Below are positions 1 through 64,000 of a DNA stretch of 64,000 nt, one piece after another. The position numbers were made by a program, and so were the translations under genes. The stretch is from Myxococcota bacterium (GTDB lineage: Bacteria > Myxococcota_A > SURF-8): the NCBI GenBank assembly GCA_965140415.1, contig OZ223209.1, forward strand, positions 1 to 64,000, in the 5' to 3' direction. The notes below the pieces were generated by a model that was given only the letters and a program-made list of their open reading frames with translations, did no database searches and had not been told where the DNA came from. Within the stretch, counting starts at the first letter, position 1. Each line of letters begins with the position of its first letter.

Positions 1-60
1 GGCCAGCACTTCGTCTTCATCCAGTGGGTTGGTGGCCAGAATTTTCGATTTCTTTTCCAT
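1..60 (-). CDS. 5' end of a hypothetical protein immediately downstream of the ParA gene (runs off the window)
   Basis: ATG at 60-58, 19 nt after the ParA stop, preceded by GGGAA; open frame MEKKSKILATNPLDEDEVLA to the window edge. Confidence 0.55.
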   Translation of the reverse strand, partial: MEKKSKILATNPLDEDEVLA

Positions 61-79
61 CGTGATTCCCCTGGTAATT

Positions 80-1114
80 TCAGGCAATGATCCGATCCAC
101 GAGTGTCAGGTAATCCTCCGCCGCGTGGGAGGAGGGGGCGTACTCGAAGATGGTCTGTTTATGAATGGGCGCTTCTTTGAGCCGCGTATTGATGCGAATC
201 GGCGACAGCGTGCGCTCCTTGAAATAGTCGCGTAAATTCTGTAGCACTTCCTGCGATAAGTTGGTGCGGACATCGTAAAAGGTCGGTAAGACCCCGCAAA
301 TGGACACCGGCTGGTGCATCAGGTTGTTCATATTGTGCAGCGTTCGCAGGATCTGTTTGACACCGACCATCGCCAGGTAATCGCAACTGACCGGTATAAG
401 GACTTCATCCGCGTAAACGAGGGCATTCTGATTGACCAGCGACAGCGCCGGGGGACAATCGAGAATGACGTAATCATAACCCTGCTCACCCGCTCGCTCG
501 ATCAAGGCTTCTTTAAGTGCCATTTCGCGTTTGGCGCGGCTGGCGATTTTGATATCCGCAGCCGCTAAAGATTCGTTGGTGGTAATCACATCCAGGTTGT
601 TGCGGATCGGCACCACCAGATCTTCCACGGAAGAGCCTTCGATCAACAGGTGATAGGTGCCTTTTTCGCCGTTGATTCCAAGACTTACACCTACATTCCC
701 CTGGGCGTCCATGTCGATCAGCAGCACTTTGAATCCGCGCATGGCCAGACCGGCGGACAGATTGATGGCGGTGGTGGTTTTTCCCGTACCGCCCTTTTGG
801 TTCAGTACGGCAATACGCTTGATACCGCGCGCACGTTTGCGCTCGACTTTGAAATTCTCGGCGCAATATTCCGAGCAATAATAACGGCTCTGCCCTTCCA
901 CCACGGCGCGTTGGTATGCGTATAGCGGGGTGAACGATTTTCCACAGGTCGAACAGGTCGCCTGGTTGGATTGTGTACGATCCTGGAGCATGCATCGCTG
1001 GCTGCAAAAATATTTCACCTGATCGCCATCGGCTACCGTTTGATAGGAAAAGCGCGGTGCGAATTTGCGCTCGCAAACGCTGCATGTTTTGAGTTCGGGT
1101 ACGATCGCCGCCAC
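80..1114 (-). CDS. ParA/Soj-family ATPase with two N-terminal TRASH/MYM-like Zn-binding repeats
   Basis: Deviant Walker A KGGTGKTT, LIDMDAQGN, DYVILDCPP; two CxxC...Y(F/Y)CSxxC repeats at the N-terminus; GTG start with GGAG RBS. Confidence 0.9.
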   Translation of the reverse strand: MAAIVPELKTCSVCERKFAPRFSYQTVADGDQVKYFCSQRCMLQDRTQSNQATCSTCGKSFTPLYAYQRAVVEGQSRYYCSEYCAENFKVERKRARGIKRIAVLNQKGGTGKTTTAINLSAGLAMRGFKVLLIDMDAQGNVGVSLGINGEKGTYHLLIEGSSVEDLVVPIRNNLDVITTNESLAAADIKIASRAKREMALKEALIERAGEQGYDYVILDCPPALSLVNQNALVYADEVLIPVSCDYLAMVGVKQILRTLHNMNNLMHQPVSICGVLPTFYDVRTNLSQEVLQNLRDYFKERTLSPIRINTRLKEAPIHKQTIFEYAPSSHAAEDYLTLVDRIIA

Positions 1115-1146
1115 AGAATTCTCCGTTACTTATATAACCTAATGCT

Positions 1147-1174
1147 AGCCTACACGATGCGCAGCGGCTGTCAA
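1147..1174 (-). promoter_or_regulatory. Putative sigma70-type promoter for the ParA gene
   Basis: TTGACA-N16-TAGGCT on the minus strand, about 30 nt upstream of the start. Confidence 0.45.
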
Positions 1175-1534
1175 GAAAGATTTTCAGAATATTCGGTTCA
1201 GTGTAATTTTTCTTTATACACCTGATCTGGGAAGAGAATTTGCAGAAGAAAATGCTTTCAGAAATGATTACAAACTCAGTTGCATTCAATGGCAAGTGTG
1301 ATATGCTGACAGTTGCTGACAACTATGGAATTGGATAAGCTAAGAAACCAGATATACGTACTGTGGGGTAGATTGAAGGGACCGGCATTTTATTCGGTTG
1401 AATGCTTTGCCGTTTGTTTTTGATGTTTGGGTATCGCCTAAGAGTTTTGTTGGTTTAATGGATGTAGAGGGCTGAACTCCCTCTGCCCGTTTTCCAGATG
1501 GGAAACAGGTAGAAAATTCATACGCGGGGTAGCC

Positions 1535-3154
1535 ATGGCTTCAATTAATGAGGATCGTATTACCCAAGCTGAACTCCTTAAAAAGACTCAGCAACAGCTC
1601 GCCCAATTGGAACAACAGCTACAGGATCAACAGCAGGAATTGGAGCAACTGCGGCAACGCGAGCAGCGCTTCCGCTCTCTCTATTTGAAAATGTCGGAAG
1701 GCGCGGCTCTGCATCAACTGGTTTTTGATGAAAACGGTCAACCGTTCGACTACGAAATTCTGGATGTCAATCCCAGTTTCGAGCGTATTCTCGGAATCCC
1801 GGCAAAGGAGGCAATCGGCGCTCTCAGTTCTCAAGTATACCACATTGATCCGCCACCTCTTTTGGATCGCTATCAACAGGTCGCGTTGGACGGGGATCCG
1901 ATGGTTTTCGAATGCTATATTCCGGAAATGAAAAGGTATTTTCGAGTGAGGGCGTTCTGCTACGCGGATCGGCAGTTCGTTACGGTTTTTGAGGATATTT
2001 CCAAGCGCAAGGAATCCGAAGAACGACTTCGCCATTCCGAGGAACTTTTCCGCGCCATTACCGAAGCTGCCCAGGATTCGATTTTCTGCAAGGATCTGCA
2101 ACGGCGCTATACCTTTGTCAACCCAGCGATGACGCGTGTCTTCAATTGCAAGGCCGAAGATCTGCTTGGAAAAACGCCGGAAGAACTTTTCGATCCCCAA
2201 TCCGCCACAGCTGTCAAGGAAGCTGACCTGCCGGTTCTGAAAGGTAACGTGGTCGATCAAGTTCGTACCCTTACAATCGCTGGTGAAAATATAAGCTTTC
2301 ATACCATACAAGTGCCACTACGAGACGAGCAGGGAGAAGTTCGCGGTATTTGTGGCTTCGTTCGCAACGTGACTCACAAACGGGAAGAAGAAGCGCAACA
2401 GCGGCACCAGCAAAAGCTGGAAGCCATCGGCACGTTGGCCAGCGGTGTGGCGCATGAAATCAACAATCCGATCAACATCATTTTGAATTTTGCTGAATTG
2501 ATTCAGGATTACAGCAAACCGGAGGATCGTGTTTTCGAATATGCATCGGATATCGTGCGTGAGAGCCGCCGCATTGCCGATATCGTGTATAACCTGCTCT
2601 CGTTTAGTCGACAGGAAAGCGAAGCGCACAGCCCGGCATTGATCGGAGACATCATACAATCCACTTTGGCCCTGACTCGGAAGGTATTATCCAAAGATCA
2701 GATTGATCTCGTCGTTCACATCGACGAGAACCTGCCGAAAATCAATTGTCGCAGCCAGCAGATCATGCAGGTTTTTATGAATTTGCTCAACAATGCACGG
2801 GATACGCTCAACCAGAAATATCCCAGCCATCACGATGACAAGCGGATCGAGATTTGCAGCAAACTCTTTTCAGATGAACAGAACAAATGGATTCGCACGA
2901 CCATAGAAGATCACGGTATGGGAATCGACATTGAGATGCAGGAGCGGATTTTCACACCGTTTTATACGACAAAACAACCGGGCAAAGGCACCGGGCTTGG
3001 ATTATCCGTCAGTCATGGAATCATTGCCGACCATTTCGGTCGCATGTCGATAGAAAGCAAACCCGGAACGTATACCCGTTTCCACATCGATTTGCCATTA
3101 ACAGCTCCCTGGACTCGCTCCAACTCGGAGCATGAAGTGGAAACAGGAGAATAA
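1535..3154 (+). CDS. Cytoplasmic PAS-PAS sensor histidine kinase
   Basis: N-terminal coiled coil, two PAS domains, H-box GVAHEINNP, N-box NLLNNARD, DHGMG, GTGLGL. Confidence 0.92.
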   Translation: MASINEDRITQAELLKKTQQQLAQLEQQLQDQQQELEQLRQREQRFRSLYLKMSEGAALHQLVFDENGQPFDYEILDVNPSFERILGIPAKEAIGALSSQVYHIDPPPLLDRYQQVALDGDPMVFECYIPEMKRYFRVRAFCYADRQFVTVFEDISKRKESEERLRHSEELFRAITEAAQDSIFCKDLQRRYTFVNPAMTRVFNCKAEDLLGKTPEELFDPQSATAVKEADLPVLKGNVVDQVRTLTIAGENISFHTIQVPLRDEQGEVRGICGFVRNVTHKREEEAQQRHQQKLEAIGTLASGVAHEINNPINIILNFAELIQDYSKPEDRVFEYASDIVRESRRIADIVYNLLSFSRQESEAHSPALIGDIIQSTLALTRKVLSKDQIDLVVHIDENLPKINCRSQQIMQVFMNLLNNARDTLNQKYPSHHDDKRIEICSKLFSDEQNKWIRTTIEDHGMGIDIEMQERIFTPFYTTKQPGKGTGLGLSVSHGIIADHFGRMSIESKPGTYTRFHIDLPLTAPWTRSNSEHEVETGE

Positions 3155-3156
3155 CC

Positions 3157-4650
3157 ATGAGTGTCGTGCTAGTCGTCGATGACGAACGGGGTTTGCGGAA
3201 ATCCATCTCCGTATTTATTGAAAGAAACGGTCATCATGTGCTGGTGGCAGAGGATGTCCCTACCGCGGTGGATATCATTAAAAACAGCGAAGTCGATGTG
3301 ATCGTTTCCGATATCGTGCTGCCGGGACAGTCCGGTATCGATTTATTGCAATACGTGCACGACAATTGCTCGGATATTCCGGTAATCATGATCTCCGGTG
3401 AGCCGACCATCAAATCGACCGTGCGTTCCATGCGGTTGGGAGCCTTTGATTTTCTCGCCAAACCGGTGCCGGGCAAAGATTTGTGCCAGATCGTGGAACA
3501 AGCCGCAAGAAAAAAAGCGCACACGGACAAGGCACGGCACGCCCTTACCGAAAGCGAGGCTCGTTTTCAACGCCTGACGGAGAATTTGCAGGATGTGATC
3601 TGGCGCACAGACATTACAGGCAAGGTGCAATACGTCAATACCGCTTGCGAGGAGATGCTGGGTTATACCCCGAAGGAGGCGATCGGAAAGGAAATCGAAG
3701 AGTATCTGACGCTGGATTCTGTTATGGAGATCAACAAGCTGTTTCAACGGTTGATCACCGAAAATGATTCCAATCCTTCTTTTCGAGTTGAAGCGACCTA
3801 CAAGCATAAAGAAGGTCATACGGTACTTTGCGAAATGAACGTTTCCTGTTTGAAAAATCGAAAAGGCCACATCGTGGCATTGGAAGGAATCACACGCGAC
3901 ATTTCGGAAAGCAAACGAGCTCAGGAGCGACTCGCTCAGAGTGAACGCAAGTTCCGCCTGATTTTCGAGAACACGCGCGACGCCATTTTCTGGGCCAACC
4001 CTGAAGATGGCATGTTGATCAACTGCAACAAAGCGGCGGAAGAATTGCTGGAGCGTTCGCGTAACGAAATCATCGGCCAACATCAAAGTTTCCTGCACCC
4101 ACCGGTCAAGAGCGAACATTTTTCACGGATGTTCAAGCGCCATGTGTCAAATGTGAAAGAAGAAGAGGAGTTCGCCGAGGTGATTACCCGTACAGGTAAG
4201 CACGTCCCGGTGCATATTTCAGCGACCGTTACCACAGTAGGAGATGAACGTATCATTCAGGGAATCTTCTACGACCTGCGCGAGCTGTTCCAACTCGAAC
4301 AGAACAAGCGACTGCTGGCGCTGGCCATCGAGCAGTTCAGCAACGGCTATGCCTTGATCGATCGCGAAGGAATCCTGCTGTTTTGTAACAGCTCATATGC
4401 TAAATTGCATGGCATCGAAACGGAACAATGCATTGGAAAAGCGCAGGTTTCATTTTACGCACAAAACGAACGGCCACGTATTGAAACGGCATTGTCTACG
4501 TTGTTCGAAAGCGGTCCGATTGCCGGTGAGTTCATGCATCGTAACGCTTCAGGAACCGATTTCGAAGTGTACCAGCAATTTCACCCCATCTTCGATGAGC
4601 AGCAATATCCATTAGCCATTCTGGAGACCTTACACAACAAACCATCCTAG
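3157..4650 (+). CDS. Response regulator receiver domain plus three PAS domains, no output domain
   Basis: VLVVDDE, SDIVLPG, FLAKP receiver motifs followed by three PAS/PAC-like repeats; starts 2 nt after the kinase stop. Confidence 0.88.
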   Translation: MSVVLVVDDERGLRKSISVFIERNGHHVLVAEDVPTAVDIIKNSEVDVIVSDIVLPGQSGIDLLQYVHDNCSDIPVIMISGEPTIKSTVRSMRLGAFDFLAKPVPGKDLCQIVEQAARKKAHTDKARHALTESEARFQRLTENLQDVIWRTDITGKVQYVNTACEEMLGYTPKEAIGKEIEEYLTLDSVMEINKLFQRLITENDSNPSFRVEATYKHKEGHTVLCEMNVSCLKNRKGHIVALEGITRDISESKRAQERLAQSERKFRLIFENTRDAIFWANPEDGMLINCNKAAEELLERSRNEIIGQHQSFLHPPVKSEHFSRMFKRHVSNVKEEEEFAEVITRTGKHVPVHISATVTTVGDERIIQGIFYDLRELFQLEQNKRLLALAIEQFSNGYALIDREGILLFCNSSYAKLHGIETEQCIGKAQVSFYAQNERPRIETALSTLFESGPIAGEFMHRNASGTDFEVYQQFHPIFDEQQYPLAILETLHNKPS

Positions 4651-4671
4651 TTTGAAATAGAAGATCGACGA

Positions 4672-7170
4672 TCAATCGGGATGCAAAATACAGCGAATCT
4701 TTTCAGCCAGAGCCTGAGGTGAATAGGGTTTGCCGATGAACTCCACGCCATCCTTTAAAACACCACGTTGCACGATCACGTTTTCGGTGTAACCGGAAGT
4801 ATATAAAACACGAAGATCGGGTTGCAGCTCGAGTGCTCGCTTGGCCAATTCTCGCCCGTTTATATCCGGCATGACCACGTCGGTCATCAGTAAATCGATT
4901 TTCTCCTGGCACTGCTTCAGAATGATCAGGGCCTGCTCGCCATTGGGAGCGGACAACGTTCGGTAACCCAGGCGTGTCAGCATTTTCAGGTTCATGTTGC
5001 GCACGACGTCTTCATCTTCCACGATCATGATCAGTTCGCCGCTGCCTAGCTTGATTTTCTTTTGCGATCGCACGCGTTCCGCAGGTTTTTCTGCGTAGAT
5101 ACGTGGGAAATAAAGTTTAAACGTCGTGCCTTCACCAATTTCAGAATAAACTTCAATGCTTCCCTTACTTTGTTTGACGATGCCGAAAACCGTTGCCAGG
5201 CCCAACCCCGTTCCCTTGTCTACCGGTTTGGTGGTGAAAAACGGTTCGAAAATGTGTTCCAATGTTTCTGCTTCAATGCCGGAGCCATTATCGCTGACTG
5301 CCAGCATCACGTAACTTCCCGGCTTGGTGTACGGGTGTTCCTGGTGATAGTCTTCGCCTAGTTCGATATTCGATGTTTCAATCAGCAGATCTCCGCCATC
5401 AGGCATCGCATCGCGTGCATTGACTACCAGATTCACGAGAATCTGCTCCAACTGGCCGGAATCGAGATACGTCAATCCCAGGTCTGATTGAAGCTGTGTC
5501 TTTAAATGGATATCTTCGCCGATCAAGCGCTGCAACATGCTTTCAAAACGTGTAACCGTTTGATTCAAGGCGAGCACATGCGGATCGATGATCTGCTTAC
5601 GGCTGAAAGCTAATAGCTGACGTGTCAATGCTGCTGCACGGTTGGCGGCCTGACGGATTTCCTTGAAGGCGGTGTAAAATGGGTCTCGTTCATCCAGATC
5701 CATTAAAGACAGGTCCACATTGCCGGTGATGCCGGTGAGCAGATTGTTGAAATCGTGTGCAATGCCTCCAGCCAATCGTCCAACGGCTTCCATCTTTTGT
5801 GCTTGCCGGAATTGCTGCTCCAGATGTTCCTTTTCTTTCTCGGCTCGAACGCGATTGCTGATATCGAATCCGATGCTGATGCGGCGTTTGTCTGACAGTT
5901 TAACGGTGGACCAGGACACATCCAAGAGTTCGCCACTGCGAGTTCGCAATTGAAAATCGTGCCAATCGCCATCCGGATTGAGAACTCCCTCTCGAAGCCT
6001 TGCTTCCTGTTCCTTGTCGATTGCTGCTTTTGCCAGCACGTCCTGCTCGCGGCTTTCCTGCAAGGTCCAGCCCAACTTGTGTTCCCAGAAACGATTGACC
6101 CACAGGTGTTTGCCGTCCCGGTCGGTCAATGAGGTCATAATGGGAGCGTTATCCAGAATCGCGTTTAAAATTTCCGTTTGGTGTCGTAAATCGTCCTGTG
6201 CGAGTTTACGTTCGGTGACATCATGAATAATGGAGTAAAGCAAGGTGCGGCCTTGCATCTGGATCGGACCGGAATGAACCTCGACATCCCGAATCATACC
6301 GCTTGCCAACCGATGGCGAAAGCTGAATACATTGCTGCGTTCAGCTTTGGCATTTCCCATTTCTTCTTTTACACAGTTTTGGGCGTCGATGTTTATCTTA
6401 TGAATGCTCATGCCTTTTAATACATCAACCGGATAACCGTAGAATCGGCAAGCCGCCGGATTGGCATCGAGAATGGAAGAACTTTCCGGATCGACGATCA
6501 GCATCACCGTGTGAGTGTTATCGAACATATTATGATAACGCTGTTCGCTTTCTTCCAATTTGCGCTGCATACGCTTTCGCTCACTGATGTCTTCCATAAT
6601 GGCCATAATCGCTTCGATCTGACCATCCGGACCCTTCAATCCAGCCGTGGAAAGTCGTACATCGATCCGGCTTCCATCTTTACATTGCCGAACTCGTTCG
6701 ACACCAGCAAGCACTTCACCTTTGAGCGATAATTCCAGATGCTGCCGAAATTCAGACATGCGATCTTCCGGGATAGTCGGGAGCAATTTTCCCTTAATGT
6801 CCTGCTCGTTAAATCCGAACATGACTTCGGAAGCTCGATTCCAGGTCAATACTCGACCGGTAGTATCCAAAGTAAAAATCGCCAAAGGTGACACATCCAC
6901 TGCCGCCTTGAAGCGATCCAATTTGCGTTGTTGGCTTTCTTTCACTTTTTCGATGTGCCGGATGATCGATTGAACATAGGCGAAAAGGAATACTGTCGTT
7001 GCGAAAACGTAAAACAGCCCTTTGTAGGTTTGAACGTGGGAAAGGACAATGGGGTCCGATACTACGCTGGCCACCAGCCAATCCGAGGTGAGAATCCAAA
7101 GCGCGGCTAGAACGAAATACGCCAATGCGACTTTCAATGCAGCTTGTGTCCACGTGGGTGTTTTCAGCAT
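4672..7170 (-). CDS. Membrane-anchored hybrid sensor kinase (2 TM, 3 PAS, HisKA, HATPase, REC)
   Basis: [27 protein letters not shown]-terminal receiver (VEDE, TDVVMP, KP); start may be 7170 or 7176. Confidence 0.92.
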
Positions 7171-7430
7171 GATCACCTATTTTTGCATGTACACGGCGAA
7201 CTTGAATCGATTCACACTGTTCTGCATGAACTGTTTTGCTTATAAATATTCCGAGAGAGTTTACAACCGTTTCAAAAGAATTGCAATACAGGATGAAAAT
7301 TGAATAGAATTTTTCGTTATAAGCTCGGTTAATTCCCTCTGTATTGATGGATTCCTGCTTGACTTTTCACATGGCCTGTTGTTGTGTAAAAGCACGGTTT
7401 TGATTCTCTTTTCGTTTAAAGGAGCTCTTC

Positions 7431-9494
7431 ATGTCTCGATATTTGCAATTGTCGCTCGCACTCTTGCTTGGATTATGTGTCTTCTCTTGTGCATCACGAA
7501 ACGCTACTCCAGACACGATGGATTCAACCGCTCAAAAACCTGCCGATTCTTCCATGAGCGAACAGGGAGAATCGTTTCTAGGTTGGTGCCGCAGCCAGTT
7601 GCAGGATGCCGAACAGGCGGCGCAGAATCTCAAGCAGGCGGAATCCTGTCAGGATGCGCGCATCGTGCTGGATCTTTTCAACCAGATCGAAATGAACCTG
7701 GGCGATGCCGTCAATCGCTCCGGGCTGGCGCAATTCACGAACCCCGATGCAGGCATACGCCAGGCCGGGCAGATCTGCGAGCAGGAAAGTATGGCTCTGC
7801 AAACCGAGTTGTTACTGGATAGCCGCCTGTACGATGTGCTGGGTCAATTGAAAGACGTCAAGGCGGAGTTGGATGCCGATTCCCAACGCTATCTGGAACG
7901 TTTGCTGCGCGATTACAAACGCAATGGTGTTGACCGTGACGAAGCCACCCGCCAGCGCATTCGCGAGTTGAATAAACAGATTACCGAGCTTGCGCAAACG
8001 TTCGATCGCAATCTCGCCGCCGACACCCGCAGTGTCGACGTCAACGATCCGGCGCGCCTTGCTGGACTGCCGGAGGATTATCTGGCGAGTCATCAGCCCA
8101 ACGAGCAGGGTGTCATTCAAATCACCACCGACTGGCCCGACTATTACCCGGTTATGCTTTATGCAGATGACACCGAACTGCGGCATCAAATCTGGATGCT
8201 GGCCATGAATCTGGGATACCCGCAGAATGTGGATGTCTTCAAGCAATTGCTTCAGGCGCGCTATGAACTTGCCACGCTGTTGGGCTATGAAAACTGGGCG
8301 GCTTTTTCCCAGGAACTGCTGATGGTCAAGACTCCCGAAAATGCGCGAAACTTCATTGACCGCGTAACCGAAATCGCCCGGCCATTGGCCGAGAACGACA
8401 AGCAGGCGCTGCTTGAATTCAAGCGTAAAAGCCAACCGCAGGCCGAGCGCGTTTTCCCCTGGGAACGCGCCTACCTGACTCGCCAACTCAAGCAGCAGCG
8501 TTTCAACTACTCCCCGCAGGATTCGCGCCCTTACTTCCCGTTGTCTGCCGTGCAGAATGGCGTACTGGATTGGAGCCAGCGTCTGTTCGGCGTAACCTTC
8601 ACTCCCTCTAAAGATGTTCAACTGTGGCATGAGAGCGTGCAGGCTTTCGATGTGTCGTTGCAGGATGAAGTTGTTGGCCGTATTTACCTGGATCTGTATC
8701 CTCGTGAAAACAAGTACAAAAGCTTTGCCATGTTCCCCATCGTGCAAGGCGTTACAGGCAAGCGCATTGCCGAAGGCGCCATCGTGGGCAATTTCCCCGA
8801 TCCGACGAAAAGCGCAGATCCGGTGCTGATTGACCATCTGGATGTCACCACCTTTTTCCACGAGTTCGGTCACCTGATGCACCACATCATGGCGGGACGG
8901 CAGCAATATGTAACCTTCTCCGGCACTGTTACGGAATGGGACTTCGTGGAAACGCCTTCACAGTTGTATGAAGAGTGGGCCTGGGATCCGACGATTCTGC
9001 AAACCTTTGCGAAAAACGCGCAGGGCGAAGCCATTCCGGCTGAACTGGTAACGCGCATGCAAAAGAGCGATCTGTTTGCCAAGGCGCTATTTACACAACA
9101 GCAGATGTATTATGCCGCATTGGCGCTGGGCTTGTACCAGCAGGCTCCAGAGGGCCTCGACCCGGATGCCTTTGCCAAGGAAGTGGAACGGAAATACTCG
9201 CCCTGGCAGGGAGTGGACGGCACTCATTTCGTCGAAGGCTTCGGCCATCTGGTCGGCTATAGCTCCAATTATTACACCTACATGTGGTCGCTGGTCATCG
9301 TGAAGGATCTTGCCGAACTGTTCCACGAGCAGGGATTGGACAACACCGAATTGTCTCTGCGCTACCGTAAAAGCATTCTCGATCCGGGTGGCGCGCGCGA
9401 TGCCGATCAACTGGTGCGCGACTTTTTGGGCCGCGATTTCAAATTCGATGCGTTCAAGAAATGGTTGCAGGCCAGCATCGTAGAGAAAAAGTAA
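7431..9494 (+). CDS. M3 family Zn-metallopeptidase (thimet oligopeptidase-like), lipoprotein
   Basis: FFHEFGHLMH, DFVETPSQLYE, GYSSNYYTYMWS; lipobox VFSC; AAGGAG RBS. Confidence 0.92.
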   Translation: MSRYLQLSLALLLGLCVFSCASRNATPDTMDSTAQKPADSSMSEQGESFLGWCRSQLQDAEQAAQNLKQAESCQDARIVLDLFNQIEMNLGDAVNRSGLAQFTNPDAGIRQAGQICEQESMALQTELLLDSRLYDVLGQLKDVKAELDADSQRYLERLLRDYKRNGVDRDEATRQRIRELNKQITELAQTFDRNLAADTRSVDVNDPARLAGLPEDYLASHQPNEQGVIQITTDWPDYYPVMLYADDTELRHQIWMLAMNLGYPQNVDVFKQLLQARYELATLLGYENWAAFSQELLMVKTPENARNFIDRVTEIARPLAENDKQALLEFKRKSQPQAERVFPWERAYLTRQLKQQRFNYSPQDSRPYFPLSAVQNGVLDWSQRLFGVTFTPSKDVQLWHESVQAFDVSLQDEVVGRIYLDLYPRENKYKSFAMFPIVQGVTGKRIAEGAIVGNFPDPTKSADPVLIDHLDVTTFFHEFGHLMHHIMAGRQQYVTFSGTVTEWDFVETPSQLYEEWAWDPTILQTFAKNAQGEAIPAELVTRMQKSDLFAKALFTQQQMYYAALALGLYQQAPEGLDPDAFAKEVERKYSPWQGVDGTHFVEGFGHLVGYSSNYYTYMWSLVIVKDLAELFHEQGLDNTELSLRYRKSILDPGGARDADQLVRDFLGRDFKFDAFKKWLQASIVEKK

Positions 9495-9618
9495 GTGAAC
9501 GAAAAGTTCATCCGTTGCAGCAGGCAGCGTTGATTGGTTTTGAAAAACAAGCTGCATCGTGCTACCTTATGAGGCATTGTAAGGTTTCATCGTCCACTTT
9601 ATTAGTAAAGGGTGTTGC

Positions 9619-11334
9619 ATGATGCGTATGCCTGTTCTGCTGTGCGCGCTGATGTCTTTGCTGGCTCTGCTTGCCTGTGAATCCAACGAGACGACGCTGC
9701 CTGGCGATACGGATGGCGAGTCGGTTGCTTCGGATGGAGATTCGGACACCCTTGAAGAAGAGACTCCGAGTATTCAAGGCGATGACGACAGCCCGCATCC
9801 TGGTGATATGGACCAGATTCCCAATGGCGACAAGGACGAACTCCCGGACGGTGATATGGAAATCGAACCGGATCGTGACCCGGACACACCTGTTGATGGA
9901 GATCTGGAAACGCCACCCGACGGAGATGACGATTTTCCGAGTGAAGCGGATGTGGATCTCTTTCTCGATGGCGACATCGATGCCGATCCGGATATCGTGG
10001 ATGTGGTTTTGGAGCCGATTGCCATCGCCGATCTATATGTGGTCGAGAATCCGGCCAATCCACTTTCGTTTTTCATCTCCTGGCGCACTGAGATCAAGGC
10101 GACCACACGGCTTCATCTGGTTTGCGGTGATGATATCGACCAGACGTTTACATCGGATGAGCTTACTAAAGCTCACGAAGTGTTTGTGATGGGGTTGTAT
10201 GAAGCAGCTAGTTGCGACGTGACGGTTCATGCCACTGCACAGGATCGTAGTGGGCAGGCGGCTACGCGCATCGAAAACGTAGGACCTTTGCCGGAATTTC
10301 TACCGGATCTGACCGTAACGGAATATCACGCCGAGCAGGTGCAACCGGGATGGACTTTCTTTTCATTGACGCGCATCAGCGCCGAAGCGCCGGATTACGT
10401 AGTCGGTATCGATTTCCAGGGCCGGTATCGCTGGATGTACGTCACCGGGCGCATGCGCACCAATGGCGGTCACGAAATCGCCCTACATCCCAGCAAACAG
10501 GGGTTGATCGTCGCCGGAAGCGAACCGCAGGTTTATGTAAGCTGGGATGGCCGGGAAATCTGGAATCTGCAAAAGGACGGCAATCACGATACGGTGCTAT
10601 CGCCCTGGAATCCCGATCACCTGCTCTATCTCGGGCGCAGCAGTTACAACTGCAACACCAGTGAGCATTCCGTGCACGAGTACAATCTGACTACCGGTGA
10701 AAATATCTGGAACTGGTATGTCTGCGAGCATATCATCCCGCGCGTGGAATACAACGGTTGGTCGCACTTCAATACCATCACCCCCGTTCCCAATGAACGC
10801 GCCATGCTGATTTCCTCGCGCGATCAGGATATTGTCTTTAAACTGAACCGTGACACGGATGCAATCGAGTGGACCCTGGGGCGTGGTGGGGATTTCATTA
10901 TGAATTCGGAGGCGTTTTTTTTGCGCCAGCATTCTCCCAAAATTCTTTCCAACGGTCATATTCTGCTTTTCGATAACGGGTTGGGCGCTTCCGAAGCTGC
11001 GCGCACGCAGGATCTTGCCTGGGTGCGCCCCTATTCCCGTGCGCTGGAATTCGAATTGCATTTTGATACCGATGGTCAACCGTTTTCCGCCGAAGTCGTT
11101 TGGGAATATACGGATACGAGTTTGTTTGCACTCAATCGCTCCGAAGCCGACCGGTTGGATAATGGCAATACACTGCTGATCTACGTATCCTTGCAGCCCG
11201 ATTTCGACCAGATCATACGAGAAATCACGTTTGACAAGAGCATCGTCTGGAACGTTCACATCCCGGAGGACTACAGTTCCTACCGCAGTGAACGAATCGA
11301 TCCGACCTATGGATTTGTCACCGAACCCGAATAA
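9619..11334 (+). CDS. Lipoprotein with acidic DGD linker and aryl-sulfate sulfotransferase (ASST)-like beta-propeller
   Basis: Lipobox LLAC, DGD-rich linker, WSHFN, LISSRDQD, RQHSP, LLFDNG, RLDNGNTL motifs. Confidence 0.8.
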   Translation: MMRMPVLLCALMSLLALLACESNETTLPGDTDGESVASDGDSDTLEEETPSIQGDDDSPHPGDMDQIPNGDKDELPDGDMEIEPDRDPDTPVDGDLETPPDGDDDFPSEADVDLFLDGDIDADPDIVDVVLEPIAIADLYVVENPANPLSFFISWRTEIKATTRLHLVCGDDIDQTFTSDELTKAHEVFVMGLYEAASCDVTVHATAQDRSGQAATRIENVGPLPEFLPDLTVTEYHAEQVQPGWTFFSLTRISAEAPDYVVGIDFQGRYRWMYVTGRMRTNGGHEIALHPSKQGLIVAGSEPQVYVSWDGREIWNLQKDGNHDTVLSPWNPDHLLYLGRSSYNCNTSEHSVHEYNLTTGENIWNWYVCEHIIPRVEYNGWSHFNTITPVPNERAMLISSRDQDIVFKLNRDTDAIEWTLGRGGDFIMNSEAFFLRQHSPKILSNGHILLFDNGLGASEAARTQDLAWVRPYSRALEFELHFDTDGQPFSAEVVWEYTDTSLFALNRSEADRLDNGNTLLIYVSLQPDFDQIIREITFDKSIVWNVHIPEDYSSYRSERIDPTYGFVTEPE

Positions 11335-11348
11335 AGGAAATCTAAGTC

Positions 11349-12410
11349 ATGTCATCCGATCGTTCTTCCCGTATTCCTTCAACTATCTTTCCGACTCCCG
11401 ATGCGCTTGTCGAACAGGGACGCATTTATAGCGGCTTTTTCAAGGAACCCTTTCGGCACGTCAATCTGCTGGACGCCCCGAATATGGGTGGCGCACCGGC
11501 CAGGCCGCTGCGCTGGTTACGGCTTAAAGAGTGGGTGGGATTCGGTGTAAACCATGAAGAGCTGTTCGGCGGCATCATCATTCAAGACGCCAAAGTTGCC
11601 GCCAGCGCCACGGTGTACTTGTACGACAAGAAACGACGCGAGCAGCACGAATGGCTGATACTCGATCTTCCAGGACACCTAAAACTGCCGGAGACCCTGT
11701 GGAACAGCGACTGTCATTGCGGCAGCAGCCGACGTTACCTGCATTTCTCACATCGGCTGGACTGGAATCACCATCGCATCCAGGCAGCCGTTCCCGCAAC
11801 ATCCAAAAAACCGGCATTGCATATTGACATCACCGGTTTTCAGAATATTGACAAGGTCGATCCGCTGGTGGTCAGCCTTCCTATTCTGCCCGATCACCAC
11901 ACCTACACGCACAAATCGCCTTTACACTTTGAAGGTGTGATCCGCATCGGCGAGCGCGAGTATCGTTTCGACCCGCAGCGCGACAAGGGAAACCTCGACG
12001 AGCAGAAAACCTGGTATCCCTACCGCTCGCAGTGGAGATGGGGTTGCTTTATCTGCACGACGAAAGCCGGGCGGGAAGTGATGACCAACTTCGTGAATCA
12101 GATGACACCCAAGGATCAACCCGGCGAGGACGCCATCTGGGTGGATGGTCGCCTGTGCCTGCTGGAGCAACCCGATATCCTTCCCGAATCGACGAAAGGC
12201 GCGTTCCGGTTGGAAGACAAAGCCGGGCGGGTGAAACTGCGTTTTAACGCCGAAGGCAGTAAAGCCGAAAAGCGCAACTACGGCCTGATCAGCATGGATT
12301 ACGATCAGTTCTACGGCTTCTTCAATGGGGAAGTGACGGACGACGGTGGAGAAACCCACGTCATCGAAAATGCTTTCGGCGCTTTGGAGTGCATGAACGC
12401 GCGTTTTTAG
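11349..12410 (+). CDS. DUF2804-like protein
   Basis: LKEW motif, YTHK, W-x-W and C-terminal YDQFYGFFNG...GALE...ARF pattern resemble DUF2804. Confidence 0.6.
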   Translation: MSSDRSSRIPSTIFPTPDALVEQGRIYSGFFKEPFRHVNLLDAPNMGGAPARPLRWLRLKEWVGFGVNHEELFGGIIIQDAKVAASATVYLYDKKRREQHEWLILDLPGHLKLPETLWNSDCHCGSSRRYLHFSHRLDWNHHRIQAAVPATSKKPALHIDITGFQNIDKVDPLVVSLPILPDHHTYTHKSPLHFEGVIRIGEREYRFDPQRDKGNLDEQKTWYPYRSQWRWGCFICTTKAGREVMTNFVNQMTPKDQPGEDAIWVDGRLCLLEQPDILPESTKGAFRLEDKAGRVKLRFNAEGSKAEKRNYGLISMDYDQFYGFFNGEVTDDGGETHVIENAFGALECMNARF

Positions 12411-12418
12411 AATTTAGC

Positions 12419-12447
12419 TTGCAATTCGGCATCCATCCGTATAGTAT
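12419..12447 (+). promoter_or_regulatory. Putative sigma70-type promoter
   Basis: TTGCAA-N17-TAGTAT upstream of the CDS at 12505. Confidence 0.4.
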
Positions 12448-12504
12448 AGGATTCACTGCACGGGACATCGCCACACAGACCTTGCCACAAGGAAGGGAAA
12501 TCGT

Positions 12505-13191
12505 ATGCCGCATTCACTTCGGATGGCGATCTTCTGTTTGTTTCTGGTGATTTCACTAACCTGCGCTTGTGAATCGGATGAGATCACCCAGGGGGGCGAT
12601 GAAGACAGCTTCGATCAGGAATCCGCTCCCTTGTGTGTAGAGCAGGATTTTGAGTCGGTCGAAGATACCGGTTGCCTGTCTACTCTGCGCCTGAAGGAAA
12701 AAGGGACAGCGGAAGCCTCGTCGTGGCCGTTATGTATTTCCGAGCAGGATCGGAATGTGCTGCTTCGTTTGCAACGCCTGATCAGCGGTGTGTGGAGCGA
12801 TAATCAGAATCAAACCTTCCGACTTTCCCGATCACTTGATGGAACAGTGTCCTGCCCAAGTACAGAAGATCCCGAATTCGTACAAAATTGTATGGCCGGT
12901 TGGAGCATTGGGATTACGACCGATTTGGATCAAGAGGATCACGATGGCTGGTTCGCCTGCGAAAGCAATCATTGCCCGGATCAGGTCGATCCACCGGAAC
13001 TTGGAGAAGGAAGCTCCTATTCTGCGGTTTTCCACACGGCGAGCGGTGTTACCAACAATCTGTCTCTCGTTCTGGAAAATGGAACGCCCGTACTGGCCGA
13101 GCAGAATCGCGACGAAAGCTGGACGGTGGTATATCGGAAAGTGCAAAGCGATGTTCCCGATGGCGATACTGTAGATGGCGATATGCAATAA
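12505..13191 (+). CDS. Hypothetical Cys-containing lipoprotein ending in a DGD motif
   Basis: Signal peptide with lipobox TCAC, AAGGAAGGG RBS, C-terminus PDGDTVDGDMQ. Confidence 0.7.
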   Translation: MPHSLRMAIFCLFLVISLTCACESDEITQGGDEDSFDQESAPLCVEQDFESVEDTGCLSTLRLKEKGTAEASSWPLCISEQDRNVLLRLQRLISGVWSDNQNQTFRLSRSLDGTVSCPSTEDPEFVQNCMAGWSIGITTDLDQEDHDGWFACESNHCPDQVDPPELGEGSSYSAVFHTASGVTNNLSLVLENGTPVLAEQNRDESWTVVYRKVQSDVPDGDTVDGDMQ

Positions 13192-13195
13192 GCCT

Positions 13196-14287
13196 TTACT
13201 CGTCCTCTTCATTGGGTTGCCGTTTCAACTCGCGCAACTCGGCCAGTTGTAGGGCCTGCGCCTGGTTGCGGCTCATGCGATTGCAAGCACGATCGTCGTT
13301 GTTTTCCAGTTTCGCCATGGCGGCGCAGGGGCTGCAATAAGGGAGATATTCGCAAGAGGGGCACTTGGTCTGCTTGGCGTAGTCGTTTTCGCGCAGGCGC
13401 TCCAACTCGGGAGATTCCCGCCAGATTTCCCTGACCGATTGCTCCCGGATATTGCCGATAGGCGGATAGACGGCGCAGGGTTGCACGTTGCCCACCGCGT
13501 CGATGACGATCATCGAGCGCCCGATTTCGCAAACACGCCCGCTCTGATCGTCGTTTTTCATCGCACCGCATAATTCGGTCACGCCGCCGCCATGATACAG
13601 ATAATTCACCAGTTCCGGGTCTTGAAAAAACGCGGCCAGTTGTTCGCCGTTCAGGCGCTGCAACTCCGGTTGCCGGACCTGGTTTTCGGCGGGAATGATG
13701 TTGGTGTCCAGCATGTAACGGCAGCCCAGCGACTCGGCCAGATGCACCACACGCTTGATGTCCTCCCGGTTAATCTGCAATACCGGCGTTTTAATGACCA
13801 CGGCGATTTCCGCCTCGCGCAGCCAGCGAATCGCCCGCAGGCTTTTTTCCAGGCTGCCGGGATGGCGCGTGATTTCATCGTGAATTTCGGGACGATCCGA
13901 GTAAACCGAGATATGCACTTCGCCGATGCAAAGCTCCTTCAGACGCTGTACGTCGGCTTGAGTCAGGCGGGTGCCGTTGGTGAGCAGGCGCACCATAAAC
14001 GAGCGCTGCCGGGCGTGTTCGATCAAGTCCCAGAGATCCGGGTGCAGAAAGATTTCACCGCCGGTAAAGCCGATCTGCAACACACCCAGATCCGCAAGGG
14101 CATCGATCAATTCGTGCAGTTCTTCAGTGGAGAGTTCCGGCTGTTGGGGGCGGTGATCGACGTAGCAGTGCAGGCAATCGAGATTGCAGCGCTTGGTCAA
14201 TTCCACCTGGGCGGCGAAGGGCGTTTTGGCCTTTGCCAGCCGCTCGGTGACTTCCACCATCAAATCGTGATACGTCGGATCAGCCAT
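13196..14287 (-). CDS. Radical SAM/SPASM domain protein (PqqE-like)
   Basis: CNLDCLHC motif, FTGGEIF, SPASM Cys array CEIG...QPC...CPSC...YCSPC...C; start overlaps the upstream methyltransferase stop. Confidence 0.9.
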   Translation of the reverse strand: MADPTYHDLMVEVTERLAKAKTPFAAQVELTKRCNLDCLHCYVDHRPQQPELSTEELHELIDALADLGVLQIGFTGGEIFLHPDLWDLIEHARQRSFMVRLLTNGTRLTQADVQRLKELCIGEVHISVYSDRPEIHDEITRHPGSLEKSLRAIRWLREAEIAVVIKTPVLQINREDIKRVVHLAESLGCRYMLDTNIIPAENQVRQPELQRLNGEQLAAFFQDPELVNYLYHGGGVTELCGAMKNDDQSGRVCEIGRSMIVIDAVGNVQPCAVYPPIGNIREQSVREIWRESPELERLRENDYAKQTKCPSCEYLPYCSPCAAMAKLENNDDRACNRMSRNQAQALQLAELRELKRQPNEEDE

Positions 14288-15458
14288 CACTATCCTTCAA
14301 CATCGGCGTCAATCGTCGCTCGCGCCATTGACGGATCAATTCGGCCAGCGCCAGATCCGCATTCTCGAACACCTCCGGGTGCTGCTCCGCCGCCAGTCCG
14401 GCGACTTCGTGGGCGCTGCGTTTGCCGTCGATCAAAGGCAAAAAGATCTGCAAGTAGCGGTCGTGGGCGTCTTGCTCGGGGATAAACTGCCCGGTGATGC
14501 GCGACGCCTCGCGCAGGCTGATGGTGCTGGCCAGCATTCCCGGCGATCCCATGCGAATGAGCGTGCGCTTTTTGCGGCGGTGCTTGACCAACCAGAACAG
14601 CTCGCGTCGTCGTCCGACCTGGCGGTTGCCGACTTCGACGGTCAGTACATCGCCCTGCTCGACTTCGTAAGGATTCTCGAAAGGCAAAAAATAGTTCTGC
14701 CAGTGCGTTTCCGGATCGGTGGGAGAGTTGCTCAACCAAACACCGCCGCCCAGATCCGACTTGAACCAGATCGCCAACCCGTGGCAGATGCCCTTCTTTT
14801 GAATGCAGACTTCCACCGGGTCGCCTTCGAAACGGCTGACGGGGCGGTAGGTGGAAGGGTCCAGATAATCCACGACCAGCCAACGTCCCGCTTCGGCCAG
14901 ATGCCCGGCGGGATCGGAGCGGCACAGAATGGGGCTTAATGCCGCCAAGGGGCGCACCGAGCTTAAGTCCAGACCGTAGTGATTTTCCGACCAGATACCG
15001 ACGCGATTCTCCCACAATTCGGCATCCTGCACCGGAACCACATAATGTTCCACGATTCTTGGGATAATGCCGCCTTCGGGCTTCAAGTTGCGTTGAATAA
15101 ACGCATGCAATTCATCCAGGGGAGATTCGTCTGCGCCGATGGTGCTCAACCATTCGAAGACGATCCAATCCACTTTCTGCGGTAGTTCAATCTGGTTGCT
15201 GTCTGCGTGGAAATAGGTTGTTTTATCGCCGTAGCCATTAGCCTGCGCCAGAGAAGGAGCACTTTCGACCACGTTGTCCCGCTCGATGCCATATACGTGC
15301 GCCGCTCCGGCCTGCAATGCGAAAAATCCCAGGATACCGGAGCCGCAACCTAGATCGCACACAAGCTGACCCGGCTTTACCAGGGCATGAATCGCCTGTC
15401 GATATGCTTCCATACGCCGCTTATCCGCGAGCATGGGTCCATGGTCCACGATTGACAT
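14280..15458 (-). CDS. Protein arginine methyltransferase (PRMT)-like class I SAM methyltransferase with PqqD-like C-terminal tail
   Basis: MLADKRRMEAY helix, VCDLGCGSG motif I, double-E loop FEWLSTIGADE, THW loop, tail LIDGKRSAHEVA. Confidence 0.82.
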   Translation of the reverse strand: MSIVDHGPMLADKRRMEAYRQAIHALVKPGQLVCDLGCGSGILGFFALQAGAAHVYGIERDNVVESAPSLAQANGYGDKTTYFHADSNQIELPQKVDWIVFEWLSTIGADESPLDELHAFIQRNLKPEGGIIPRIVEHYVVPVQDAELWENRVGIWSENHYGLDLSSVRPLAALSPILCRSDPAGHLAEAGRWLVVDYLDPSTYRPVSRFEGDPVEVCIQKKGICHGLAIWFKSDLGGGVWLSNSPTDPETHWQNYFLPFENPYEVEQGDVLTVEVGNRQVGRRRELFWLVKHRRKKRTLIRMGSPGMLASTISLREASRITGQFIPEQDAHDRYLQIFLPLIDGKRSAHEVAGLAAEQHPEVFENADLALAELIRQWRERRLTPMLKDSDG

Positions 15459-15508
15459 CTTCCACTCCCCTCTACCTTTTCAGGGCCATCGAATTCCCTA
15501 TAACTTAC

Positions 15509-15537
15509 AGGATACTCCAAGCCTCGTAGGCCTGCAA
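15509..15537 (-). promoter_or_regulatory. Putative sigma70-type promoter for the PRMT-rSAM operon
   Basis: TTGCAG-N17-TATCCT on the minus strand, about 50 nt upstream of ATG 15458. Confidence 0.45.
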
Positions 15538-15617
15538 GGTCAAAGGGCGTATGTTCACGAAATGGGGTGCACCCCTTGAAAGGAGTGACAGGCGAGTGCA
15601 GAAGGTGGAAATCGAAA

Positions 15618-16277
15618 TTATTGTGGGCACTTGAAAGAAATGTCCATGCGCTTGATCTTGACGAACGGGTCCAGTTTGTCTGCGGTTTCGGCCTGGTTGT
15701 CTTCCAGTTGGCAGGTCAGGTTCAACTGCGGCACGCGGGCGCGCCATATTTTGTCTTCTCCACGAAAAACTTCGGTACTGGTGTAGGTCGAACGCAAACG
15801 GGCAAGCGGATCGCCAACGCCGATTCCATGCTCGGTGCGATACTTTTTAGAGCGCATCACCACGGCGACCAGCTGGGTTTCATCGGTCCAGAGCTCAAGG
15901 GAAATCTGCTCTCGTTTCAACGCCTTGTATGGCGTGTAGCAATGAAACTCCTCTCCCGGTTCCAATTCCGGGCAGTTGTTCATGTGTGCCGTGGCCGCCA
16001 CTTTTTCTCTGGGTGTGCAGGCTTTCCAGGAGCCAACCGAATCGGGTAACACTTTTCGCCGTGATTCGATCTCCGGCTTGTTTGCCTTGGCGTACTTATC
16101 CAGCCAGGCCTGGTTATCTTTTTCATTTTCAACCGGCACGACCTTTAAGGGTTGCGGTTGCGGCGAGGTCTTCGCATTTGGTTTTTCGGCGGCTTTTTCT
16201 TTCTCGCAACCAGCCAATGCGAACACCAGTAACAGCAGAATCAGCGTGGCTAAAACAACAAACCAGGCGTTCTTCAT
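15618..16277 (-). CDS. Hypothetical lipoprotein
   Basis: Signal peptide with lipobox LAGC, AAGGAG RBS. Confidence 0.75.
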   Translation of the reverse strand: MKNAWFVVLATLILLLLVFALAGCEKEKAAEKPNAKTSPQPQPLKVVPVENEKDNQAWLDKYAKANKPEIESRRKVLPDSVGSWKACTPREKVAATAHMNNCPELEPGEEFHCYTPYKALKREQISLELWTDETQLVAVVMRSKKYRTEHGIGVGDPLARLRSTYTSTEVFRGEDKIWRARVPQLNLTCQLEDNQAETADKLDPFVKIKRMDISFKCPQ

Positions 16278-16343
16278 GATGATTCGCTCCTTTGGATGTG
16301 AAGAGAAAAAAACAGCGATCGTGCATACATCCGGTTCGACGAT

Positions 16344-17999
16344 CTATTTTTCCGGCGCCGCCTTAACGGAAGCCTGTCCGTTTTTAGCGAAGACGGAGAA
16401 GCGTACCTTTTCACAGCCCTGTTTTTCGCAGATGCGTTCGGTGCTGTTTCGCAGGTTCGCAATGAATTTATCGCGGTTGATGTTGTGCGTCGGCTGCTTG
16501 AGCATGTCCCGCATGTTGAGATATTCCTGATAGACTTGCAGGTAGTATTCCTCCGGATCATCGGGAATGGGACGTTGGGGAGCCGCTGAAGGTGGTTTCG
16601 TTGCGGCTGCCGGCTTTGGCTTCTGTACGGGTTTCTTTTCTGTTGAATCCGGTGTCAGATCGATTTTATCGGACAGCGTGGGCAGGGCATCGTTTTGCGC
16701 GGGAGCCTTCTCGGGTTTCTCAACGCCAAGCATACCGGTGATGGAATCCATCACATGATCCGCATCGCCCTGCTCGAGCCCCTCTTCTTCCGCGGCCGAG
16801 CGGATCGCAGGAATGGCCAGAGGTTCCGGCTTCTCCGGTTCCGCTTTCGTATCGACAGCGGGAGTTTCCGGTTGCGCTTCCACTTTCTGCGCTGGAGAAA
16901 CGGCGGTCTTGTTGTTCTCCGGTAGCGACAAGAATTCCTTCATGATCGCGACAAAGGGTCTCATCTCTGCGATATATTTCGTTTCGTTCAACCCGCTGAT
17001 TACCGTACCGGTTTTCTTCAATTCCAAAATCGTTTTCGCCACATTGGTCGAATCCCGTCGAATTCCGGCTGAAATAAGGAAGGTGACGAGTATGCCGATG
17101 ACCAGGGCGACTACGCCGATCAGCGCAAGCATCTGAATGCGGGGGTCCGCAGGCGGCAACCATCGCGGCGGCAGTTTTTCGAAAACGGCCAAGCCCGCCC
17201 GGAAAGAAGCCAGCGATTCGCCGAACAGGAACGCACGTCCCAAATACGAAACGTCTTCCCGGCTGAACTCGAACTTGTCGAACTCACCCTGCCAGCCGGT
17301 TTGCGTCAGTTTCAGTTCCGGTAGAACCTTGTTCAGATCCTTCTGAACGTCTCTCTGTCCCGAAATCAACTTGCTGCTTCCGCGAAAGAGAACCGCCAGA
17401 TTGGTATTGAACGGCAAGCCAAGTGCATCCAGCCAGGCCTGATCCATACTCTGTCCCACCAGCACGCCACCGGCGATGCGCCCGTGTTTCAGATCGACGA
17501 TGGGAACGGCGGCCAGATGCAGCAGTTTGTTGTCGAAATAGGCTGCGCCTTCTTCCGAGACTCCGGCCAGCAGGTTCTTAACCCATGGAATGCCATGGAT
17601 ATCGTCGCCATACAACGTCGGGTTTTCCAGCCTGAGCACCACGCGCCCCTTGCCGTCTACCAACCAGAATAAATCCGCGTTTATTTTAGCGTTTTCGGTT
17701 TGTAGCAAAGGAATTACCAGATTATGCAAACGATCCAGGCCATCCTGAATGGAGCTGTCCTGCTCGCTCATCATGGTCACGATGGGAGATTCCAGGGCGA
17801 AACGTTGCAGACGGTCCAGCAATGCGCGCCCTTGTAAATCAAATTGCTGACGCACCAAGGCGCTGGTTTTATCGATTTCGTCTTGAACGACCTTCCGCTC
17901 CACTCCAACCGTGGTGTTGGTCAGCAGCACGTACATCGCCGCCATTGCCATTGCAACCATCAACAACCAGGAAACCAGTACTTTTATTTTCAGCATCAT
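16344..17999 (-). CDS. Membrane protein with periplasmic Cache-like domain and MXAN_5187-type C-terminal domain
   Basis: Two TM segments flanking a Cache-like region (WLVDGKGRVV, LAAVPI), Pro/Lys/Glu linker, C-terminal YQEYL...KFIANL...VRFSVFAKNGQASVKAAP. Confidence 0.7.
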   Translation of the reverse strand: MMLKIKVLVSWLLMVAMAMAAMYVLLTNTTVGVERKVVQDEIDKTSALVRQQFDLQGRALLDRLQRFALESPIVTMMSEQDSSIQDGLDRLHNLVIPLLQTENAKINADLFWLVDGKGRVVLRLENPTLYGDDIHGIPWVKNLLAGVSEEGAAYFDNKLLHLAAVPIVDLKHGRIAGGVLVGQSMDQAWLDALGLPFNTNLAVLFRGSSKLISGQRDVQKDLNKVLPELKLTQTGWQGEFDKFEFSREDVSYLGRAFLFGESLASFRAGLAVFEKLPPRWLPPADPRIQMLALIGVVALVIGILVTFLISAGIRRDSTNVAKTILELKKTGTVISGLNETKYIAEMRPFVAIMKEFLSLPENNKTAVSPAQKVEAQPETPAVDTKAEPEKPEPLAIPAIRSAAEEEGLEQGDADHVMDSITGMLGVEKPEKAPAQNDALPTLSDKIDLTPDSTEKKPVQKPKPAAATKPPSAAPQRPIPDDPEEYYLQVYQEYLNMRDMLKQPTHNINRDKFIANLRNSTERICEKQGCEKVRFSVFAKNGQASVKAAPEK

Positions 18000-18017
18000 C
18001 GAATTCCTTGATGGGGA

Positions 18018-18971
18018 TTACTCGATTACCTTGATCTTGAAGATTCCGCCTTTTTTCTTTTTCTTCTTCGGCTCTTTTTCTTTCGGTTCTTCCTTGGGTT
18101 CCGGTTTTGGCTCCGCAGGCTTGGGAGCAACAGCCGGACGCTCCACTTTTGCCGGGGCTTGCACCGCAGGTTTGGGTGCGGGTCTGGGAGTCACAGGCGG
18201 AGCGACTCTCTGGACCGGAGGTGGAGGAGGTGGAATCGGAACCGGAATGAACTGAGGCTGCTGCGGCTGAGGTACTTCGACGACCTGCTGTGTGGAATGG
18301 AAGCCGATTACCCGCGCACCTTTGGCCCGGACATTCACCGACAGGCTCATCTTTACTTGTTTGGCCAAATCGAACGATTCGCCTTCGATCCACTGGCCCG
18401 CCCATAAACGCAGTTTGTAAATTCCCTCCGGCACCTGCTCCAACTGGAAGCTGCCTTGGCCGCTTTGGGATAAACACTGCCCTTTTTCCGTAACCAGAAT
18501 CTGTGCCTGCAAATGAGAAAACTCATCGGCTTGCAGGGTATAAAGGCCCGGTTTGGTGACATCGATGTCGCCGCTGCCGCTTTTTGCCGCCAGGGTCGTC
18601 GCCGGGCTACCCATGCCGATAAGGCGTACGGTCAGTGGGTATACCGAGTTGTTTTTCAGAGATAATTTGCTTCCTACGCGGACAGAATACAACCGGGAAG
18701 AAAACTGAAGGTTGTCGATTGTAACCGGAATGGCCGGATTCGTTATCGGCTGATCGCCGTCTGTCCGTTCGAGCATCAAGCAGATAAGTGGGTCTTGAAG
18801 CAGAGGTTTTGTGGCGATGAAAGGCGAACGGTCACGCCAGCGGCCCATTTGAGGCGTAGGCGCGGGTTCTTGAATCTCCCAAATGATGTTTCCCTCTATC
18901 CCTGCCGCCTGGACAATTTCGGCTGAAAGACAGACGAACAACAACAACAACATGATGCCGAGGTTTTTCAC
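18018..18971 (-). CDS. Secreted protein with cupredoxin-like/beta-sandwich region and Pro/Lys-rich tail
   Basis: Signal peptide, beta-rich core (PGLYTL, VPEGIYKLRLW), PPPPPP/KPEPK tail; GTG at 18971 has an AGGGA RBS (ORF track start is 19022). Confidence 0.65.
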   Translation of the reverse strand: MKNLGIMLLLLFVCLSAEIVQAAGIEGNIIWEIQEPAPTPQMGRWRDRSPFIATKPLLQDPLICLMLERTDGDQPITNPAIPVTIDNLQFSSRLYSVRVGSKLSLKNNSVYPLTVRLIGMGSPATTLAAKSGSGDIDVTKPGLYTLQADEFSHLQAQILVTEKGQCLSQSGQGSFQLEQVPEGIYKLRLWAGQWIEGESFDLAKQVKMSLSVNVRAKGARVIGFHSTQQVVEVPQPQQPQFIPVPIPPPPPPVQRVAPPVTPRPAPKPAVQAPAKVERPAVAPKPAEPKPEPKEEPKEKEPKKKKKKGGIFKIKVIE

Positions 18972-19179
18972 GTTTTCCCTGCTATTTCCGTGAAAGTGCC
19001 GTTTTCCAAACAGAAGCCGCATCGGACCGGGAAGACCCCTTTCCCGTAGCTGCGTGAGCTTCTGTTCGCCCGTTTATGATTTCCACGCGAGTGGCGTTTG
19101 GTTTATTTAACCACCCCTAACTTACACGGGGTAACTGGAAGACAAACGATTCCCCAAACGCCGCTAAAAGCGAGGTTAG

Positions 19180-19207
19180 ATTATACATTGCCATTGTGCT
19201 CTGTCAA
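19180..19207 (-). promoter_or_regulatory. Consensus sigma70 promoter
   Basis: Exact TTGACA-N16-TATAAT on the minus strand, just downstream of the hpf terminator. Confidence 0.7.
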
Positions 19208-19241
19208 TCATTTTACCTGTCATTTACTAGGATTATCCAAT

Positions 19242-19264
19242 AAAAAAGGGGCCTTCCGGCCCCT
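19242..19264 (-). terminator. Intrinsic terminator of hpf
   Basis: AGGGGCC-GGAA-GGCCCCT followed by a T-tract on the minus strand. Confidence 0.8.
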
Positions 19265-19291
19265 GAACGGGTAACAAATACACTGTGGAGT

Positions 19292-19618
19292 CTATTCGAC
19301 CACAGGTTCGATTTCCTTGACTGGAACACTGGGTCTGTTTGTTTTCTTGTCTTTACTGCGTTGCAGCTGTCGGAGCAATTTGTCAACCGCTTCATCGATG
19401 CTGCTCATCAGATTTTCGGTGGACTGCTTGGCGACGTATTCCGCTCCTTTGTGACGCAGATTGATTTCCGCGATCTTGCGAATACTGTCTTCTTCCAAGG
19501 TTGCGTTAATGGTGGTTGTCGGCGGAAGAAACTTGGCCAACTTCGTGGTTCGATCCTCAAGGTACTGTTTCACACTGTCGGATGCATCCAAACCCTTGAA
19601 TCGAATGTTCAGATTCAT
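19292..19618 (-). CDS. hpf: Ribosome hibernation promoting factor (short HPF/RaiA)
   Basis: MNLNIRFKGLDASDSVKQY...KLAKF...SIDEAVDKLLRQL; GGAGG RBS. Confidence 0.9.
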   Translation of the reverse strand: MNLNIRFKGLDASDSVKQYLEDRTTKLAKFLPPTTTINATLEEDSIRKIAEINLRHKGAEYVAKQSTENLMSSIDEAVDKLLRQLQRSKDKKTNRPSVPVKEIEPVVE

Positions 19619-19874
19619 TTTGCTCGCCTCCAGAAAAGGTTAAAACAACCACGACCCATGCTCTATCGAGAACAGCATGCGTTCTACGGGCCGGAAAGAA
19701 CGCATGTAGAACGAGCTAGTGCCTCGTTCATATACCAAACCCCGTCATTGTTGTTGTAGTGGGAAATAATGCTGTAGAAAAACACGTCTTTCATCAAGAT
19801 TATTATCAGAAAATTATGGCCTAAACGCAAGGGATTTTTACACAAAAACGCGAGTAATCCCTATTCCGCTATCG

Positions 19875-21506
19875 TCACTTTTCCTCGGTTTCTGATGCTG
19901 ATGGCTCAGAGGACTCATTCCTTTTTGATATCAGGTAGATAGGTCGGTTTTCATAGTCCTTCAACCGATTGACTCGCATCTCGCCGTCGTATTCGAACTG
20001 GGCGGTGACATCTTCGAATACATAGTTCTCGCGGGCAACGGGCAATAGCAGGTCATACGAAGTTTGCGAAGTCAGCACTTCCCGTGGACGAGCGATCTCG
20101 GTCAGGCGATGTGCGATGTTGGTGGTGTGACCGACCATCATGCGTTCGCTGTGCGTTCCAACGGTCAATTCTCCGAAATTCACCCAGCCGGTCGAGATAC
20201 CCGAGGCCAGACCCAAGGTGCGTTCCTTGATATCGTACCCGCCCTTTTCCAACCGGATTTTTTCCACCGGCAGTTCGAAAAAGTGCTTCTTGATTTCGAT
20301 GAAGAAATTGATCAGTTCCTGCTGGGCGGCGAAAGCCGCCTGCACGGCGTCCAAGGCCGACTGCCGGTGACCTTCCTCTTCCGTCGCATTGTACATATAC
20401 CCGAAATAAGCCATGATCGTAGTCGGTTGCAGGCGTTCGATTGCACCGTTATGCTGGAAGATCACCTTTGCGATGCGATTCAAAAAGGCGTTGATAAAGC
20501 GAATCTGGTCTTCCGGGTCCAGGAATTTAAAGTGAGCGGTAAATCCCCGAAAGGTAATTTTAAGGCAGGTCAGAAATTGACGCCGCCTGCTGATTTGCTC
20601 CGATAGTCTCCTGCCTTGGTGAAGGCCTTGCGCCAATTCGCGCCGTTCGCGTTCGATATCCGCAATGGTAGCGCGAGAAAAACGTCCGGCATACCAGGCG
20701 CTTTCCGTGTTTTGAGTCAATGTGGCAACCAGGCGCTCGCCCCGTTTTTGCAGATCGGATTTCAGCCGGGCGGAAAACTTGCCGTCTTGGAGCGTTTCAT
20801 CGATAAACGCCTGTACGGTCTGGCGAATTCCGGGATCGACCGGCAAAGGGAGCAGATCGCGTCCACCCGGTTCTTCACTATGTTGCAAGTCAGCCAGCCT
20901 TGCTCGCGCAAGTGCGGAGGAATAGGGATCTTTTTGTAAGTCCTGCGCTTTTTGATAGGCCTGCCGCGCTTTCTCAATGTTCCCGTGTTTTCTGTAAAGA
21001 TCTCCAAGCAGTCTCCAGGCAAAACCGGGGATTTCGTATTGTTTGTTGGCAACCGCTTTTTGCAGGCAGGATTCCGCCAGTGAATCGTTGCCACGGTCCA
21101 GTTCGAACTGTCCGCGCGCTGCCAGAATTTCACCTTCGGTTGACGATTTGGCCGCTTTTTGTGCGCGCTCAAATGCAAGCTCCGCTTCCGAATGGCGTTG
21201 ACATTCCTGTAACAGGCGTCCCTGTAGCCAGAACCAAAGATCGTCCAAGGCGTGCGGTTCATCGGAGAAGGCCGGTGCGGCAAGCTGCAAAACGCCTTCG
21301 GGAGTCGGGTTGCTCTCCAGCGCATTGGCCAGTATCAGCAAACGGTCGGCAAGTTCATATTCATCCTGTTGCCGCAATTGCGTGGCCAGTTGCAACAGGT
21401 GGCGGCGGGCGTCTTGACCATCGTTGAAATCCAGCCATTGACGAACCAGATGAAAAAGCGGTTTGGCGATCAGATTGCGTAAGGTTCGGGTATCTCTGCG
21501 TTTCAT
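19875..21506 (-). CDS. TPR protein with degenerate class III adenylate/guanylate cyclase domain
   Basis: TPR helices; cyclase-like FRGFT, IMAYFG, GISTG, NIAHRL, but both metal-binding Asp positions are Thr. Confidence 0.78.
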   Translation of the reverse strand: MKRRDTRTLRNLIAKPLFHLVRQWLDFNDGQDARRHLLQLATQLRQQDEYELADRLLILANALESNPTPEGVLQLAAPAFSDEPHALDDLWFWLQGRLLQECQRHSEAELAFERAQKAAKSSTEGEILAARGQFELDRGNDSLAESCLQKAVANKQYEIPGFAWRLLGDLYRKHGNIEKARQAYQKAQDLQKDPYSSALARARLADLQHSEEPGGRDLLPLPVDPGIRQTVQAFIDETLQDGKFSARLKSDLQKRGERLVATLTQNTESAWYAGRFSRATIADIERERRELAQGLHQGRRLSEQISRRRQFLTCLKITFRGFTAHFKFLDPEDQIRFINAFLNRIAKVIFQHNGAIERLQPTTIMAYFGYMYNATEEEGHRQSALDAVQAAFAAQQELINFFIEIKKHFFELPVEKIRLEKGGYDIKERTLGLASGISTGWVNFGELTVGTHSERMMVGHTTNIAHRLTEIARPREVLTSQTSYDLLLPVARENYVFEDVTAQFEYDGEMRVNRLKDYENRPIYLISKRNESSEPSASETEEK

Positions 21507-21618
21507 GAGCGACCTCTAGCGGACTGGCAGGCGACAGTAAAAAATACTCAATGGAATTTGTATACCAGAACCGAAGGCTTATGCCAAGTACGAAGGACAA
21601 GGAAACAAGTTCGAATCG

Positions 21619-22485
21619 TTAGGAATCCGAACTCTGGCGCTGAAGGTAAATCGTCACTCCTGCCAGAACGATCATTGCTCCACCCAATAAACTGTAGACA
21701 TCCGGAAACTCGGAAAAGAACAGCAAACCGTACAATCCGGAAAAAAGAATACCGGTGTACATCAATACCGAAACCTGAGAGGCGGGGGCATAGCGATAGG
21801 CCAGCGTCAGCAGGAATTGTCCGGCGGCGGCGAAAACGCCGATGGCGACCAGACAGCAGATCTGTAGCGGTTCAGGCCAGCGGAAATGACCGATTAAAAA
21901 GGGGAAAATGCCCAGCACGGAAACGAAGGAAAAGTAAAACACAATGGTTTGAGCCGATTCCTTGCCTTTCATAAAGCGCAGCATCGTATAGGCCGCTCCG
22001 GCACAGGCAGCGGATAACAAACCGATGGCCGCCGGGAAGATGCGCAAATCGAATGCGGGCTTGATGACCAGTAATGCGCCGCCAAAAGCCAGAATCAGCG
22101 CGAAACTTTTAATCCAGTTCAAGCGTTCCCCCAAGAAAAGCGCAGCGAAGAGCGCAACGAAAAAGGGGGAGAGCTTGTTCAACATTTCGGCGTCCACCAG
22201 AATCAGGTGATCGATGGCGTAAAAGAAACAGGCCACGCCTCCCAGCCCGAACAGGGATCGCAGTAATAAATATGGTTGATTTCGCCATTGCCCGAAAAAC
22301 GAACTCCGGCTGTTTGCTACTACCAGGGCGGCGATCAGCAGGCTGACGAGGTTTCGGAAAAAGACTTTTTCCGTAAATGGGACGTCGGAGGCGAGTTTGA
22401 CGAACAGGCTCATCGTGGCGAACGAGAGCGCCGAAGCCAGCATCAGCACGATAGCCGTTCGCTTGTTATCTTTGTTCGAGATCAT
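21619..22485 (-). CDS. DMT/EamA family transporter
   Basis: About ten TM segments, two EamA repeats, LFLGER motif. Confidence 0.88.
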   Translation of the reverse strand: MISNKDNKRTAIVLMLASALSFATMSLFVKLASDVPFTEKVFFRNLVSLLIAALVVANSRSSFFGQWRNQPYLLLRSLFGLGGVACFFYAIDHLILVDAEMLNKLSPFFVALFAALFLGERLNWIKSFALILAFGGALLVIKPAFDLRIFPAAIGLLSAACAGAAYTMLRFMKGKESAQTIVFYFSFVSVLGIFPFLIGHFRWPEPLQICCLVAIGVFAAAGQFLLTLAYRYAPASQVSVLMYTGILFSGLYGLLFFSEFPDVYSLLGGAMIVLAGVTIYLQRQSSDS

Positions 22486-22495
22486 TTACTGTCCG

Positions 22496-23416
22496 TCAGC
22501 GAAGACGTGTGCGCCCCAGAACTTTCAGCAGCCGCACCGCCGAAACGGGACGCCGCTCCAGTTGCATCGCCATTTTCAGCGCGTCGAGCTTGGCTTGAAC
22601 GAGCACCGAGGCTTTGCCTTTCTTCGCCCATTTCGCAAATTGATAGGCATTGTAGGCCAGATGCAGTCCGCCCAGTGTGAGCCACAGTTGCAGCGGTACG
22701 TTTTTGTAAGAGGCCAATACGAGGTTTCGTTGAATCAGATGCAGGATCTTGTCCGGCATCTTCTTCTCGTTGGGCGAGCGCTTGTGATACACCCGCGCCT
22801 GCGGCAGGTAGAGTGTGCGGTATTGCTGCCCGAAGGCGCGCAGAACGAAATCCACATCTTCGTTATTGAAATAAAAGGCTTCATCGAACAGCCCGATGTG
22901 CTCATAAACTTCACGGCGCAGCAGCATGGCTCCGCCGGTTGCGCCGAACACTTCGTATTCTCCTTCCGCCGGATCGACCGCTTTTCCCATGTCGATGATC
23001 TCCGCCCGCAGCGAATGGCGGAAGCGCATACCCTTGCAATCGACCCGGTCCCGGTCATAGAAGTTGATCATCTGCGGAGAAAAGATTTCGAATTCCGGAT
23101 GTTTGGAAGCGGCTTTGTCCAATTCTTCCAGCAGATGGGGGGCGAATTCCGTATCGGCATTGACGACGAACAGCAGATCGCCCAACGCCATTTCGGCGGC
23201 CAGATTATTGGTATAGGCAAATCCCTTGTGTTCGGGTAATGCCGTTAGTTTAACTGTTGGGAATTCCTGTTGAACCATTTCGGCGGTGCCATCCACCGAA
23301 CCGTCGTCTACAAACAACACCTCATAGCTGGTGAAGGTCTGTTGTTCGATCGAGTGCAGGCAATGGCGCACATCTTCCTTGCCGTTCCAGCAAACCAGAA
23401 TGATTGAGAAGCGCAT
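22496..23416 (-). CDS. Glycosyltransferase family 2
   Basis: FSIILVCWN, VDDGSVDGT, NADT, EDVDF. Confidence 0.9.
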   Translation of the reverse strand: MRFSIILVCWNGKEDVRHCLHSIEQQTFTSYEVLFVDDGSVDGTAEMVQQEFPTVKLTALPEHKGFAYTNNLAAEMALGDLLFVVNADTEFAPHLLEELDKAASKHPEFEIFSPQMINFYDRDRVDCKGMRFRHSLRAEIIDMGKAVDPAEGEYEVFGATGGAMLLRREVYEHIGLFDEAFYFNNEDVDFVLRAFGQQYRTLYLPQARVYHKRSPNEKKMPDKILHLIQRNLVLASYKNVPLQLWLTLGGLHLAYNAYQFAKWAKKGKASVLVQAKLDALKMAMQLERRPVSAVRLLKVLGRTRLR

Positions 23417-23467
23417 GACACAGGCTTTCCGTTTGGGAGCAACCGAAGCAGGTTGACCGATGCGAAC

Positions 23468-24478
23468 TTAGAACATCCGTTTCGTCCAGGTCTTCGGTGT
23501 TTTCTCGTTCACGATCTCGATATCGAGATGATATTTGAACGGACGCACGCCGCGCTGGCGGATGTAGTCGATCATTTCCTGCAAGCCGCGTTCCAGGGAA
23601 TACTGCGTGCTGTATCCGAGCAGACGCCGGGCTTTGTCCGAGGAGCAGTTGGCCAGCCGCACTTCCTGCGGGCGATCCGGCATGAAGGTCGGTTCCAGTT
23701 TGAAATCCAACAACTTGGCGATGGTCTGTGCCAGTTCGTTGATGGTGATGAATTCCTCGTCCGGACCGATATTGATCGTTTCTCCGACTACTTCGGGCAA
23801 GAACGCCAGTTTTTCCAGGCAATAAGCGACATCGCCGATGAAGCTGAAGCAGCGCATCTGGGTGCCGTTGCCGTAAATGATCGGCTGGCGACCCTGTAGC
23901 ATCATGTTGATCATGATGGCGGCCACGTTGCGATAGGGATCGTCGTATTTCTGGTTGGGGCCGATGATGTTGTGCGGCACCGCATTGACCCACTCGACGC
24001 CGTGCACTTCACACAGATTTTTCAGCATCTGCTCGCTGGCGACCTTGCCGATGCCATACGGATCCTGCGGCATGGGCGTCATGGTTTCGTCAAAAGGCAC
24101 CTGGTTTTCGCCGTAACGCGCCATGCTGCTACAATTGACGATGCGGCGCACTTTGTTGACGACACCGGCGGTAAACACGCCAACACTACTGGTTACGATG
24201 TTCTGCGTAACCAGAAAAGGCGAGAATACGCTAAGGCCTTCGTAGGCCGTTGCCGCAGTGTGGAAAATGATGTCCACGCCGCGCGTGATTTTGATCATTG
24301 AATTCAAGAAGTTGCAGTCGTACTGGTAAAACTCGACTTCCGCCGGGACGTTGTCCAGGTAGCCGCCGATCAGGTTGTCGCAACCCACCACTTCATGCCC
24401 GTTTTCCAAAAATCGCTTGGCCAAGTGGCTGCCCATAAAACCCGCCACGCCCGAGATAAAGATCTTCTCTTTGCTCAT
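23468..24478 (-). CDS. NAD-dependent epimerase/dehydratase (extended SDR)
   Basis: SGVAGFMGSH, SSMARYG, YGIGK (YxxxK); likely start MSKEK at 24478. Confidence 0.9.
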   Translation of the reverse strand: MSKEKIFISGVAGFMGSHLAKRFLENGHEVVGCDNLIGGYLDNVPAEVEFYQYDCNFLNSMIKITRGVDIIFHTAATAYEGLSVFSPFLVTQNIVTSSVGVFTAGVVNKVRRIVNCSSMARYGENQVPFDETMTPMPQDPYGIGKVASEQMLKNLCEVHGVEWVNAVPHNIIGPNQKYDDPYRNVAAIMINMMLQGRQPIIYGNGTQMRCFSFIGDVAYCLEKLAFLPEVVGETINIGPDEEFITINELAQTIAKLLDFKLEPTFMPDRPQEVRLANCSSDKARRLLGYSTQYSLERGLQEMIDYIRQRGVRPFKYHLDIEIVNEKTPKTWTKRMF

Positions 24479-24732
24479 TTTTCGTCTTTTCTTTTGAAGG
24501 GTTGAACCACAAACCACGAACGCAGTATACGGCCAGCAGCAAAAAGAATCAAGAAAAACGGCGAATTCACTGGGGGCACGGAGACATGATTAAAATGGCT
24601 ATGGCGTCTCCCAAGTGCATTTTCGTCGATCGAATTCCACTTACTTGCCGAAAAACCTGAAATTAACCGGCTTGTTTTTCTACAGCAATTCCATCCGATG
24701 CGATGACGTAATTTGGCGGTTGGATTCGGCGC

Positions 24733-25761
24733 TCATGACATCCTTTCGTTTGAAGCATCATGGTTCAACGCATGGCTTCTGGCCCGCCCGACGGCATCCG
24801 ACAGTGAAATGCCGATCATCGAAATGACCAGTAATCCCAAGCCGGTGGTTAGGACGTATTGCGTGATGTGGATCACGATGCTAACGGCGAAGGCTTCACT
24901 TTTAGCAACGCCGAACATGGATAGCGCCATAATGCAAGCGAACTGAAACACTCCCAGATAACCGGGGGTTGCGGGAATTATCGTACCGAAAGAAACCAGG
25001 GTGACGGTCAATAATGCCCAGGAATATTCCGCCGGAAAACCGAACGAGTAAAATACCAGCAGGTAAAAAACCGCTTCGACCGTCCAATGTAGATAAGTCA
25101 CTAAAAGCGCCACACCGATGATGCGGGTTTTCCCAATCGTCTGCAATCCGTCGGCAACGTGATCGATTACCCCACCGATTTTTTCTGCCAGCGCTTCAGG
25201 TAAGACCCGGAGCAACTTTTTAGGTAGAGCCAACAGGCGGGGAAAGAAGATAACCGCTAAAACGGCCAGCGCCGCTAGACCGAAGCCGGTTAACGCTACG
25301 GTACGCACGTGCTGCAACCAGGACGATTCGATTCGAAACGCGCCCATTGTTGCGGCCAGAATCGTGGCCAGCACCAGGCCATCCAGAACCCGTTCCACGG
25401 CGATAACGGACAAGGAAGTCGAATAGGGCAGTGTTTTCCCTTTAACCAGGTAAGCCCGTAAAAACTCACCCAGTCGCGCCGGGATGATGTTGTTCAAGGC
25501 CAACCCGCTGAGAATGTAGCCGAACAGCCGTTTAACCGGGAAGACCTCAAACGAATTCAACAGCACTTTCCAGCGAAACGCCCGAATGACGTGACTGCTC
25601 ATGTAAATCGGCAACGCCGCCAGCCACAGGCGAACGTCGATATTCGACAGCGCCGCCAGGAAGCGTTCGTAGTCGACCCCCTTGATCGACAGCCACGAAA
25701 ACAACACCAGAAATGCGGCCACCACAAAGAAGCGAAACCATGTGGATTTCAGAAGTGCCAC
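24733..25761 (-). CDS. Lysylphosphatidylglycerol synthase TM-domain (UPF0104/flippase-like) membrane protein
   Basis: RAFRW, NNIIPARLGE, ERVLD, PATPGYLGVFQ. Confidence 0.85.
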   Translation of the reverse strand: MALLKSTWFRFFVVAAFLVLFSWLSIKGVDYERFLAALSNIDVRLWLAALPIYMSSHVIRAFRWKVLLNSFEVFPVKRLFGYILSGLALNNIIPARLGEFLRAYLVKGKTLPYSTSLSVIAVERVLDGLVLATILAATMGAFRIESSWLQHVRTVALTGFGLAALAVLAVIFFPRLLALPKKLLRVLPEALAEKIGGVIDHVADGLQTIGKTRIIGVALLVTYLHWTVEAVFYLLVFYSFGFPAEYSWALLTVTLVSFGTIIPATPGYLGVFQFACIMALSMFGVAKSEAFAVSIVIHITQYVLTTGLGLLVISMIGISLSDAVGRARSHALNHDASNERMS

Positions 25762-25860
25762 GAAATATTACCTGCTTGAACCGAATTGAAACCGATGCCC
25801 ACGTGTGTTGGACAGCGTACATATCATCGATCGTCCATAAACGCGTATTATCCAATCATG

Positions 25861-27261
25861 CTAACGGATATCCGGTTTTTCTCCGAATAACTTCGCTGCG
25901 GCATGGCTGAATAGGCGCAACTTGAGGTCGTTTGGCCGCTTGGGATATCCCTTGTACAACGAGAAAACCAGTGGCAGCCGGGCCGCGTAGCGTCCCATTT
26001 TCATTCCCAGCGAAAACTCGCTGCGCATGCTGCCGACCAGATCCGATAGATCCTGCAATTGCATCTGTGGGGGTTTCTGATCCATGCCCTGGCGCATCAT
26101 GTTGACATTCAGAAAACGTGCTTCGATCAGACGATCCACTTCCTGACCGCTCATTTCCTGCAAGGCGCGCCGCATCATATCGAAGAAGGCCAATACGGAG
26201 CCATAGCTACGTTGAAATTCGACCTGGTAGCCCCACAGCGACTCGATCGAGCCCGGATCGTGGAAACGTCCGACCGCATCGGCCAGCAGTTTTCCGGCGA
26301 TCATTCCCAATCCGATGCCACTGCCGTGAGCCGGGAAAACCTGACAGGCGCTGTCGCCGATCAATGCGATACCCGGCGCAACCAGGCGATCATAGGGGCG
26401 TCGAATCGGAATCAGTCCCGCTCCGCCGAAGGAACCGCGTCCCAACCAGCTATTGCGCTTTTTCAAGGAGCGCAGCATTTCGGGGCCGGTTACGGAAGAA
26501 TGGGAAACGATGGTTCCCACAAGCAAATCGGCGTGTTTGAATTCGGCGTCGGCCAGAATGTTGACGGTTGAATAGCCACCCTGCATTCCGAACCAGGCCA
26601 GAACGTGCTCGGGCTGTGCGTGGAGGCTGTCCAAAAAGGCGCGGGCGTGATCCGGATCGGCGATTTCGCACATTTCCTGTGCGGCGGAAATCAGATGTCT
26701 GGAAGCGACTTCCGGGCATTGCGCACGCAGTAGTGGCACCTGTTTGCGAATCGCGCCGCTTAATCCGGTTGCATCTACAAAGAGTCTGGCGCGAAAACGC
26801 CGGGCGACAACCGGTTGTTTGGGGATATCCTGCAAGCCTTCCAACGCCACGGGCCGCCCGTCTTCCAAAGTCAACCCGGTAACCGAAAGATGCTCGAAGC
26901 ACTCCACCCCCGCGCGCCGGCAATCGTCGATCAGGCGATGAACCAGCAGGCGCATGTCGATTTTCCAGGCGGGGTTGTCATCCAGCTTGAATTGCAACTG
27001 ACCGGATTTGTTGAAGAACTGCATCGAACTGCCGCGATCCTGCGCTTCTGGTGGCACCGGACGCTCGATCCCGGCGGCATCGAACATCCAGGCCGGAACC
27101 GCATTGACCCAACGCGGACCGCAACTATCCAGTGAGCGGCGTTCCAATAGTGCCACCTTTGCGCCGCTGCGCGCCAGATTCAGCGCGGCACTTGCTCCCG
27201 CCGTTCCCGCACCCACCACCACGACATCGAAAGAGAGTGTATCCGAAGGAAATCGATCCAT
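25861..27261 (-). CDS. FAD-dependent oxidoreductase, geranylgeranyl reductase-like family
   Basis: DVVVVGAGTAG, VDATG, LIGDSA...PAHGSGI; start probably 27261 or 27267. Confidence 0.82.
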   Translation of the reverse strand: MDRFPSDTLSFDVVVVGAGTAGASAALNLARSGAKVALLERRSLDSCGPRWVNAVPAWMFDAAGIERPVPPEAQDRGSSMQFFNKSGQLQFKLDDNPAWKIDMRLLVHRLIDDCRRAGVECFEHLSVTGLTLEDGRPVALEGLQDIPKQPVVARRFRARLFVDATGLSGAIRKQVPLLRAQCPEVASRHLISAAQEMCEIADPDHARAFLDSLHAQPEHVLAWFGMQGGYSTVNILADAEFKHADLLVGTIVSHSSVTGPEMLRSLKKRNSWLGRGSFGGAGLIPIRRPYDRLVAPGIALIGDSACQVFPAHGSGIGLGMIAGKLLADAVGRFHDPGSIESLWGYQVEFQRSYGSVLAFFDMMRRALQEMSGQEVDRLIEARFLNVNMMRQGMDQKPPQMQLQDLSDLVGSMRSEFSLGMKMGRYAARLPLVFSLYKGYPKRPNDLKLRLFSHAAAKLFGEKPDIR

Positions 27262-27322
27262 AGTCATTTTCTCCAAGCGTTACCTTACAGTCCGTATTCC
27301 GTAACTTAGCGGATTTACCGGT

Positions 27323-27760
27323 TTAATCTCCGCATTGTTTGTCAATTACTTTCGACACGTAGAAACCGCGCCGGGATAGCGTCGTGCGCCGTTCGACCAG
27401 TACGATACCGGCGATTGCCACCGCAACTCCGAAAACGGCGCCAAGGACATTCAGCCACATGGCCGGTTGCATGGATAAGCGGGAGACGCTTACTTCCGCG
27501 ATCCAATATCCCATTCCTCCCAATATCAATGGAAGCCAGAAAACCAGCAGCACGGTCGTCAGCATTTTACCGCTGGCGATGGTCAGTTCTACGCCCTGGC
27601 CCGGTTGCACGCCGGTCGAATCGGAAGCCGTTACGAAGAAATCGTGCTCCCCGCCGTGAACGCAGTTGCCGTCGAGATTGTGTTCGCATGCCGCTTTGCG
27701 ACAGACTTTCACCAGCACCTCGTTCTGCATGCGCTTAACGACCAGACCTTGTTGTTTCAT
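27323..27760 (-). CDS. RseC/MucC family membrane protein
   Basis: MKQQGLV start, RKAAC..C motif, PGQGVEL, two TM segments with xxPL motif; alternative start 27808. Confidence 0.7.
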   Translation of the reverse strand: MKQQGLVVKRMQNEVLVKVCRKAACEHNLDGNCVHGGEHDFFVTASDSTGVQPGQGVELTIASGKMLTTVLLVFWLPLILGGMGYWIAEVSVSRLSMQPAMWLNVLGAVFGVAVAIAGIVLVERRTTLSRRGFYVSKVIDKQCGD

Positions 27761-27982
27761 GCTTCGCTCGATTCGTTTGTTGATTCCGATCTGGCTTCGT
27801 TTTATCATTCCCCCGTGTAAATCTCAAGTGTTGATGAAAGTTTGCCATGATCGAAACAGCGGCAGGGATACCGGGAATGGCCAGAATGAAGAAAAGTGTC
27901 GAATTTGTCCGTTCCGTCTTGATCTTACGGAAAATGCGGACTATGATTCAGCTCCCTGCACCGCCAAGGGAAAGGACAATTT

Positions 27983-28732
27983 ATGCCGGAACACTTTAAG
28001 GCAATCGGGTTGGATGTCACCACACCCGAAAAGCTGAAGGCATTGGCTTATCAAGCGATCGAACGGGGATTCGCGAAGCAGGTGGTTCGCAAAGAACTGC
28101 CTGAAGGCGTCTTTTTGTGGGATCTGGGAAGAGGATTGCAGGTTTGGGTATTGGCGCGACGTCAGGAATCCGGAGAAGAGGAATACGAGATCGTCAGTGC
28201 ATTACCGGGTTTCCTTCCCGAACAGACGCTGCACGTTCATGCCTATCGCATCGGGCTGCATCACGAACGCGAGGGCGAAGTGCTGCTGAAAGCGCGCATG
28301 GCGGACGGTCTTGAACTGCGCATGGCGCTATTGAATTTGTACCTGCATGACAAGCACCCGACAGCCGGGCTTAACCTCGATCTTCATGCCTGCGCCCTGG
28401 CGTTACAGGGCGAATGCTGGTCGCCGCAGCGGGAAACGCGGCATGTTCTTGCCCAGCAGCCGGGGGAAAGAGAAGCTCGCGAAGTGGAAAGCATGCTGGT
28501 TCAGTTGGACAGAGATGCGCACCACGACATTCTGGGAAGCATCGAGCGCGTGCAGGAAATCACCAATTTTCATTCTGGGAGCAAGTTGTTCGTACTTTAT
28601 CTGAAAACGCAGTCCATTCTGCTGCCGGTTATCGCTCCCCAAGCCTTGTTTGACACGACACCTCAGCAAGGAGACCGCTTTCACGGCACGGTATGGCTGC
28701 AAGCGCAACTACAGGAGAAAACCGCTTCATGA
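27983..28732 (+). CDS. DUF3881-like protein
   Basis: N-terminal HFKAIG and C-terminal PQQGDRFHGTVWLQ resemble DUF3881; AAGGA RBS. Confidence 0.55.
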   Translation: MPEHFKAIGLDVTTPEKLKALAYQAIERGFAKQVVRKELPEGVFLWDLGRGLQVWVLARRQESGEEEYEIVSALPGFLPEQTLHVHAYRIGLHHEREGEVLLKARMADGLELRMALLNLYLHDKHPTAGLNLDLHACALALQGECWSPQRETRHVLAQQPGEREAREVESMLVQLDRDAHHDILGSIERVQEITNFHSGSKLFVLYLKTQSILLPVIAPQALFDTTPQQGDRFHGTVWLQAQLQEKTAS

Positions 28733-29436
28733 TTCGACACCTCTACAACGGAGCCTTAGTTATCGCTTCCACCGGATATTATGCCATTCAGGAAATCTCG
28801 AACTCGTTTGTCGACCGATACGGTCCCCGAAGCTGGGAAATCGTGGAAAACTGGGCCAAAGCGCTGACCGAAAAATGCGGAGTGCACATCGAAGCGATTG
28901 GACGGGAACATCTTAGTGAAAACGAAGCGCGCGTTTTCATTACCAATCACCGTTCGCATTACGATATTCCCGCCATTGTCATGGCGACCGGCTTACGCTT
29001 GCATTTCATCACGAAAAAAGAACTCTTTCGCGTTCCCCTTTTCGGGCGCGGTATGCGGGCGCTGGATATGATTGAAATCGATCGTTCCGATAAATACAAG
29101 GCGCTGGCTTCGATGGAAAACGCCGCGCGGATGGTGCGCGAAGGTCGCAACGTGTTGGTTTTTGCCGAGGGCACCCGCTCCAAGGACGGCAAGACGATGC
29201 GTCCTTTTAAAAAGGGCGGTTTTCACCTGGCTTTACAGGCGCAGGTTCCGATTCAGCCGCTCGTGGTTTTAGGTAGCGAGCGCGTGCTGCCGAAACACAC
29301 GATGGGAGTCACTCCCGGAACGATTACGGTAAAAATCGGTGCGCCGATTCCCGTTCACGAAGGGGACGACCTCTCCGAATTGATGCAGCAGACCCGCCAG
29401 GTGATGCAGCGAATGATCGACGAAGAAGAATTCTGA
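28729..29436 (+). CDS. plsC: Lysophospholipid acyltransferase (PlsC family)
   Basis: NHRSHYD, FAEGTRS, PFKKG; ATGA overlap with the upstream gene. Confidence 0.85.
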   Translation: MIRHLYNGALVIASTGYYAIQEISNSFVDRYGPRSWEIVENWAKALTEKCGVHIEAIGREHLSENEARVFITNHRSHYDIPAIVMATGLRLHFITKKELFRVPLFGRGMRALDMIEIDRSDKYKALASMENAARMVREGRNVLVFAEGTRSKDGKTMRPFKKGGFHLALQAQVPIQPLVVLGSERVLPKHTMGVTPGTITVKIGAPIPVHEGDDLSELMQQTRQVMQRMIDEEEF

Positions 29437-29598
29437 CAGGGCTTCGGCACCTTCATGCTGCGGTATGCGACGTATTGAGGCGCAATACACCGACGTGCTG
29501 CTTTCTTTTTCCGGAAGAACACGGTTAACTGATACCCAAGCCGAATTTCGTTTTAAGAGGCTTTTCGATTTTCGTAGCGGTAAGGGGCAGGGCCGCCG

Positions 29599-32500
29599 TT
29601 ACGGCCCACCCCGAACGCAGCGGACACCACTGTAGGTTGTTTTGTTCATGTAGGCCACATCACCAGAATTAAAATAAATAAACCATCCATACAATGAGTA
29701 AGAGGAAGACGACCAGAAGTTCGATATGGAAGCTACTCCCAGTTCGTCTGGCCAATACCAGTTACCGCCAGCAGAGCAAGAATCCGGCATACAGGCATTG
29801 TCCTCATGACAGGACAGTTCGAGACATACATCCTCCGAACTTACACCACATAAAGAACACTCATCAAATACACCACATGCACCAGAATTTTCTATTGGAG
29901 GGCAATTACGGATAAGTGATCTCAATTCACTGATGTTCGGTAACTTCCAACCGTTACCATCCAGCGAAAGACTTTCACAGTGACTGACCGCACTGGTCCA
30001 ATCCATTGTTCCACCTGTCGGTGTTTGCTGCCATTCGAAACAGGTGGTGGGATCCTTGCAAATGCCATCGCTGCAAGTGAAGGTATCAATGCAATGCGGA
30101 TAGCAGGATTTCCCCTCCGCGCAGCGATTGCACCAGTATCCGTCGAACTCCGGGTCGCACTCGCAACTGGGGCGGGTTTCGCCTTCACCGGGTTCGGAGC
30201 AGGTGCCGTGGCCGTTGCAGGGGTCGGGGTCGCAACTCGGAACAGGCAGTGTGCGGACCAGGCGGAAGCCACAATGACCATAACGTTCATCTGGAGAGCC
30301 TCCACGTCGGCTAGCAGATCTACAATCTTGTGCATCGAAGTACCATGAACCTCCTCGTTTGGCACGAATAGAAAGACTGGTTGGACCTATGGGATCGGTT
30401 TCGTTGTCTATTTCATAATCATGAAAATAGCAATTCCAAGTCCATTCCCATACATTGCCACTCATATCGAATAAGTTCCATGCGTTTGGTTCTTTCAATC
30501 CTACTGGATGAGTAGTAAGTCCATCTCCGAGATCAGAGTTAACTGAGTACCAAGCGATTTGATCCATGTTTGAGTCGGAGTATCCACTAGATATCGAACC
30601 ATCGTTGCCATCACTTTGATAAATTGGTGTATATTGGTCTCCAGTTCTAATGGAATATTCCCACTCTGCTTCTGTTGGCAATCTATAGCCTTCGCACTCC
30701 TGCGGAATTGTTGCGCCTCCACTAAGGGTCACAACAGCATCATCTATTCCCCCATTTGTTGAATCGCTATCGAAGCAGTTCATATAATCGGAGCCCACCG
30801 TTCCTCCACTTTCGCAATCAACACTCGCAAACTCAAAGCAAGCAGACAACCCCTGGCTAATAGACAGTTGATTGGCAAATGCCAAGGCATCATACCAGGA
30901 GGTCTGCTCAACGGGGCAGGAACCTCCATCAACACCATCGCAGGTGGTAAATCTGCTTGGGTTTGTTGTCATCAGCTCGACAAATTCGGCTTGAGTAGTT
31001 TCATATTGTTGAATTTCGAAATCATACGTTAAATTGACTTTGTGCAGCTCTTCATTCGCTCCCCATGGTTCTCTTGCAATTTCCGCCGTGCAATCACCCG
31101 GATAGCCATCCGGTCCCGGGCAGCCATCGGGCGAGCCCATCCAGAAGGTACCTGCATCAATCGACACGAAACCCGGTGTGTGGGCCAGATAGCAATCCGG
31201 GTAGCCGTCGTAGTTTGACGCGCAACGTTCGCAGGTTTCGCCGCCAAAGCCCGTTTCGCAATTACACACACCCGTACCGCTCGACCAATCGCAGGTACCG
31301 TGGTTGGAGCAGGCGTTCGGGTCGCTTAGAGAGCATACCGGCGGGAGGTTTATGCGGAGGAGGAAAATGTCGAGATCACCATTTGATGTTTGTTCATCTG
31401 TTCTCGACCCAGAGTTAAAATCAACCGTATTGGAAAATCCTCCAGCAAATCCCAAGCCGCCATTGGCTAGGGGGGCGACTCCTTTGACTGATGAACTCTC
31501 AACCACGTAGCTTGAACGATAGCTTCCATCATTTTCGAAAATGCTAATGAAAAGACCTGAACCAGAATCATTTGTGTGCTCATCAACTCCTGTTCCTGGA
31601 TCAAAATCAACTGTCCCCATAAATGCACCTGTTAAAGCCAGACTACCATCCTGCATTTGGACAACATCAACACCTTGGTCATGATTTCCTCCCCCAAAAG
31701 TATTTGTCCAAACGTGAATTCCATTAGGATCAAACACTGAAACAAATACATCTAAGGTGCCGTTTGACGTGTGTTCTTCAACTTCGGGGCCTGGATTGAA
31801 ATCCACGGTTTGATTAAAAATCCCGGTGAGCGCTAGACCTCCGCCGTTTAAGCTAGTGATAGAATTGCCTTCATCAGTGTATGTCCCACCAAATGACTGA
31901 CCCCAACGATAGCTTCCATCAGTGTTAAAAACACTAACGAATATATCTTTCTCACCGTTTGAAGTATGTTCATCTGTTTCTGTACCTGGATTAAAGTCAA
32001 CAGTATCCTGAAAAAATCCTGTAAGCGCGATAGAGCCATCCGTCAACTCTACAACACTGTGACCGTAATCTGCCGATTCCCCCCCGAATGTTCTGCTCCA
32101 TCTATGGTCTCCGTTGGCATCAAAGACACTTACAAAAACATCACTTTCGCCGCTTGATGAATGATTTTCTGTACCTGAGCCAGGATCGAAATCGACTGTA
32201 TATTGAAAATGGCCAACCACTGCTAGTCCACCATCTGAGAGTTGTGTAATACCTTTGCCATAGTCATCAGATGTACCCCCAAAAACTCGGCTCCACCTAT
32301 ATTCGCCAGTATTTGAAAACACAGTAACAAATACATCACTGGATGTACCACTTGCAGTATATTCATCCTCAGCTTCGCTCGGATCAAAATCGACTGTTCT
32401 CTGAAAATGTCCAGTTACAGCAAAGCCACCATCTACCAATTGTGTGATTGCCCACCCATCATCGCCCATTGTCCCTCCGAACGTCTTGCCCCAAATATAG

Positions 32501-35500
32501 TTCCCGCTCGAATCGAAAATGCTTAGAAACACATCTTGAGAACCGTTAGATGTGTGGTTGTCCTCTTCGTCACTAGGATCGAAGTCAACCGTATCATGGA
32601 TATAACCTGCCAAGGCCATACCACCATCGGCAAGTTGGACAATCCCTCCAAGAGCTAGGTCCACACCAGTACCCCCAAACGTTACTGCCCAACCAGCATC
32701 ATAGCATCCATAAATTGCATCACAGGCGTCGTGGGTTTTGGGATTATTGTCTAAGTCACAGTACAGATCATCAGGCTCGCCCGCTGTGCAGATGCCATTC
32801 TGACATTCATCCAGTGTGCAATCCACCCCATCAAACTCGCAGCCTTCACCATTCTCGATGTGATTATCCAAGCACACACCCGCGCCATTGCAGGTATCCG
32901 GTGCGGTGCAGGTTGTGGTTTCCGTGCTGCCGCAGGCCGTGCCTGCCGGGTCGAAGCAGGAATCGACATCCTCCTGGCAGGTGTTGCACTCGGTTTCCGG
33001 GCAGGGGTTGCCATCGTGAATGCATTCACCCGAACCGTTGCAGGTATCGTCGCCGTTGCAGAACAGGCTGTCGTCGCAGTCGTAACCGAAGCTGCGCCAG
33101 GTCCAGATGTCGGTAGCGACGCCCGTGTCGCAGTAGTGGCAGCGGTTGTCGGACTGCTCCTGGTTGTGCTGATAACAGGTCTCGTCGATCAGGCAGCGTC
33201 CCTGCTTCAAGGTGTGGTTGCATTGCCCGTTCGTCGCACAAAGATCGTCGGTGCAGGAGAGGGTGTCGTCCGTGCAGATCTCGCTTTCATGCGCGGCTAG
33301 ATTGTGCTTGCACGTGCGATCCGTATCGCAGAAGGGCTCCGAGCATTCCAAGCCATCGTCGGCCAGATCCGAACACCCCGCCGCCGTGGTGCAGTCTTTA
33401 CAATACCCACTGCCATCGCACTGGTCCGAATCGTCTCCCGTGCCGCCAACCTGACAGGCAGTGTTGGCCGCATAGTTATTGAACGAGCAGACGCCGTTCT
33501 GACACTGCATTTCCGTGCATTCGCCATCGCGGCCATTCCAGGACATGTCGCCGCAGCCATTGACGTTCACACAGTCTTTGCAATATCCGCTGCCGTCGCA
33601 TTGATCGGAATCGTCGCCGCTGCCGTCCGATTGACACAGGGTGTTCGCGGCATCGTTACTGAACGAGCAGGTGTTGTTCTGGCATTGCATCTGCGCGCAT
33701 TCATCATCGCGTTCGCCCCAGTCCAGATCCGAACAGCCACCCACATCGTAGCAATCCTCGCAGGTGCCGGAAACGCACTGGTCATCCGTGCCACAGGCCG
33801 TGCCGTCGGTCATGGGCGTCCAGGAGGTGTCGTTGTAGAAAAGATCGCATTTCTGACAGGAGTTAGTCGGATCGGTATGCAGATTCTGATAGCACTCTCC
33901 TCCGATGTAACACCAACCGCCAGCGGTGTCCGCGCTCCATTCGTCGTCCGCACCCGAACCGTAGGGATTGCAGACCAGGCAGTCTTTCGGTCCCCGCGCC
34001 CCGGTGGCGTAGCAGGTACCGTCGATGTAGCAGTCGCAGATTTCCGGGTCGGCATCGCCGTCGGGTATGTCCACATCGCCATCGGGATTTTCGAGATAGG
34101 CGGCATCCCATTGCAGCGGATCGTTGATGATGCCACAGTCGATCACCTGAGCGCCAGCCGGGTTTCTAAGTGGCGACCAGCAATATTCCTGAAGAAGGGC
34201 CAGGTCTTCGTAACGGAATGCGGAGTCGCTGTCGTCCGGTCGGTAGTCGTATTGCCCATCGGGCACGGACTCGTCCCACAAATCGTAGTAGGGCCAGTCT
34301 TTGAACTGCTGGACCGCTGCCAGATAATACTGGTAAATGAGAGCGGCTTCGCTCGATTTGAGCGGCAGTCCCTCCGAGGCCGCCTGCAAAATGTAGTGAG
34401 CCAGATCGCGGTCCCATTTGTCGCCATAGGCCAGTCGTTCATCGTCGTCCGCCATGTAACGGTCGATGCGCATCCCCAGCCCTTCAAGCAATGTTTCCGC
34501 CGTGCTGTCACGATGGCGAAGCAGGGAGCCGCCCAGGGCAGCCGTATGCCAGTTGCGAACGATTGCATAATTGTAATAATGAACAGCGGTGGCCGTGGTT
34601 TCGTAACTGTTGTTGTCGTATAAACCACAGTTGTTGCTCAGAGGCGCAGCATAGCCGATCAGGGCGGCTGAAAGCTTGGCCCCGCACTCGGCATTGGGAA
34701 AAAGGTCTTCCCAGTCGACAAAGCTGGCGATATCGCCCACAGACTGATCCGCCTCGGTATCACCCGTGTGACCGGGAATGAAGGGATTGCCGTTTTCGTC
34801 TTTACTGCGGATGTAGTAGCCACTGTCCACGATATCGCGGGTGAAGCCCTGTAGATATTGCCAGGCTTCGGCGGCGGCGGCTTTGACGTCTGCGTCGGGT
34901 GCGTATTCGGCGGCGTAACGGATGAACGGAGCGGCGCGGAAGATATGGGCAGCATTATCCTTGGACTGCATATTGGTTACCCATACCGATCCCCAACTCG
35001 GGTTATTCGCATAATTGAAACGGCTCGCATTCCATAGTGAGGATGAGTAGTACCAGGCGCTGAAGTCCACGGCTTTATTCCGGCCATCAACCGTGAAGGA
35101 ATGGTTCTCACCCACAATATTGCGCGCCATTAAATAGTCCTGCTGGTCGTACTCGTCATACATCATGCCCAGCATGGCCGCGGTGATTCCCTTGCAGTAC
35201 TGTTTCACAATCTCACCGGCATCGCTGTCGCCTGTCGAAAGGTAGGCACCGATAGCCTGAGACAGCACTTTCGATGTTCTAATGAAGATGTTGTGACCGC
35301 CACCCGTGCCGTCGTTGTGCTTGAATGTGACTGTGTCCCCCGATTTGATGGCTTCCACGTCGCTCCACCAGACCATCCAGTCCCGCTTGCCCGTGGAGGC
35401 GTCGTTGCCGTGGCTCGTGCGGCGGACATGTTGCCAGTAATCGATTTTCTGCCAGAGTCCCGTAATGCTGCGGCTCAGGTGTTCGATTTGCTCCTCCGAA

Positions 35501-37296
35501 AGAGGCGTCCCCTCATCCTCGCGTGTAAATTCAAAAGGCAGGGCCTCCGGTAGATCCTCTGACATTTCGAATTCAAAATCGCCATCAGGCATATCCACAT
35601 CGCCATCGGTAACCACGCAGGGAAGCGAGTTGAAATCGAATGCGCCGTTACTGCGAGTGACTTGCCAAGTCAATAGATCGCCTTCCTCGTCCATCTCGTC
35701 CTGAAGCAGGCAGGTCGAGCCTTGCCTGTCATCGGTTTTGGAAAGCAGAACATTCACCAGAGTATTGCTCTGATTCAAGCAGACGCCCTGGGTTATCTCT
35801 TGCGCGCAATCTTCATCGAAGCGGGCGGTAAGCGTGTAGGTGCCGTCGCAGGGATCGATGTGGCTAATGCGTTCCCGCAGGCCGTTTGCGGCGCTGTCCG
35901 TGTTTTCAAGAACGAAGGCCGAACCGCAGCTTGAGAATATACATTCGTGAGACGCATTCATGCTTTGATCGTCGCAGAGCGTGCCATTGGGAACTTGCCA
36001 GCCGAGTTGCACGTTCATCTCGCCTTCGCCGGTAAAGGTCATTTCGATGTCGATTTGGTCCTCATTGCCGTAGTTCACAAGCACCCGTTTCGAAAAGGAA
36101 CTCAAGCCGCGGCTGTCGGTGACGACCAGTTCCACAACGTATTGACCCACAATATCCACTTCAAATGTCACGATTCCACTTTGCTCGTTTGGAGACAGAG
36201 TTGCGTTGGATAACGCTGGCTTCGTGAGACTCCATTGATATTCCAGGGGGTAATCGCCATCAGGGTCGTAGCTGATCGTTCCATACAGCGTAAGGCGCTT
36301 CTGGGCGCTTGTTGCGGTGGAAGGAATTGTAATGGGAGCGGTAATGTCCGCACCATTGTCGGAGAGCGCGACCAAGGCGACGGGGAGCATGTTTTCACTG
36401 TCGCCGTCGATGTCACCATCGGAGGTATCCTGATCGGTGTCCGTCTGTTCCTGATCCGTATCCGTCTGTTCCACATCTCCGTCCGACTGTTCTTCGTCAC
36501 CATCGGGAAACACGCACTCGCCCTTGTTGAAGGTGAAGGTCGCTTCGAGCGTGCCGGTAGACTGAAGCACAAGATCGTAGCCGTTCTGATTCGTCGTTAA
36601 ATACAGATCCCAAAGCGCGTCATCCAAGATTTGGGTGCTGTCATGTACACAGCCTGAGATCTCGCCGCTGGTGGTCGCAACAAGCGGTAATCCGCTGATC
36701 GAGTAGTTGTACTTGCAGTCATTGGGCGTGCCGTCCTCGATCTGGATTACGATTCCGTAGAAAGAATTCTGTTCGGTCGGGTCCATGCAGTAGGTACCGA
36801 CGAAATCCGGGCAGTCGCAGGGATCGATTTCATGATCCGTTTCGATTTCGTCCGTATCGCCATCCGGAAGGTCAGAGTCGTGATCACCATCCGGTGTGTC
36901 GCCGTCAGACGTATCACCATCAGGTGTATCGCCATCAGGTGTATCGCCGTCGGGAGAATCGGAGTCACGGTCACCATCGGGAGTATCACCATCGAACGTG
37001 TCTCCGTCTGGAGTATCGCCATCGGCAAAATCAAGATCGAAATCGAGGTCGAAATCGCCATCGGGAGTGTCGCCGTCTGGTGTATCTCCATCCGGATTTT
37101 CGGAGTCTGCAAGATCCGAATCACTCGGATTGCTAACGCAAAGTCCCTCCACGCAGTGCAGGCCGTCGTCACAACTCAGATCGGCATAGCACTTTTCGCC
37201 CGCGCCGCCGTAGTTTTCATAACCACTACACGCGCAGAGCAGGCAAACCAGCCCGAGTAATCCCGCTATTCCGAAACGTCGCCAATATGATTTCAT
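29599..37296 (-). CDS. 2565-aa modular surface lipoprotein: DGD linkers, PKD/REJ-like, unknown ~480-aa domain, Cys-rich repeats, VDFDP beta-propeller, EGF, FGE-sulfatase (SUMF1)-like, EGF, DUF1566/Lcl C-terminal
   Basis: Lipobox LCAC; SYDPDGD..YQWS; seven VDF(D/N)P-type repeats; RLPTEAEWEY, DMSGNVWEW, RGGSW, GFRLVR; WKLPNISELRSL, FWSSS, VRCVR. Confidence 0.88.
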   Translation of the reverse strand: MKSYWRRFGIAGLLGLVCLLCACSGYENYGGAGEKCYADLSCDDGLHCVEGLCVSNPSDSDLADSENPDGDTPDGDTPDGDFDLDFDLDFADGDTPDGDTFDGDTPDGDRDSDSPDGDTPDGDTPDGDTSDGDTPDGDHDSDLPDGDTDEIETDHEIDPCDCPDFVGTYCMDPTEQNSFYGIVIQIEDGTPNDCKYNYSISGLPLVATTSGEISGCVHDSTQILDDALWDLYLTTNQNGYDLVLQSTGTLEATFTFNKGECVFPDGDEEQSDGDVEQTDTDQEQTDTDQDTSDGDIDGDSENMLPVALVALSDNGADITAPITIPSTATSAQKRLTLYGTISYDPDGDYPLEYQWSLTKPALSNATLSPNEQSGIVTFEVDIVGQYVVELVVTDSRGLSSFSKRVLVNYGNEDQIDIEMTFTGEGEMNVQLGWQVPNGTLCDDQSMNASHECIFSSCGSAFVLENTDSAANGLRERISHIDPCDGTYTLTARFDEDCAQEITQGVCLNQSNTLVNVLLSKTDDRQGSTCLLQDEMDEEGDLLTWQVTRSNGAFDFNSLPCVVTDGDVDMPDGDFEFEMSEDLPEALPFEFTREDEGTPLSEEQIEHLSRSITGLWQKIDYWQHVRRTSHGNDASTGKRDWMVWWSDVEAIKSGDTVTFKHNDGTGGGHNIFIRTSKVLSQAIGAYLSTGDSDAGEIVKQYCKGITAAMLGMMYDEYDQQDYLMARNIVGENHSFTVDGRNKAVDFSAWYYSSSLWNASRFNYANNPSWGSVWVTNMQSKDNAAHIFRAAPFIRYAAEYAPDADVKAAAAEAWQYLQGFTRDIVDSGYYIRSKDENGNPFIPGHTGDTEADQSVGDIASFVDWEDLFPNAECGAKLSAALIGYAAPLSNNCGLYDNNSYETTATAVHYYNYAIVRNWHTAALGGSLLRHRDSTAETLLEGLGMRIDRYMADDDERLAYGDKWDRDLAHYILQAASEGLPLKSSEAALIYQYYLAAVQQFKDWPYYDLWDESVPDGQYDYRPDDSDSAFRYEDLALLQEYCWSPLRNPAGAQVIDCGIINDPLQWDAAYLENPDGDVDIPDGDADPEICDCYIDGTCYATGARGPKDCLVCNPYGSGADDEWSADTAGGWCYIGGECYQNLHTDPTNSCQKCDLFYNDTSWTPMTDGTACGTDDQCVSGTCEDCYDVGGCSDLDWGERDDECAQMQCQNNTCSFSNDAANTLCQSDGSGDDSDQCDGSGYCKDCVNVNGCGDMSWNGRDGECTEMQCQNGVCSFNNYAANTACQVGGTGDDSDQCDGSGYCKDCTTAAGCSDLADDGLECSEPFCDTDRTCKHNLAAHESEICTDDTLSCTDDLCATNGQCNHTLKQGRCLIDETCYQHNQEQSDNRCHYCDTGVATDIWTWRSFGYDCDDSLFCNGDDTCNGSGECIHDGNPCPETECNTCQEDVDSCFDPAGTACGSTETTTCTAPDTCNGAGVCLDNHIENGEGCEFDGVDCTLDECQNGICTAGEPDDLYCDLDNNPKTHDACDAIYGCYDAGWAVTFGGTGVDLALGGIVQLADGGMALAGYIHDTVDFDPSDEEDNHTSNGSQDVFLSIFDSSGNYIWGKTFGGTMGDDGWAITQLVDGGFAVTGHFQRTVDFDPSEAEDEYTASGTSSDVFVTVFSNTGEYRWSRVFGGTSDDYGKGITQLSDGGLAVVGHFQYTVDFDPGSGTENHSSSGESDVFVSVFDANGDHRWSRTFGGESADYGHSVVELTDGSIALTGFFQDTVDFNPGTETDEHTSNGEKDIFVSVFNTDGSYRWGQSFGGTYTDEGNSITSLNGGGLALTGIFNQTVDFNPGPEVEEHTSNGTLDVFVSVFDPNGIHVWTNTFGGGNHDQGVDVVQMQDGSLALTGAFMGTVDFDPGTGVDEHTNDSGSGLFISIFENDGSYRSSYVVESSSVKGVAPLANGGLGFAGGFSNTVDFNSGSRTDEQTSNGDLDIFLLRINLPPVCSLSDPNACSNHGTCDWSSGTGVCNCETGFGGETCERCASNYDGYPDCYLAHTPGFVSIDAGTFWMGSPDGCPGPDGYPGDCTAEIAREPWGANEELHKVNLTYDFEIQQYETTQAEFVELMTTNPSRFTTCDGVDGGSCPVEQTSWYDALAFANQLSISQGLSACFEFASVDCESGGTVGSDYMNCFDSDSTNGGIDDAVVTLSGGATIPQECEGYRLPTEAEWEYSIRTGDQYTPIYQSDGNDGSISSGYSDSNMDQIAWYSVNSDLGDGLTTHPVGLKEPNAWNLFDMSGNVWEWTWNCYFHDYEIDNETDPIGPTSLSIRAKRGGSWYFDAQDCRSASRRGGSPDERYGHCGFRLVRTLPVPSCDPDPCNGHGTCSEPGEGETRPSCECDPEFDGYWCNRCAEGKSCYPHCIDTFTCSDGICKDPTTCFEWQQTPTGGTMDWTSAVSHCESLSLDGNGWKLPNISELRSLIRNCPPIENSGACGVFDECSLCGVSSEDVCLELSCHEDNACMPDSCSAGGNWYWPDELGVASISNFWSSSSYSLYGWFIYFNSGDVAYMNKTTYSGVRCVRGGP
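31370..32700 (-). repeat. About seven ~63-aa beta-propeller repeats (FGG...G.F..TVDFDP) in AT-rich DNA
   Basis: Recurring TVDF(D/N)P and S.G..DVFVS motifs in the translation. Confidence 0.75.
33360..33730 (-). repeat. 180-bp (60-aa) tandem duplication of a Cys-rich module
   Basis: GAACGAGCAG at 33481 and 33661; DDSDQCDGSGYCKDC occurs twice. Confidence 0.8.
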
Positions 37297-37355
37297 CGTT
37301 CGTTCACTCCGATCCCGACGTGTTTTCTCTTGTAAATTTTATCTGTTGCTTTGTG

Positions 37356-38261
37356 CTACCATTGCCATTGCAGGCTGGCATTGACACCCTGTTTCGTTGG
37401 CATCACTCCCAGCGACACCGGCGAGGATTCCTGGCGGTCGCCGACGGCATCCGCGATCCACAACGCGATGCCGGTGATCATCGCCGCGCCGCCGATGGCA
37501 TAGCCCGCAATCGCCACACCCTGCCAGCTATCGTGCCGCGATTCATCATCGGAACTATCCAGCTTGTTAAAGCGCGCCTCGTTGACATCGTCTGTAGCGG
37601 CTTGCGTCTGCCAGCTTCCGATGCCACCCAGCACGACGAAAGCCAGACCGGGAAAGAAGGTTCCGAAAGCGGCTTTGTTCAAGGTGCTCATGCCGGATTG
37701 CGATTTCTGCTGCACGATCGGCTCGGCTTGTGTAAGTGCGGGCTCCGGCTCCGGCGCAACTTTTCCGAATAGCTCCGCCACCGCACCCGGAATGGCTTCT
37801 ACCAGGGCGTTGATGTCTCCCTTGATCTGTTTGCCTACACGGCCAACGACATTGGCGTTTCGCACGTTGATGCGGCGTAGGTTGAGCATCCAATAGTCGC
37901 CCAGGCGACCCAGATCGCCGGAGATAGCCTCCGGCACACCCAGGGCGGAACCGATTTCGGCGATGCAACTGGTGCCGTCCACGCCGCACTGCTGCCTTTT
38001 CTCTTCGCCTTTCAGAATGGTGTGGATATCCGCTTCCGAAACGGCTTTCAAACCGGAATACTGTTCCGCTTCGGCGGTGATGAATCCGCTGATGGAATCG
38101 ATATTTTTTTCACTGACGCCCTCTTTGGCTTCCAATCGCCAGACCACGATTCCCTGGCGGGGGGAATCTGCTAGGGCCAATTGAGGAGCCACCAGTGACC
38201 ATCCAAGACATATGCCCAGGCAAACCACGATCCATCTGTACGAAAGCCAGCCGTTTTTCAT
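37356..38261 (-). CDS. Secreted protein with CsgG/TolB-N-like domain and C-terminal hydrophobic segments, upstream of the giant lipoprotein gene
   Basis: Signal peptide, SCIAEIGSALG..ISGDLGRLG motif, two Gly-rich hydrophobic segments, terminal beta-strand ASLQWQW. Confidence 0.7.
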   Translation of the reverse strand: MKNGWLSYRWIVVCLGICLGWSLVAPQLALADSPRQGIVVWRLEAKEGVSEKNIDSISGFITAEAEQYSGLKAVSEADIHTILKGEEKRQQCGVDGTSCIAEIGSALGVPEAISGDLGRLGDYWMLNLRRINVRNANVVGRVGKQIKGDINALVEAIPGAVAELFGKVAPEPEPALTQAEPIVQQKSQSGMSTLNKAAFGTFFPGLAFVVLGGIGSWQTQAATDDVNEARFNKLDSSDDESRHDSWQGVAIAGYAIGGAAMITGIALWIADAVGDRQESSPVSLGVMPTKQGVNASLQWQW

Positions 38262-38393
38262 CCGCTTTACCCCGTTAGAGCTTGTATTTGTCGTTTTGAA
38301 CGCTCTTGTTGTGGACGCTAGCTTACCTCAGCAGGCCATGGCGAGCAAGCGCTTTCGAGAGCTTACACATGAGTAAAATAGAGATTGGATAAC

Positions 38394-38428
38394 AAAAAAC
38401 GGGCGACGTTATTAAAAACGCCGCCCGT
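38394..38428 (-). terminator. Intrinsic terminator of the small DGD lipoprotein gene
   Basis: ACGGGCGGCGTT/AACGTCGCCCGT stem followed by a T-tract on the minus strand. Confidence 0.75.
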
Positions 38429-38457
38429 GCCGTCATGACAGGATTTTCACTGGGAAA

Positions 38458-38952
38458 TCAGCAGTCCGGGTCGATACCTGCCGGGCAGGAATCGTCGCAG
38501 TAACCGTCATCCACACAGGAATCGAATTCACAGGCGTAAATGTCATCCATCATCGGCGTGTCGCTCGCGCAGCAGCAGTCGGGATCGTCCACGCAGGGAT
38601 AATATTCGTCCGTACCGACGGTAACGGCGTTTTCACAAACGCCGACCTTGGTGTCACAATCCGCTTTCATTTTGCCACCGAAACCGGTGCTGCCGTCGAA
38701 ATTAGGATCGCAGGTGACCGCGTCACCTTCGTCGCCATCTGTCGTCATGTCACCATCGGTGGTCGTATCGCCATCGGTCGTCATATCGCCATCTGCGGTA
38801 TCGCCGTCGGTGGTCATGTCGCCATCTGCCGTGTCGCCGTCAGCGGTGTCGCCGTCGGTGGTCGTGTCGTCATCATCGTCGCCACAACCAAGCAGCAGAA
38901 ATGCGTTCAACGCAAACAACACGCAAATCAGTAAAAACAAGGACTTTTTCAT
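38458..38952 (-). CDS. Small lipoprotein with DGD repeats and Cys-rich C-terminal domain
   Basis: GGAGGAG RBS, MKKSLF signal, lipobox LLGC, eight DGD units, Cys-rich tail including CCC. Confidence 0.82.
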   Translation of the reverse strand: MKKSLFLLICVLFALNAFLLLGCGDDDDDTTTDGDTADGDTADGDMTTDGDTADGDMTTDGDTTTDGDMTTDGDEGDAVTCDPNFDGSTGFGGKMKADCDTKVGVCENAVTVGTDEYYPCVDDPDCCCASDTPMMDDIYACEFDSCVDDGYCDDSCPAGIDPDC

Positions 38953-39054
38953 CTGTTTCTCCTCCCTGAAGGTTTTCAATCGGACCGGGTGTGATTGTCG
39001 ATGCACCCATGCCACCGGATAAATTGGAAAATTCTGTTTCACAATGTTCTACTC

Positions 39055-39087
39055 ATTATACTATATTGACTGTCAGTTCGTCAATAT
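39055..39087 (-). promoter_or_regulatory. Sigma70-type promoter overlapped by a perfect inverted repeat (candidate operator)
   Basis: TTGACG-N18-TATAAT on the minus strand; ATATTGAC-N9-GTCAATAT at 39063-39087. Confidence 0.55.
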
Positions 39088-39232
39088 CGGAGGAAATCTC
39101 GGGAAATCTTTAGGGGTCTCTTTCTTTCATCCTGACCGGGAGAGAGGTATACTGTAACGATTGAACGGGATTCCCGATTTCTGTTGAATGGTATCGAAAA
39201 ACGAGGATGCTTTCCCTCTAAAGAGTACGACC

Positions 39233-39772
39233 ATGAACGATCGTAACGAACAAGCAAACGCCTTGGTATCGCTGCTAGCCGGATTATTGCTGGTTGCGGC
39301 GTTGGGTGTGGCGATGGGGATCATTCTGCGCGATTCCGTCGCCGTGATTCCGCAGCAGCATCAGCAAAAGATTGCCTGCGCAATGGCGATTGCGCAAGTG
39401 ATACGGCAGGCGAACGAGGAAGCGGATCGCATGGATCGCGATAACAGCGCCAGTGAAAAGGTCAAAGGGCTTTGCGGAAAGCGCGTGTTGGAAACCCTGC
39501 AATTGCTGGAAGACATCGCCCGCGGTCAGGGGCGCGTCGATGAAATCCAGAACGCGCGGGAGTTCTGGGCAACGCAGGAAAGCGACTCTCAACAGGAGGG
39601 ACATTGTCCGCCGTTGTGGCCTAAAACCCGCGATGCCTACTGGCGGGCGGATCGTGCCTGCGTACTGGCATTACCGGGTTTTGTATGGCCGGTGGCTCTC
39701 GGCGTCTGGGGTGGTGGTGCGTTATTGGTGTTGGTCCTATTTCTTGTTTTCCGTAGAAAATCAACTCGGTAG
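39233..39772 (+). CDS. Hypothetical membrane protein
   Basis: N- and C-terminal TM segments, basic tail RRKSTR; alternative start 39188. Confidence 0.65.
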   Translation: MNDRNEQANALVSLLAGLLLVAALGVAMGIILRDSVAVIPQQHQQKIACAMAIAQVIRQANEEADRMDRDNSASEKVKGLCGKRVLETLQLLEDIARGQGRVDEIQNAREFWATQESDSQQEGHCPPLWPKTRDAYWRADRACVLALPGFVWPVALGVWGGGALLVLVLFLVFRRKSTR

Positions 39773-39952
39773 CAGACTGCCTTTATTCCGACATCGATGT
39801 CGGAATAGTCGCGTTTACTTGTCAGTCAGTTTTTTGAAATTACGATGGTGGAATTCTTAATTGTTTGTAATCAGATAACAATTTCATTGGCTTGAATCTT
39901 GCTAATTATTTCGGCATTTCGTACGATATTTTGGAAATGGATGAAGGAGAGA

Positions 39953-40483
39953 ATGATGCCTGAGATCAAGATTTGTGTGTTTACACTGTTGTCCTTTTTG
40001 TTATTGCTCGCCTGTGGCGATTCCGACAACAACCTGGCGCAGGATGTACAAGTCAGCGATTGCGGCGGCTTCGATGCGCCCAGTGCACGATTGATGGATG
40101 ACGAACTTGACTGCGGCGATGAAATGCTGAGCTTTCAATATGATGAATCCACCCAGATGTTGACCTTGTTGCATGAAAATCTGTATCTGAACTGCTGCGG
40201 CAATCACGCGGTGCAGGTTACGGAACTGGAAGATGGCAGTGGTTTCGAAGTAAAAGAAACCGACGATCCGATGGACGAAGGCCGCTGCGCGTGCATGTGC
40301 CTGTTCGACAATTCGGCCAAGATACAGCTGCTCTCTTCTGCATCGATCAATGTGAAGGTGATTGTCTACGTCAGTGACTCCGACTCGCCCAAACGCACCG
40401 TTTGGCAGGGCAGCATCGATCCGGCAGATGGCTCGGGGTCCGTATTGATTAGAGAAGATGCCAGCTACTGCAATGCCCAGTAG
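39953..40483 (+). CDS. Lipoprotein with a single NCC...CxCxC domain
   Basis: AAGGAG RBS, lipobox LLAC; LHENLYLNCC...ETDD...CACMCLFD matches the repeats of 45650..47593. Confidence 0.78.
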   Translation: MMPEIKICVFTLLSFLLLLACGDSDNNLAQDVQVSDCGGFDAPSARLMDDELDCGDEMLSFQYDESTQMLTLLHENLYLNCCGNHAVQVTELEDGSGFEVKETDDPMDEGRCACMCLFDNSAKIQLLSSASINVKVIVYVSDSDSPKRTVWQGSIDPADGSGSVLIREDASYCNAQ

Positions 40484-40517
40484 TAGCGTCTATTTCTGTT
40501 AGGAAGTGTGAAACAGG

Positions 40518-41645
40518 ATGCGCGGTCTATACAACCGGTTGATTGAACGTCTGCGAACAGAAGGTGGCGTTTCCGAAATTTTCAGACTCGGCCTTCGATA
40601 TGTGGCAACGCAAACCGCCTGGCGACTTTCGATGAAACCGCTGGGCGGTCCGCTTTCCGGAACATTGGTGCTGACTTTTCGCTGTAATGAAGCCTGTACC
40701 ATGTGCGACCTACCTTCCCGCGCCAAAGGCGCCGAAAGCGCTGAAATCTCTACCGAAACATGGCTCAGAATCGTCGACGAAATGGCGGATCTAGGGGTGA
40801 CGGCCATGAGTATCACCGGCGGGGAACCGCTGCTGCACCCTGATTTCGTCCTGATTGCGCGCCGCATCGTGGCGCATCATCACCTGCCTTTGGTGCTCAG
40901 CAGTAACGGTCTGCTCTTTGCCGATCCTTCCATGACCGAAGCGATTTTGTCTGTGGCTCCCACTCGCATCAACATCAGTATCGATGCCGATGAGGCGGCG
41001 TTGTACGACCGTCTTCGGGGGCGGAAAGGAGCCTGGGAGCGCCTTCACGACGCGCTGAACGTCTTGATGGAAACTCGCAAGCGGATTGCACCCAATGTTG
41101 CATTGAACGCAGTCTGTGTGGTGTCGCCAGACAATGCGGACCGATTGTCAGCTATTGTAAACCATTGCGAGAACCTGGGTTTCGACTCTATCGGATTCAT
41201 GCCGCTACATGCTTTCAGTCCCGCTCATCAAACCAATGCCGCGCCAGTCCCGATACTTGATGCCAAAACGACGAAAACCGCCGTTGACGTCCTGCTTAAA
41301 AAGAAGCGTTCTCGTGGCATCCGCATCGAGAACACGGAAACCTATCTCAAACAGTTCGAATCGGCTTTTTCAGGCAAACCGGCTCCATTACCCTGTGTCA
41401 GCGGCTATGCGCGTATTCTCGTCGATCCCTACGGTAATGTGTTTCCCTGCTGGCCATTTCTCGAATGGAACCGCCCGCCGGTCGGCAATATCGCCCATGC
41501 ACCACTTGGCGCTCTATGGAACTCCACGACGTATCAGCAGCAACGGCAGCAGATGCAGTCCTGTCGTGCCTGTTACTGGAACTGCCAGGTGGAAGCCAAC
41601 ATTCTGTTTCACCTACCTCTGCTCGGCCTACACAAACAGGGTTGA
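40518..41645 (+). CDS. Radical SAM protein with SPASM/twitch domain
   Basis: CNEACTMC, ITGGEPLL, CVSG...VFPC...CRACYWNC. Confidence 0.88.
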   Translation: MRGLYNRLIERLRTEGGVSEIFRLGLRYVATQTAWRLSMKPLGGPLSGTLVLTFRCNEACTMCDLPSRAKGAESAEISTETWLRIVDEMADLGVTAMSITGGEPLLHPDFVLIARRIVAHHHLPLVLSSNGLLFADPSMTEAILSVAPTRINISIDADEAALYDRLRGRKGAWERLHDALNVLMETRKRIAPNVALNAVCVVSPDNADRLSAIVNHCENLGFDSIGFMPLHAFSPAHQTNAAPVPILDAKTTKTAVDVLLKKKRSRGIRIENTETYLKQFESAFSGKPAPLPCVSGYARILVDPYGNVFPCWPFLEWNRPPVGNIAHAPLGALWNSTTYQQQRQQMQSCRACYWNCQVEANILFHLPLLGLHKQG

Positions 41646-41796
41646 TTTCTCATATTGTTAGAACGTGGTTTGAAATAAATTCGACGTCTGTGTTTGAAAT
41701 TTGTATCTTGACTTTCCCTCGATATGTCGGCTAATGTCAGCTTGTTCACCACTATAGTACTACGTAACGCGAACTAAAAAAGACGGGAGCTTTCGT

Positions 41797-42294
41797 ATGA
41801 AGACGATTCACCTTGTCGTGTTTTTTTGCGCGATTCTCCTTGTAACTGTGGCTGCTTGGGCGCAATCGGTCATTCCGCTTTCAGGCAGTGAAAAGGTCGA
41901 GGTCGCCCCAACTAAAAACGCGTGTTGTGAAAATGCGAAGGATCGCGGTCTGGCCGAGGCGAACAAGCAATGCCATCCGGGAACGGTGAGCAACTACAAC
42001 GCCGGAGCCTGTACGACCACCGTGAACGAGGAGATCAAGGAATATTTCGATTGTACACGCTCCTGGACGGCCACCTGCACAATGTCGGAAACTGCACAAG
42101 AGCAACCGAGCGAGTCCGATCCCTGCGAAGGCGTAAGCTGTTCGGGACATGGAAGCTGTGTCGCTGTTGACAATCTGGCGGTCTGTCAGTGCGATCCCGG
42201 TTATGGACCGTCACCGGATACCGGCCAGGGTTGTTTTCCAACCGAAGATTTTAAAAAGAAACTTGAAGATTTCTTGAAGGATGGCGCGCCATGA
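41797..42294 (+). CDS. Small secreted Cys-rich protein with EGF-like module
   Basis: Signal peptide AWA|Q, DPCEGVSCSGHGSC...CQCDPGY. Confidence 0.75.
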   Translation: MKTIHLVVFFCAILLVTVAAWAQSVIPLSGSEKVEVAPTKNACCENAKDRGLAEANKQCHPGTVSNYNAGACTTTVNEEIKEYFDCTRSWTATCTMSETAQEQPSESDPCEGVSCSGHGSCVAVDNLAVCQCDPGYGPSPDTGQGCFPTEDFKKKLEDFLKDGAP

Positions 42295-45200
42295 CGCGAA
42301 ACACAATCATCATTGTCACAGCCACGATCCTGTTTCTTTTTTGTTCTGTCTGTTATGCAGCGGATCAACAAGATACGCATCGTGCTTCTGCGCAAATGCG
42401 AACTGGTCTTCCGGTGGTGCTGATCAACATTGCTGCACCAGAAGAGATGAAACAGGAAGCGCTGGGCTTGACCTTGCTGTTACAGAATTCCGTCGCCACA
42501 CCAACACGAAAACTGATCGATCGGGATGGGTTGGACGATGTGATGCTGCCGAGCACCGGCAATCAGAAAAAAGATGTCCTATTAGTTAAAGATATCCTGT
42601 ACTTCGCTTCTGTCAGCGGCGCGAACAAGGTGATTCAAGGTTGGCTGGAACGCTACCCGGATCGCTTGCAGTTGGACCTGCGAGATTACGATGTTTTTAC
42701 CGGCAAAAGCACGGATGCGGTTCGATTGACGGCTGAAACGCAGGATGTGGATGGGCTGATGAGCCAGGCGCTTGCACCGATCAACCGCTGGCTGGGAGAA
42801 CCGGAAAAGGCTCAGCAAACCGAAAGCGCAGCGTTTTCACTTGACGAGACGAACACGCTGGCGCAGTTGTGGCTGGCGAAATCTCCTTGGGAAATGGAAC
42901 AAACGCTTGAATTGTTGGAACTGCTCTGCTCGCTACCTCAGAAAACGCCTCGGCTTTCCCCATGGTTGTTGCGTAAACTCGTCGCGAAAATGGGAACGGT
43001 AGACGATCCCCTGTCTAAGGCACTATTGGCCGAGTTGGCGCAAAACACCGAGGATGCCATTCGGATTTACAATTCGATTCCCGCCAAATCCAAGGCGGCT
43101 CATCTGGCAGCCCTGCGAAGCGCGATTTTGGAATATCGCTACGGTCATCAGGCCAAAGCCGAACGAGCATTTAAAAAAATCGCTCGCAAATACAAGAAAC
43201 ATCCCCTTGCAAAACTCTGGTCGGCACATCTGCTGATCGAGGCGGGAAAAGACAGGCGAGCGGCCAAAGCTTTGGCCTCCATCAAAAAGGCAAAGATTCA
43301 TCCCGAGTTATACCGTCGGTTGGCAACAAACTTTGAACGACAAGATAAAGCGTTGCAAGCGGCCAAAGCCACTCATCTTGCGGTGGAAACAGCATCTTTA
43401 CGTGGGCTGGTTTCACTAGCGGCAAAGCTTTCCGTACTGGAAGCACGCTTGAAACAGACGGATGTAGAGGCTACCCGGATCTTTCCCGCATATCTCGATG
43501 AAGCCGAGCGCGCAGAGTTATTGAAATATTTCTCGAAGCAAACGGAATCGAAATCGAAGAATCTGGCGCTGGCGCGGCTGATCTCTATCGGCAAAACGCC
43601 TCAAACGGCGCAGCGTTATTACGAAGCGCTCGTTATGTCGGGTGACTATCGGGCCGATGACTTTACGGAAGCCGGGCGTTTTCTATCACGCTTCGGTAAC
43701 GATCCAAAAATGGCCGGACTGGTATTGAAAGTGGCATTGAAACTGGACCCTGCAAGTGAATCGGTGTTGTTTGCATTGGCAGATCACTACCTGAAACAGG
43801 GGGATCTGGACGCCGCCATGGCGCTTTGCAAACAGGTAAAGAAACATTTTCCGTTGTGGCCTTATGTGAGCCGTTTGGATGCCCGTTACAAGCGTATCTG
43901 CAAAGAAACCCTGAAAGCGGAAAAGAGTTTGCGCGCGCGTTTGGAGGCGTATCCGGACGATGCCGAGGCGCTGGTTTTGCTGATCCGTGTCTTGATGGAT
44001 CTGGATCGTATGTTAGAGGCTCAACTGCAATACGCGCATTTAGAAGCCGTGGATATTCGTCTGGCCAATGCGTTGGGACCACCCAGTAAAAGTGAAACCA
44101 CGGCAAAGCTTGGGGAGATTAAAACAGAAGGCAACGAGTCGTTTCTGGCTGAGGCCGCCAACAGGAAGGGCGAAGGCAAATACAGCGAGCTGGAGAAGTT
44201 GCAGCAGGGCTTGAACGAAAGTCTCAAAGACGACAAGCTCAAGCTGGATTTGTCGGATCTGGCAGGTCTGATGGATTCCTCCAAACCCGACGAATTGAAG
44301 CGCATCGCTTCGGATCTGGGTATTCGGGTCAATACCGATAAAGCCGCCTCGCAGTTACAACAATTGCAGCTTGAAAACAAAAATGCCGCACCGATGCTGC
44401 CGCCCGGCAAGGGAACCGGCTTGTTGGATACGCTAAAGGGCATGGCGGACATGGCCAAGAAGTATCGGGAAGAGCAAGCGGCAAAGGCTCAAGCTGCTAT
44501 GGCGGAAGAAGAAAAAAAATCGCTTTCGGCCTGGTATTTCAACTGGTCGGAAGGATTGGCGCTGAAACTGGCTATTCTGTTGGCGGTACTGCTGCTGGTC
44601 CTAACGGTTGCTGTCACGATTCTGTACTGGTATCGCAAAGCCACAGGAACGGGGGGATTGACTGCCCGTGTTTCGTACAATCGCGCTTTCCACGAAGGAT
44701 TCTTCATCGGGCGGCTGTCTGAAAATGAATTGGAAACGGCATTCGAAAACGTCACCAAATTCTGGCGCAGCGCCAACCGCTCGCAGCCGGGACCGGTTCG
44801 CATATTTTGGAAGACGTTATTTCCCTATACGACAATGGCGGTGCGCGATATTCTGACGTTCGAACATATTCCGCCGGGTGCCTACCATCTTTACATTGCC
44901 AGCATTCAGACCGATCCTAAAACCGAATTGCCTATCGGCAGCGTTGAAATTCACGAACGAGTGACCATCTCTACAGGGATGGGGAATGCCGAACTTCGTT
45001 TTGAAGAAGCATTGGCTTATGTCGGCGTCAAGGTCGTTCGAAAAATTCACATCGATACGTCACAGGCGGATGCATTGACCGGCAAAAAGAAAGATCCGGT
45101 GGTCGTAACTGCGGACAGCCTCCCGGACTTGAACGAGAGCGGGAAACTAAACGAGGAAATTTCCGTGTACCTGCCCACGGGCCGACATCTGCTGAACATC

Positions 45201-45326
45201 CAATTCGGTGCCACCGTCATGCAGCGGGAAGTAACCGTTAAAGAAGATCTTTCGCCGCAGTGGCTGGAACTCGATCTGCAATCCGTCAACGTTCGAAAAG
45301 CCAGGCTGGATTCGAGCCCCGTATAG
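42291..45326 (+). CDS. Large TPR-containing single-pass membrane protein
   Basis: Signal peptide, long TPR-like helical region, TM segment LAILLAVLLLVLTVAV, beta-rich C-terminal part; ATGA overlap with the upstream gene. Confidence 0.75.
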   Translation: MTRNTIIIVTATILFLFCSVCYAADQQDTHRASAQMRTGLPVVLINIAAPEEMKQEALGLTLLLQNSVATPTRKLIDRDGLDDVMLPSTGNQKKDVLLVKDILYFASVSGANKVIQGWLERYPDRLQLDLRDYDVFTGKSTDAVRLTAETQDVDGLMSQALAPINRWLGEPEKAQQTESAAFSLDETNTLAQLWLAKSPWEMEQTLELLELLCSLPQKTPRLSPWLLRKLVAKMGTVDDPLSKALLAELAQNTEDAIRIYNSIPAKSKAAHLAALRSAILEYRYGHQAKAERAFKKIARKYKKHPLAKLWSAHLLIEAGKDRRAAKALASIKKAKIHPELYRRLATNFERQDKALQAAKATHLAVETASLRGLVSLAAKLSVLEARLKQTDVEATRIFPAYLDEAERAELLKYFSKQTESKSKNLALARLISIGKTPQTAQRYYEALVMSGDYRADDFTEAGRFLSRFGNDPKMAGLVLKVALKLDPASESVLFALADHYLKQGDLDAAMALCKQVKKHFPLWPYVSRLDARYKRICKETLKAEKSLRARLEAYPDDAEALVLLIRVLMDLDRMLEAQLQYAHLEAVDIRLANALGPPSKSETTAKLGEIKTEGNESFLAEAANRKGEGKYSELEKLQQGLNESLKDDKLKLDLSDLAGLMDSSKPDELKRIASDLGIRVNTDKAASQLQQLQLENKNAAPMLPPGKGTGLLDTLKGMADMAKKYREEQAAKAQAAMAEEEKKSLSAWYFNWSEGLALKLAILLAVLLLVLTVAVTILYWYRKATGTGGLTARVSYNRAFHEGFFIGRLSENELETAFENVTKFWRSANRSQPGPVRIFWKTLFPYTTMAVRDILTFEHIPPGAYHLYIASIQTDPKTELPIGSVEIHERVTISTGMGNAELRFEEALAYVGVKVVRKIHIDTSQADALTGKKKDPVVVTADSLPDLNESGKLNEEISVYLPTGRHLLNIQFGATVMQREVTVKEDLSPQWLELDLQSVNVRKARLDSSPV

Positions 45327-45396
45327 ATTGAGTGCTTGTATACGGCCTGCTCTATACCGGTTCTTAATCATTTTTAACCACTGATTTCAAGAAATG

Positions 45397-45546
45397 TGTG
45401 GCATAGTCTTACGCGATCGAAGATCGTGGAAGGCTGTGTGTCTTCAACAAGTTACACACGGCCTCCCGGAATTTCCATTCCGTGAGACCATGTCACATCG
45501 TGATTACTCGATGGACAGAAATGAGTAATACCTGCTCTAATTTCTG
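45397..45546 (+). ncRNA. Candidate structured RNA (four-way junction plus possible pseudoknot), unclassified
   Basis: 17-bp closing stem 45397-45413/45481-45497 enclosing three hairpins; G-U pairs favour the plus strand; no family recognised. Confidence 0.35.
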
Positions 45547-45554
45547 CGAACGCC

Positions 45555-45586
45555 AATAAAAAACGGCGGGGTTATGCCTCGCCGTT
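45555..45586 (-). terminator. Probable intrinsic terminator of the 45650 gene
   Basis: AACGGCGAGG-CATAA-CCCCGCCGTT followed by TTTTATT on the minus strand. Confidence 0.65.
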
Positions 45587-45649
45587 ACGGAAATCAGAAA
45601 ATGTTAATTTCTACTTCATGGAATCAACCGAGCAAACACCCCATGTCAT

Positions 45650-47593
45650 TTACGGCACGGTTACATAGGCCGTGTCGTAAAGTTGATTCCAGACCATGAC
45701 GTTGATGGTATAATCGCCGCTGGGAAGATCGTAAATGCTGCTGTTGACGTCGTACAGGCAGACGCAGTCGCAGGGCGCTTGCAGCATTTCTGTTTCGGTG
45801 AGCGTGATCGTGAAGCCGTCGATAGCCATTGCCACCGCGATTTCGTCGATGCAACAGTTGTATTCGGCGTTATGATGCAACACGGCGATGTGATCCGTTT
45901 CCCAGTTCGCCGTCAACGTTTCATCGGTACTGTCACGAAATCCGGAACCAAGGCAGTCGGAGTTGTTGTGCTGCAATTCCGGTGCAGCCCCGACCGTCAA
46001 GGAAGTGCTTCCCGCCAGATTTCCATCGTTGTTGTAAAATTCCACCGTGTATAGGCCGTCGGCCAACCCGGCAACCTGGGCGCTGATATCGAAGGGACAG
46101 ACGCAGAAACAGGGATTGGGAGCGACTTCCGTTTCGTACAGTTTCAACGTATTGCCATCCTGCACCAACTCCACGCTGATTTCGTCGATGCAGCAGTTGT
46201 ACACCGCGTTATGATGAGTCGCCGTAGCCAGTCCGGTTTCGGCATCGTAACTGGCTTCAAAGCTTTCCGTGCCATACAAGCTGTCATCATCGCCGTCGAC
46301 AGTGCGTGTCGCGCCGTTCAGGCAGTCAGAATTACGTACACCGGCCAGTTGCACACCACCGACAGTCACTTGGGCCGATCCAGCCAACTGGCCACCGTCC
46401 AGGTAAAATTCCACCGTGTACACTCCGTCCGCGAGATCGTCGATTTGAGCGCTGACATCATACGGGCATACGCAGGCGCAGGGCATATCGACCTGTTCCG
46501 TTTCGTACAGTTTCAGTGTAGTGCCATCCTGCACCAGATCCACATCGATGGAGTCGATGCAGCAGTTGTACACCGCGTTGTGATGAATTGCCGTAACGGC
46601 TCCGGTAGAGGAATCGTAATTTGCCTCGAAGGTCGCGGCGGGGAACATGCCGTCTTCGTCACCATCCACCGTGGTGCGCGTGTTACCCAGACAGTCGGAA
46701 TTCTGAACGTTGCTCAGCGTGGCGCCATCACCTACCGTGACTTGAGCCGAGCCGGCCAGATCGCCACCATCCTTGTAGAATTCCACGGTGTAGCTGCCAT
46801 CTTCCAGATCCGCAATCTGCGTCTCGACATCGTAAGGGCAGATGCAGTTGCATGGCATATCGAGGATTTCCGTTTCGTAGAGTTTCAGCGTGTTGCCATC
46901 CACTACCAGATCCAGCCCGATGGACTCGATGCAGCAATTATAAATGACGTTGTGATGAATCGCCGTAACCAGACCGGTCGTCGGATTGTAGCTGGCTTCG
47001 ACACTTTCTACACCGAAAGGATCCTCGCTGTCGCCGGTGCGGGTTCCCAGGCAGCTGGAGTTGGTCGTTTCGCGCAGATTCGGACCGCTGCTGTCGCCAT
47101 CGGTGGTGTCGCCGTCGGTCATGTCGCCATCGGTCGTATCGCCATCGATGGTGTCGCCGTCGGTCATGTCGCCATCGGTCGTATCACCATCGGGCGTGTC
47201 GCCATCGGCAGTGTCGCCATCGGCAGTATCACCATCGGCAGTGTCGCCATCGGCAGTATCACCATCGGCAGTGTCGCCATCGGCAGTATCGCCATCGGCA
47301 GTGTCGCCATCGGCAGTGTCGCCATCGGCAGTGTCGCCATCGGCAGTGTCGCCATCGGTCGTGTCACCATCGGCAGTATCTCCGTCGGTTGTGTCGCCAT
47401 CGGTCGTATCGCCATCGGTTGTGTCGCCATCGGTGGTGTCGCCATCGGTTGTGTCGCCATCGGTGGTATCACCATCGGTCGTGTCGCCGTCAGCAGTATC
47501 GCCATCGACGGTGTCATCGTCGTCACCGCAACCGGCCAGCGCGACTGTCGCCAGCATCATCATTAAAAGGATGAAAATCGAAAGTTTACGCAT
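45650..47593 (-). CDS. Lipoprotein with ~28 xxDGD pentapeptide repeats and four NCC...CxCxC domains
   Basis: MRKLSIF signal, lipobox LAGC, four HHN..YNCCI...ETE...CxCxC.(Y/F)D repeats. Confidence 0.85.
   Translation of the reverse strand: MRKLSIFILLMMMLATVALAGCGDDDDTVDGDTADGDTTDGDTTDGDTTDGDTTDGDTTDGDTTDGDTTDGDTADGDTTDGDTADGDTADGDTADGDTADGDTADGDTADGDTADGDTADGDTADGDTADGDTPDGDTTDGDMTDGDTIDGDTTDGDMTDGDTTDGDSSGPNLRETTNSSCLGTRTGDSEDPFGVESVEASYNPTTGLVTAIHHNVIYNCCIESIGLDLVVDGNTLKLYETEILDMPCNCICPYDVETQIADLEDGSYTVEFYKDGGDLAGSAQVTVGDGATLSNVQNSDCLGNTRTTVDGDEDGMFPAATFEANYDSSTGAVTAIHHNAVYNCCIDSIDVDLVQDGTTLKLYETEQVDMPCACVCPYDVSAQIDDLADGVYTVEFYLDGGQLAGSAQVTVGGVQLAGVRNSDCLNGATRTVDGDDDSLYGTESFEASYDAETGLATATHHNAVYNCCIDEISVELVQDGNTLKLYETEVAPNPCFCVCPFDISAQVAGLADGLYTVEFYNNDGNLAGSTSLTVGAAPELQHNNSDCLGSGFRDSTDETLTANWETDHIAVLHHNAEYNCCIDEIAVAMAIDGFTITLTETEMLQAPCDCVCLYDVNSSIYDLPSGDYTINVMVWNQLYDTAYVTVP
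47093..47513 (-). repeat. 15-bp tandem repeat array (about 28 units, consensus GACACTGCCGATGGC) encoding xxDGD
   Basis: Repeated GTGTCGCCATCGGCA / GTATCGCCATCGGTC units visible directly. Confidence 0.92.
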
Positions 47594-47884
47594 GGTCATC
47601 TCTCCCACCGGTAAGTATTGTTTTCTTCGAAGTGATCTCTTTCGTCGTTGACGCCTAAACTTTCGCAACCTTCGTGCCAGTTTGGAAACAACTTAATACC
47701 TTGATAATACTAGGAATGCTGATTCAGACATCCCATCAACTGTCAAGAATTGTTTACACATTCTGTAAATCAGACGCACCTTCTGACATTTTTTCGGTTC
47801 CCAGCACCCATTTTATAGGCTTGAAACTGGACAGTTGCCGCTTGGGAGCGTATGATGTCGCCCAGATTTGATTGGAGAACCGCG

Positions 47885-49258
47885 ATGAATACTCACTTGT
47901 ACCCGCCCACCCGTGATCAATTGTTAATAACCTTGTTACTTCTGATGATCCTCGGGCTTGCCGTAGCCTGTCAGGGAAACTCGGATGATCCCATTGATGG
48001 GGATACCGAAGACGAGCAAACGGATTCCGATACCTTGCCCGATGGCGATATGGATCTCGATTTCGATTCGATTGATAATCAGCCTCCTGTAATCGACGGC
48101 GATGCCGACCCGGAAGTCGAAATGGAAGCCGATAGCGATTCCAATCCACCCCAACTCTTATGTCATCCCGGAGAGTGGGAATGCTACGACGATCAGTCCC
48201 TCTATCGTTGCGCCGAAGACGGACAGGGATATCTCGATTACCACTTGTGCCAACCCAATGAAATCTGTGAGGAAAACGCCTGTGTTGCGCGCTATCCCGA
48301 TGGAGATGTGGCAGATGGTGATGTCATCGATGGGGATGCAACAGATGGCGATGGTACAGATGGTGATGTCATCGATGGGGATATGACCGACGGTGATGCA
48401 ACCGATGGGGATATCATTGATGGCGACATGTCCGACGGTGATTTCGATCTGGACTATGATGAAGAAACAGGCGACCCGGATCTCGATCCGGAACCTGAAC
48501 TGGAACCCGAACCGGACCCCGAACCCGAGCCGGAACCGGAGGAGGATCTTCCTCATTCCCAATGCAACGGCTTGACCAATACCGCCTTATGGAACTGCAT
48601 CCGCAATATCGTAACCGGTCATTATTCGCTGGGCTACGACGACGCTCGCGAGAAAATGTTCGGGGATATCGATAATGTCAACGGGCGGGTACAGTGCGTC
48701 TACACTGGAGAATGGGTTTATACCTGGGACATTCCGTCTTCCGCAACCATGAATACCGAGCATAGCTGGCCGCAGAGTTACGGGGCGGGCAGCGAACCGG
48801 CGCGCAGCGATTTAAACCACTTGTTCCCCACCATCAGCGGGGCGAATTCCGCTCGCAGCAACCATCCTTTCGGGAAAGTTGTAAGTGATATCAACGACAA
48901 CTGGGTACCAAGCCTTTTAGGTGATAATGCCAACGGAGATCGCGTATTCGAGCCGCGCGACGAGCATAAAGGCGATGTGGCACGGGCCGTGTTCTACTTT
49001 GCCATTCGCTACGACGGCGGCTACAGCCAGGTGCCCTGGTACGACGAAGCGCTGCTCAAACAATGGAACCGGAACGATCCGCCTTCGGACAAGGAAAAAG
49101 CACGCAACGATTCCATCGAGCACTACCAGCATCGACGCAATCCCTTTGTCGATCGCCCTGATTTCGTGGACAAAATCAGTGATTTTACGCGCAATTACGG
49201 GCTCGTAACGCCGCCGCCACCCACATTTGAGGAGCAATATCCGCTCTTATTTCAGTAA
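47885..49258 (+). CDS. Lipoprotein with DGD/PE linkers and C-terminal endonuclease I (His-Me, Bsn-like) domain
   Basis: GGAG RBS, lipobox AVAC, MNTEHSWPQS, SDLNHLFP, KGDVARAVFYFAIRY, RNPFVDRP. Confidence 0.88.
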   Translation: MNTHLYPPTRDQLLITLLLLMILGLAVACQGNSDDPIDGDTEDEQTDSDTLPDGDMDLDFDSIDNQPPVIDGDADPEVEMEADSDSNPPQLLCHPGEWECYDDQSLYRCAEDGQGYLDYHLCQPNEICEENACVARYPDGDVADGDVIDGDATDGDGTDGDVIDGDMTDGDATDGDIIDGDMSDGDFDLDYDEETGDPDLDPEPELEPEPDPEPEPEPEEDLPHSQCNGLTNTALWNCIRNIVTGHYSLGYDDAREKMFGDIDNVNGRVQCVYTGEWVYTWDIPSSATMNTEHSWPQSYGAGSEPARSDLNHLFPTISGANSARSNHPFGKVVSDINDNWVPSLLGDNANGDRVFEPRDEHKGDVARAVFYFAIRYDGGYSQVPWYDEALLKQWNRNDPPSDKEKARNDSIEHYQHRRNPFVDRPDFVDKISDFTRNYGLVTPPPPTFEEQYPLLFQ

Positions 49259-49388
49259 ATTAGCGAAAAAGCGCTGACAAACTGGTAAAAAATAAATTAA
49301 TTTGGAAACGTTTGCTTTGCAATCGTATCTATTGCTATGGTAGCTTGTCGAACCTGAAATTATTTTCTTGAACACAGGAGCTAGATCG

Positions 49389-49751
49389 ATGACAGAATTT
49401 GTGGAAGCAACCGGTTGTGATATTCAGATCTCCAAGTCTGCTATTTCTGAATTCGAAACCATTATGCAGCAGGATGAAAACAAGGGAAAAGCCATCCGCA
49501 TCATGATCGCGGGCATGGGTTGCAGCGGTCCTCAGATCGGTCTGGCCCTGGACGACCCGAACGAAGCCGACAAGGTTTTCGATGACAACGGCGTGCAGAT
49601 CCTGGTTGATGAAGGCATGAAACAGCAGATCACTGCGTTTGAAGGTCTGCAAATCGAATTCGTCAACGATCCCAGCTATGGCACCGGATTCAAGGTCGCC
49701 TTCAAGAATCCGCCGGCCAGCAGTTGCGGCGGCAGTTGTAGCGGCTGCTAA
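49389..49751 (+). CDS. HesB/IscA-family Fe-S cluster assembly accessory protein
   Basis: IRIMIAGMGCSGPQIGLALD, C-terminal CGGSCSGC; AGGAG RBS. Confidence 0.82.
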   Translation: MTEFVEATGCDIQISKSAISEFETIMQQDENKGKAIRIMIAGMGCSGPQIGLALDDPNEADKVFDDNGVQILVDEGMKQQITAFEGLQIEFVNDPSYGTGFKVAFKNPPASSCGGSCSGC

Positions 49752-49805
49752 GGTACCCTGAAAAGTTAAGATGATCCTACATGGAGGGTCATCCTGGTAT
49801 GTTCG

Positions 49806-49840
49806 ACAAGCCCCGTCGTTTTCGGCGGGGTTTGTTTTTT
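49806..49840 (+). terminator. Intrinsic terminator after the HesB gene
   Basis: ACAAGCCCCGTCG-TTTT-CGGCGGGGTTTGT followed by TTTTT. Confidence 0.8.
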
Positions 49841-49907
49841 GTGGAGGAACTTGCCTGGAACTTACGTTCTTAGAGGAGTTACTATCCATTATTAGTGATG
49901 TCTTCTT

Positions 49908-49974
49908 GTAGCGGCGAGGCGTAAGCCCGCCGAAAAACACCAATAATAACGGCGGGCTTACGCTCCGCCGCTAC
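49908..49974. repeat. REPIN-like inverted doublet of a 25-bp GTAG-type REP
   Basis: GTAGCGGCGAGGCGTAAGCCCGCCG (49908-49932) and an inverted copy (49950-49974) around a 17-nt AT-rich spacer. Confidence 0.75.
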
Positions 49975-50023
49975 GGGAAATCAAAAGAACGAATTGTTAA
50001 AATCAAATAATAACCCGTATAGA

Positions 50024-51448
50024 TTACAGATCTCGTATCGCCAGCGCCAGTAGCGTCAGATACAAAGCGAAGCTCCACAGGCAGCGCTTCACTGCGACGT
50101 TTCGTGACGCACTTTTCAACAGCGAAAAACCCGGTAGAGTTGCACAAAGCAGCAACGCAACCGGCCAGCCGATTAGCCCATGACTTGCAAGCAACCATCC
50201 GGGTGGAAGCAATAGACCGAGCGTAATGGCCGCGGCCACCATTCGGTTGATGCGCGATTCCGGCCAGCCCTTGCGCAGCAGGCGCACGTACAAGGTTTGT
50301 ATGTTTTCCGCGCGGTCGGATTCGATGTCCTTGTAATCCTTTGCCATCGACAGCAAGGAACCGCCGCCGAACACCAGAAGCAATGGCCAGAATAACGGCG
50401 TTTCTTTTGCAAAACCGGTTTCCGTGACCGCGCCGCACAAAAAGGAAAACAGCGCAAAGCCACCTTCGATTTTGTAACTTAAGCAAAAACGCGACTTCAG
50501 CCGGAAGCTGGGATGATGATAAAGCAGGCCCAGTAAGGCAATCGCCGCCACCAGCCAGGGCAATAACGGTGCGATTCGCAATTGCCCCCAGGCTAAGAGC
50601 AATAAAAGAAAACTCGTGAACAGAACATCGTTTTCGGTGACGCGCGCCGGACGTCCGGCCCGAAGATCTTCCTTGCGGTCGTAGTAGTCGTTGTGAACGA
50701 TCAACACCAGAAACGTGAAAAAGACCAGACCCGCCCGGCATAAGGCGGTCGTATCGGACGCGCCGACCCAGAACGCACCGCCCGCAGCCAAGGCTGCCAT
50801 CGGTAAGGCGTGTACAAAACGACGTAGACTCGGTCCAAGCTGCTTCCATTGCAACCCGGCGTAAATCAATGCCGCCGCCACCGTCAGTCCTACCGCTACA
50901 GCCGCGTGCTGCCGGGGACCGTTCAACGGCATATGCTGCACCCAGATCGCCCACAGGGCGATCAGTTGCACGATGCCATATGAAACAAGCCAGGCGATTA
51001 CAGCTTTTAAAAAACTGTGGCTGACGGCCAGGACAAATATCCCGGTAGCCACGATCAAGCCCCACAGTACGAGCGATTCACCCAGTGGCTGATCTGCGGC
51101 GAACAGGCTCCATTTAAAGGAGCGAAAATAGATATAGGGCTGTACGCCCGCGCCGCCCAGTGCAAGATCGAACAGCGGGGGAGCCAGTCCGAAAAGCAAG
51201 CCGACGCTGACGGCGTTGGCGACAGCGGTATAGGGCCGACGCAATAAGACCGCCACCAAGGCGGAAAAGGCCAGAAACATCGCAGTGTAAAACGAAGCCT
51301 GCGCCAGCATCAACATGGAAACCTGGCGCACGTCCTGTCCAGTTACGCCCATTTCCAATAGCGCTCTGCCAATTGTGACGACCAGAATCGCCGCTAATGG
51401 TCCACGCGCATCGTAGCGGCTCTCCAGTACCAGCAACACCCGTTTCAT
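50024..51448 (-). CDS. UbiA prenyltransferase-superfamily membrane protein with extra N-terminal TM region
   Basis: Asp-rich motifs NDYYDRKED and KDYKDIESD, many TM segments; start MKRVLL with AGGGG RBS. Confidence 0.7.
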   Translation of the reverse strand: MKRVLLVLESRYDARGPLAAILVVTIGRALLEMGVTGQDVRQVSMLMLAQASFYTAMFLAFSALVAVLLRRPYTAVANAVSVGLLFGLAPPLFDLALGGAGVQPYIYFRSFKWSLFAADQPLGESLVLWGLIVATGIFVLAVSHSFLKAVIAWLVSYGIVQLIALWAIWVQHMPLNGPRQHAAVAVGLTVAAALIYAGLQWKQLGPSLRRFVHALPMAALAAGGAFWVGASDTTALCRAGLVFFTFLVLIVHNDYYDRKEDLRAGRPARVTENDVLFTSFLLLLLAWGQLRIAPLLPWLVAAIALLGLLYHHPSFRLKSRFCLSYKIEGGFALFSFLCGAVTETGFAKETPLFWPLLLVFGGGSLLSMAKDYKDIESDRAENIQTLYVRLLRKGWPESRINRMVAAAITLGLLLPPGWLLASHGLIGWPVALLLCATLPGFSLLKSASRNVAVKRCLWSFALYLTLLALAIRDL

Positions 51449-51629
51449 TGCACCCCTAACTTGGAAAACAAACATTAGGAGCAGGGCGGGTGCCCCGCTT
51501 CAACTTTAAGACTTAATTTCCGAAATAAAAAACCCGCCTTTTGCAGGCAATCACTCCAACAGTTGATCGACAATGCGACCGGTACAGCAGGAACGTTGCA
51601 AAAGGCGGGTAGAACGAAAACAAAAAGTA

Positions 51630-54600
51630 CTACCGAATGACAGACTTACGACGTCGCATAAGGCATCCTGCCAGCAGTAGCGCAAGCCACAGCCAGGCGG
51701 CTTGCAATGGTTGCTGCTGACAGCCTCCGCCCGAACCGCCGCTGCCCTGATCGTCATCCGCATCGACGTCACCCGGAAGCACATCGCCGTCCGGCGCATC
51801 CTGACAGGTTCCACCAATACAGACTTGATCGTCGCAGTCCTTCGTCCAAATCCAACCATCGCCTTCGGCGTTGCAGGTCATCACGACATTGCCGTCGCAG
51901 ATCGTCTCCGACGGTGTACAGGTTTCCGGCAGATCATCACCATCGGGAAGTGTGTCGCCATCTACAATGAGATCGCCGTCGATCAGATCCCCATCTACCA
52001 CGAGATCTCCATCTACAAGGTCGCCGTCCACAACATCACCATCCACTGGCGTGTCGCCGTCCACGACATCACCATCCACCGGTGTGTCGCCGTCCACGAC
52101 GTCACCATCTACCGGCATATCACCGTCTACAACATCACCATCCACGACATCGCCATCCACCGGTGTGTCACCGTCCACGACGTCACCATCCACCGGCGTG
52201 TCTCCGTCTACAACATCACCATCCACGACATCGCCATCCACCGGTGTGTCACCGTCCACGACGTCACCATCCACCGGCGTGTCTCCGTCTACAAAATCAC
52301 CATCAACCGGCAAGTCGCCGTCCACAATATCGCCATCAATGACGTCACCATCCACAACGGGAGTGTACGTTACAGTCAGGACGAAATCGCCGGTAATGGG
52401 CGTAGCCAGATCGCCGAAGTTTTCCACAACGATCAGCACCGGACCGTCGGCGGTTGCAACAAAGGTAAGCCGCTCTTCGCCGGAATCCGCATTGGAATCC
52501 GCCGCATCAAGACAGGTCGCGCCGTCTACGCATTCGCTTAAAATCAGCAGCCCGGCGTCGAAATCGTTGGGAGCCAACACGATATCCACACTGTCTCCCT
52601 CCAACAGGTCGAGTTGGAAGATCACATCCGAACCGCTTGCATCCGCGCTGATGCCGCAGGAAGAGGCATAGGCTCCCAGATGGCTGGGGTGCTGTGCCAG
52701 GGTAGCATGGGTTTCACTGGAAACTTGAATCACGATCGGATTGTCGCAGTTGCCAGATGCTTCAATATGTTGGCAGTCCAGTTGCGGATCGCAGCTATCT
52801 TCCGTCCAGTCGATGCCGTCGTCGCAGGCGTCATCATCCGGAGTATGCACGCACTCGCCGCTGGCCGAGTCGCAGGTGTCGATGGTGCATCCGATACTGT
52901 CATCGCAATCGGCGTTTTCATTGCAGCGCCAGATGCAGCTACCGTTAAGGCATTCGCCCAATACCGGCGGATTGAACTGCACGTAACAGGCCCAGCCATC
53001 GTGCGATGGAAGCTGTTCGCATTGATCCAGATCCTCATTACACTCACCGACGGTGCAGGTAAAGCCATCGTCGCAATCCATGGCCTGCGATACGCAGACA
53101 CCGTTGGAACAATGATCGCCGGTCATGCAGAAGAGGCCGTCGTCACAGGCATTGTTGTCATTGGCGACCGACTGGCAATCCAGAGCGGCGTCGCAGGTAT
53201 CGTCGGTGCAGGGATTGTTATCATCGCAGGCCAGATCGACCGGCGTGTTGCTACAAGTACCCGTTTGCTCATTACAGACATCGCGGGTACAGCTTATTTC
53301 ATCGTCGCAATCCGCGTTCGAATGGCAGAGCAGCGCACAAACACCGTTCAGGCATTCGCCGACGATACCGGCGGCATGATCGTAGTAGCAGGCCCAGCCG
53401 TCATGCGCCGGAAGCTGTTCGCATTGATCCTGATCCTCGTTGCACTGACCGGCAGTGCAAGTGAAGTTGTCCTCGCAATCACGCGGTGTGCTACCGCATT
53501 CGCCGCCCGCGCACTGATCGTTGACCGTACACCACAAACCATCATCACACGCGGCGGTGTTGTTGACATACTGACAGGCATCGGCCTGGTTATCGCAACT
53601 ATCGTCGGTACAGGGATTGTCATCGTCGCAATCGACCGGTTCGGCGGCGACGCAGGCGCAATTGTTGCAGGTTGCCACGCCGTTGCAGAAGATACCGTCG
53701 TCGCAACTGTTACTGTCGTCGCAGCGGTGCATGACGGTGTCGGTGTCTTCGTCGCACCAATCGTCGGTGCAGGGATTGTCGTCTTCGATGACCGGTACGT
53801 TTTCCGCCGTGCAAACGCTGCTTCTACAGCTTTCCACGCCGTTGCAGAACAGGCCGTCGGAACAGTCCGCGCCCTCGGGAAGCGCACAGTGGACACAGGC
53901 GCTGCCATCATAACCATCGATGGTGCAGGCTTCGCTGTCGTCACAATCCTGACCGGCTCCGGTCACCACGACCTGATCGATCCAGACGCTGTCTTCACCG
54001 GAAGACTGGCTGACATCTTTATCGTACACCCAGCGCAGCACGTGACTTCCGGCAGCGAGTGCGCGGGAGTACTGCGACCAGTTGTTCGTTCCGGCCCATT
54101 GTTGCATCTGCTGGCCATCCACCAGGAACTTGAGGTAATCGAAAGAAGATTCGGTGCTTTCCCTGTGATAGAAGCTGACCGTACCGGCTTCGATCAGGTT
54201 GACCGTCAACTCCAACCAGCTGATCTGGTTGTCACCAATATCGCCGTTGACCGCCGAACGTGACCCGGCATAGGCTTGAGCGCTCGTCACAAGCCAGTTG
54301 GCATCTCCACCTGTAGTCCAGCCCGTTGGCAGGGTGTTGGCTTCGAAACCTTCCGAAAGCAGGCCGCCCTGTCCACCGCAATAACCACCGACGCAAACGT
54401 TTTGACCGTCGGCGCAACTGCTGCAATCGTCCAGTGCTTCGCTGATACACGCTCCATTCTGGCAGGAATCGGTGGTGCATTCGTTACCGTCGCCATTGCC
54501 CGTGCAGGGCAGACCGTTACCGACGGCGGGATGCTCGCAGCTTCCGGAAATACAATAATCCTGCGTACAGGAATTACCGTCGTCCTCGCAGGCGGAGTTG

Positions 54601-57600
54601 TCGGGCAATGCGGGATGAGCGCATTGTCCGGAAATGCAGTAATCACCGGTGCAGGGAGAATCGTCCGGGGTACAGGGCGTTTGATCCGGGTAGGGATCGC
54701 CGATGCAGGAACCACTCTGACAGGTTGCGTTTTGCGAGCATTCGTTGCCATCGCTGCAATCGGTGCCATCGGTCAGACCGCAACTCACGCAGACATTGCC
54801 CACTTTGCTTTCGATGGTGCAGGCGTTGCCGTCGTCGCATTCGCTGTACACGCCGGAAACGGACACGTCGTCGATCCAGACCTTGTCCGCACCGTCGGAC
54901 TGGCTTCCGTCCTTGTCGTAGGTCCATTGCAGTTCGTGCTCGCCTGCGCTCAACGGATGGGTGAACTGTTCCCAGTTGTTGGAACCGGCCCACTCGTCAA
55001 CGAGTTCACCGTCCACCAGGAACTGTAAATAATCGTAACTCGATTCCGTGTCTTCCATGTGATAGAAGGATACTTCACCATCCACGCTTAACGTAACGGT
55101 CAATGAAAGCGTTGAGACTTCGCTGTCGTCGATGTCGCCGCTGGCCGCGCTAGCCAGACCGCTGTACATCTGCGCCGTGCTCTGCTGCCAATCCGCATTG
55201 CCGCTGGTTTCCCAGCCGTCACCGGAAGGCAGGCCGCTTTCGAAACCTTCGATCAGCAGATCCGAACCGTAGTTGCACTCTCCGCCGATACAGGAACCGC
55301 TTTCGCCGCAGGCGCTGCAATCGTCGAGCGCTTCGTTCTGACAGCCGCCACTGACGTTACAGCTATCGGTGGTGCAGTCGTTGTGATCGTCGCAACTGAT
55401 GCACTGACCTTCGAAGCAACTTCCGCCCTCACCACAAGCGGTGCAGTTCGTTTCATCTTCATAGTAGCAGCCACCGTTGGGTTCGCACAGATCGACCGTA
55501 CAGGGATTGTTATCGGAGCAGGAAATCGAAGGGTAGCTACAGGCTCCGGTCTGCTCATCGCACACATTCTGCGTGCAGATGTTGTCGTCATCGCATTTCG
55601 GACTGGTGGTGCACATGCCGTCGTTGTCGCAGAATTCAAGCGTGCAGGGGTTGTCGTCGTCGCAGTCGGAATTGTTCTGGCACTCGATGCGATCCTGGGC
55701 GTTGCTCACGTACAGAGCGAAGTCCTGGTCGGTGCTGTCGCCGTTACCGGGCAGGCCGTCGGAGTTGATGTTGGCCGCAATGACTTCAACCGTAAAGCTG
55801 CTGTAACCGCCCACTGGCAGGAATACCACTTCGATGTTGTTCTTGGCATCGAAATCGCCGCCGGTAGCGCTATAGCCTTCCGAAAAGACATTACCCTTGT
55901 ACTGCGTGCCGTTATCCAGAGTAACCAAAAGGTTCAGATCGTTGTTGTAGTTATTGCCGCTGGTCGCGCCGGGCGCGTCGGTAAAGGCCAACGTAATCTT
56001 GACCGGCTGCCCACTGTCTGCGGGGCGTAGGTTCTGCATTTCGAAACTTTGGCCAGTCTGTGTAAACAGTTCGGTCTGATCCGCAACGATCCGGGGCGCG
56101 TCGGTAAAGATACCGGACATGTCGATGCCGCCCCAGCCGACCCACTTGTTCGGAATGTTCGGAATCGCACCACCGTAACCGGTGTTTCCGCCGACCAGAT
56201 CGTAAGTGTGATTGGACATGATGGCTTTGATCATCGCCGGGCTGGGTTCTACGTCGTAAGTCTGATTGTACCAGTGAGCCACCAGCGCCGCCGTTCCGGC
56301 TGCCGCCGGTGTGCTGTGACTGGTGCCGGAAGACCAGGTGTAGAGCGTCTGGCCGCTGGGCCAGTATTCATCGCAGGTACCCTGCACATCCTGATAGTTC
56401 GGATCGGAAGAGGCCACACCCTGGATATGCGTTCCAGGTGCGACGATATCCGGCTTCAGGCGGCCATCCAAACAGAAGCCGCGACTGCTGAAGTCGGCCA
56501 GATCCTTGGCGTTGTCCGCACCTGCGGAAGTCTGCCCGCAGCCGTCATCGCCGGTAGGACGCCAGTTTTCGCTCGCGCCAACGGTAATCACGTTTTTCGC
56601 GGTTCCCGGTGCGCCGATGGATTCGAAGGTTTCGCCGCTGCCCCACTGGCCGCCGTCGCCGTCGTTTCCGGCTGAGAAGAGAATCGTCATCGGTTGCAGG
56701 CCGTTGTCTGCGTTGCGGTCGCTGTCGCGTACAAGCGCATCGTATTCCTGCGCTTCCGAATCGTATTCGCCCATGTTGGACTTACCCCAGCTATTGGTGG
56801 AGATGCGCGCGCCGCCGTCATAGGAAGCGGTAACGATCTGAGTCAACGTCATGCTGCCGGTGTCCCAGCCGTCGGCGTCGAACACGCGACTGGCCGCCAA
56901 CCCGACACCCGGAGCTACGCCCAGACCGTACAGATATCCCGCCGGGTCCAGTACGCCGGAACCGCTCGGATTCGGATACGCACCGACGATGGAAAGATTC
57001 AGCGTGCCGTGGCCGTCGATGTCGTGACCGGAAGAATCGCTGGTATAGTTGTTGATGTAGACGACATGTCCCTGCAAATCGGGATGCATGCCGGTAGTCG
57101 AACCGACGTCGCAACCGCTGTCGGTGATATCGACGATGACGTTATTCAGCCCGGTTTGCAGTCCGCGCGCCTGTAGCCAGGACAGATAACCGGGATTACT
57201 GGGCTGGGTTCCGGCGGAGTTCAACTCACCGGCCATAATCATATCCTGCCGTTCGTCCATCATTTTCGGCTTGATATACGGCTCGACCCAGTAGACATCC
57301 GAGCGGGTAGTCAATAGTCCCACCGTTGCGGAATCCAGGCGGACCTTGTAAATCTTGTGATTGCGGATCGTGACGGCGGAGGCGATGAATTCAAGCGCCT
57401 TGCTTTTAATGATTTCCACCGTGTCGGCGTTACCGGGATGCTGCACGACATACACCGCAACATCCAACTCGCCCCACTGGTTGTCCAAGCGCGGATGCAG
57501 GCGGTCGGCCTGTTTCCAGTTCCGGGCGTAGTCGATGTCGTTTTTCGTATCCGCCAGCGCAGCCGCCAGATTCTTGCCGCTATCGTACACGACATAGGCA

Positions 57601-58019
57601 TTCTCCGGGATGTAATCCAACACTACCAATCCATGCTGCTGCAAACGCTTGACGAAACCGTCCGTAATCGCTCCTCGATGATGCAGCAGTCGAATACCGG
57701 CTGCGCCATCCACCTGGGAAAGCAGGTTGGTCTTGCTCTGCGTCTGTGCCGTTTCCGTTGCCCGGCGCAGATGAATCTGCTTCATCTGCGAGGCATCCCG
57801 CAACCACATTCCTTGCGTATCCTGCTCGAACAAGCGCCCCGAGGCGTCTTCGTACAGCGCGAAATTTCCGTAATCGCGCACGAATGTCGCATCGACAGGT
57901 AAGGTCTTGACAGCACTATCGGTCAATTCCGATTGAGCGGAATCGCCACAGCCTGCAAGCCAGAGCAGGGAGAGAGATACCAATAACATTAACATTTTAC
58001 TTAGCTTGGAATGCGGCAT
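51630..58019 (-). CDS. S8 (Kp43-like) serine protease with Cys-rich repeats, two beta-sandwich modules, DGD array and MYXO-CTERM-like tail
   Basis: Triad DITDSG / GHGT / GTSHS, AGN oxyanion; lipobox LAGC; CDDxNxCTxDxC repeats; GGGC + hydrophobic + RRRK tail; start 58019 with GGAAGGA RBS. Confidence 0.9.
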   Translation of the reverse strand: MPHSKLSKMLMLLVSLSLLWLAGCGDSAQSELTDSAVKTLPVDATFVRDYGNFALYEDASGRLFEQDTQGMWLRDASQMKQIHLRRATETAQTQSKTNLLSQVDGAAGIRLLHHRGAITDGFVKRLQQHGLVVLDYIPENAYVVYDSGKNLAAALADTKNDIDYARNWKQADRLHPRLDNQWGELDVAVYVVQHPGNADTVEIIKSKALEFIASAVTIRNHKIYKVRLDSATVGLLTTRSDVYWVEPYIKPKMMDERQDMIMAGELNSAGTQPSNPGYLSWLQARGLQTGLNNVIVDITDSGCDVGSTTGMHPDLQGHVVYINNYTSDSSGHDIDGHGTLNLSIVGAYPNPSGSGVLDPAGYLYGLGVAPGVGLAASRVFDADGWDTGSMTLTQIVTASYDGGARISTNSWGKSNMGEYDSEAQEYDALVRDSDRNADNGLQPMTILFSAGNDGDGGQWGSGETFESIGAPGTAKNVITVGASENWRPTGDDGCGQTSAGADNAKDLADFSSRGFCLDGRLKPDIVAPGTHIQGVASSDPNYQDVQGTCDEYWPSGQTLYTWSSGTSHSTPAAAGTAALVAHWYNQTYDVEPSPAMIKAIMSNHTYDLVGGNTGYGGAIPNIPNKWVGWGGIDMSGIFTDAPRIVADQTELFTQTGQSFEMQNLRPADSGQPVKITLAFTDAPGATSGNNYNNDLNLLVTLDNGTQYKGNVFSEGYSATGGDFDAKNNIEVVFLPVGGYSSFTVEVIAANINSDGLPGNGDSTDQDFALYVSNAQDRIECQNNSDCDDDNPCTLEFCDNDGMCTTSPKCDDDNICTQNVCDEQTGACSYPSISCSDNNPCTVDLCEPNGGCYYEDETNCTACGEGGSCFEGQCISCDDHNDCTTDSCNVSGGCQNEALDDCSACGESGSCIGGECNYGSDLLIEGFESGLPSGDGWETSGNADWQQSTAQMYSGLASAASGDIDDSEVSTLSLTVTLSVDGEVSFYHMEDTESSYDYLQFLVDGELVDEWAGSNNWEQFTHPLSAGEHELQWTYDKDGSQSDGADKVWIDDVSVSGVYSECDDGNACTIESKVGNVCVSCGLTDGTDCSDGNECSQNATCQSGSCIGDPYPDQTPCTPDDSPCTGDYCISGQCAHPALPDNSACEDDGNSCTQDYCISGSCEHPAVGNGLPCTGNGDGNECTTDSCQNGACISEALDDCSSCADGQNVCVGGYCGGQGGLLSEGFEANTLPTGWTTGGDANWLVTSAQAYAGSRSAVNGDIGDNQISWLELTVNLIEAGTVSFYHRESTESSFDYLKFLVDGQQMQQWAGTNNWSQYSRALAAGSHVLRWVYDKDVSQSSGEDSVWIDQVVVTGAGQDCDDSEACTIDGYDGSACVHCALPEGADCSDGLFCNGVESCRSSVCTAENVPVIEDDNPCTDDWCDEDTDTVMHRCDDSNSCDDGIFCNGVATCNNCACVAAEPVDCDDDNPCTDDSCDNQADACQYVNNTAACDDGLWCTVNDQCAGGECGSTPRDCEDNFTCTAGQCNEDQDQCEQLPAHDGWACYYDHAAGIVGECLNGVCALLCHSNADCDDEISCTRDVCNEQTGTCSNTPVDLACDDNNPCTDDTCDAALDCQSVANDNNACDDGLFCMTGDHCSNGVCVSQAMDCDDGFTCTVGECNEDLDQCEQLPSHDGWACYVQFNPPVLGECLNGSCIWRCNENADCDDSIGCTIDTCDSASGECVHTPDDDACDDGIDWTEDSCDPQLDCQHIEASGNCDNPIVIQVSSETHATLAQHPSHLGAYASSCGISADASGSDVIFQLDLLEGDSVDIVLAPNDFDAGLLILSECVDGATCLDAADSNADSGEERLTFVATADGPVLIVVENFGDLATPITGDFVLTVTYTPVVDGDVIDGDIVDGDLPVDGDFVDGDTPVDGDVVDGDTPVDGDVVDGDVVDGDTPVDGDVVDGDTPVDGDVVDGDVVDGDMPVDGDVVDGDTPVDGDVVDGDTPVDGDVVDGDLVDGDLVVDGDLIDGDLIVDGDTLPDGDDLPETCTPSETICDGNVVMTCNAEGDGWIWTKDCDDQVCIGGTCQDAPDGDVLPGDVDADDDQGSGGSGGGCQQQPLQAAWLWLALLLAGCLMRRRKSVIR
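51935..52355 (-). repeat. DGD repeat array of mixed 15- and 18-bp units (VVDGD/TPVDGD)
   Basis: Repeated TCACCATCCAC / TCGCCGTCCAC units. Confidence 0.85.
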
Positions 58020-58319
58020 GAAACGTCCTTCCATTATCGAGATGAGACATACACAGAGGAGAAACGAGTGTGGCTTGTTTCGAACAGGTTTTCTCGTTGT
58101 AATTTTATTGCAAAACAACCAGGCACGACGATGAGCCCTCTTTACCCGTCGCAACGGTCATGTAAGATCGCAGGCAACGGGGGATCGGAAAAACTTAGGT
58201 GCATCGAACATTATAGGATATGAACCCCTGCACACCGGGGGAGTGTACCAATCGGATAAAAGAAATCAAATGAAAAATGTATGAAAAGGAGCAAACAGGC
58301 AAATAGGCTACGGATTTCG

Positions 58320-59732
58320 TTAGCGATTTTGCATTCCTGCGGCAATCGCTCCTGTAAAACTAACTCCCGCCGCAAACATCAAGGTGAGTTGCAAAGCGTG
58401 AAAATCGGCCTGCTGCCAGCTTCCGCCGGTTGTTCCACCCAATGCCTGAAACAATGCCGTAGATAGCGCCACTCCGGCCATCATGCCGAATGTACGCGAC
58501 ACGGCCAGTACGCTTCCCGCAACGCCCTGCTGGGTTTTAGGAGCCGCTCCCATCAACGCGCTGGAGTTGGGGGAAATGAAAATTCCGGTTCCCAATCCCA
58601 TTACCGCTAACCAAAGCGCCACCTGCAACAAGCTACTATCGGGTCCGATGAAGGACAAGCCACCCAATCCGACCGTCAGAATCAACATGCCAGCCACCGC
58701 CAATGGACGTGTTCCGATGCGATCGGATAACCACCCGGCGGGAGAAGCTACCATTGCCATGATAAAAGGCTGGGCGGTAAGGACGAATCCGGCGTGTCTG
58801 GCATCCGCTCCAAGCGCTTCCATCAAGTAAAATGGAAGTAATATCATCTGGATAAAGAGTGCAATGTAGTTGCATAGCGCGCTGATAACCGAACCGGAGA
58901 AAATGCGGGAGCGGAAAAGGCTCAGGTTCAACAAAGGGAATTCCCGGCGCGATTGAATGCGCACGAATAACGCCAGAAAAGCCAGACCGACTGCCGCCAT
59001 CGCTAACGTCATCGGATTCAACCAGCCCCATTGTTCTCCCTGACCGATAGCGGTCAGAAGCAGGGGCAAGCCGATGATCAGAGTCAACGAACCGATGAAA
59101 TCGAAGGGGGCCGGACGCACCTTTTGCGAGCGGGGCAGAAAGATCATTCCCATAATGAAAATGATGATGGAAATCGGGATATTCAGGAAGAAAATCCAGC
59201 GCCAGCCTAACAGGGAAATCAAGGCGCCGCCCAATGACGGACCGATCGTCAGGCCCACATAGGTTCCCGTGGCCAGAATTCCCAGCGCCTTGCCTCGTTG
59301 CGAAGGCGGAACGGTGGTCGTTAACAGCGCCGGGCTGGTCGCCATGACCATCGCGCCGCTGATGCCTTGCAGAATACGCGAGCCGATCAGCAGTGACAGA
59401 TTCGGCGACATTCCAGCCGCGAAGGAAGAAAAGCCGAACAGGAAAAACCCGATCAGGTAAATTCGAGCATGCCCGAAAATATCTCCCGCGCGCCCGGCGA
59501 TCAGAAGTAGGACCGTCACCGACAACAAAAACGCAAGCATCACCCAACTGACCTGGCCAATCGCCACTTGCATTTCACTTCCGATGGCGGGTAGAGCCAG
59601 GGTGACGGTAGAACCGGCCATGGCGGAAAGCATGGTACCGACACCAACCGTAAAGAGGATCAGCCGTGCCTGACGTTTTTCAGCCGGAGTCATCTGTTGA
59701 TCGTTCGCTGCCTGTGTCGTCTCCACTGCCAT
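58320..59732 (-). CDS. MFS transporter, DHA2 (14-TM) family
   Basis: ALPAIG, GRAGDIFG, RILQG, GPSLGG..LGWRWIFFLNIP, GWLSDRIG. Confidence 0.9.
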   Translation of the reverse strand: MAVETTQAANDQQMTPAEKRQARLILFTVGVGTMLSAMAGSTVTLALPAIGSEMQVAIGQVSWVMLAFLLSVTVLLLIAGRAGDIFGHARIYLIGFFLFGFSSFAAGMSPNLSLLIGSRILQGISGAMVMATSPALLTTTVPPSQRGKALGILATGTYVGLTIGPSLGGALISLLGWRWIFFLNIPISIIIFIMGMIFLPRSQKVRPAPFDFIGSLTLIIGLPLLLTAIGQGEQWGWLNPMTLAMAAVGLAFLALFVRIQSRREFPLLNLSLFRSRIFSGSVISALCNYIALFIQMILLPFYLMEALGADARHAGFVLTAQPFIMAMVASPAGWLSDRIGTRPLAVAGMLILTVGLGGLSFIGPDSSLLQVALWLAVMGLGTGIFISPNSSALMGAAPKTQQGVAGSVLAVSRTFGMMAGVALSTALFQALGGTTGGSWQQADFHALQLTLMFAAGVSFTGAIAAGMQNR

Positions 59733-59904
59733 GCACTGCTCCTTGAAGTTCCGTCATTTCATCGATAACGATGAATATTCTTTCTATCTTACTCCATTTC
59801 ATTGATGTCGTTTAGAAAAATCCCTTACCATCGCCGATAAAAACCTCACGAAACGTCCACTTAACCGGCCTCTATTCAGACTGAATACAGATGCCACTTG
59901 TATG

Positions 59905-59932
59905 TTGACAGTTTCGCCCAAATATGCATACT
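59905..59932 (+). promoter_or_regulatory. Putative sigma70-type promoter
   Basis: TTGACA-N16-CATACT upstream of the CDS at 59976. Confidence 0.5.
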
Positions 59933-59975
59933 GAATTTGTAATCGGATCTATTGGTAACTATAGGGAGATGGATT

Positions 59976-60392
59976 ATGGCCAAGAAAGTCTTTTCGATTT
60001 CTGTCGTTGTGCTTCTGTGTCTTTTGATCGCCGGTTCGAGTTTGGCTGAAAAACAAACCCCTGCTCCGGGTAGCGTATTTGAAGTCCTGCACAAAGGTCT
60101 CGTTCTGTTAAAAGATGGGAAATACGATGACTGGATGACACAGTACTGTCATCCCGAGGATCTATGTTACAACGACAAGGCTAGAGAATCCTTAAAGAAA
60201 TACAATCTTCCCGCCAAAAAACGACTGGCTCCCGCCTGCCTGAAAGGGAAACAGTTGGACGTCGTTAGAATTGATGGCGATCCTCTAACGGAACCGGTGA
60301 CACGCATCTATCTGCAATGCGACCCCAAAAGTGAGCCGAAAAAGTTCTACATGCGGAAATACAAGGATCAGTGGAAATTCTTTAAGATCTAG
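59976..60392 (+). CDS. Hypothetical secreted protein
   Basis: GGGAG RBS, signal peptide ending SLA|E, Lys-rich mature region with four Cys. Confidence 0.7.
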   Translation: MAKKVFSISVVVLLCLLIAGSSLAEKQTPAPGSVFEVLHKGLVLLKDGKYDDWMTQYCHPEDLCYNDKARESLKKYNLPAKKRLAPACLKGKQLDVVRIDGDPLTEPVTRIYLQCDPKSEPKKFYMRKYKDQWKFFKI

Positions 60393-60512
60393 CTAAAGCG
60401 TTTGCCGCCAGCGGTGTTCTTCATTGCATCCGCTATTCCGCCGTGCTACAAATCGAACAGCGGACGAATGAACGTCTGAATCTGAAAACCCGCTTGCAAC
60501 CGGGAGGGCTTT

Positions 60513-61346
60513 ATGGATGCGCAACTGCTTGAACTCCTACCCGAATTCCTTTCCACGCTGGGGTTGGACGAATCCCCTATGGGGCTGTTTTACAGCGACA
60601 CGGAACCGGAAGATGCTTTCAGTCCCAAGCCGATGGAATTGCCGACCATTGAAAAAGAAGCCAAGAACGAAGTCGACTGGCAAAGTGTTTTCGGCGGTTT
60701 CTCCTGTAGCATCGGACATATCTGGCGCGCCCGCAAAAAGCAGGGAACGGCGTATTTCTCCGCCGAGCGCTATGGTTGTCCCGGCGCGGCGTTCTGGCTG
60801 GGATTCAACAAGCCGCAGGTAGAGACGATCATTCGTTATGTCTCCAGCGGCACGCCCGGCTACATGGAAGGCGAATTCTACTGCGAATCGCCCGACGCGC
60901 TACGCCGCATCTTCGAATACGTCGATCCGCGCCCCGCGCCCAAACCCTATTGCGTGATCAAACCCGTTACGCAATTTGCGGAAAACGAAACCCCGGAACT
61001 GGTACTGTTCTTCTGCCGTCCCGAGTCGCTTAGCGGACTGCATCAACTGGCCGCCTTCGTCACCAATGATCCGGAAGTGGTGATGTCGCCCTGGAGCGCG
61101 GGTTGTGGCAGCCTGGCGGCCTGGCCGCTGCATTACCTGGGAAAGGGAATGAACAAAGCCGTTGTGGGTGGTTGGGATCCTTCCGCTCGCAAATTCTTCA
61201 AAGCCGACGAGCTTTCCTTTGCCATGCCATTCGACATGTTCGCCTCGATGCTGCAACGCCATGGCGAATCCTTCCTCGGTACACACACCTGGGAAAAAAT
61301 TCACAAACGCATCGCACGCAGTAAGGCGGCATGGGGTGAGCAATAG
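60513..61346 (+). CDS. DUF169 family protein
   Basis: YGCPGAAFWLG, PELVLFF..PESLSGL, AGCGS, GGWDPSAR, DELSFAMP. Confidence 0.8.
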   Translation: MDAQLLELLPEFLSTLGLDESPMGLFYSDTEPEDAFSPKPMELPTIEKEAKNEVDWQSVFGGFSCSIGHIWRARKKQGTAYFSAERYGCPGAAFWLGFNKPQVETIIRYVSSGTPGYMEGEFYCESPDALRRIFEYVDPRPAPKPYCVIKPVTQFAENETPELVLFFCRPESLSGLHQLAAFVTNDPEVVMSPWSAGCGSLAAWPLHYLGKGMNKAVVGGWDPSARKFFKADELSFAMPFDMFASMLQRHGESFLGTHTWEKIHKRIARSKAAWGEQ

Positions 61347-61426
61347 AGTAACGATTATCCCGAATGATCGTCACTATTCGTTGATTTGAACTACAGAATG
61401 TGGGTGCCCGGGTCTTCGATTTGGAC

Positions 61427-61513
61427 GGGTGGCATGGGCGAAGCGAAGAGAAACGATGCTTGCCCATGTGGATCTAGAACACGGGCAAACCTTGGGTTTA
61501 GCCCGCGCCACCC
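61427..61513. repeat. GTGG-type REP doublet (nested palindromes)
   Basis: GGGTGGCATGGGC...GCTTGCCCATG and CACGGGCAAAC...GTTTAGCCCGCGCCACCC; outer GGGTGGC/GCCACCC inverted repeat. Confidence 0.6.
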
Positions 61514-61531
61514 TTTCGTCGTATGAAAGTA

Positions 61532-61597
61532 TTTTTCGGCGGGCTCACGCCTCGCCGCTACAAAAGACATCACCGATCAGTAATATAAACTCCTCTA
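61532..61597 (-). repeat. Third copy of the GTAG REP plus homologous flank (inverted copy of 49871-49937)
   Basis: Minus strand reads TAGAGGAGTT...GTGATGTCTTTTGTAGCGGCGAGGCGTGAGCCCGCCGAAAAA. Confidence 0.75.
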
Positions 61598-61718
61598 TCT
61601 ACCGAAAAACCGAATCGGCTTTTTCATTTTTTTTTGTGAAGCTTTGTCACAAAGCTGGCGACCTTTTGCAAAATTCTGTATACTTTTTCCCCATTTCAAC
61701 GAATGAAGGAACGGATCG

Positions 61719-62681
61719 ATGGACATTACCCAGCACCGCATCACTACCAGCGACGGATGGAAGCTCGTTCTCCAGCAACGTTACAACTCCAAAACACTGG
61801 ACAAGAACAAGCGCCCCCTGGTCATCGTGCCCGGCTACGGTATGAACGCCTTCATTTTCGGCTATCATCCCAACGGCATTTCCATGGAAGAGCACCTGGT
61901 GCAGCGCGGCTTCGAAGTCTGGTCGCTGAACTTGCGCGGCATGGGTGAGAGCAGCAGTCCCAACGGTAAACGCTGCTACGGTATGCGGGAACTGTCGCTG
62001 ATCGATCTGCCGGCCTGCGTCGATTACATCGTGGAAAACAATCGTGCCGGACAGGATAAAGTCGATCTCATCGGTTGCAGCCTGGGCGGCACCATGGTGT
62101 ATACCTATGCAAGCCTGCACGGAACCGAAAAGCTCGGCAGTATCGTGACGATGGGTGCGCCGCTTCGCTGGGTGAGCATCCACCCAGTGCTGAAATTCGC
62201 CTTCAGTTCCCCGACGTTGATCGGCATGATTCCCTTCGCGCATACCCGCACCCTGGCGCGTCATGCGCTGCCGGTAATGAAAAAGATTCCCGCGCTGCTG
62301 GCGATCTACCTGCACCCGGAAATCGTCGATTTAAGCCACCCGGAAATTCTGGCGCAGACGGTCGAAGATCCCAATCCGAAATTGAATCGCGAAATCGCGG
62401 TCTGGATCAAGCGGAAGGATCTGGTCATCGACGGCGTCAACGTGAGCGAGCGTTTCGGCCAGGTGGACAATCCACTCTTTCTGATGCTGGCCAACGCCGA
62501 CGGCATCGTGCCGCCCGATGTGGCGCTCTCCGCAGGCGAGTTGACCGGCTCACAGGACGTGCAAAGCATCACTGCGGGTGACGACAGTATCCAAATGGCG
62601 CACGCCGACATGTTCATTTCGGATTACGCCCAAGAGCTTGTGTTCGATCCCATGGCCGATTGGCTGGACGCGCACGAGTAG
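61719..62681 (+). CDS. Alpha/beta hydrolase (PhaC/lipase-like)
   Basis: VPGYG, DLPACVD, nucleophile GCSLGG, DGIVPP, AHAD. Confidence 0.85.
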   Translation: MDITQHRITTSDGWKLVLQQRYNSKTLDKNKRPLVIVPGYGMNAFIFGYHPNGISMEEHLVQRGFEVWSLNLRGMGESSSPNGKRCYGMRELSLIDLPACVDYIVENNRAGQDKVDLIGCSLGGTMVYTYASLHGTEKLGSIVTMGAPLRWVSIHPVLKFAFSSPTLIGMIPFAHTRTLARHALPVMKKIPALLAIYLHPEIVDLSHPEILAQTVEDPNPKLNREIAVWIKRKDLVIDGVNVSERFGQVDNPLFLMLANADGIVPPDVALSAGELTGSQDVQSITAGDDSIQMAHADMFISDYAQELVFDPMADWLDAHE

Positions 62682-62685
62682 GCTC

Positions 62686-63318
62686 TTACTTCACTTCCAG
62701 AATTTTTTGAACCTGCAAGGAAAGTCGCCAGGTGGGATGTTGCAGGCAGTAGTTCAACGCCGCCTGGGCGTGGCGATGCCCCTGACCATCGTCCAGCGGT
62801 TGCAGGTAGAAATAATTGAAATCCAAACCGACGTACTGCGCCGGGTCCAGCCCGATCGGATACAACAGTTTCAATTCGCTGCCGCTGCGCTGTTTCAACG
62901 CCGCATTCGGCTTGGGGCTGACCGTGATCCAGTCCAATCCATCGGGCGCGCGGCAGGTACCATTGGTTTCCACGCCCAATTCGAAACCGGCATCCTTGCA
63001 GGCGGCGATCAGCGCCGCATCCAGTTGCAATAGCGGCTCCCCACCGGTGAACACCAGGTAGGGTCTTCCCGAACCCACCGAAGGCCACAGCGAAATCAAC
63101 CGCTGCGCCAACTCATCGGCATCGGAGAACTCGCCCCCGCCTTCGCCGTCCACACCGACGAAATCCGTATCACAGTGCGGACAGGAGGAGTTGCCGCTGT
63201 CCTCGGCTTTGCCCGACCACAGGTTGCAACCGCTGAAACGGCAGAACACCGCCGCCCGGCCTACACGATGGCCTTCGCCCTGAATCGAATAGAAACTCTC
63301 CTTGATCCGATAACTCAT
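62686..63318 (-). CDS. queE: 7-carboxy-7-deazaguanine synthase (CX14CX2C type)
   Basis: [19 protein letters not shown]...[28 protein letters not shown]. Confidence 0.92.
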
Positions 63319-64000
63319 GACTGCCTCGCATAGCGCGTCGGATCGTCCACCCCTGCCTGTAAAAAGCCCTGCTTGCGGATCAGGCAGCTATCGCAACGAC
63401 CGCAGGCCAGCCCTTCGGGAGTCGGATCGTAGCAGGAATGCGTCAGCCCGTAATCCAGCCCCAACTCGACTCCCTGCTGGATGATGCGCTGCTTTTGCCA
63501 GTCGATCAACGGTGTGTGCACCTGAAAGCCACGCTCGTCTTCACGGCCTGCGCGCGTGCCGAGATTGGCAGTCTGTTCGAAAGCGCGGATGAAGTCCGGG
63601 CGGCAATCCGGGTAGCCGCTGTAATCCACCGCCGTTACGCCAATGAACAGATCGAAAGCCCCCAGTACTTCCGCCCAGCCCAGCGCGAAGGAAAGAAAAA
63701 TCGTGTTGCGTGCCGGAACGTAGGTAATGGGAATATCGTTGGCGTTTTCGTTGTAGCTGTCTTTGGGAACCTCGATATCGGCTGTCAACGCCGAGCCGCC
63801 GAAACGGCGCAGGTCGAAACGAATCACGGCATGATCGACCGCACCCAGTTGCCTGGCGACGCGCTCGGCGGCCTGCAATTCCACCTGGTGGCGCTGGCCG
63901 TAGTCGAACGACAAGGCGTAGCAGGCGTATCCCTCATCGCGAGCGATGGCCAGAGCGGTGCTGCTGTCGATACCGCCGCTTAATAGAACGACGGCTTTAT
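63315..64000 (-). CDS. queC: 7-cyano-7-deazaguanine synthase (start lies just beyond the window)
   Basis: Frame stays open to the edge: [35 protein letters not shown]...CGRCDSC; ATGA overlap with queE. Confidence 0.93.

Follow-up and report, generated by a model that had tools for sequence, protein, structure and literature searches.

What does a reading frame record when its codon composition changes abruptly several times along its length? The question is raised by gene A (29599..37296, minus strand), which lies in the 64,000-nucleotide stretch of DNA analysed here (the window) and is a single uninterrupted ORF, with its stop codon at 29599-29601, encoding a 2,565-residue modular lipoprotein. 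Its N terminus ends ...LLCAC, a lipobox as judged by eye, and relatives carry LSGC, FSAC or LPAC at this place. A preliminary description had reported three AT-rich blocks between GC-rich blocks in this ORF, and had proposed that binding cores are swapped in frame by recombination at conserved flanks.

The seven counts of G+C per 60 nucleotides made by hand for that description (19, 22, 23 and 19 versus 43, 41 and 37) were all exact. In 40-codon windows, G+C at third codon positions (GC3) of gene A spans 0.20 to 0.93, and GC1 and GC2 display no block pattern matching it. The described switch between C/G-ending and A/T-ending codons within one ORF is therefore a matter of third positions, with GC at positions 1 and 2 (GC12) near 0.50.

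Segmentation of GC3, with the number of segments chosen by BIC, gave seven segments, all on the minus strand. Codons 1-156 (36829..37296; GC3 0.47) encode the signal peptide and an acidic PDGD-type repeat linker, whose repeat has many nucleotide-level matches genome-wide (66-91%). Codons 157-1524 (GC3 0.68) comprise an N-terminal and middle region (codons 157-1079, 34060..36828; GC3 about 0.63-0.68, near the genome norm) and a Cys-rich scaffold (codons 1080-1524, 32725..34059; GC3 0.74, peak 0.90-0.93). The former gave only weak PKD-like matches under Pfam's cut-off, and residues 600-1080 have seven paralogues at 33-48% identity. The first AT-rich block (codons 1525-1974, 31375..32724; GC3 0.32) is an SBBP-type beta-propeller, for which motif recovery gave six blades of about 65 residues and whose homologues carry PF06739. 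It is followed by connector 1 (codons 1975-2064, 31105..31374; GC3 0.69), which contains the end of the last blade (DIFLLR), an EGF-like module and the FGE start (FWMGSPDGCPGPDGYPGDCTAE). Block 2 (codons 2065-2343, 30268..31104; GC3 0.36) is an FGE-sulfatase (C-type-lectin-like) core, with a Pfam match over residues 2040-2348. Connector 2 (codons 2344-2418, 30043..30267; GC3 0.73) holds the GFRLVR motif and a second EGF-like module, and block 3 (codons 2419-2565, 29602..30042; GC3 0.42) is an Lcl_C (DUF1566) domain that ends in VRCVRGGP (Pfam match over residues 2412-2562, E 3.9e-14). The segmentation thus agrees with the described alternation, including EGF spacers that stay high. The propeller block exists as stated; its upper edge, placed earlier at ~32860, was found near 32725 (support interval 32853-32719).

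Neither chance nor amino-acid make-up produces this mosaic. The genome's own codon usage predicts a GC3 of 0.57-0.62 in every block, whereas the observed values deviate with z of -11.4 (propeller), -8.7 (FGE core) and -5.0 (Lcl), against +6.6 for the Cys-rich scaffold and +1.1 and +2.4 for EGF1 and EGF2. Across the genome gene GC3 is 0.60 (sd 0.078), and the within-gene range of gene A, 0.66, ranks first among 3,022 ORFs of at least 240 codons (99th percentile 0.425). GC12 is 0.501 in the cores versus 0.509 in the scaffold. Fourfold sites of the propeller are A 0.35, T 0.34, C 0.16 and G 0.15; A and T are equally enriched, and therefore there is no strand-specific damage signature. The GC3 mosaic is confirmed, and the AT shift of the cores is confined to synonymous sites.

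The edges of the mosaic are sharp at conserved motifs. Using support intervals of 2 lnL units, the switches were placed at codons 1972-1978 (SNGD/LDIFLLR), 2340-2344 (YGHC/GFRLVR) and 2056-2074 (GDCTA/EIAREP), with the remaining two looser (codons 1481-1526 and 2392-2427). Of the motifs proposed earlier as switch points, DIFLLR and GFRLVR hold to within about 3 codons, and VRCVR proved to be the C-terminal end of the protein. Switches located this closely (to within 3 codons) are equally compatible with ancient recombination junctions.

Positional orthologues of gene A were identified by synteny in G003 (another genus) and G008 (another family). The marker is a 301-residue gene directly upstream (37356..38261, minus strand; no Pfam family), homologues of which lie directly upstream of the orthologues in G008 (57%) and G003 (43%). 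Both orthologues share the module order Cys-rich, propeller, EGF1, FGE, and their GC3 switches at places equivalent to those of gene A: the values in G003 and G008 are 0.70 and 0.78 (Cys-rich), 0.41 and 0.41 (propeller) and 0.61 and 0.61 (next), with sampled ORFs averaging 0.60 and 0.64. The orthologues have reached saturation at synonymous sites. The low-GC3 landscape is therefore old and has been kept across positional orthologues. The preliminary description had itself named orthologues with the same cores as evidence against swapping, and G003 and G008 do share the modules and the low-GC3 propeller. The FGE core behaves differently, with a GC3 of 0.53 and 0.60 in the orthologues. Its low GC3 is particular to gene A, and the block may therefore have its own, younger history.

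Protein conservation follows the same division, with 74-94% identity to orthologues in the connectors and 36-62% in the cores. Connector 1 is 80-94% identical to the G003 orthologue, connector 2 is 87% identical to P0001, and the Lcl_C domain is 50% identical to the tail of G002:C76, where GC3 is likewise low (0.42). Over the C-terminal 1,266 residues GC3 correlates with conservation (Spearman 0.58, p 3e-4, 34 windows). This effect concerns whole regions rather than single sites. GC3 at conserved versus variable residues is 0.34 versus 0.29 in the propeller, 0.40 versus 0.31 in the FGE core and 0.79 versus 0.70 in the Cys-rich scaffold (all Fisher p > 0.14), against differences of about 0.4 between blocks. 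With dS saturated, dN/dS is unusable for gene A.

Only one paralogue in the genome, B (genome 5375822-5379754), has the scaffold of gene A. The two match at 82.2% over 971 nucleotides of the Cys-rich scaffold (33807-32837), 82.2% over 90 nucleotides of connector 1 (31170-31081) and 85.6% over 160 nucleotides of connector 2 (30271-30112). The best 120-nucleotide scaffold window (33460..33579, minus strand) is 95.8% identical, with a 55-nucleotide exact run from 33551, and marks the most recent gene-conversion patch common to both genes; codon identity at residues 1240-1284 is 0.93, and the short-read assembly graph splits at this point into two contigs of 550 nucleotides. In the Cys-rich scaffold 178 of 257 conserved residues use identical codons in A and B (expected 127, z 7.1). 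In the FGE core the count is 39 of 123 (expected 40, z -0.3), with 50% amino-acid identity and saturated synonymous sites. The two short spacers give little or no synonymous-site signal of a younger ancestry (z 2.1 and 0.3). The nucleotide matches of the short connectors to B are explicable by protein conservation and shared codon bias.

An AU test rejects the FGE cores of A and B as sisters (p 0.026). The core of gene A has a long end branch (0.78) in the core tree, and among the 12 FGE cores of the genome end branches tend to be longer where GC3 is lower (rho -0.64, p 0.025). Scaffold and core thus have incongruent ancestry, and conversion patches are present, bearing out the earlier view of gene A as a mosaic with histories that differ along its length.

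We favour, with slightly less than even confidence, a reading in which the conserved connectors are still recombining and the fast-diverging cores have relaxed towards AT at synonymous sites. Gene A would encode a giant modular surface lipoprotein in which slowly evolving Cys-rich and EGF-like connectors are interleaved with fast-evolving, probably ligand-binding propeller, lectin-like and Lcl_C modules, and the GC3 mosaic would be the footprint of two long-lived evolutionary regimes within one frame. The connectors would favour G/C-ending codons at least as strongly as the genome does, and the Cys-rich scaffold, at least, appears still to be patched by gene conversion with the paralogue. The binding cores would have lost codon preference at synonymous sites only and lie close to AT-rich composition. 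Most likely, homologous recombination with alleles or paralogues would be able to start and end only in conserved connectors, where GC-biased conversion, together with efficient selection on codon choice, could then operate. In the diverged cores recombination would be infrequent and diversifying selection probably recurrent, with drift to an AT-biased mutational equilibrium; crossovers in connectors may also reassort whole cores over evolutionary time. The force, whether biased conversion or interference, is one that we infer, as are ligand binding and diversifying selection.

Across the genome, GC3 is 0.688 for codons that fall in repeats of 90-98% identity and 0.604 for the rest. When repeat and non-repeat codons of the same gene were paired, the repeat portion had the higher GC3 in 90 of 157 genes (p 0.039), a weak and biased test in that GC-rich, codon-biased DNA is more easily detected as similar. 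Ribosomal-protein and elongation factor genes reach a GC3 of 0.58-0.71, so expression-linked codon choice fails to explain the scaffold values of 0.74-0.93. The propeller blades of G003 and G008 are homogenised, with a mean identity of 0.63-0.66 inside a gene versus 0.47-0.50 across genes, and therefore some recombination occurs in a low-GC3 block. This goes against a simple model in which recombination raises GC3, which does not predict it.

The proposal that a cassette pool repeatedly supplies alternative AT-rich binding cores, exchanged in frame by recombination at conserved flanking motifs, implies a polymorphic surface-receptor locus in which AT-richness marks imported DNA; we consider it unlikely. 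It draws on the incongruent ancestry and on the close placement of the DIFLLR and GFRLVR switches, and relatives do reassort modules: in G002:C76 a head resembling that of B is followed by an EGF2-Lcl tail resembling that of A, and P0001 has the architecture of A with an FGE core nearer to that of B (61% versus 49%). Its textbook form occurs in the same genome, where Type IIG restriction-modification paralogues combine scaffolds 85-98% identical in nucleotides (GC3 0.7-0.95) with recognition domains 38-42% identical in amino acids (GC3 0.35-0.47). For restriction-modification methyltransferases, the accessible part of Furuta and Kobayashi (NAR 2012, PMC3467074) describes target recognition domains that move via short DNA similarity encoding conserved amino-acid motifs.

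Against such swapping, a genome-wide search found no nucleotide-level copy of any AT-rich core and no silent cassettes for them, and EGF1 has no nucleotide match in the genome. The many paralogues with near-identical spacers that had been predicted reduce to B, whose spacers are 82-86% identical and share no exact stretch of 20 nucleotides or longer. Among 5.8 billion proteins nothing is closer to the C-terminal half than 54% identity, metagenome contigs match at 41-67% at best, and the positional orthologues retain the same modules. Core GC12 is also host-like, differing from the scaffold by 0.008, whereas the shift reaches 0.04-0.07 in recognition domains and Wzt_C. With the AT shift synonymous only, DNA from AT-rich genomes would look different: GC12 is 0.445 in the genome's 143 low-GC3 genes and 0.41-0.46 in SBBP propellers from low-GC organisms. 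The part of the proposal that stands is incongruent ancestry with reassorted modules; a spacer family and differing cores in orthologues do not. These results indicate evolutionary module exchange and connector conversion, and leave an active polymorphic cassette system unsupported. Two regimes would mark gene A, rather than a working cassette-swapping system.

It is also quite improbable that the codon landscape is itself selected, with rare A/T-ending codons slowing translation or changing mRNA properties across self-folding domains. Such a brake might keep the 2,565-residue precursor fit for export, and disulfide-dependent connectors would need none. Published work has proposed that clusters of rare codons are conserved at specific positions, and the pattern is synonymous only, domain-tied, sharp-edged and kept in orthologues despite saturated synonymous sites. 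However, the same domain families have ordinary GC3 elsewhere in the genome (FGE 0.33-0.75, Lcl 0.33-0.76, other SBBP propeller 0.56-0.59); the neighbouring gene at 5371172-5375752 carries its four Lcl_C domains in a GC-rich portion (0.73); A has an AT-rich FGE core and its orthologues do not; and the signature recurs in non-exported cytoplasmic restriction-modification enzymes and an ABC ATPase.

That AT-rich domain DNA entered a GC-rich gene in one old horizontal transfer and is still incompletely ameliorated is very improbable and close to refuted. The fourfold-site make-up of the cores does resemble the genome's low-GC3 gene class, but three separate blocks alternate with native-like connectors, GC12 is host-like, a search for a donor-like relative found none, and amelioration should be complete in a propeller block common to orthologues with saturated synonymous sites. 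Assembly chimerism and local hypermutation by a diversity-generating retroelement (DGR) are scarcely credible: a 30,551-nucleotide contig from an independent short-read assembly, possibly made from the run that also yielded this genome, bridges all five junctions and matches 29000-32998 with no difference, and although FGE-sulfatase and DUF1566 names co-occur in DGR surveys and the genome has two reverse-transcriptase genes, the FGE domain end has no second copy in the genome and so no template repeat, neither reverse transcriptase has a repeat pair with adenine-specific mismatches nearby, and mutagenesis would not turn whole domains AT-rich at synonymous sites.

How does gene A compare with known systems? 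Wu et al. 2018 and Ye 2014 reportedly describe DGR variable proteins with FGE-type C-lectin or DUF1566 folds. Gene A shares these two domain families as variable ligand-binding scaffolds; unlike DGR systems it has no template repeat or adjacent reverse transcriptase, and its variation covers whole domains rather than a C-terminal stretch of about 100 nucleotides. Wzt ABC ATPases have a serotype-specific C-terminal domain, and polysaccharide loci are AT-rich. As in gene A, the specificity module (Wzt_C match) of this genome's Wzt is far lower in GC3 than the conserved ATPase part (0.31 versus 0.70), but there codon positions 1 and 2 are shifted too (GC12 0.430 versus 0.502).

Furuta et al. 2011 are said to have described restriction-modification methyltransferases whose target recognition domains move or are replaced. 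In both cases conserved segments flank a variable specificity module and module and flank trees disagree, and the genome's own Type IIG enzymes share the low-GC3 core in a high-GC3 scaffold. Unlike recognition domains, gene A has no near-identical core at a second locus, its connectors are 82-86% identical to one paralogue, its AT shift is synonymous only (recognition domains differ by 0.04-0.05 in GC12) and its modules are predicted extracellular binding domains.

In-frame divergent ('homeologous') intragenic blocks, enriched in membrane and surface proteins, are described in the accessible part of Touzain et al. (Genome Biol 2010, PMC2884548). Gene A likewise has in-frame divergent blocks in a surface-protein gene, but those segments are strain-defined and mostly short, and its blocks measure 0.4-1.35 kb and are defined by codon composition. 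Across bacteria, gene GC content is positively linked to intragenic recombination, and GC-biased gene conversion explains within-genome composition variation independently of codon-usage selection, as set out in the accessible part of Lassalle et al. (PLoS Genet 2015, PMC4450053). Gene A resembles that work in its higher synonymous-site GC where recombination is detected. In contrast to that comparison between genes, the difference here lies inside one gene, at the scale of domains, with edges of a few codons, and has been kept across genera.

Gene A (29599..37296, reverse strand) is a mosaic modular gene, a single unbroken ORF of 2,565 residues in the opening 64 kb of a genome assembled as one contig (5.98 Mb, 52.4% GC). 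Its propeller, FGE and Lcl_C modules are set apart by a Cys-rich scaffold and a pair of EGF-like connectors. The FGE-sulfatase domain (PF03781, aa 2040-2348) scored 131.8 bits against a Pfam cut-off of 23.3 and covers profile positions 2-255 of 255; the Lcl_C/DUF1566 domain (PF07603, aa 2412-2562) scored 53.4 bits against 34.9. Motif recovery placed six propeller blades of ~65 residues each at aa ~1540-1975. The SBBP family (PF06739) was absent from the whole-protein Pfam listing at E ≤ 0.01, and is the precomputed assignment on most database homologues of the propeller part. True formylglycine-generating enzymes carry a catalytic cysteine pair where the FGE domain of gene A, judged by eye, appears to have one Cys in the C-terminal stretch RGGSWYFDAQDCRSASRRGG. 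The N terminus, also inspected by eye, reads as a lipoprotein signal with a putative lipobox, MKSYWRRFGIAGLLGLVCLLCAC-SG; the residues at this position are LSGC in B, the paralogue of gene A, FSAC in the database homologue P0001 and LPAC in the relative from G003, a genome of another genus.

Several further features of the gene and its surroundings were observed. The scaffold contains a tandem duplication of ~140 nt (33392-33531 and 33572-33711, 75.7% identical), and the repeated module is also present in B. Behind the signal peptide lies an acidic PDGD/TPDGD repeat linker (36854-37116, GC3 0.47) to which dozens of sites in other genes, one of them at 47094-47507, are similar at the nucleotide level (66-91%). 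A few kb from gene A, 42291-45326 (+) encodes a 1,011-residue TPR protein with a sub-cut-off match to the surface lipoprotein assembly modifier TPR family (23.4 bits versus 35.2), just downstream of a radical SAM/SPASM protein (40518-41645, +).

The preliminary description had reported alternating AT-rich and GC-rich blocks within the ORF. Its seven hand counts of G+C per 60 nt were all exact on recount, and the blocks are real: the edges of a BIC-chosen segmentation of third-position GC (GC3) into seven segments agreed with them. Along the gene, GC3 took values of 0.47, 0.68, 0.32 (propeller, 31375..32724), 0.69, 0.36 (FGE core, 30268..31104), 0.73 and 0.42 (Lcl_C, 29602..30042), compared with a gene-level value of 0.60 (sd 0.078) for the genome. 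Amino-acid make-up was rejected as the cause of the mosaic, the GC3 expected from it being 0.57-0.62 in every block. Relative to this expectation the three cores deviated with z of -11.4 (propeller), -8.7 (FGE core) and -5.0 (Lcl_C) and the Cys-rich scaffold (32725..34059) with +6.6, the two short connectors being near the genome norm (+1.1 and +2.4). The compositional variation sits at third codon positions, with GC at positions 1 and 2 (GC12) of 0.501 in the cores versus 0.509 outside them, and at fourfold sites of the cores A and T were enriched equally. The tightest switches, SNGD/LDIFLLR and YGHC/GFRLVR, are each located to within about three codons; a third falls at GDCTA/EIAREP and the remaining two are more loosely placed. 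Among 3,022 ORFs of at least 240 codons, gene A ranks first in within-gene GC3 range and B second. The mosaic is thus confirmed and statistically extreme.

Chimeric assembly at the junctions, which would have undone this picture, was not seen. Two public runs from one study contain the gene A sequence. A 30,551-nt contig from an independent short-read assembly spans 29000-32998 with zero differences and bridges all five junctions, so a chimera is rejected. The only break in the assembly graph lies at 32977-33526, and the additional 550-nt contig there, with 55 differences, represents paralogue B; apparent 'joints' at gene A in the run search were B contigs placed on A. Because the genome itself may have been built from these runs, they test the assembly and not strain variation. 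No alternative cores at the locus were seen in the two runs, which are kept as contigs, a format that drops rare variants and is therefore silent on them.

We then compared the history of scaffold and cores. When gene A was searched by blastn against the 5.98-Mb genome, its GC-rich parts had nucleotide-level matches in one gene only, B (5375822-5379754, 1,310 aa), at the Cys-rich scaffold (33807-32837, 82.2% over 971 nt), the FGE start (31170-31081, 82.2% over 90 nt) and EGF2 (30271-30112, 85.6% over 160 nt). The same search gave no match for EGF1, which lies in connector 1 (31105..31374), or any of the three AT-rich cores, and no silent or partial cassette copies with near-identical flanks. 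The many paralogues with near-identical spacers that had been anticipated therefore reduce to B, at 82-86% and without an exact run of 20 nt or more in the two short connectors. B lacks a propeller: its Cys-rich scaffold leads through a different linker into FGE, followed by EGF2 and a pair of Lcl_C domains.

Strong codon bias can by itself make genes look related, so the identity of codons at residues conserved between A and B was judged against a permutation null. Identical codons were in excess in the Cys-rich scaffold (178/257, expected 127, z 7.1) and marginally so in EGF2 (33/47, expected 27, z 2.1), and were at expectation in the FGE core (39/123, expected 40, z -0.3) and the FGE start (17/25, expected 16.5, z 0.3). 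The test replaced NG86 dS for the connectors, where dS overstates recency, its saturation level being lowered by strong codon bias; dN/dS between cores was unusable owing to pS of 0.77-0.90. Scaffold identity to B was patchy, with codon identity up to 0.93 at aa 1240-1284, a best 120-nt window of 95.8% and one exact run of 55 nt, and these high-identity patches are conversion tracts. A tree of 26 FGE cores was mostly unresolved (6/23 branches starred), and an AU test rejected a clade formed by the cores of A and B (p 0.026). Together, the codon-identity contrast and the AU test indicate different histories of scaffold and core. As the scaffold tree was unresolved (0/9 branches starred, long-branch warnings), we used pairwise identities alone: 81-82% for A-B, 75% for A-P0001, 65% for A-G003 and 61% for A-G008, the last a genome of another family.

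The gene A family is greatly expanded in the order, the C-terminal 1,090 residues finding matches in 26 of the 31 genomes searched. Genes in G003, from a different genus of the same family, and G008, from a different family of the same order, share the module sequence Cys-rich, propeller, EGF1, FGE, and a homologue of the upstream 301-residue gene directly precedes both, identifying them as positional orthologues of A. Their connectors are 66-94% and their cores 43-62% identical to those of A. P0001 has the full gene A architecture (connectors 74-91%, cores 36-49% identical to A), and its FGE core is closer to that of B (61%) than to that of A. A gene on contig C76 of G002 (L021) has a B-like head, with the same CEP.RCGDSPSGCY linker before FGE, joined to a tail like that of gene A (EGF2 71-74%, CYP.C motif, Lcl 50%), and so reveals modules reassorted between two gene lineages.

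GC3 of the Cys-rich part, the propeller and the following part was 0.78, 0.41 and 0.61 in the G008 orthologue and 0.70, 0.41 and 0.61 in that of G003, where sampled ORFs average 0.64 and 0.60, respectively, and the switches fall at places equivalent to those of A. The orthologues do not share the low GC3 of A's FGE core, having 0.53 and 0.60. Propeller blades of the G003 (C55, L014) and G008 (L017) genes have a mean identity of 0.63-0.66 within the gene and 0.47-0.50 between orthologues, indicating concerted blade evolution there; within gene A (0.47) and P0001 (0.38) there was no concerted evolution. No protein closer than 54% was present in a 5.8-billion-protein collection in either length range, and the database cluster of gene A has a single member on a single contig. 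Protein and metagenome searches returned no conspecific sequence or allele, a metagenome scan with connector 2 (30043..30267) giving 18 loci at 41-67%.

The other top-ranked mosaic genes were segmented for GC3 and then scanned with Pfam. Including A and B, and leaving out 1275465-1276709, 1342315-1344435, 798450-801734 and 4120804-4124712, 14 genes were counted: 10 have their low-GC3 segment over all or part of a recognition or binding domain, one shows the reverse and three are unclear. The 10 comprise A, B, three Type IIG restriction-modification enzymes, a Wzt ATPase, a LamG lipoprotein, two PQQ-propeller/FGE lipoproteins (one with an added LamG domain) and an FGE-RCC1 protein, with low segments coinciding with Type IIG recognition domains, Wzt_C, three LamG domains, PQQ-type propellers and FGE cores. 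GC12 of the low segments is down by 0.04-0.085 in these other mosaic genes, but not in gene A.

Two Type IIG paralogues, L035 (4098829-4102239, -) and L041 (5331579-5334896, -), both an Eco57I/MmeI-type methylase plus TaqI_C/MmeI_TRD, are textbook recognition-domain replacement: their scaffolds are 85-98% identical in nucleotides (GC3 0.7-0.95) versus 38-42% in amino acids for the recognition domains (GC3 0.35-0.47). The GC3 trough recurs in a third, MmeI-like gene, L033. In the Wzt-type ABC ATPase (L038, 5663150-5664433, -), the carbohydrate-binding Wzt_C tail (aa 235-427) has GC3 0.31 and GC12 0.43 versus 0.70 and 0.50 for the ATPase part. A 1,601-residue lipoprotein with three Laminin_G_3 domains (L034, 3333803-3338608, -) is strictly periodic (GC3 0.40, 0.82, 0.34, 0.84, 0.42, 0.79), every rise starting at the conserved motif G.IDEV/IDDV, which lies close to where a LamG domain ends. 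The reversed case is a 1,526-residue lipoprotein adjoining B (L042, 5371172-5375752), whose four Lcl_C domains lie in the GC-rich half (0.73, N-terminal half 0.52), so that Lcl_C is not AT-rich as a family.

The cause of the mosaic remains testable. The reading we tentatively favour, at a little under an even chance, is that two long-lived regimes may coexist within one reading frame. Connectors would be conserved and able to recombine, with GC3 at or above genome level; cores would be fast-diverging and seldom recombining, with synonymous sites relaxed towards AT; and entire cores would be reassorted at connectors over evolutionary time. Bacterial mutation is AT-biased, and fast protein evolution accompanies low codon bias via interference. 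GC3 tracked protein conservation from window to window (rho 0.58, p 3e-4). The effect is regional, not site by site: the GC3 gap between conserved and variable residues was 0.05-0.09 inside the three large blocks and 0.21 inside the small EGF1 block, none of these significant, and site-wise selection for translational accuracy was rejected as the main cause. Among FGE cores GC3 was negatively correlated with end-branch length (rho -0.64, p 0.025, n=12). In a genome-wide repeat test, which is weak and biased, codons in repeats of 90-98% identity had GC3 of 0.688 versus 0.604 elsewhere; paired within genes, GC3 was higher inside repeats in 90 of 157 genes (p 0.039). Ribosomal-protein and EF genes have GC3 of only 0.58-0.71. 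Lassalle et al. (2015; PMC4450053) link GC content to intragenic recombination in bacteria. Counting against the two-regime reading, the blades of the G003 and G008 orthologues are homogenised within the gene despite their low GC3.

The preliminary description had instead explained the mosaic by cassette import of AT-rich cores, an interpretation that is partly supported: the incongruent ancestry of scaffold and core speaks for it, but multiple paralogues with near-identical spacers do not exist in this genome. Cassette import we consider unlikely. The same module was not found nearly unchanged at another gene or locus among the genome, its relatives and database homologues; the nearest relatives are 62% (G003, partial) and 57% (within the genome) for the FGE core, 43-47% for the propeller and 50% for Lcl. 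Conservation of the mosaic in positional orthologues from another genus and another family rules out the usual equation of AT-rich with recently foreign.

Selection on translation or mRNA appears quite improbable.

One old transfer is very improbable. Synonymous sites are saturated between the orthologues and propeller GC3 is low in all of them, so low GC3 is maintained and is not a leftover of transfer. For comparison with the cores of gene A, GC12 is 0.445 in the 143 low-GC3 genes of the genome and 0.41-0.46 in SBBP propellers from low-GC organisms. A low-GC donor was looked for without success: the closest sequences to the C-terminal half are 47-54% identical and, where taxonomy was available, from the same order; a genome-contig scan with the propeller gave seven loci at 26-36% across the propeller, reaching 55-65% only on short connector stretches. 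Artefact or a DGR has a negligible probability, a DGR target being rejected since 30268-30420 has no second copy in the genome, and no DGR-type repeat pair with adenine mismatches was present around the two reverse transcriptases at 3.80 and 4.31 Mb. These genes lie at 3799712-3800059 (L047) and 4305603-4306340 (L046); a 143-nt inverted repeat (97.9%; 3795695-3795837 and 3816991-3817133) flanks the first on both sides, enclosing ~21 kb in which several FGE, Lcl and Cys-rich matches of low GC3 lie.

Mosaic genes and domain movement are already known. Three points are new here: the compositional mosaic of gene A is synonymous only; it switches within a few codons, at conserved motifs; and positional orthologues from a different genus and a different family have kept it. 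At the level of titles and abstract openings, the open-access literature searched yielded no description of a conserved within-gene GC3 landscape, and none of this lipoprotein family. More generally, and at present doubtfully, modular surface-protein genes could have a position-specific synonymous-codon landscape that is inherited and conserved, its sharp-edged GC3 troughs marking specificity-determining modules and outlasting synonymous saturation across families. If so, the landscape would report either connector-confined recombination or, in giant exported proteins, a programme of translation rates shaped by selection, and simple GC3 segmentation would locate a genome's hypervariable recognition modules without annotation; here it singled out propellers, lectin-like domains, LamG, restriction-enzyme recognition domains and Wzt_C. 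Should the pattern hold in other genomes, segmentation would offer an inexpensive guide to specificity modules, and such genes a natural system for separating biased gene conversion, diversifying-selection interference and translation selection in within-gene codon usage.

Among known systems, gene A is not one of the DGR targets. The nearest described mechanism is the movement of target recognition domains, which, according to Furuta and Kobayashi (2012; PMC3467074), is proposed to proceed via short DNA similarity encoding conserved motifs. Although gene A is without the second module copy that defines such movement, the two are alike in incongruent ancestry and in having their junctions at conserved motifs.
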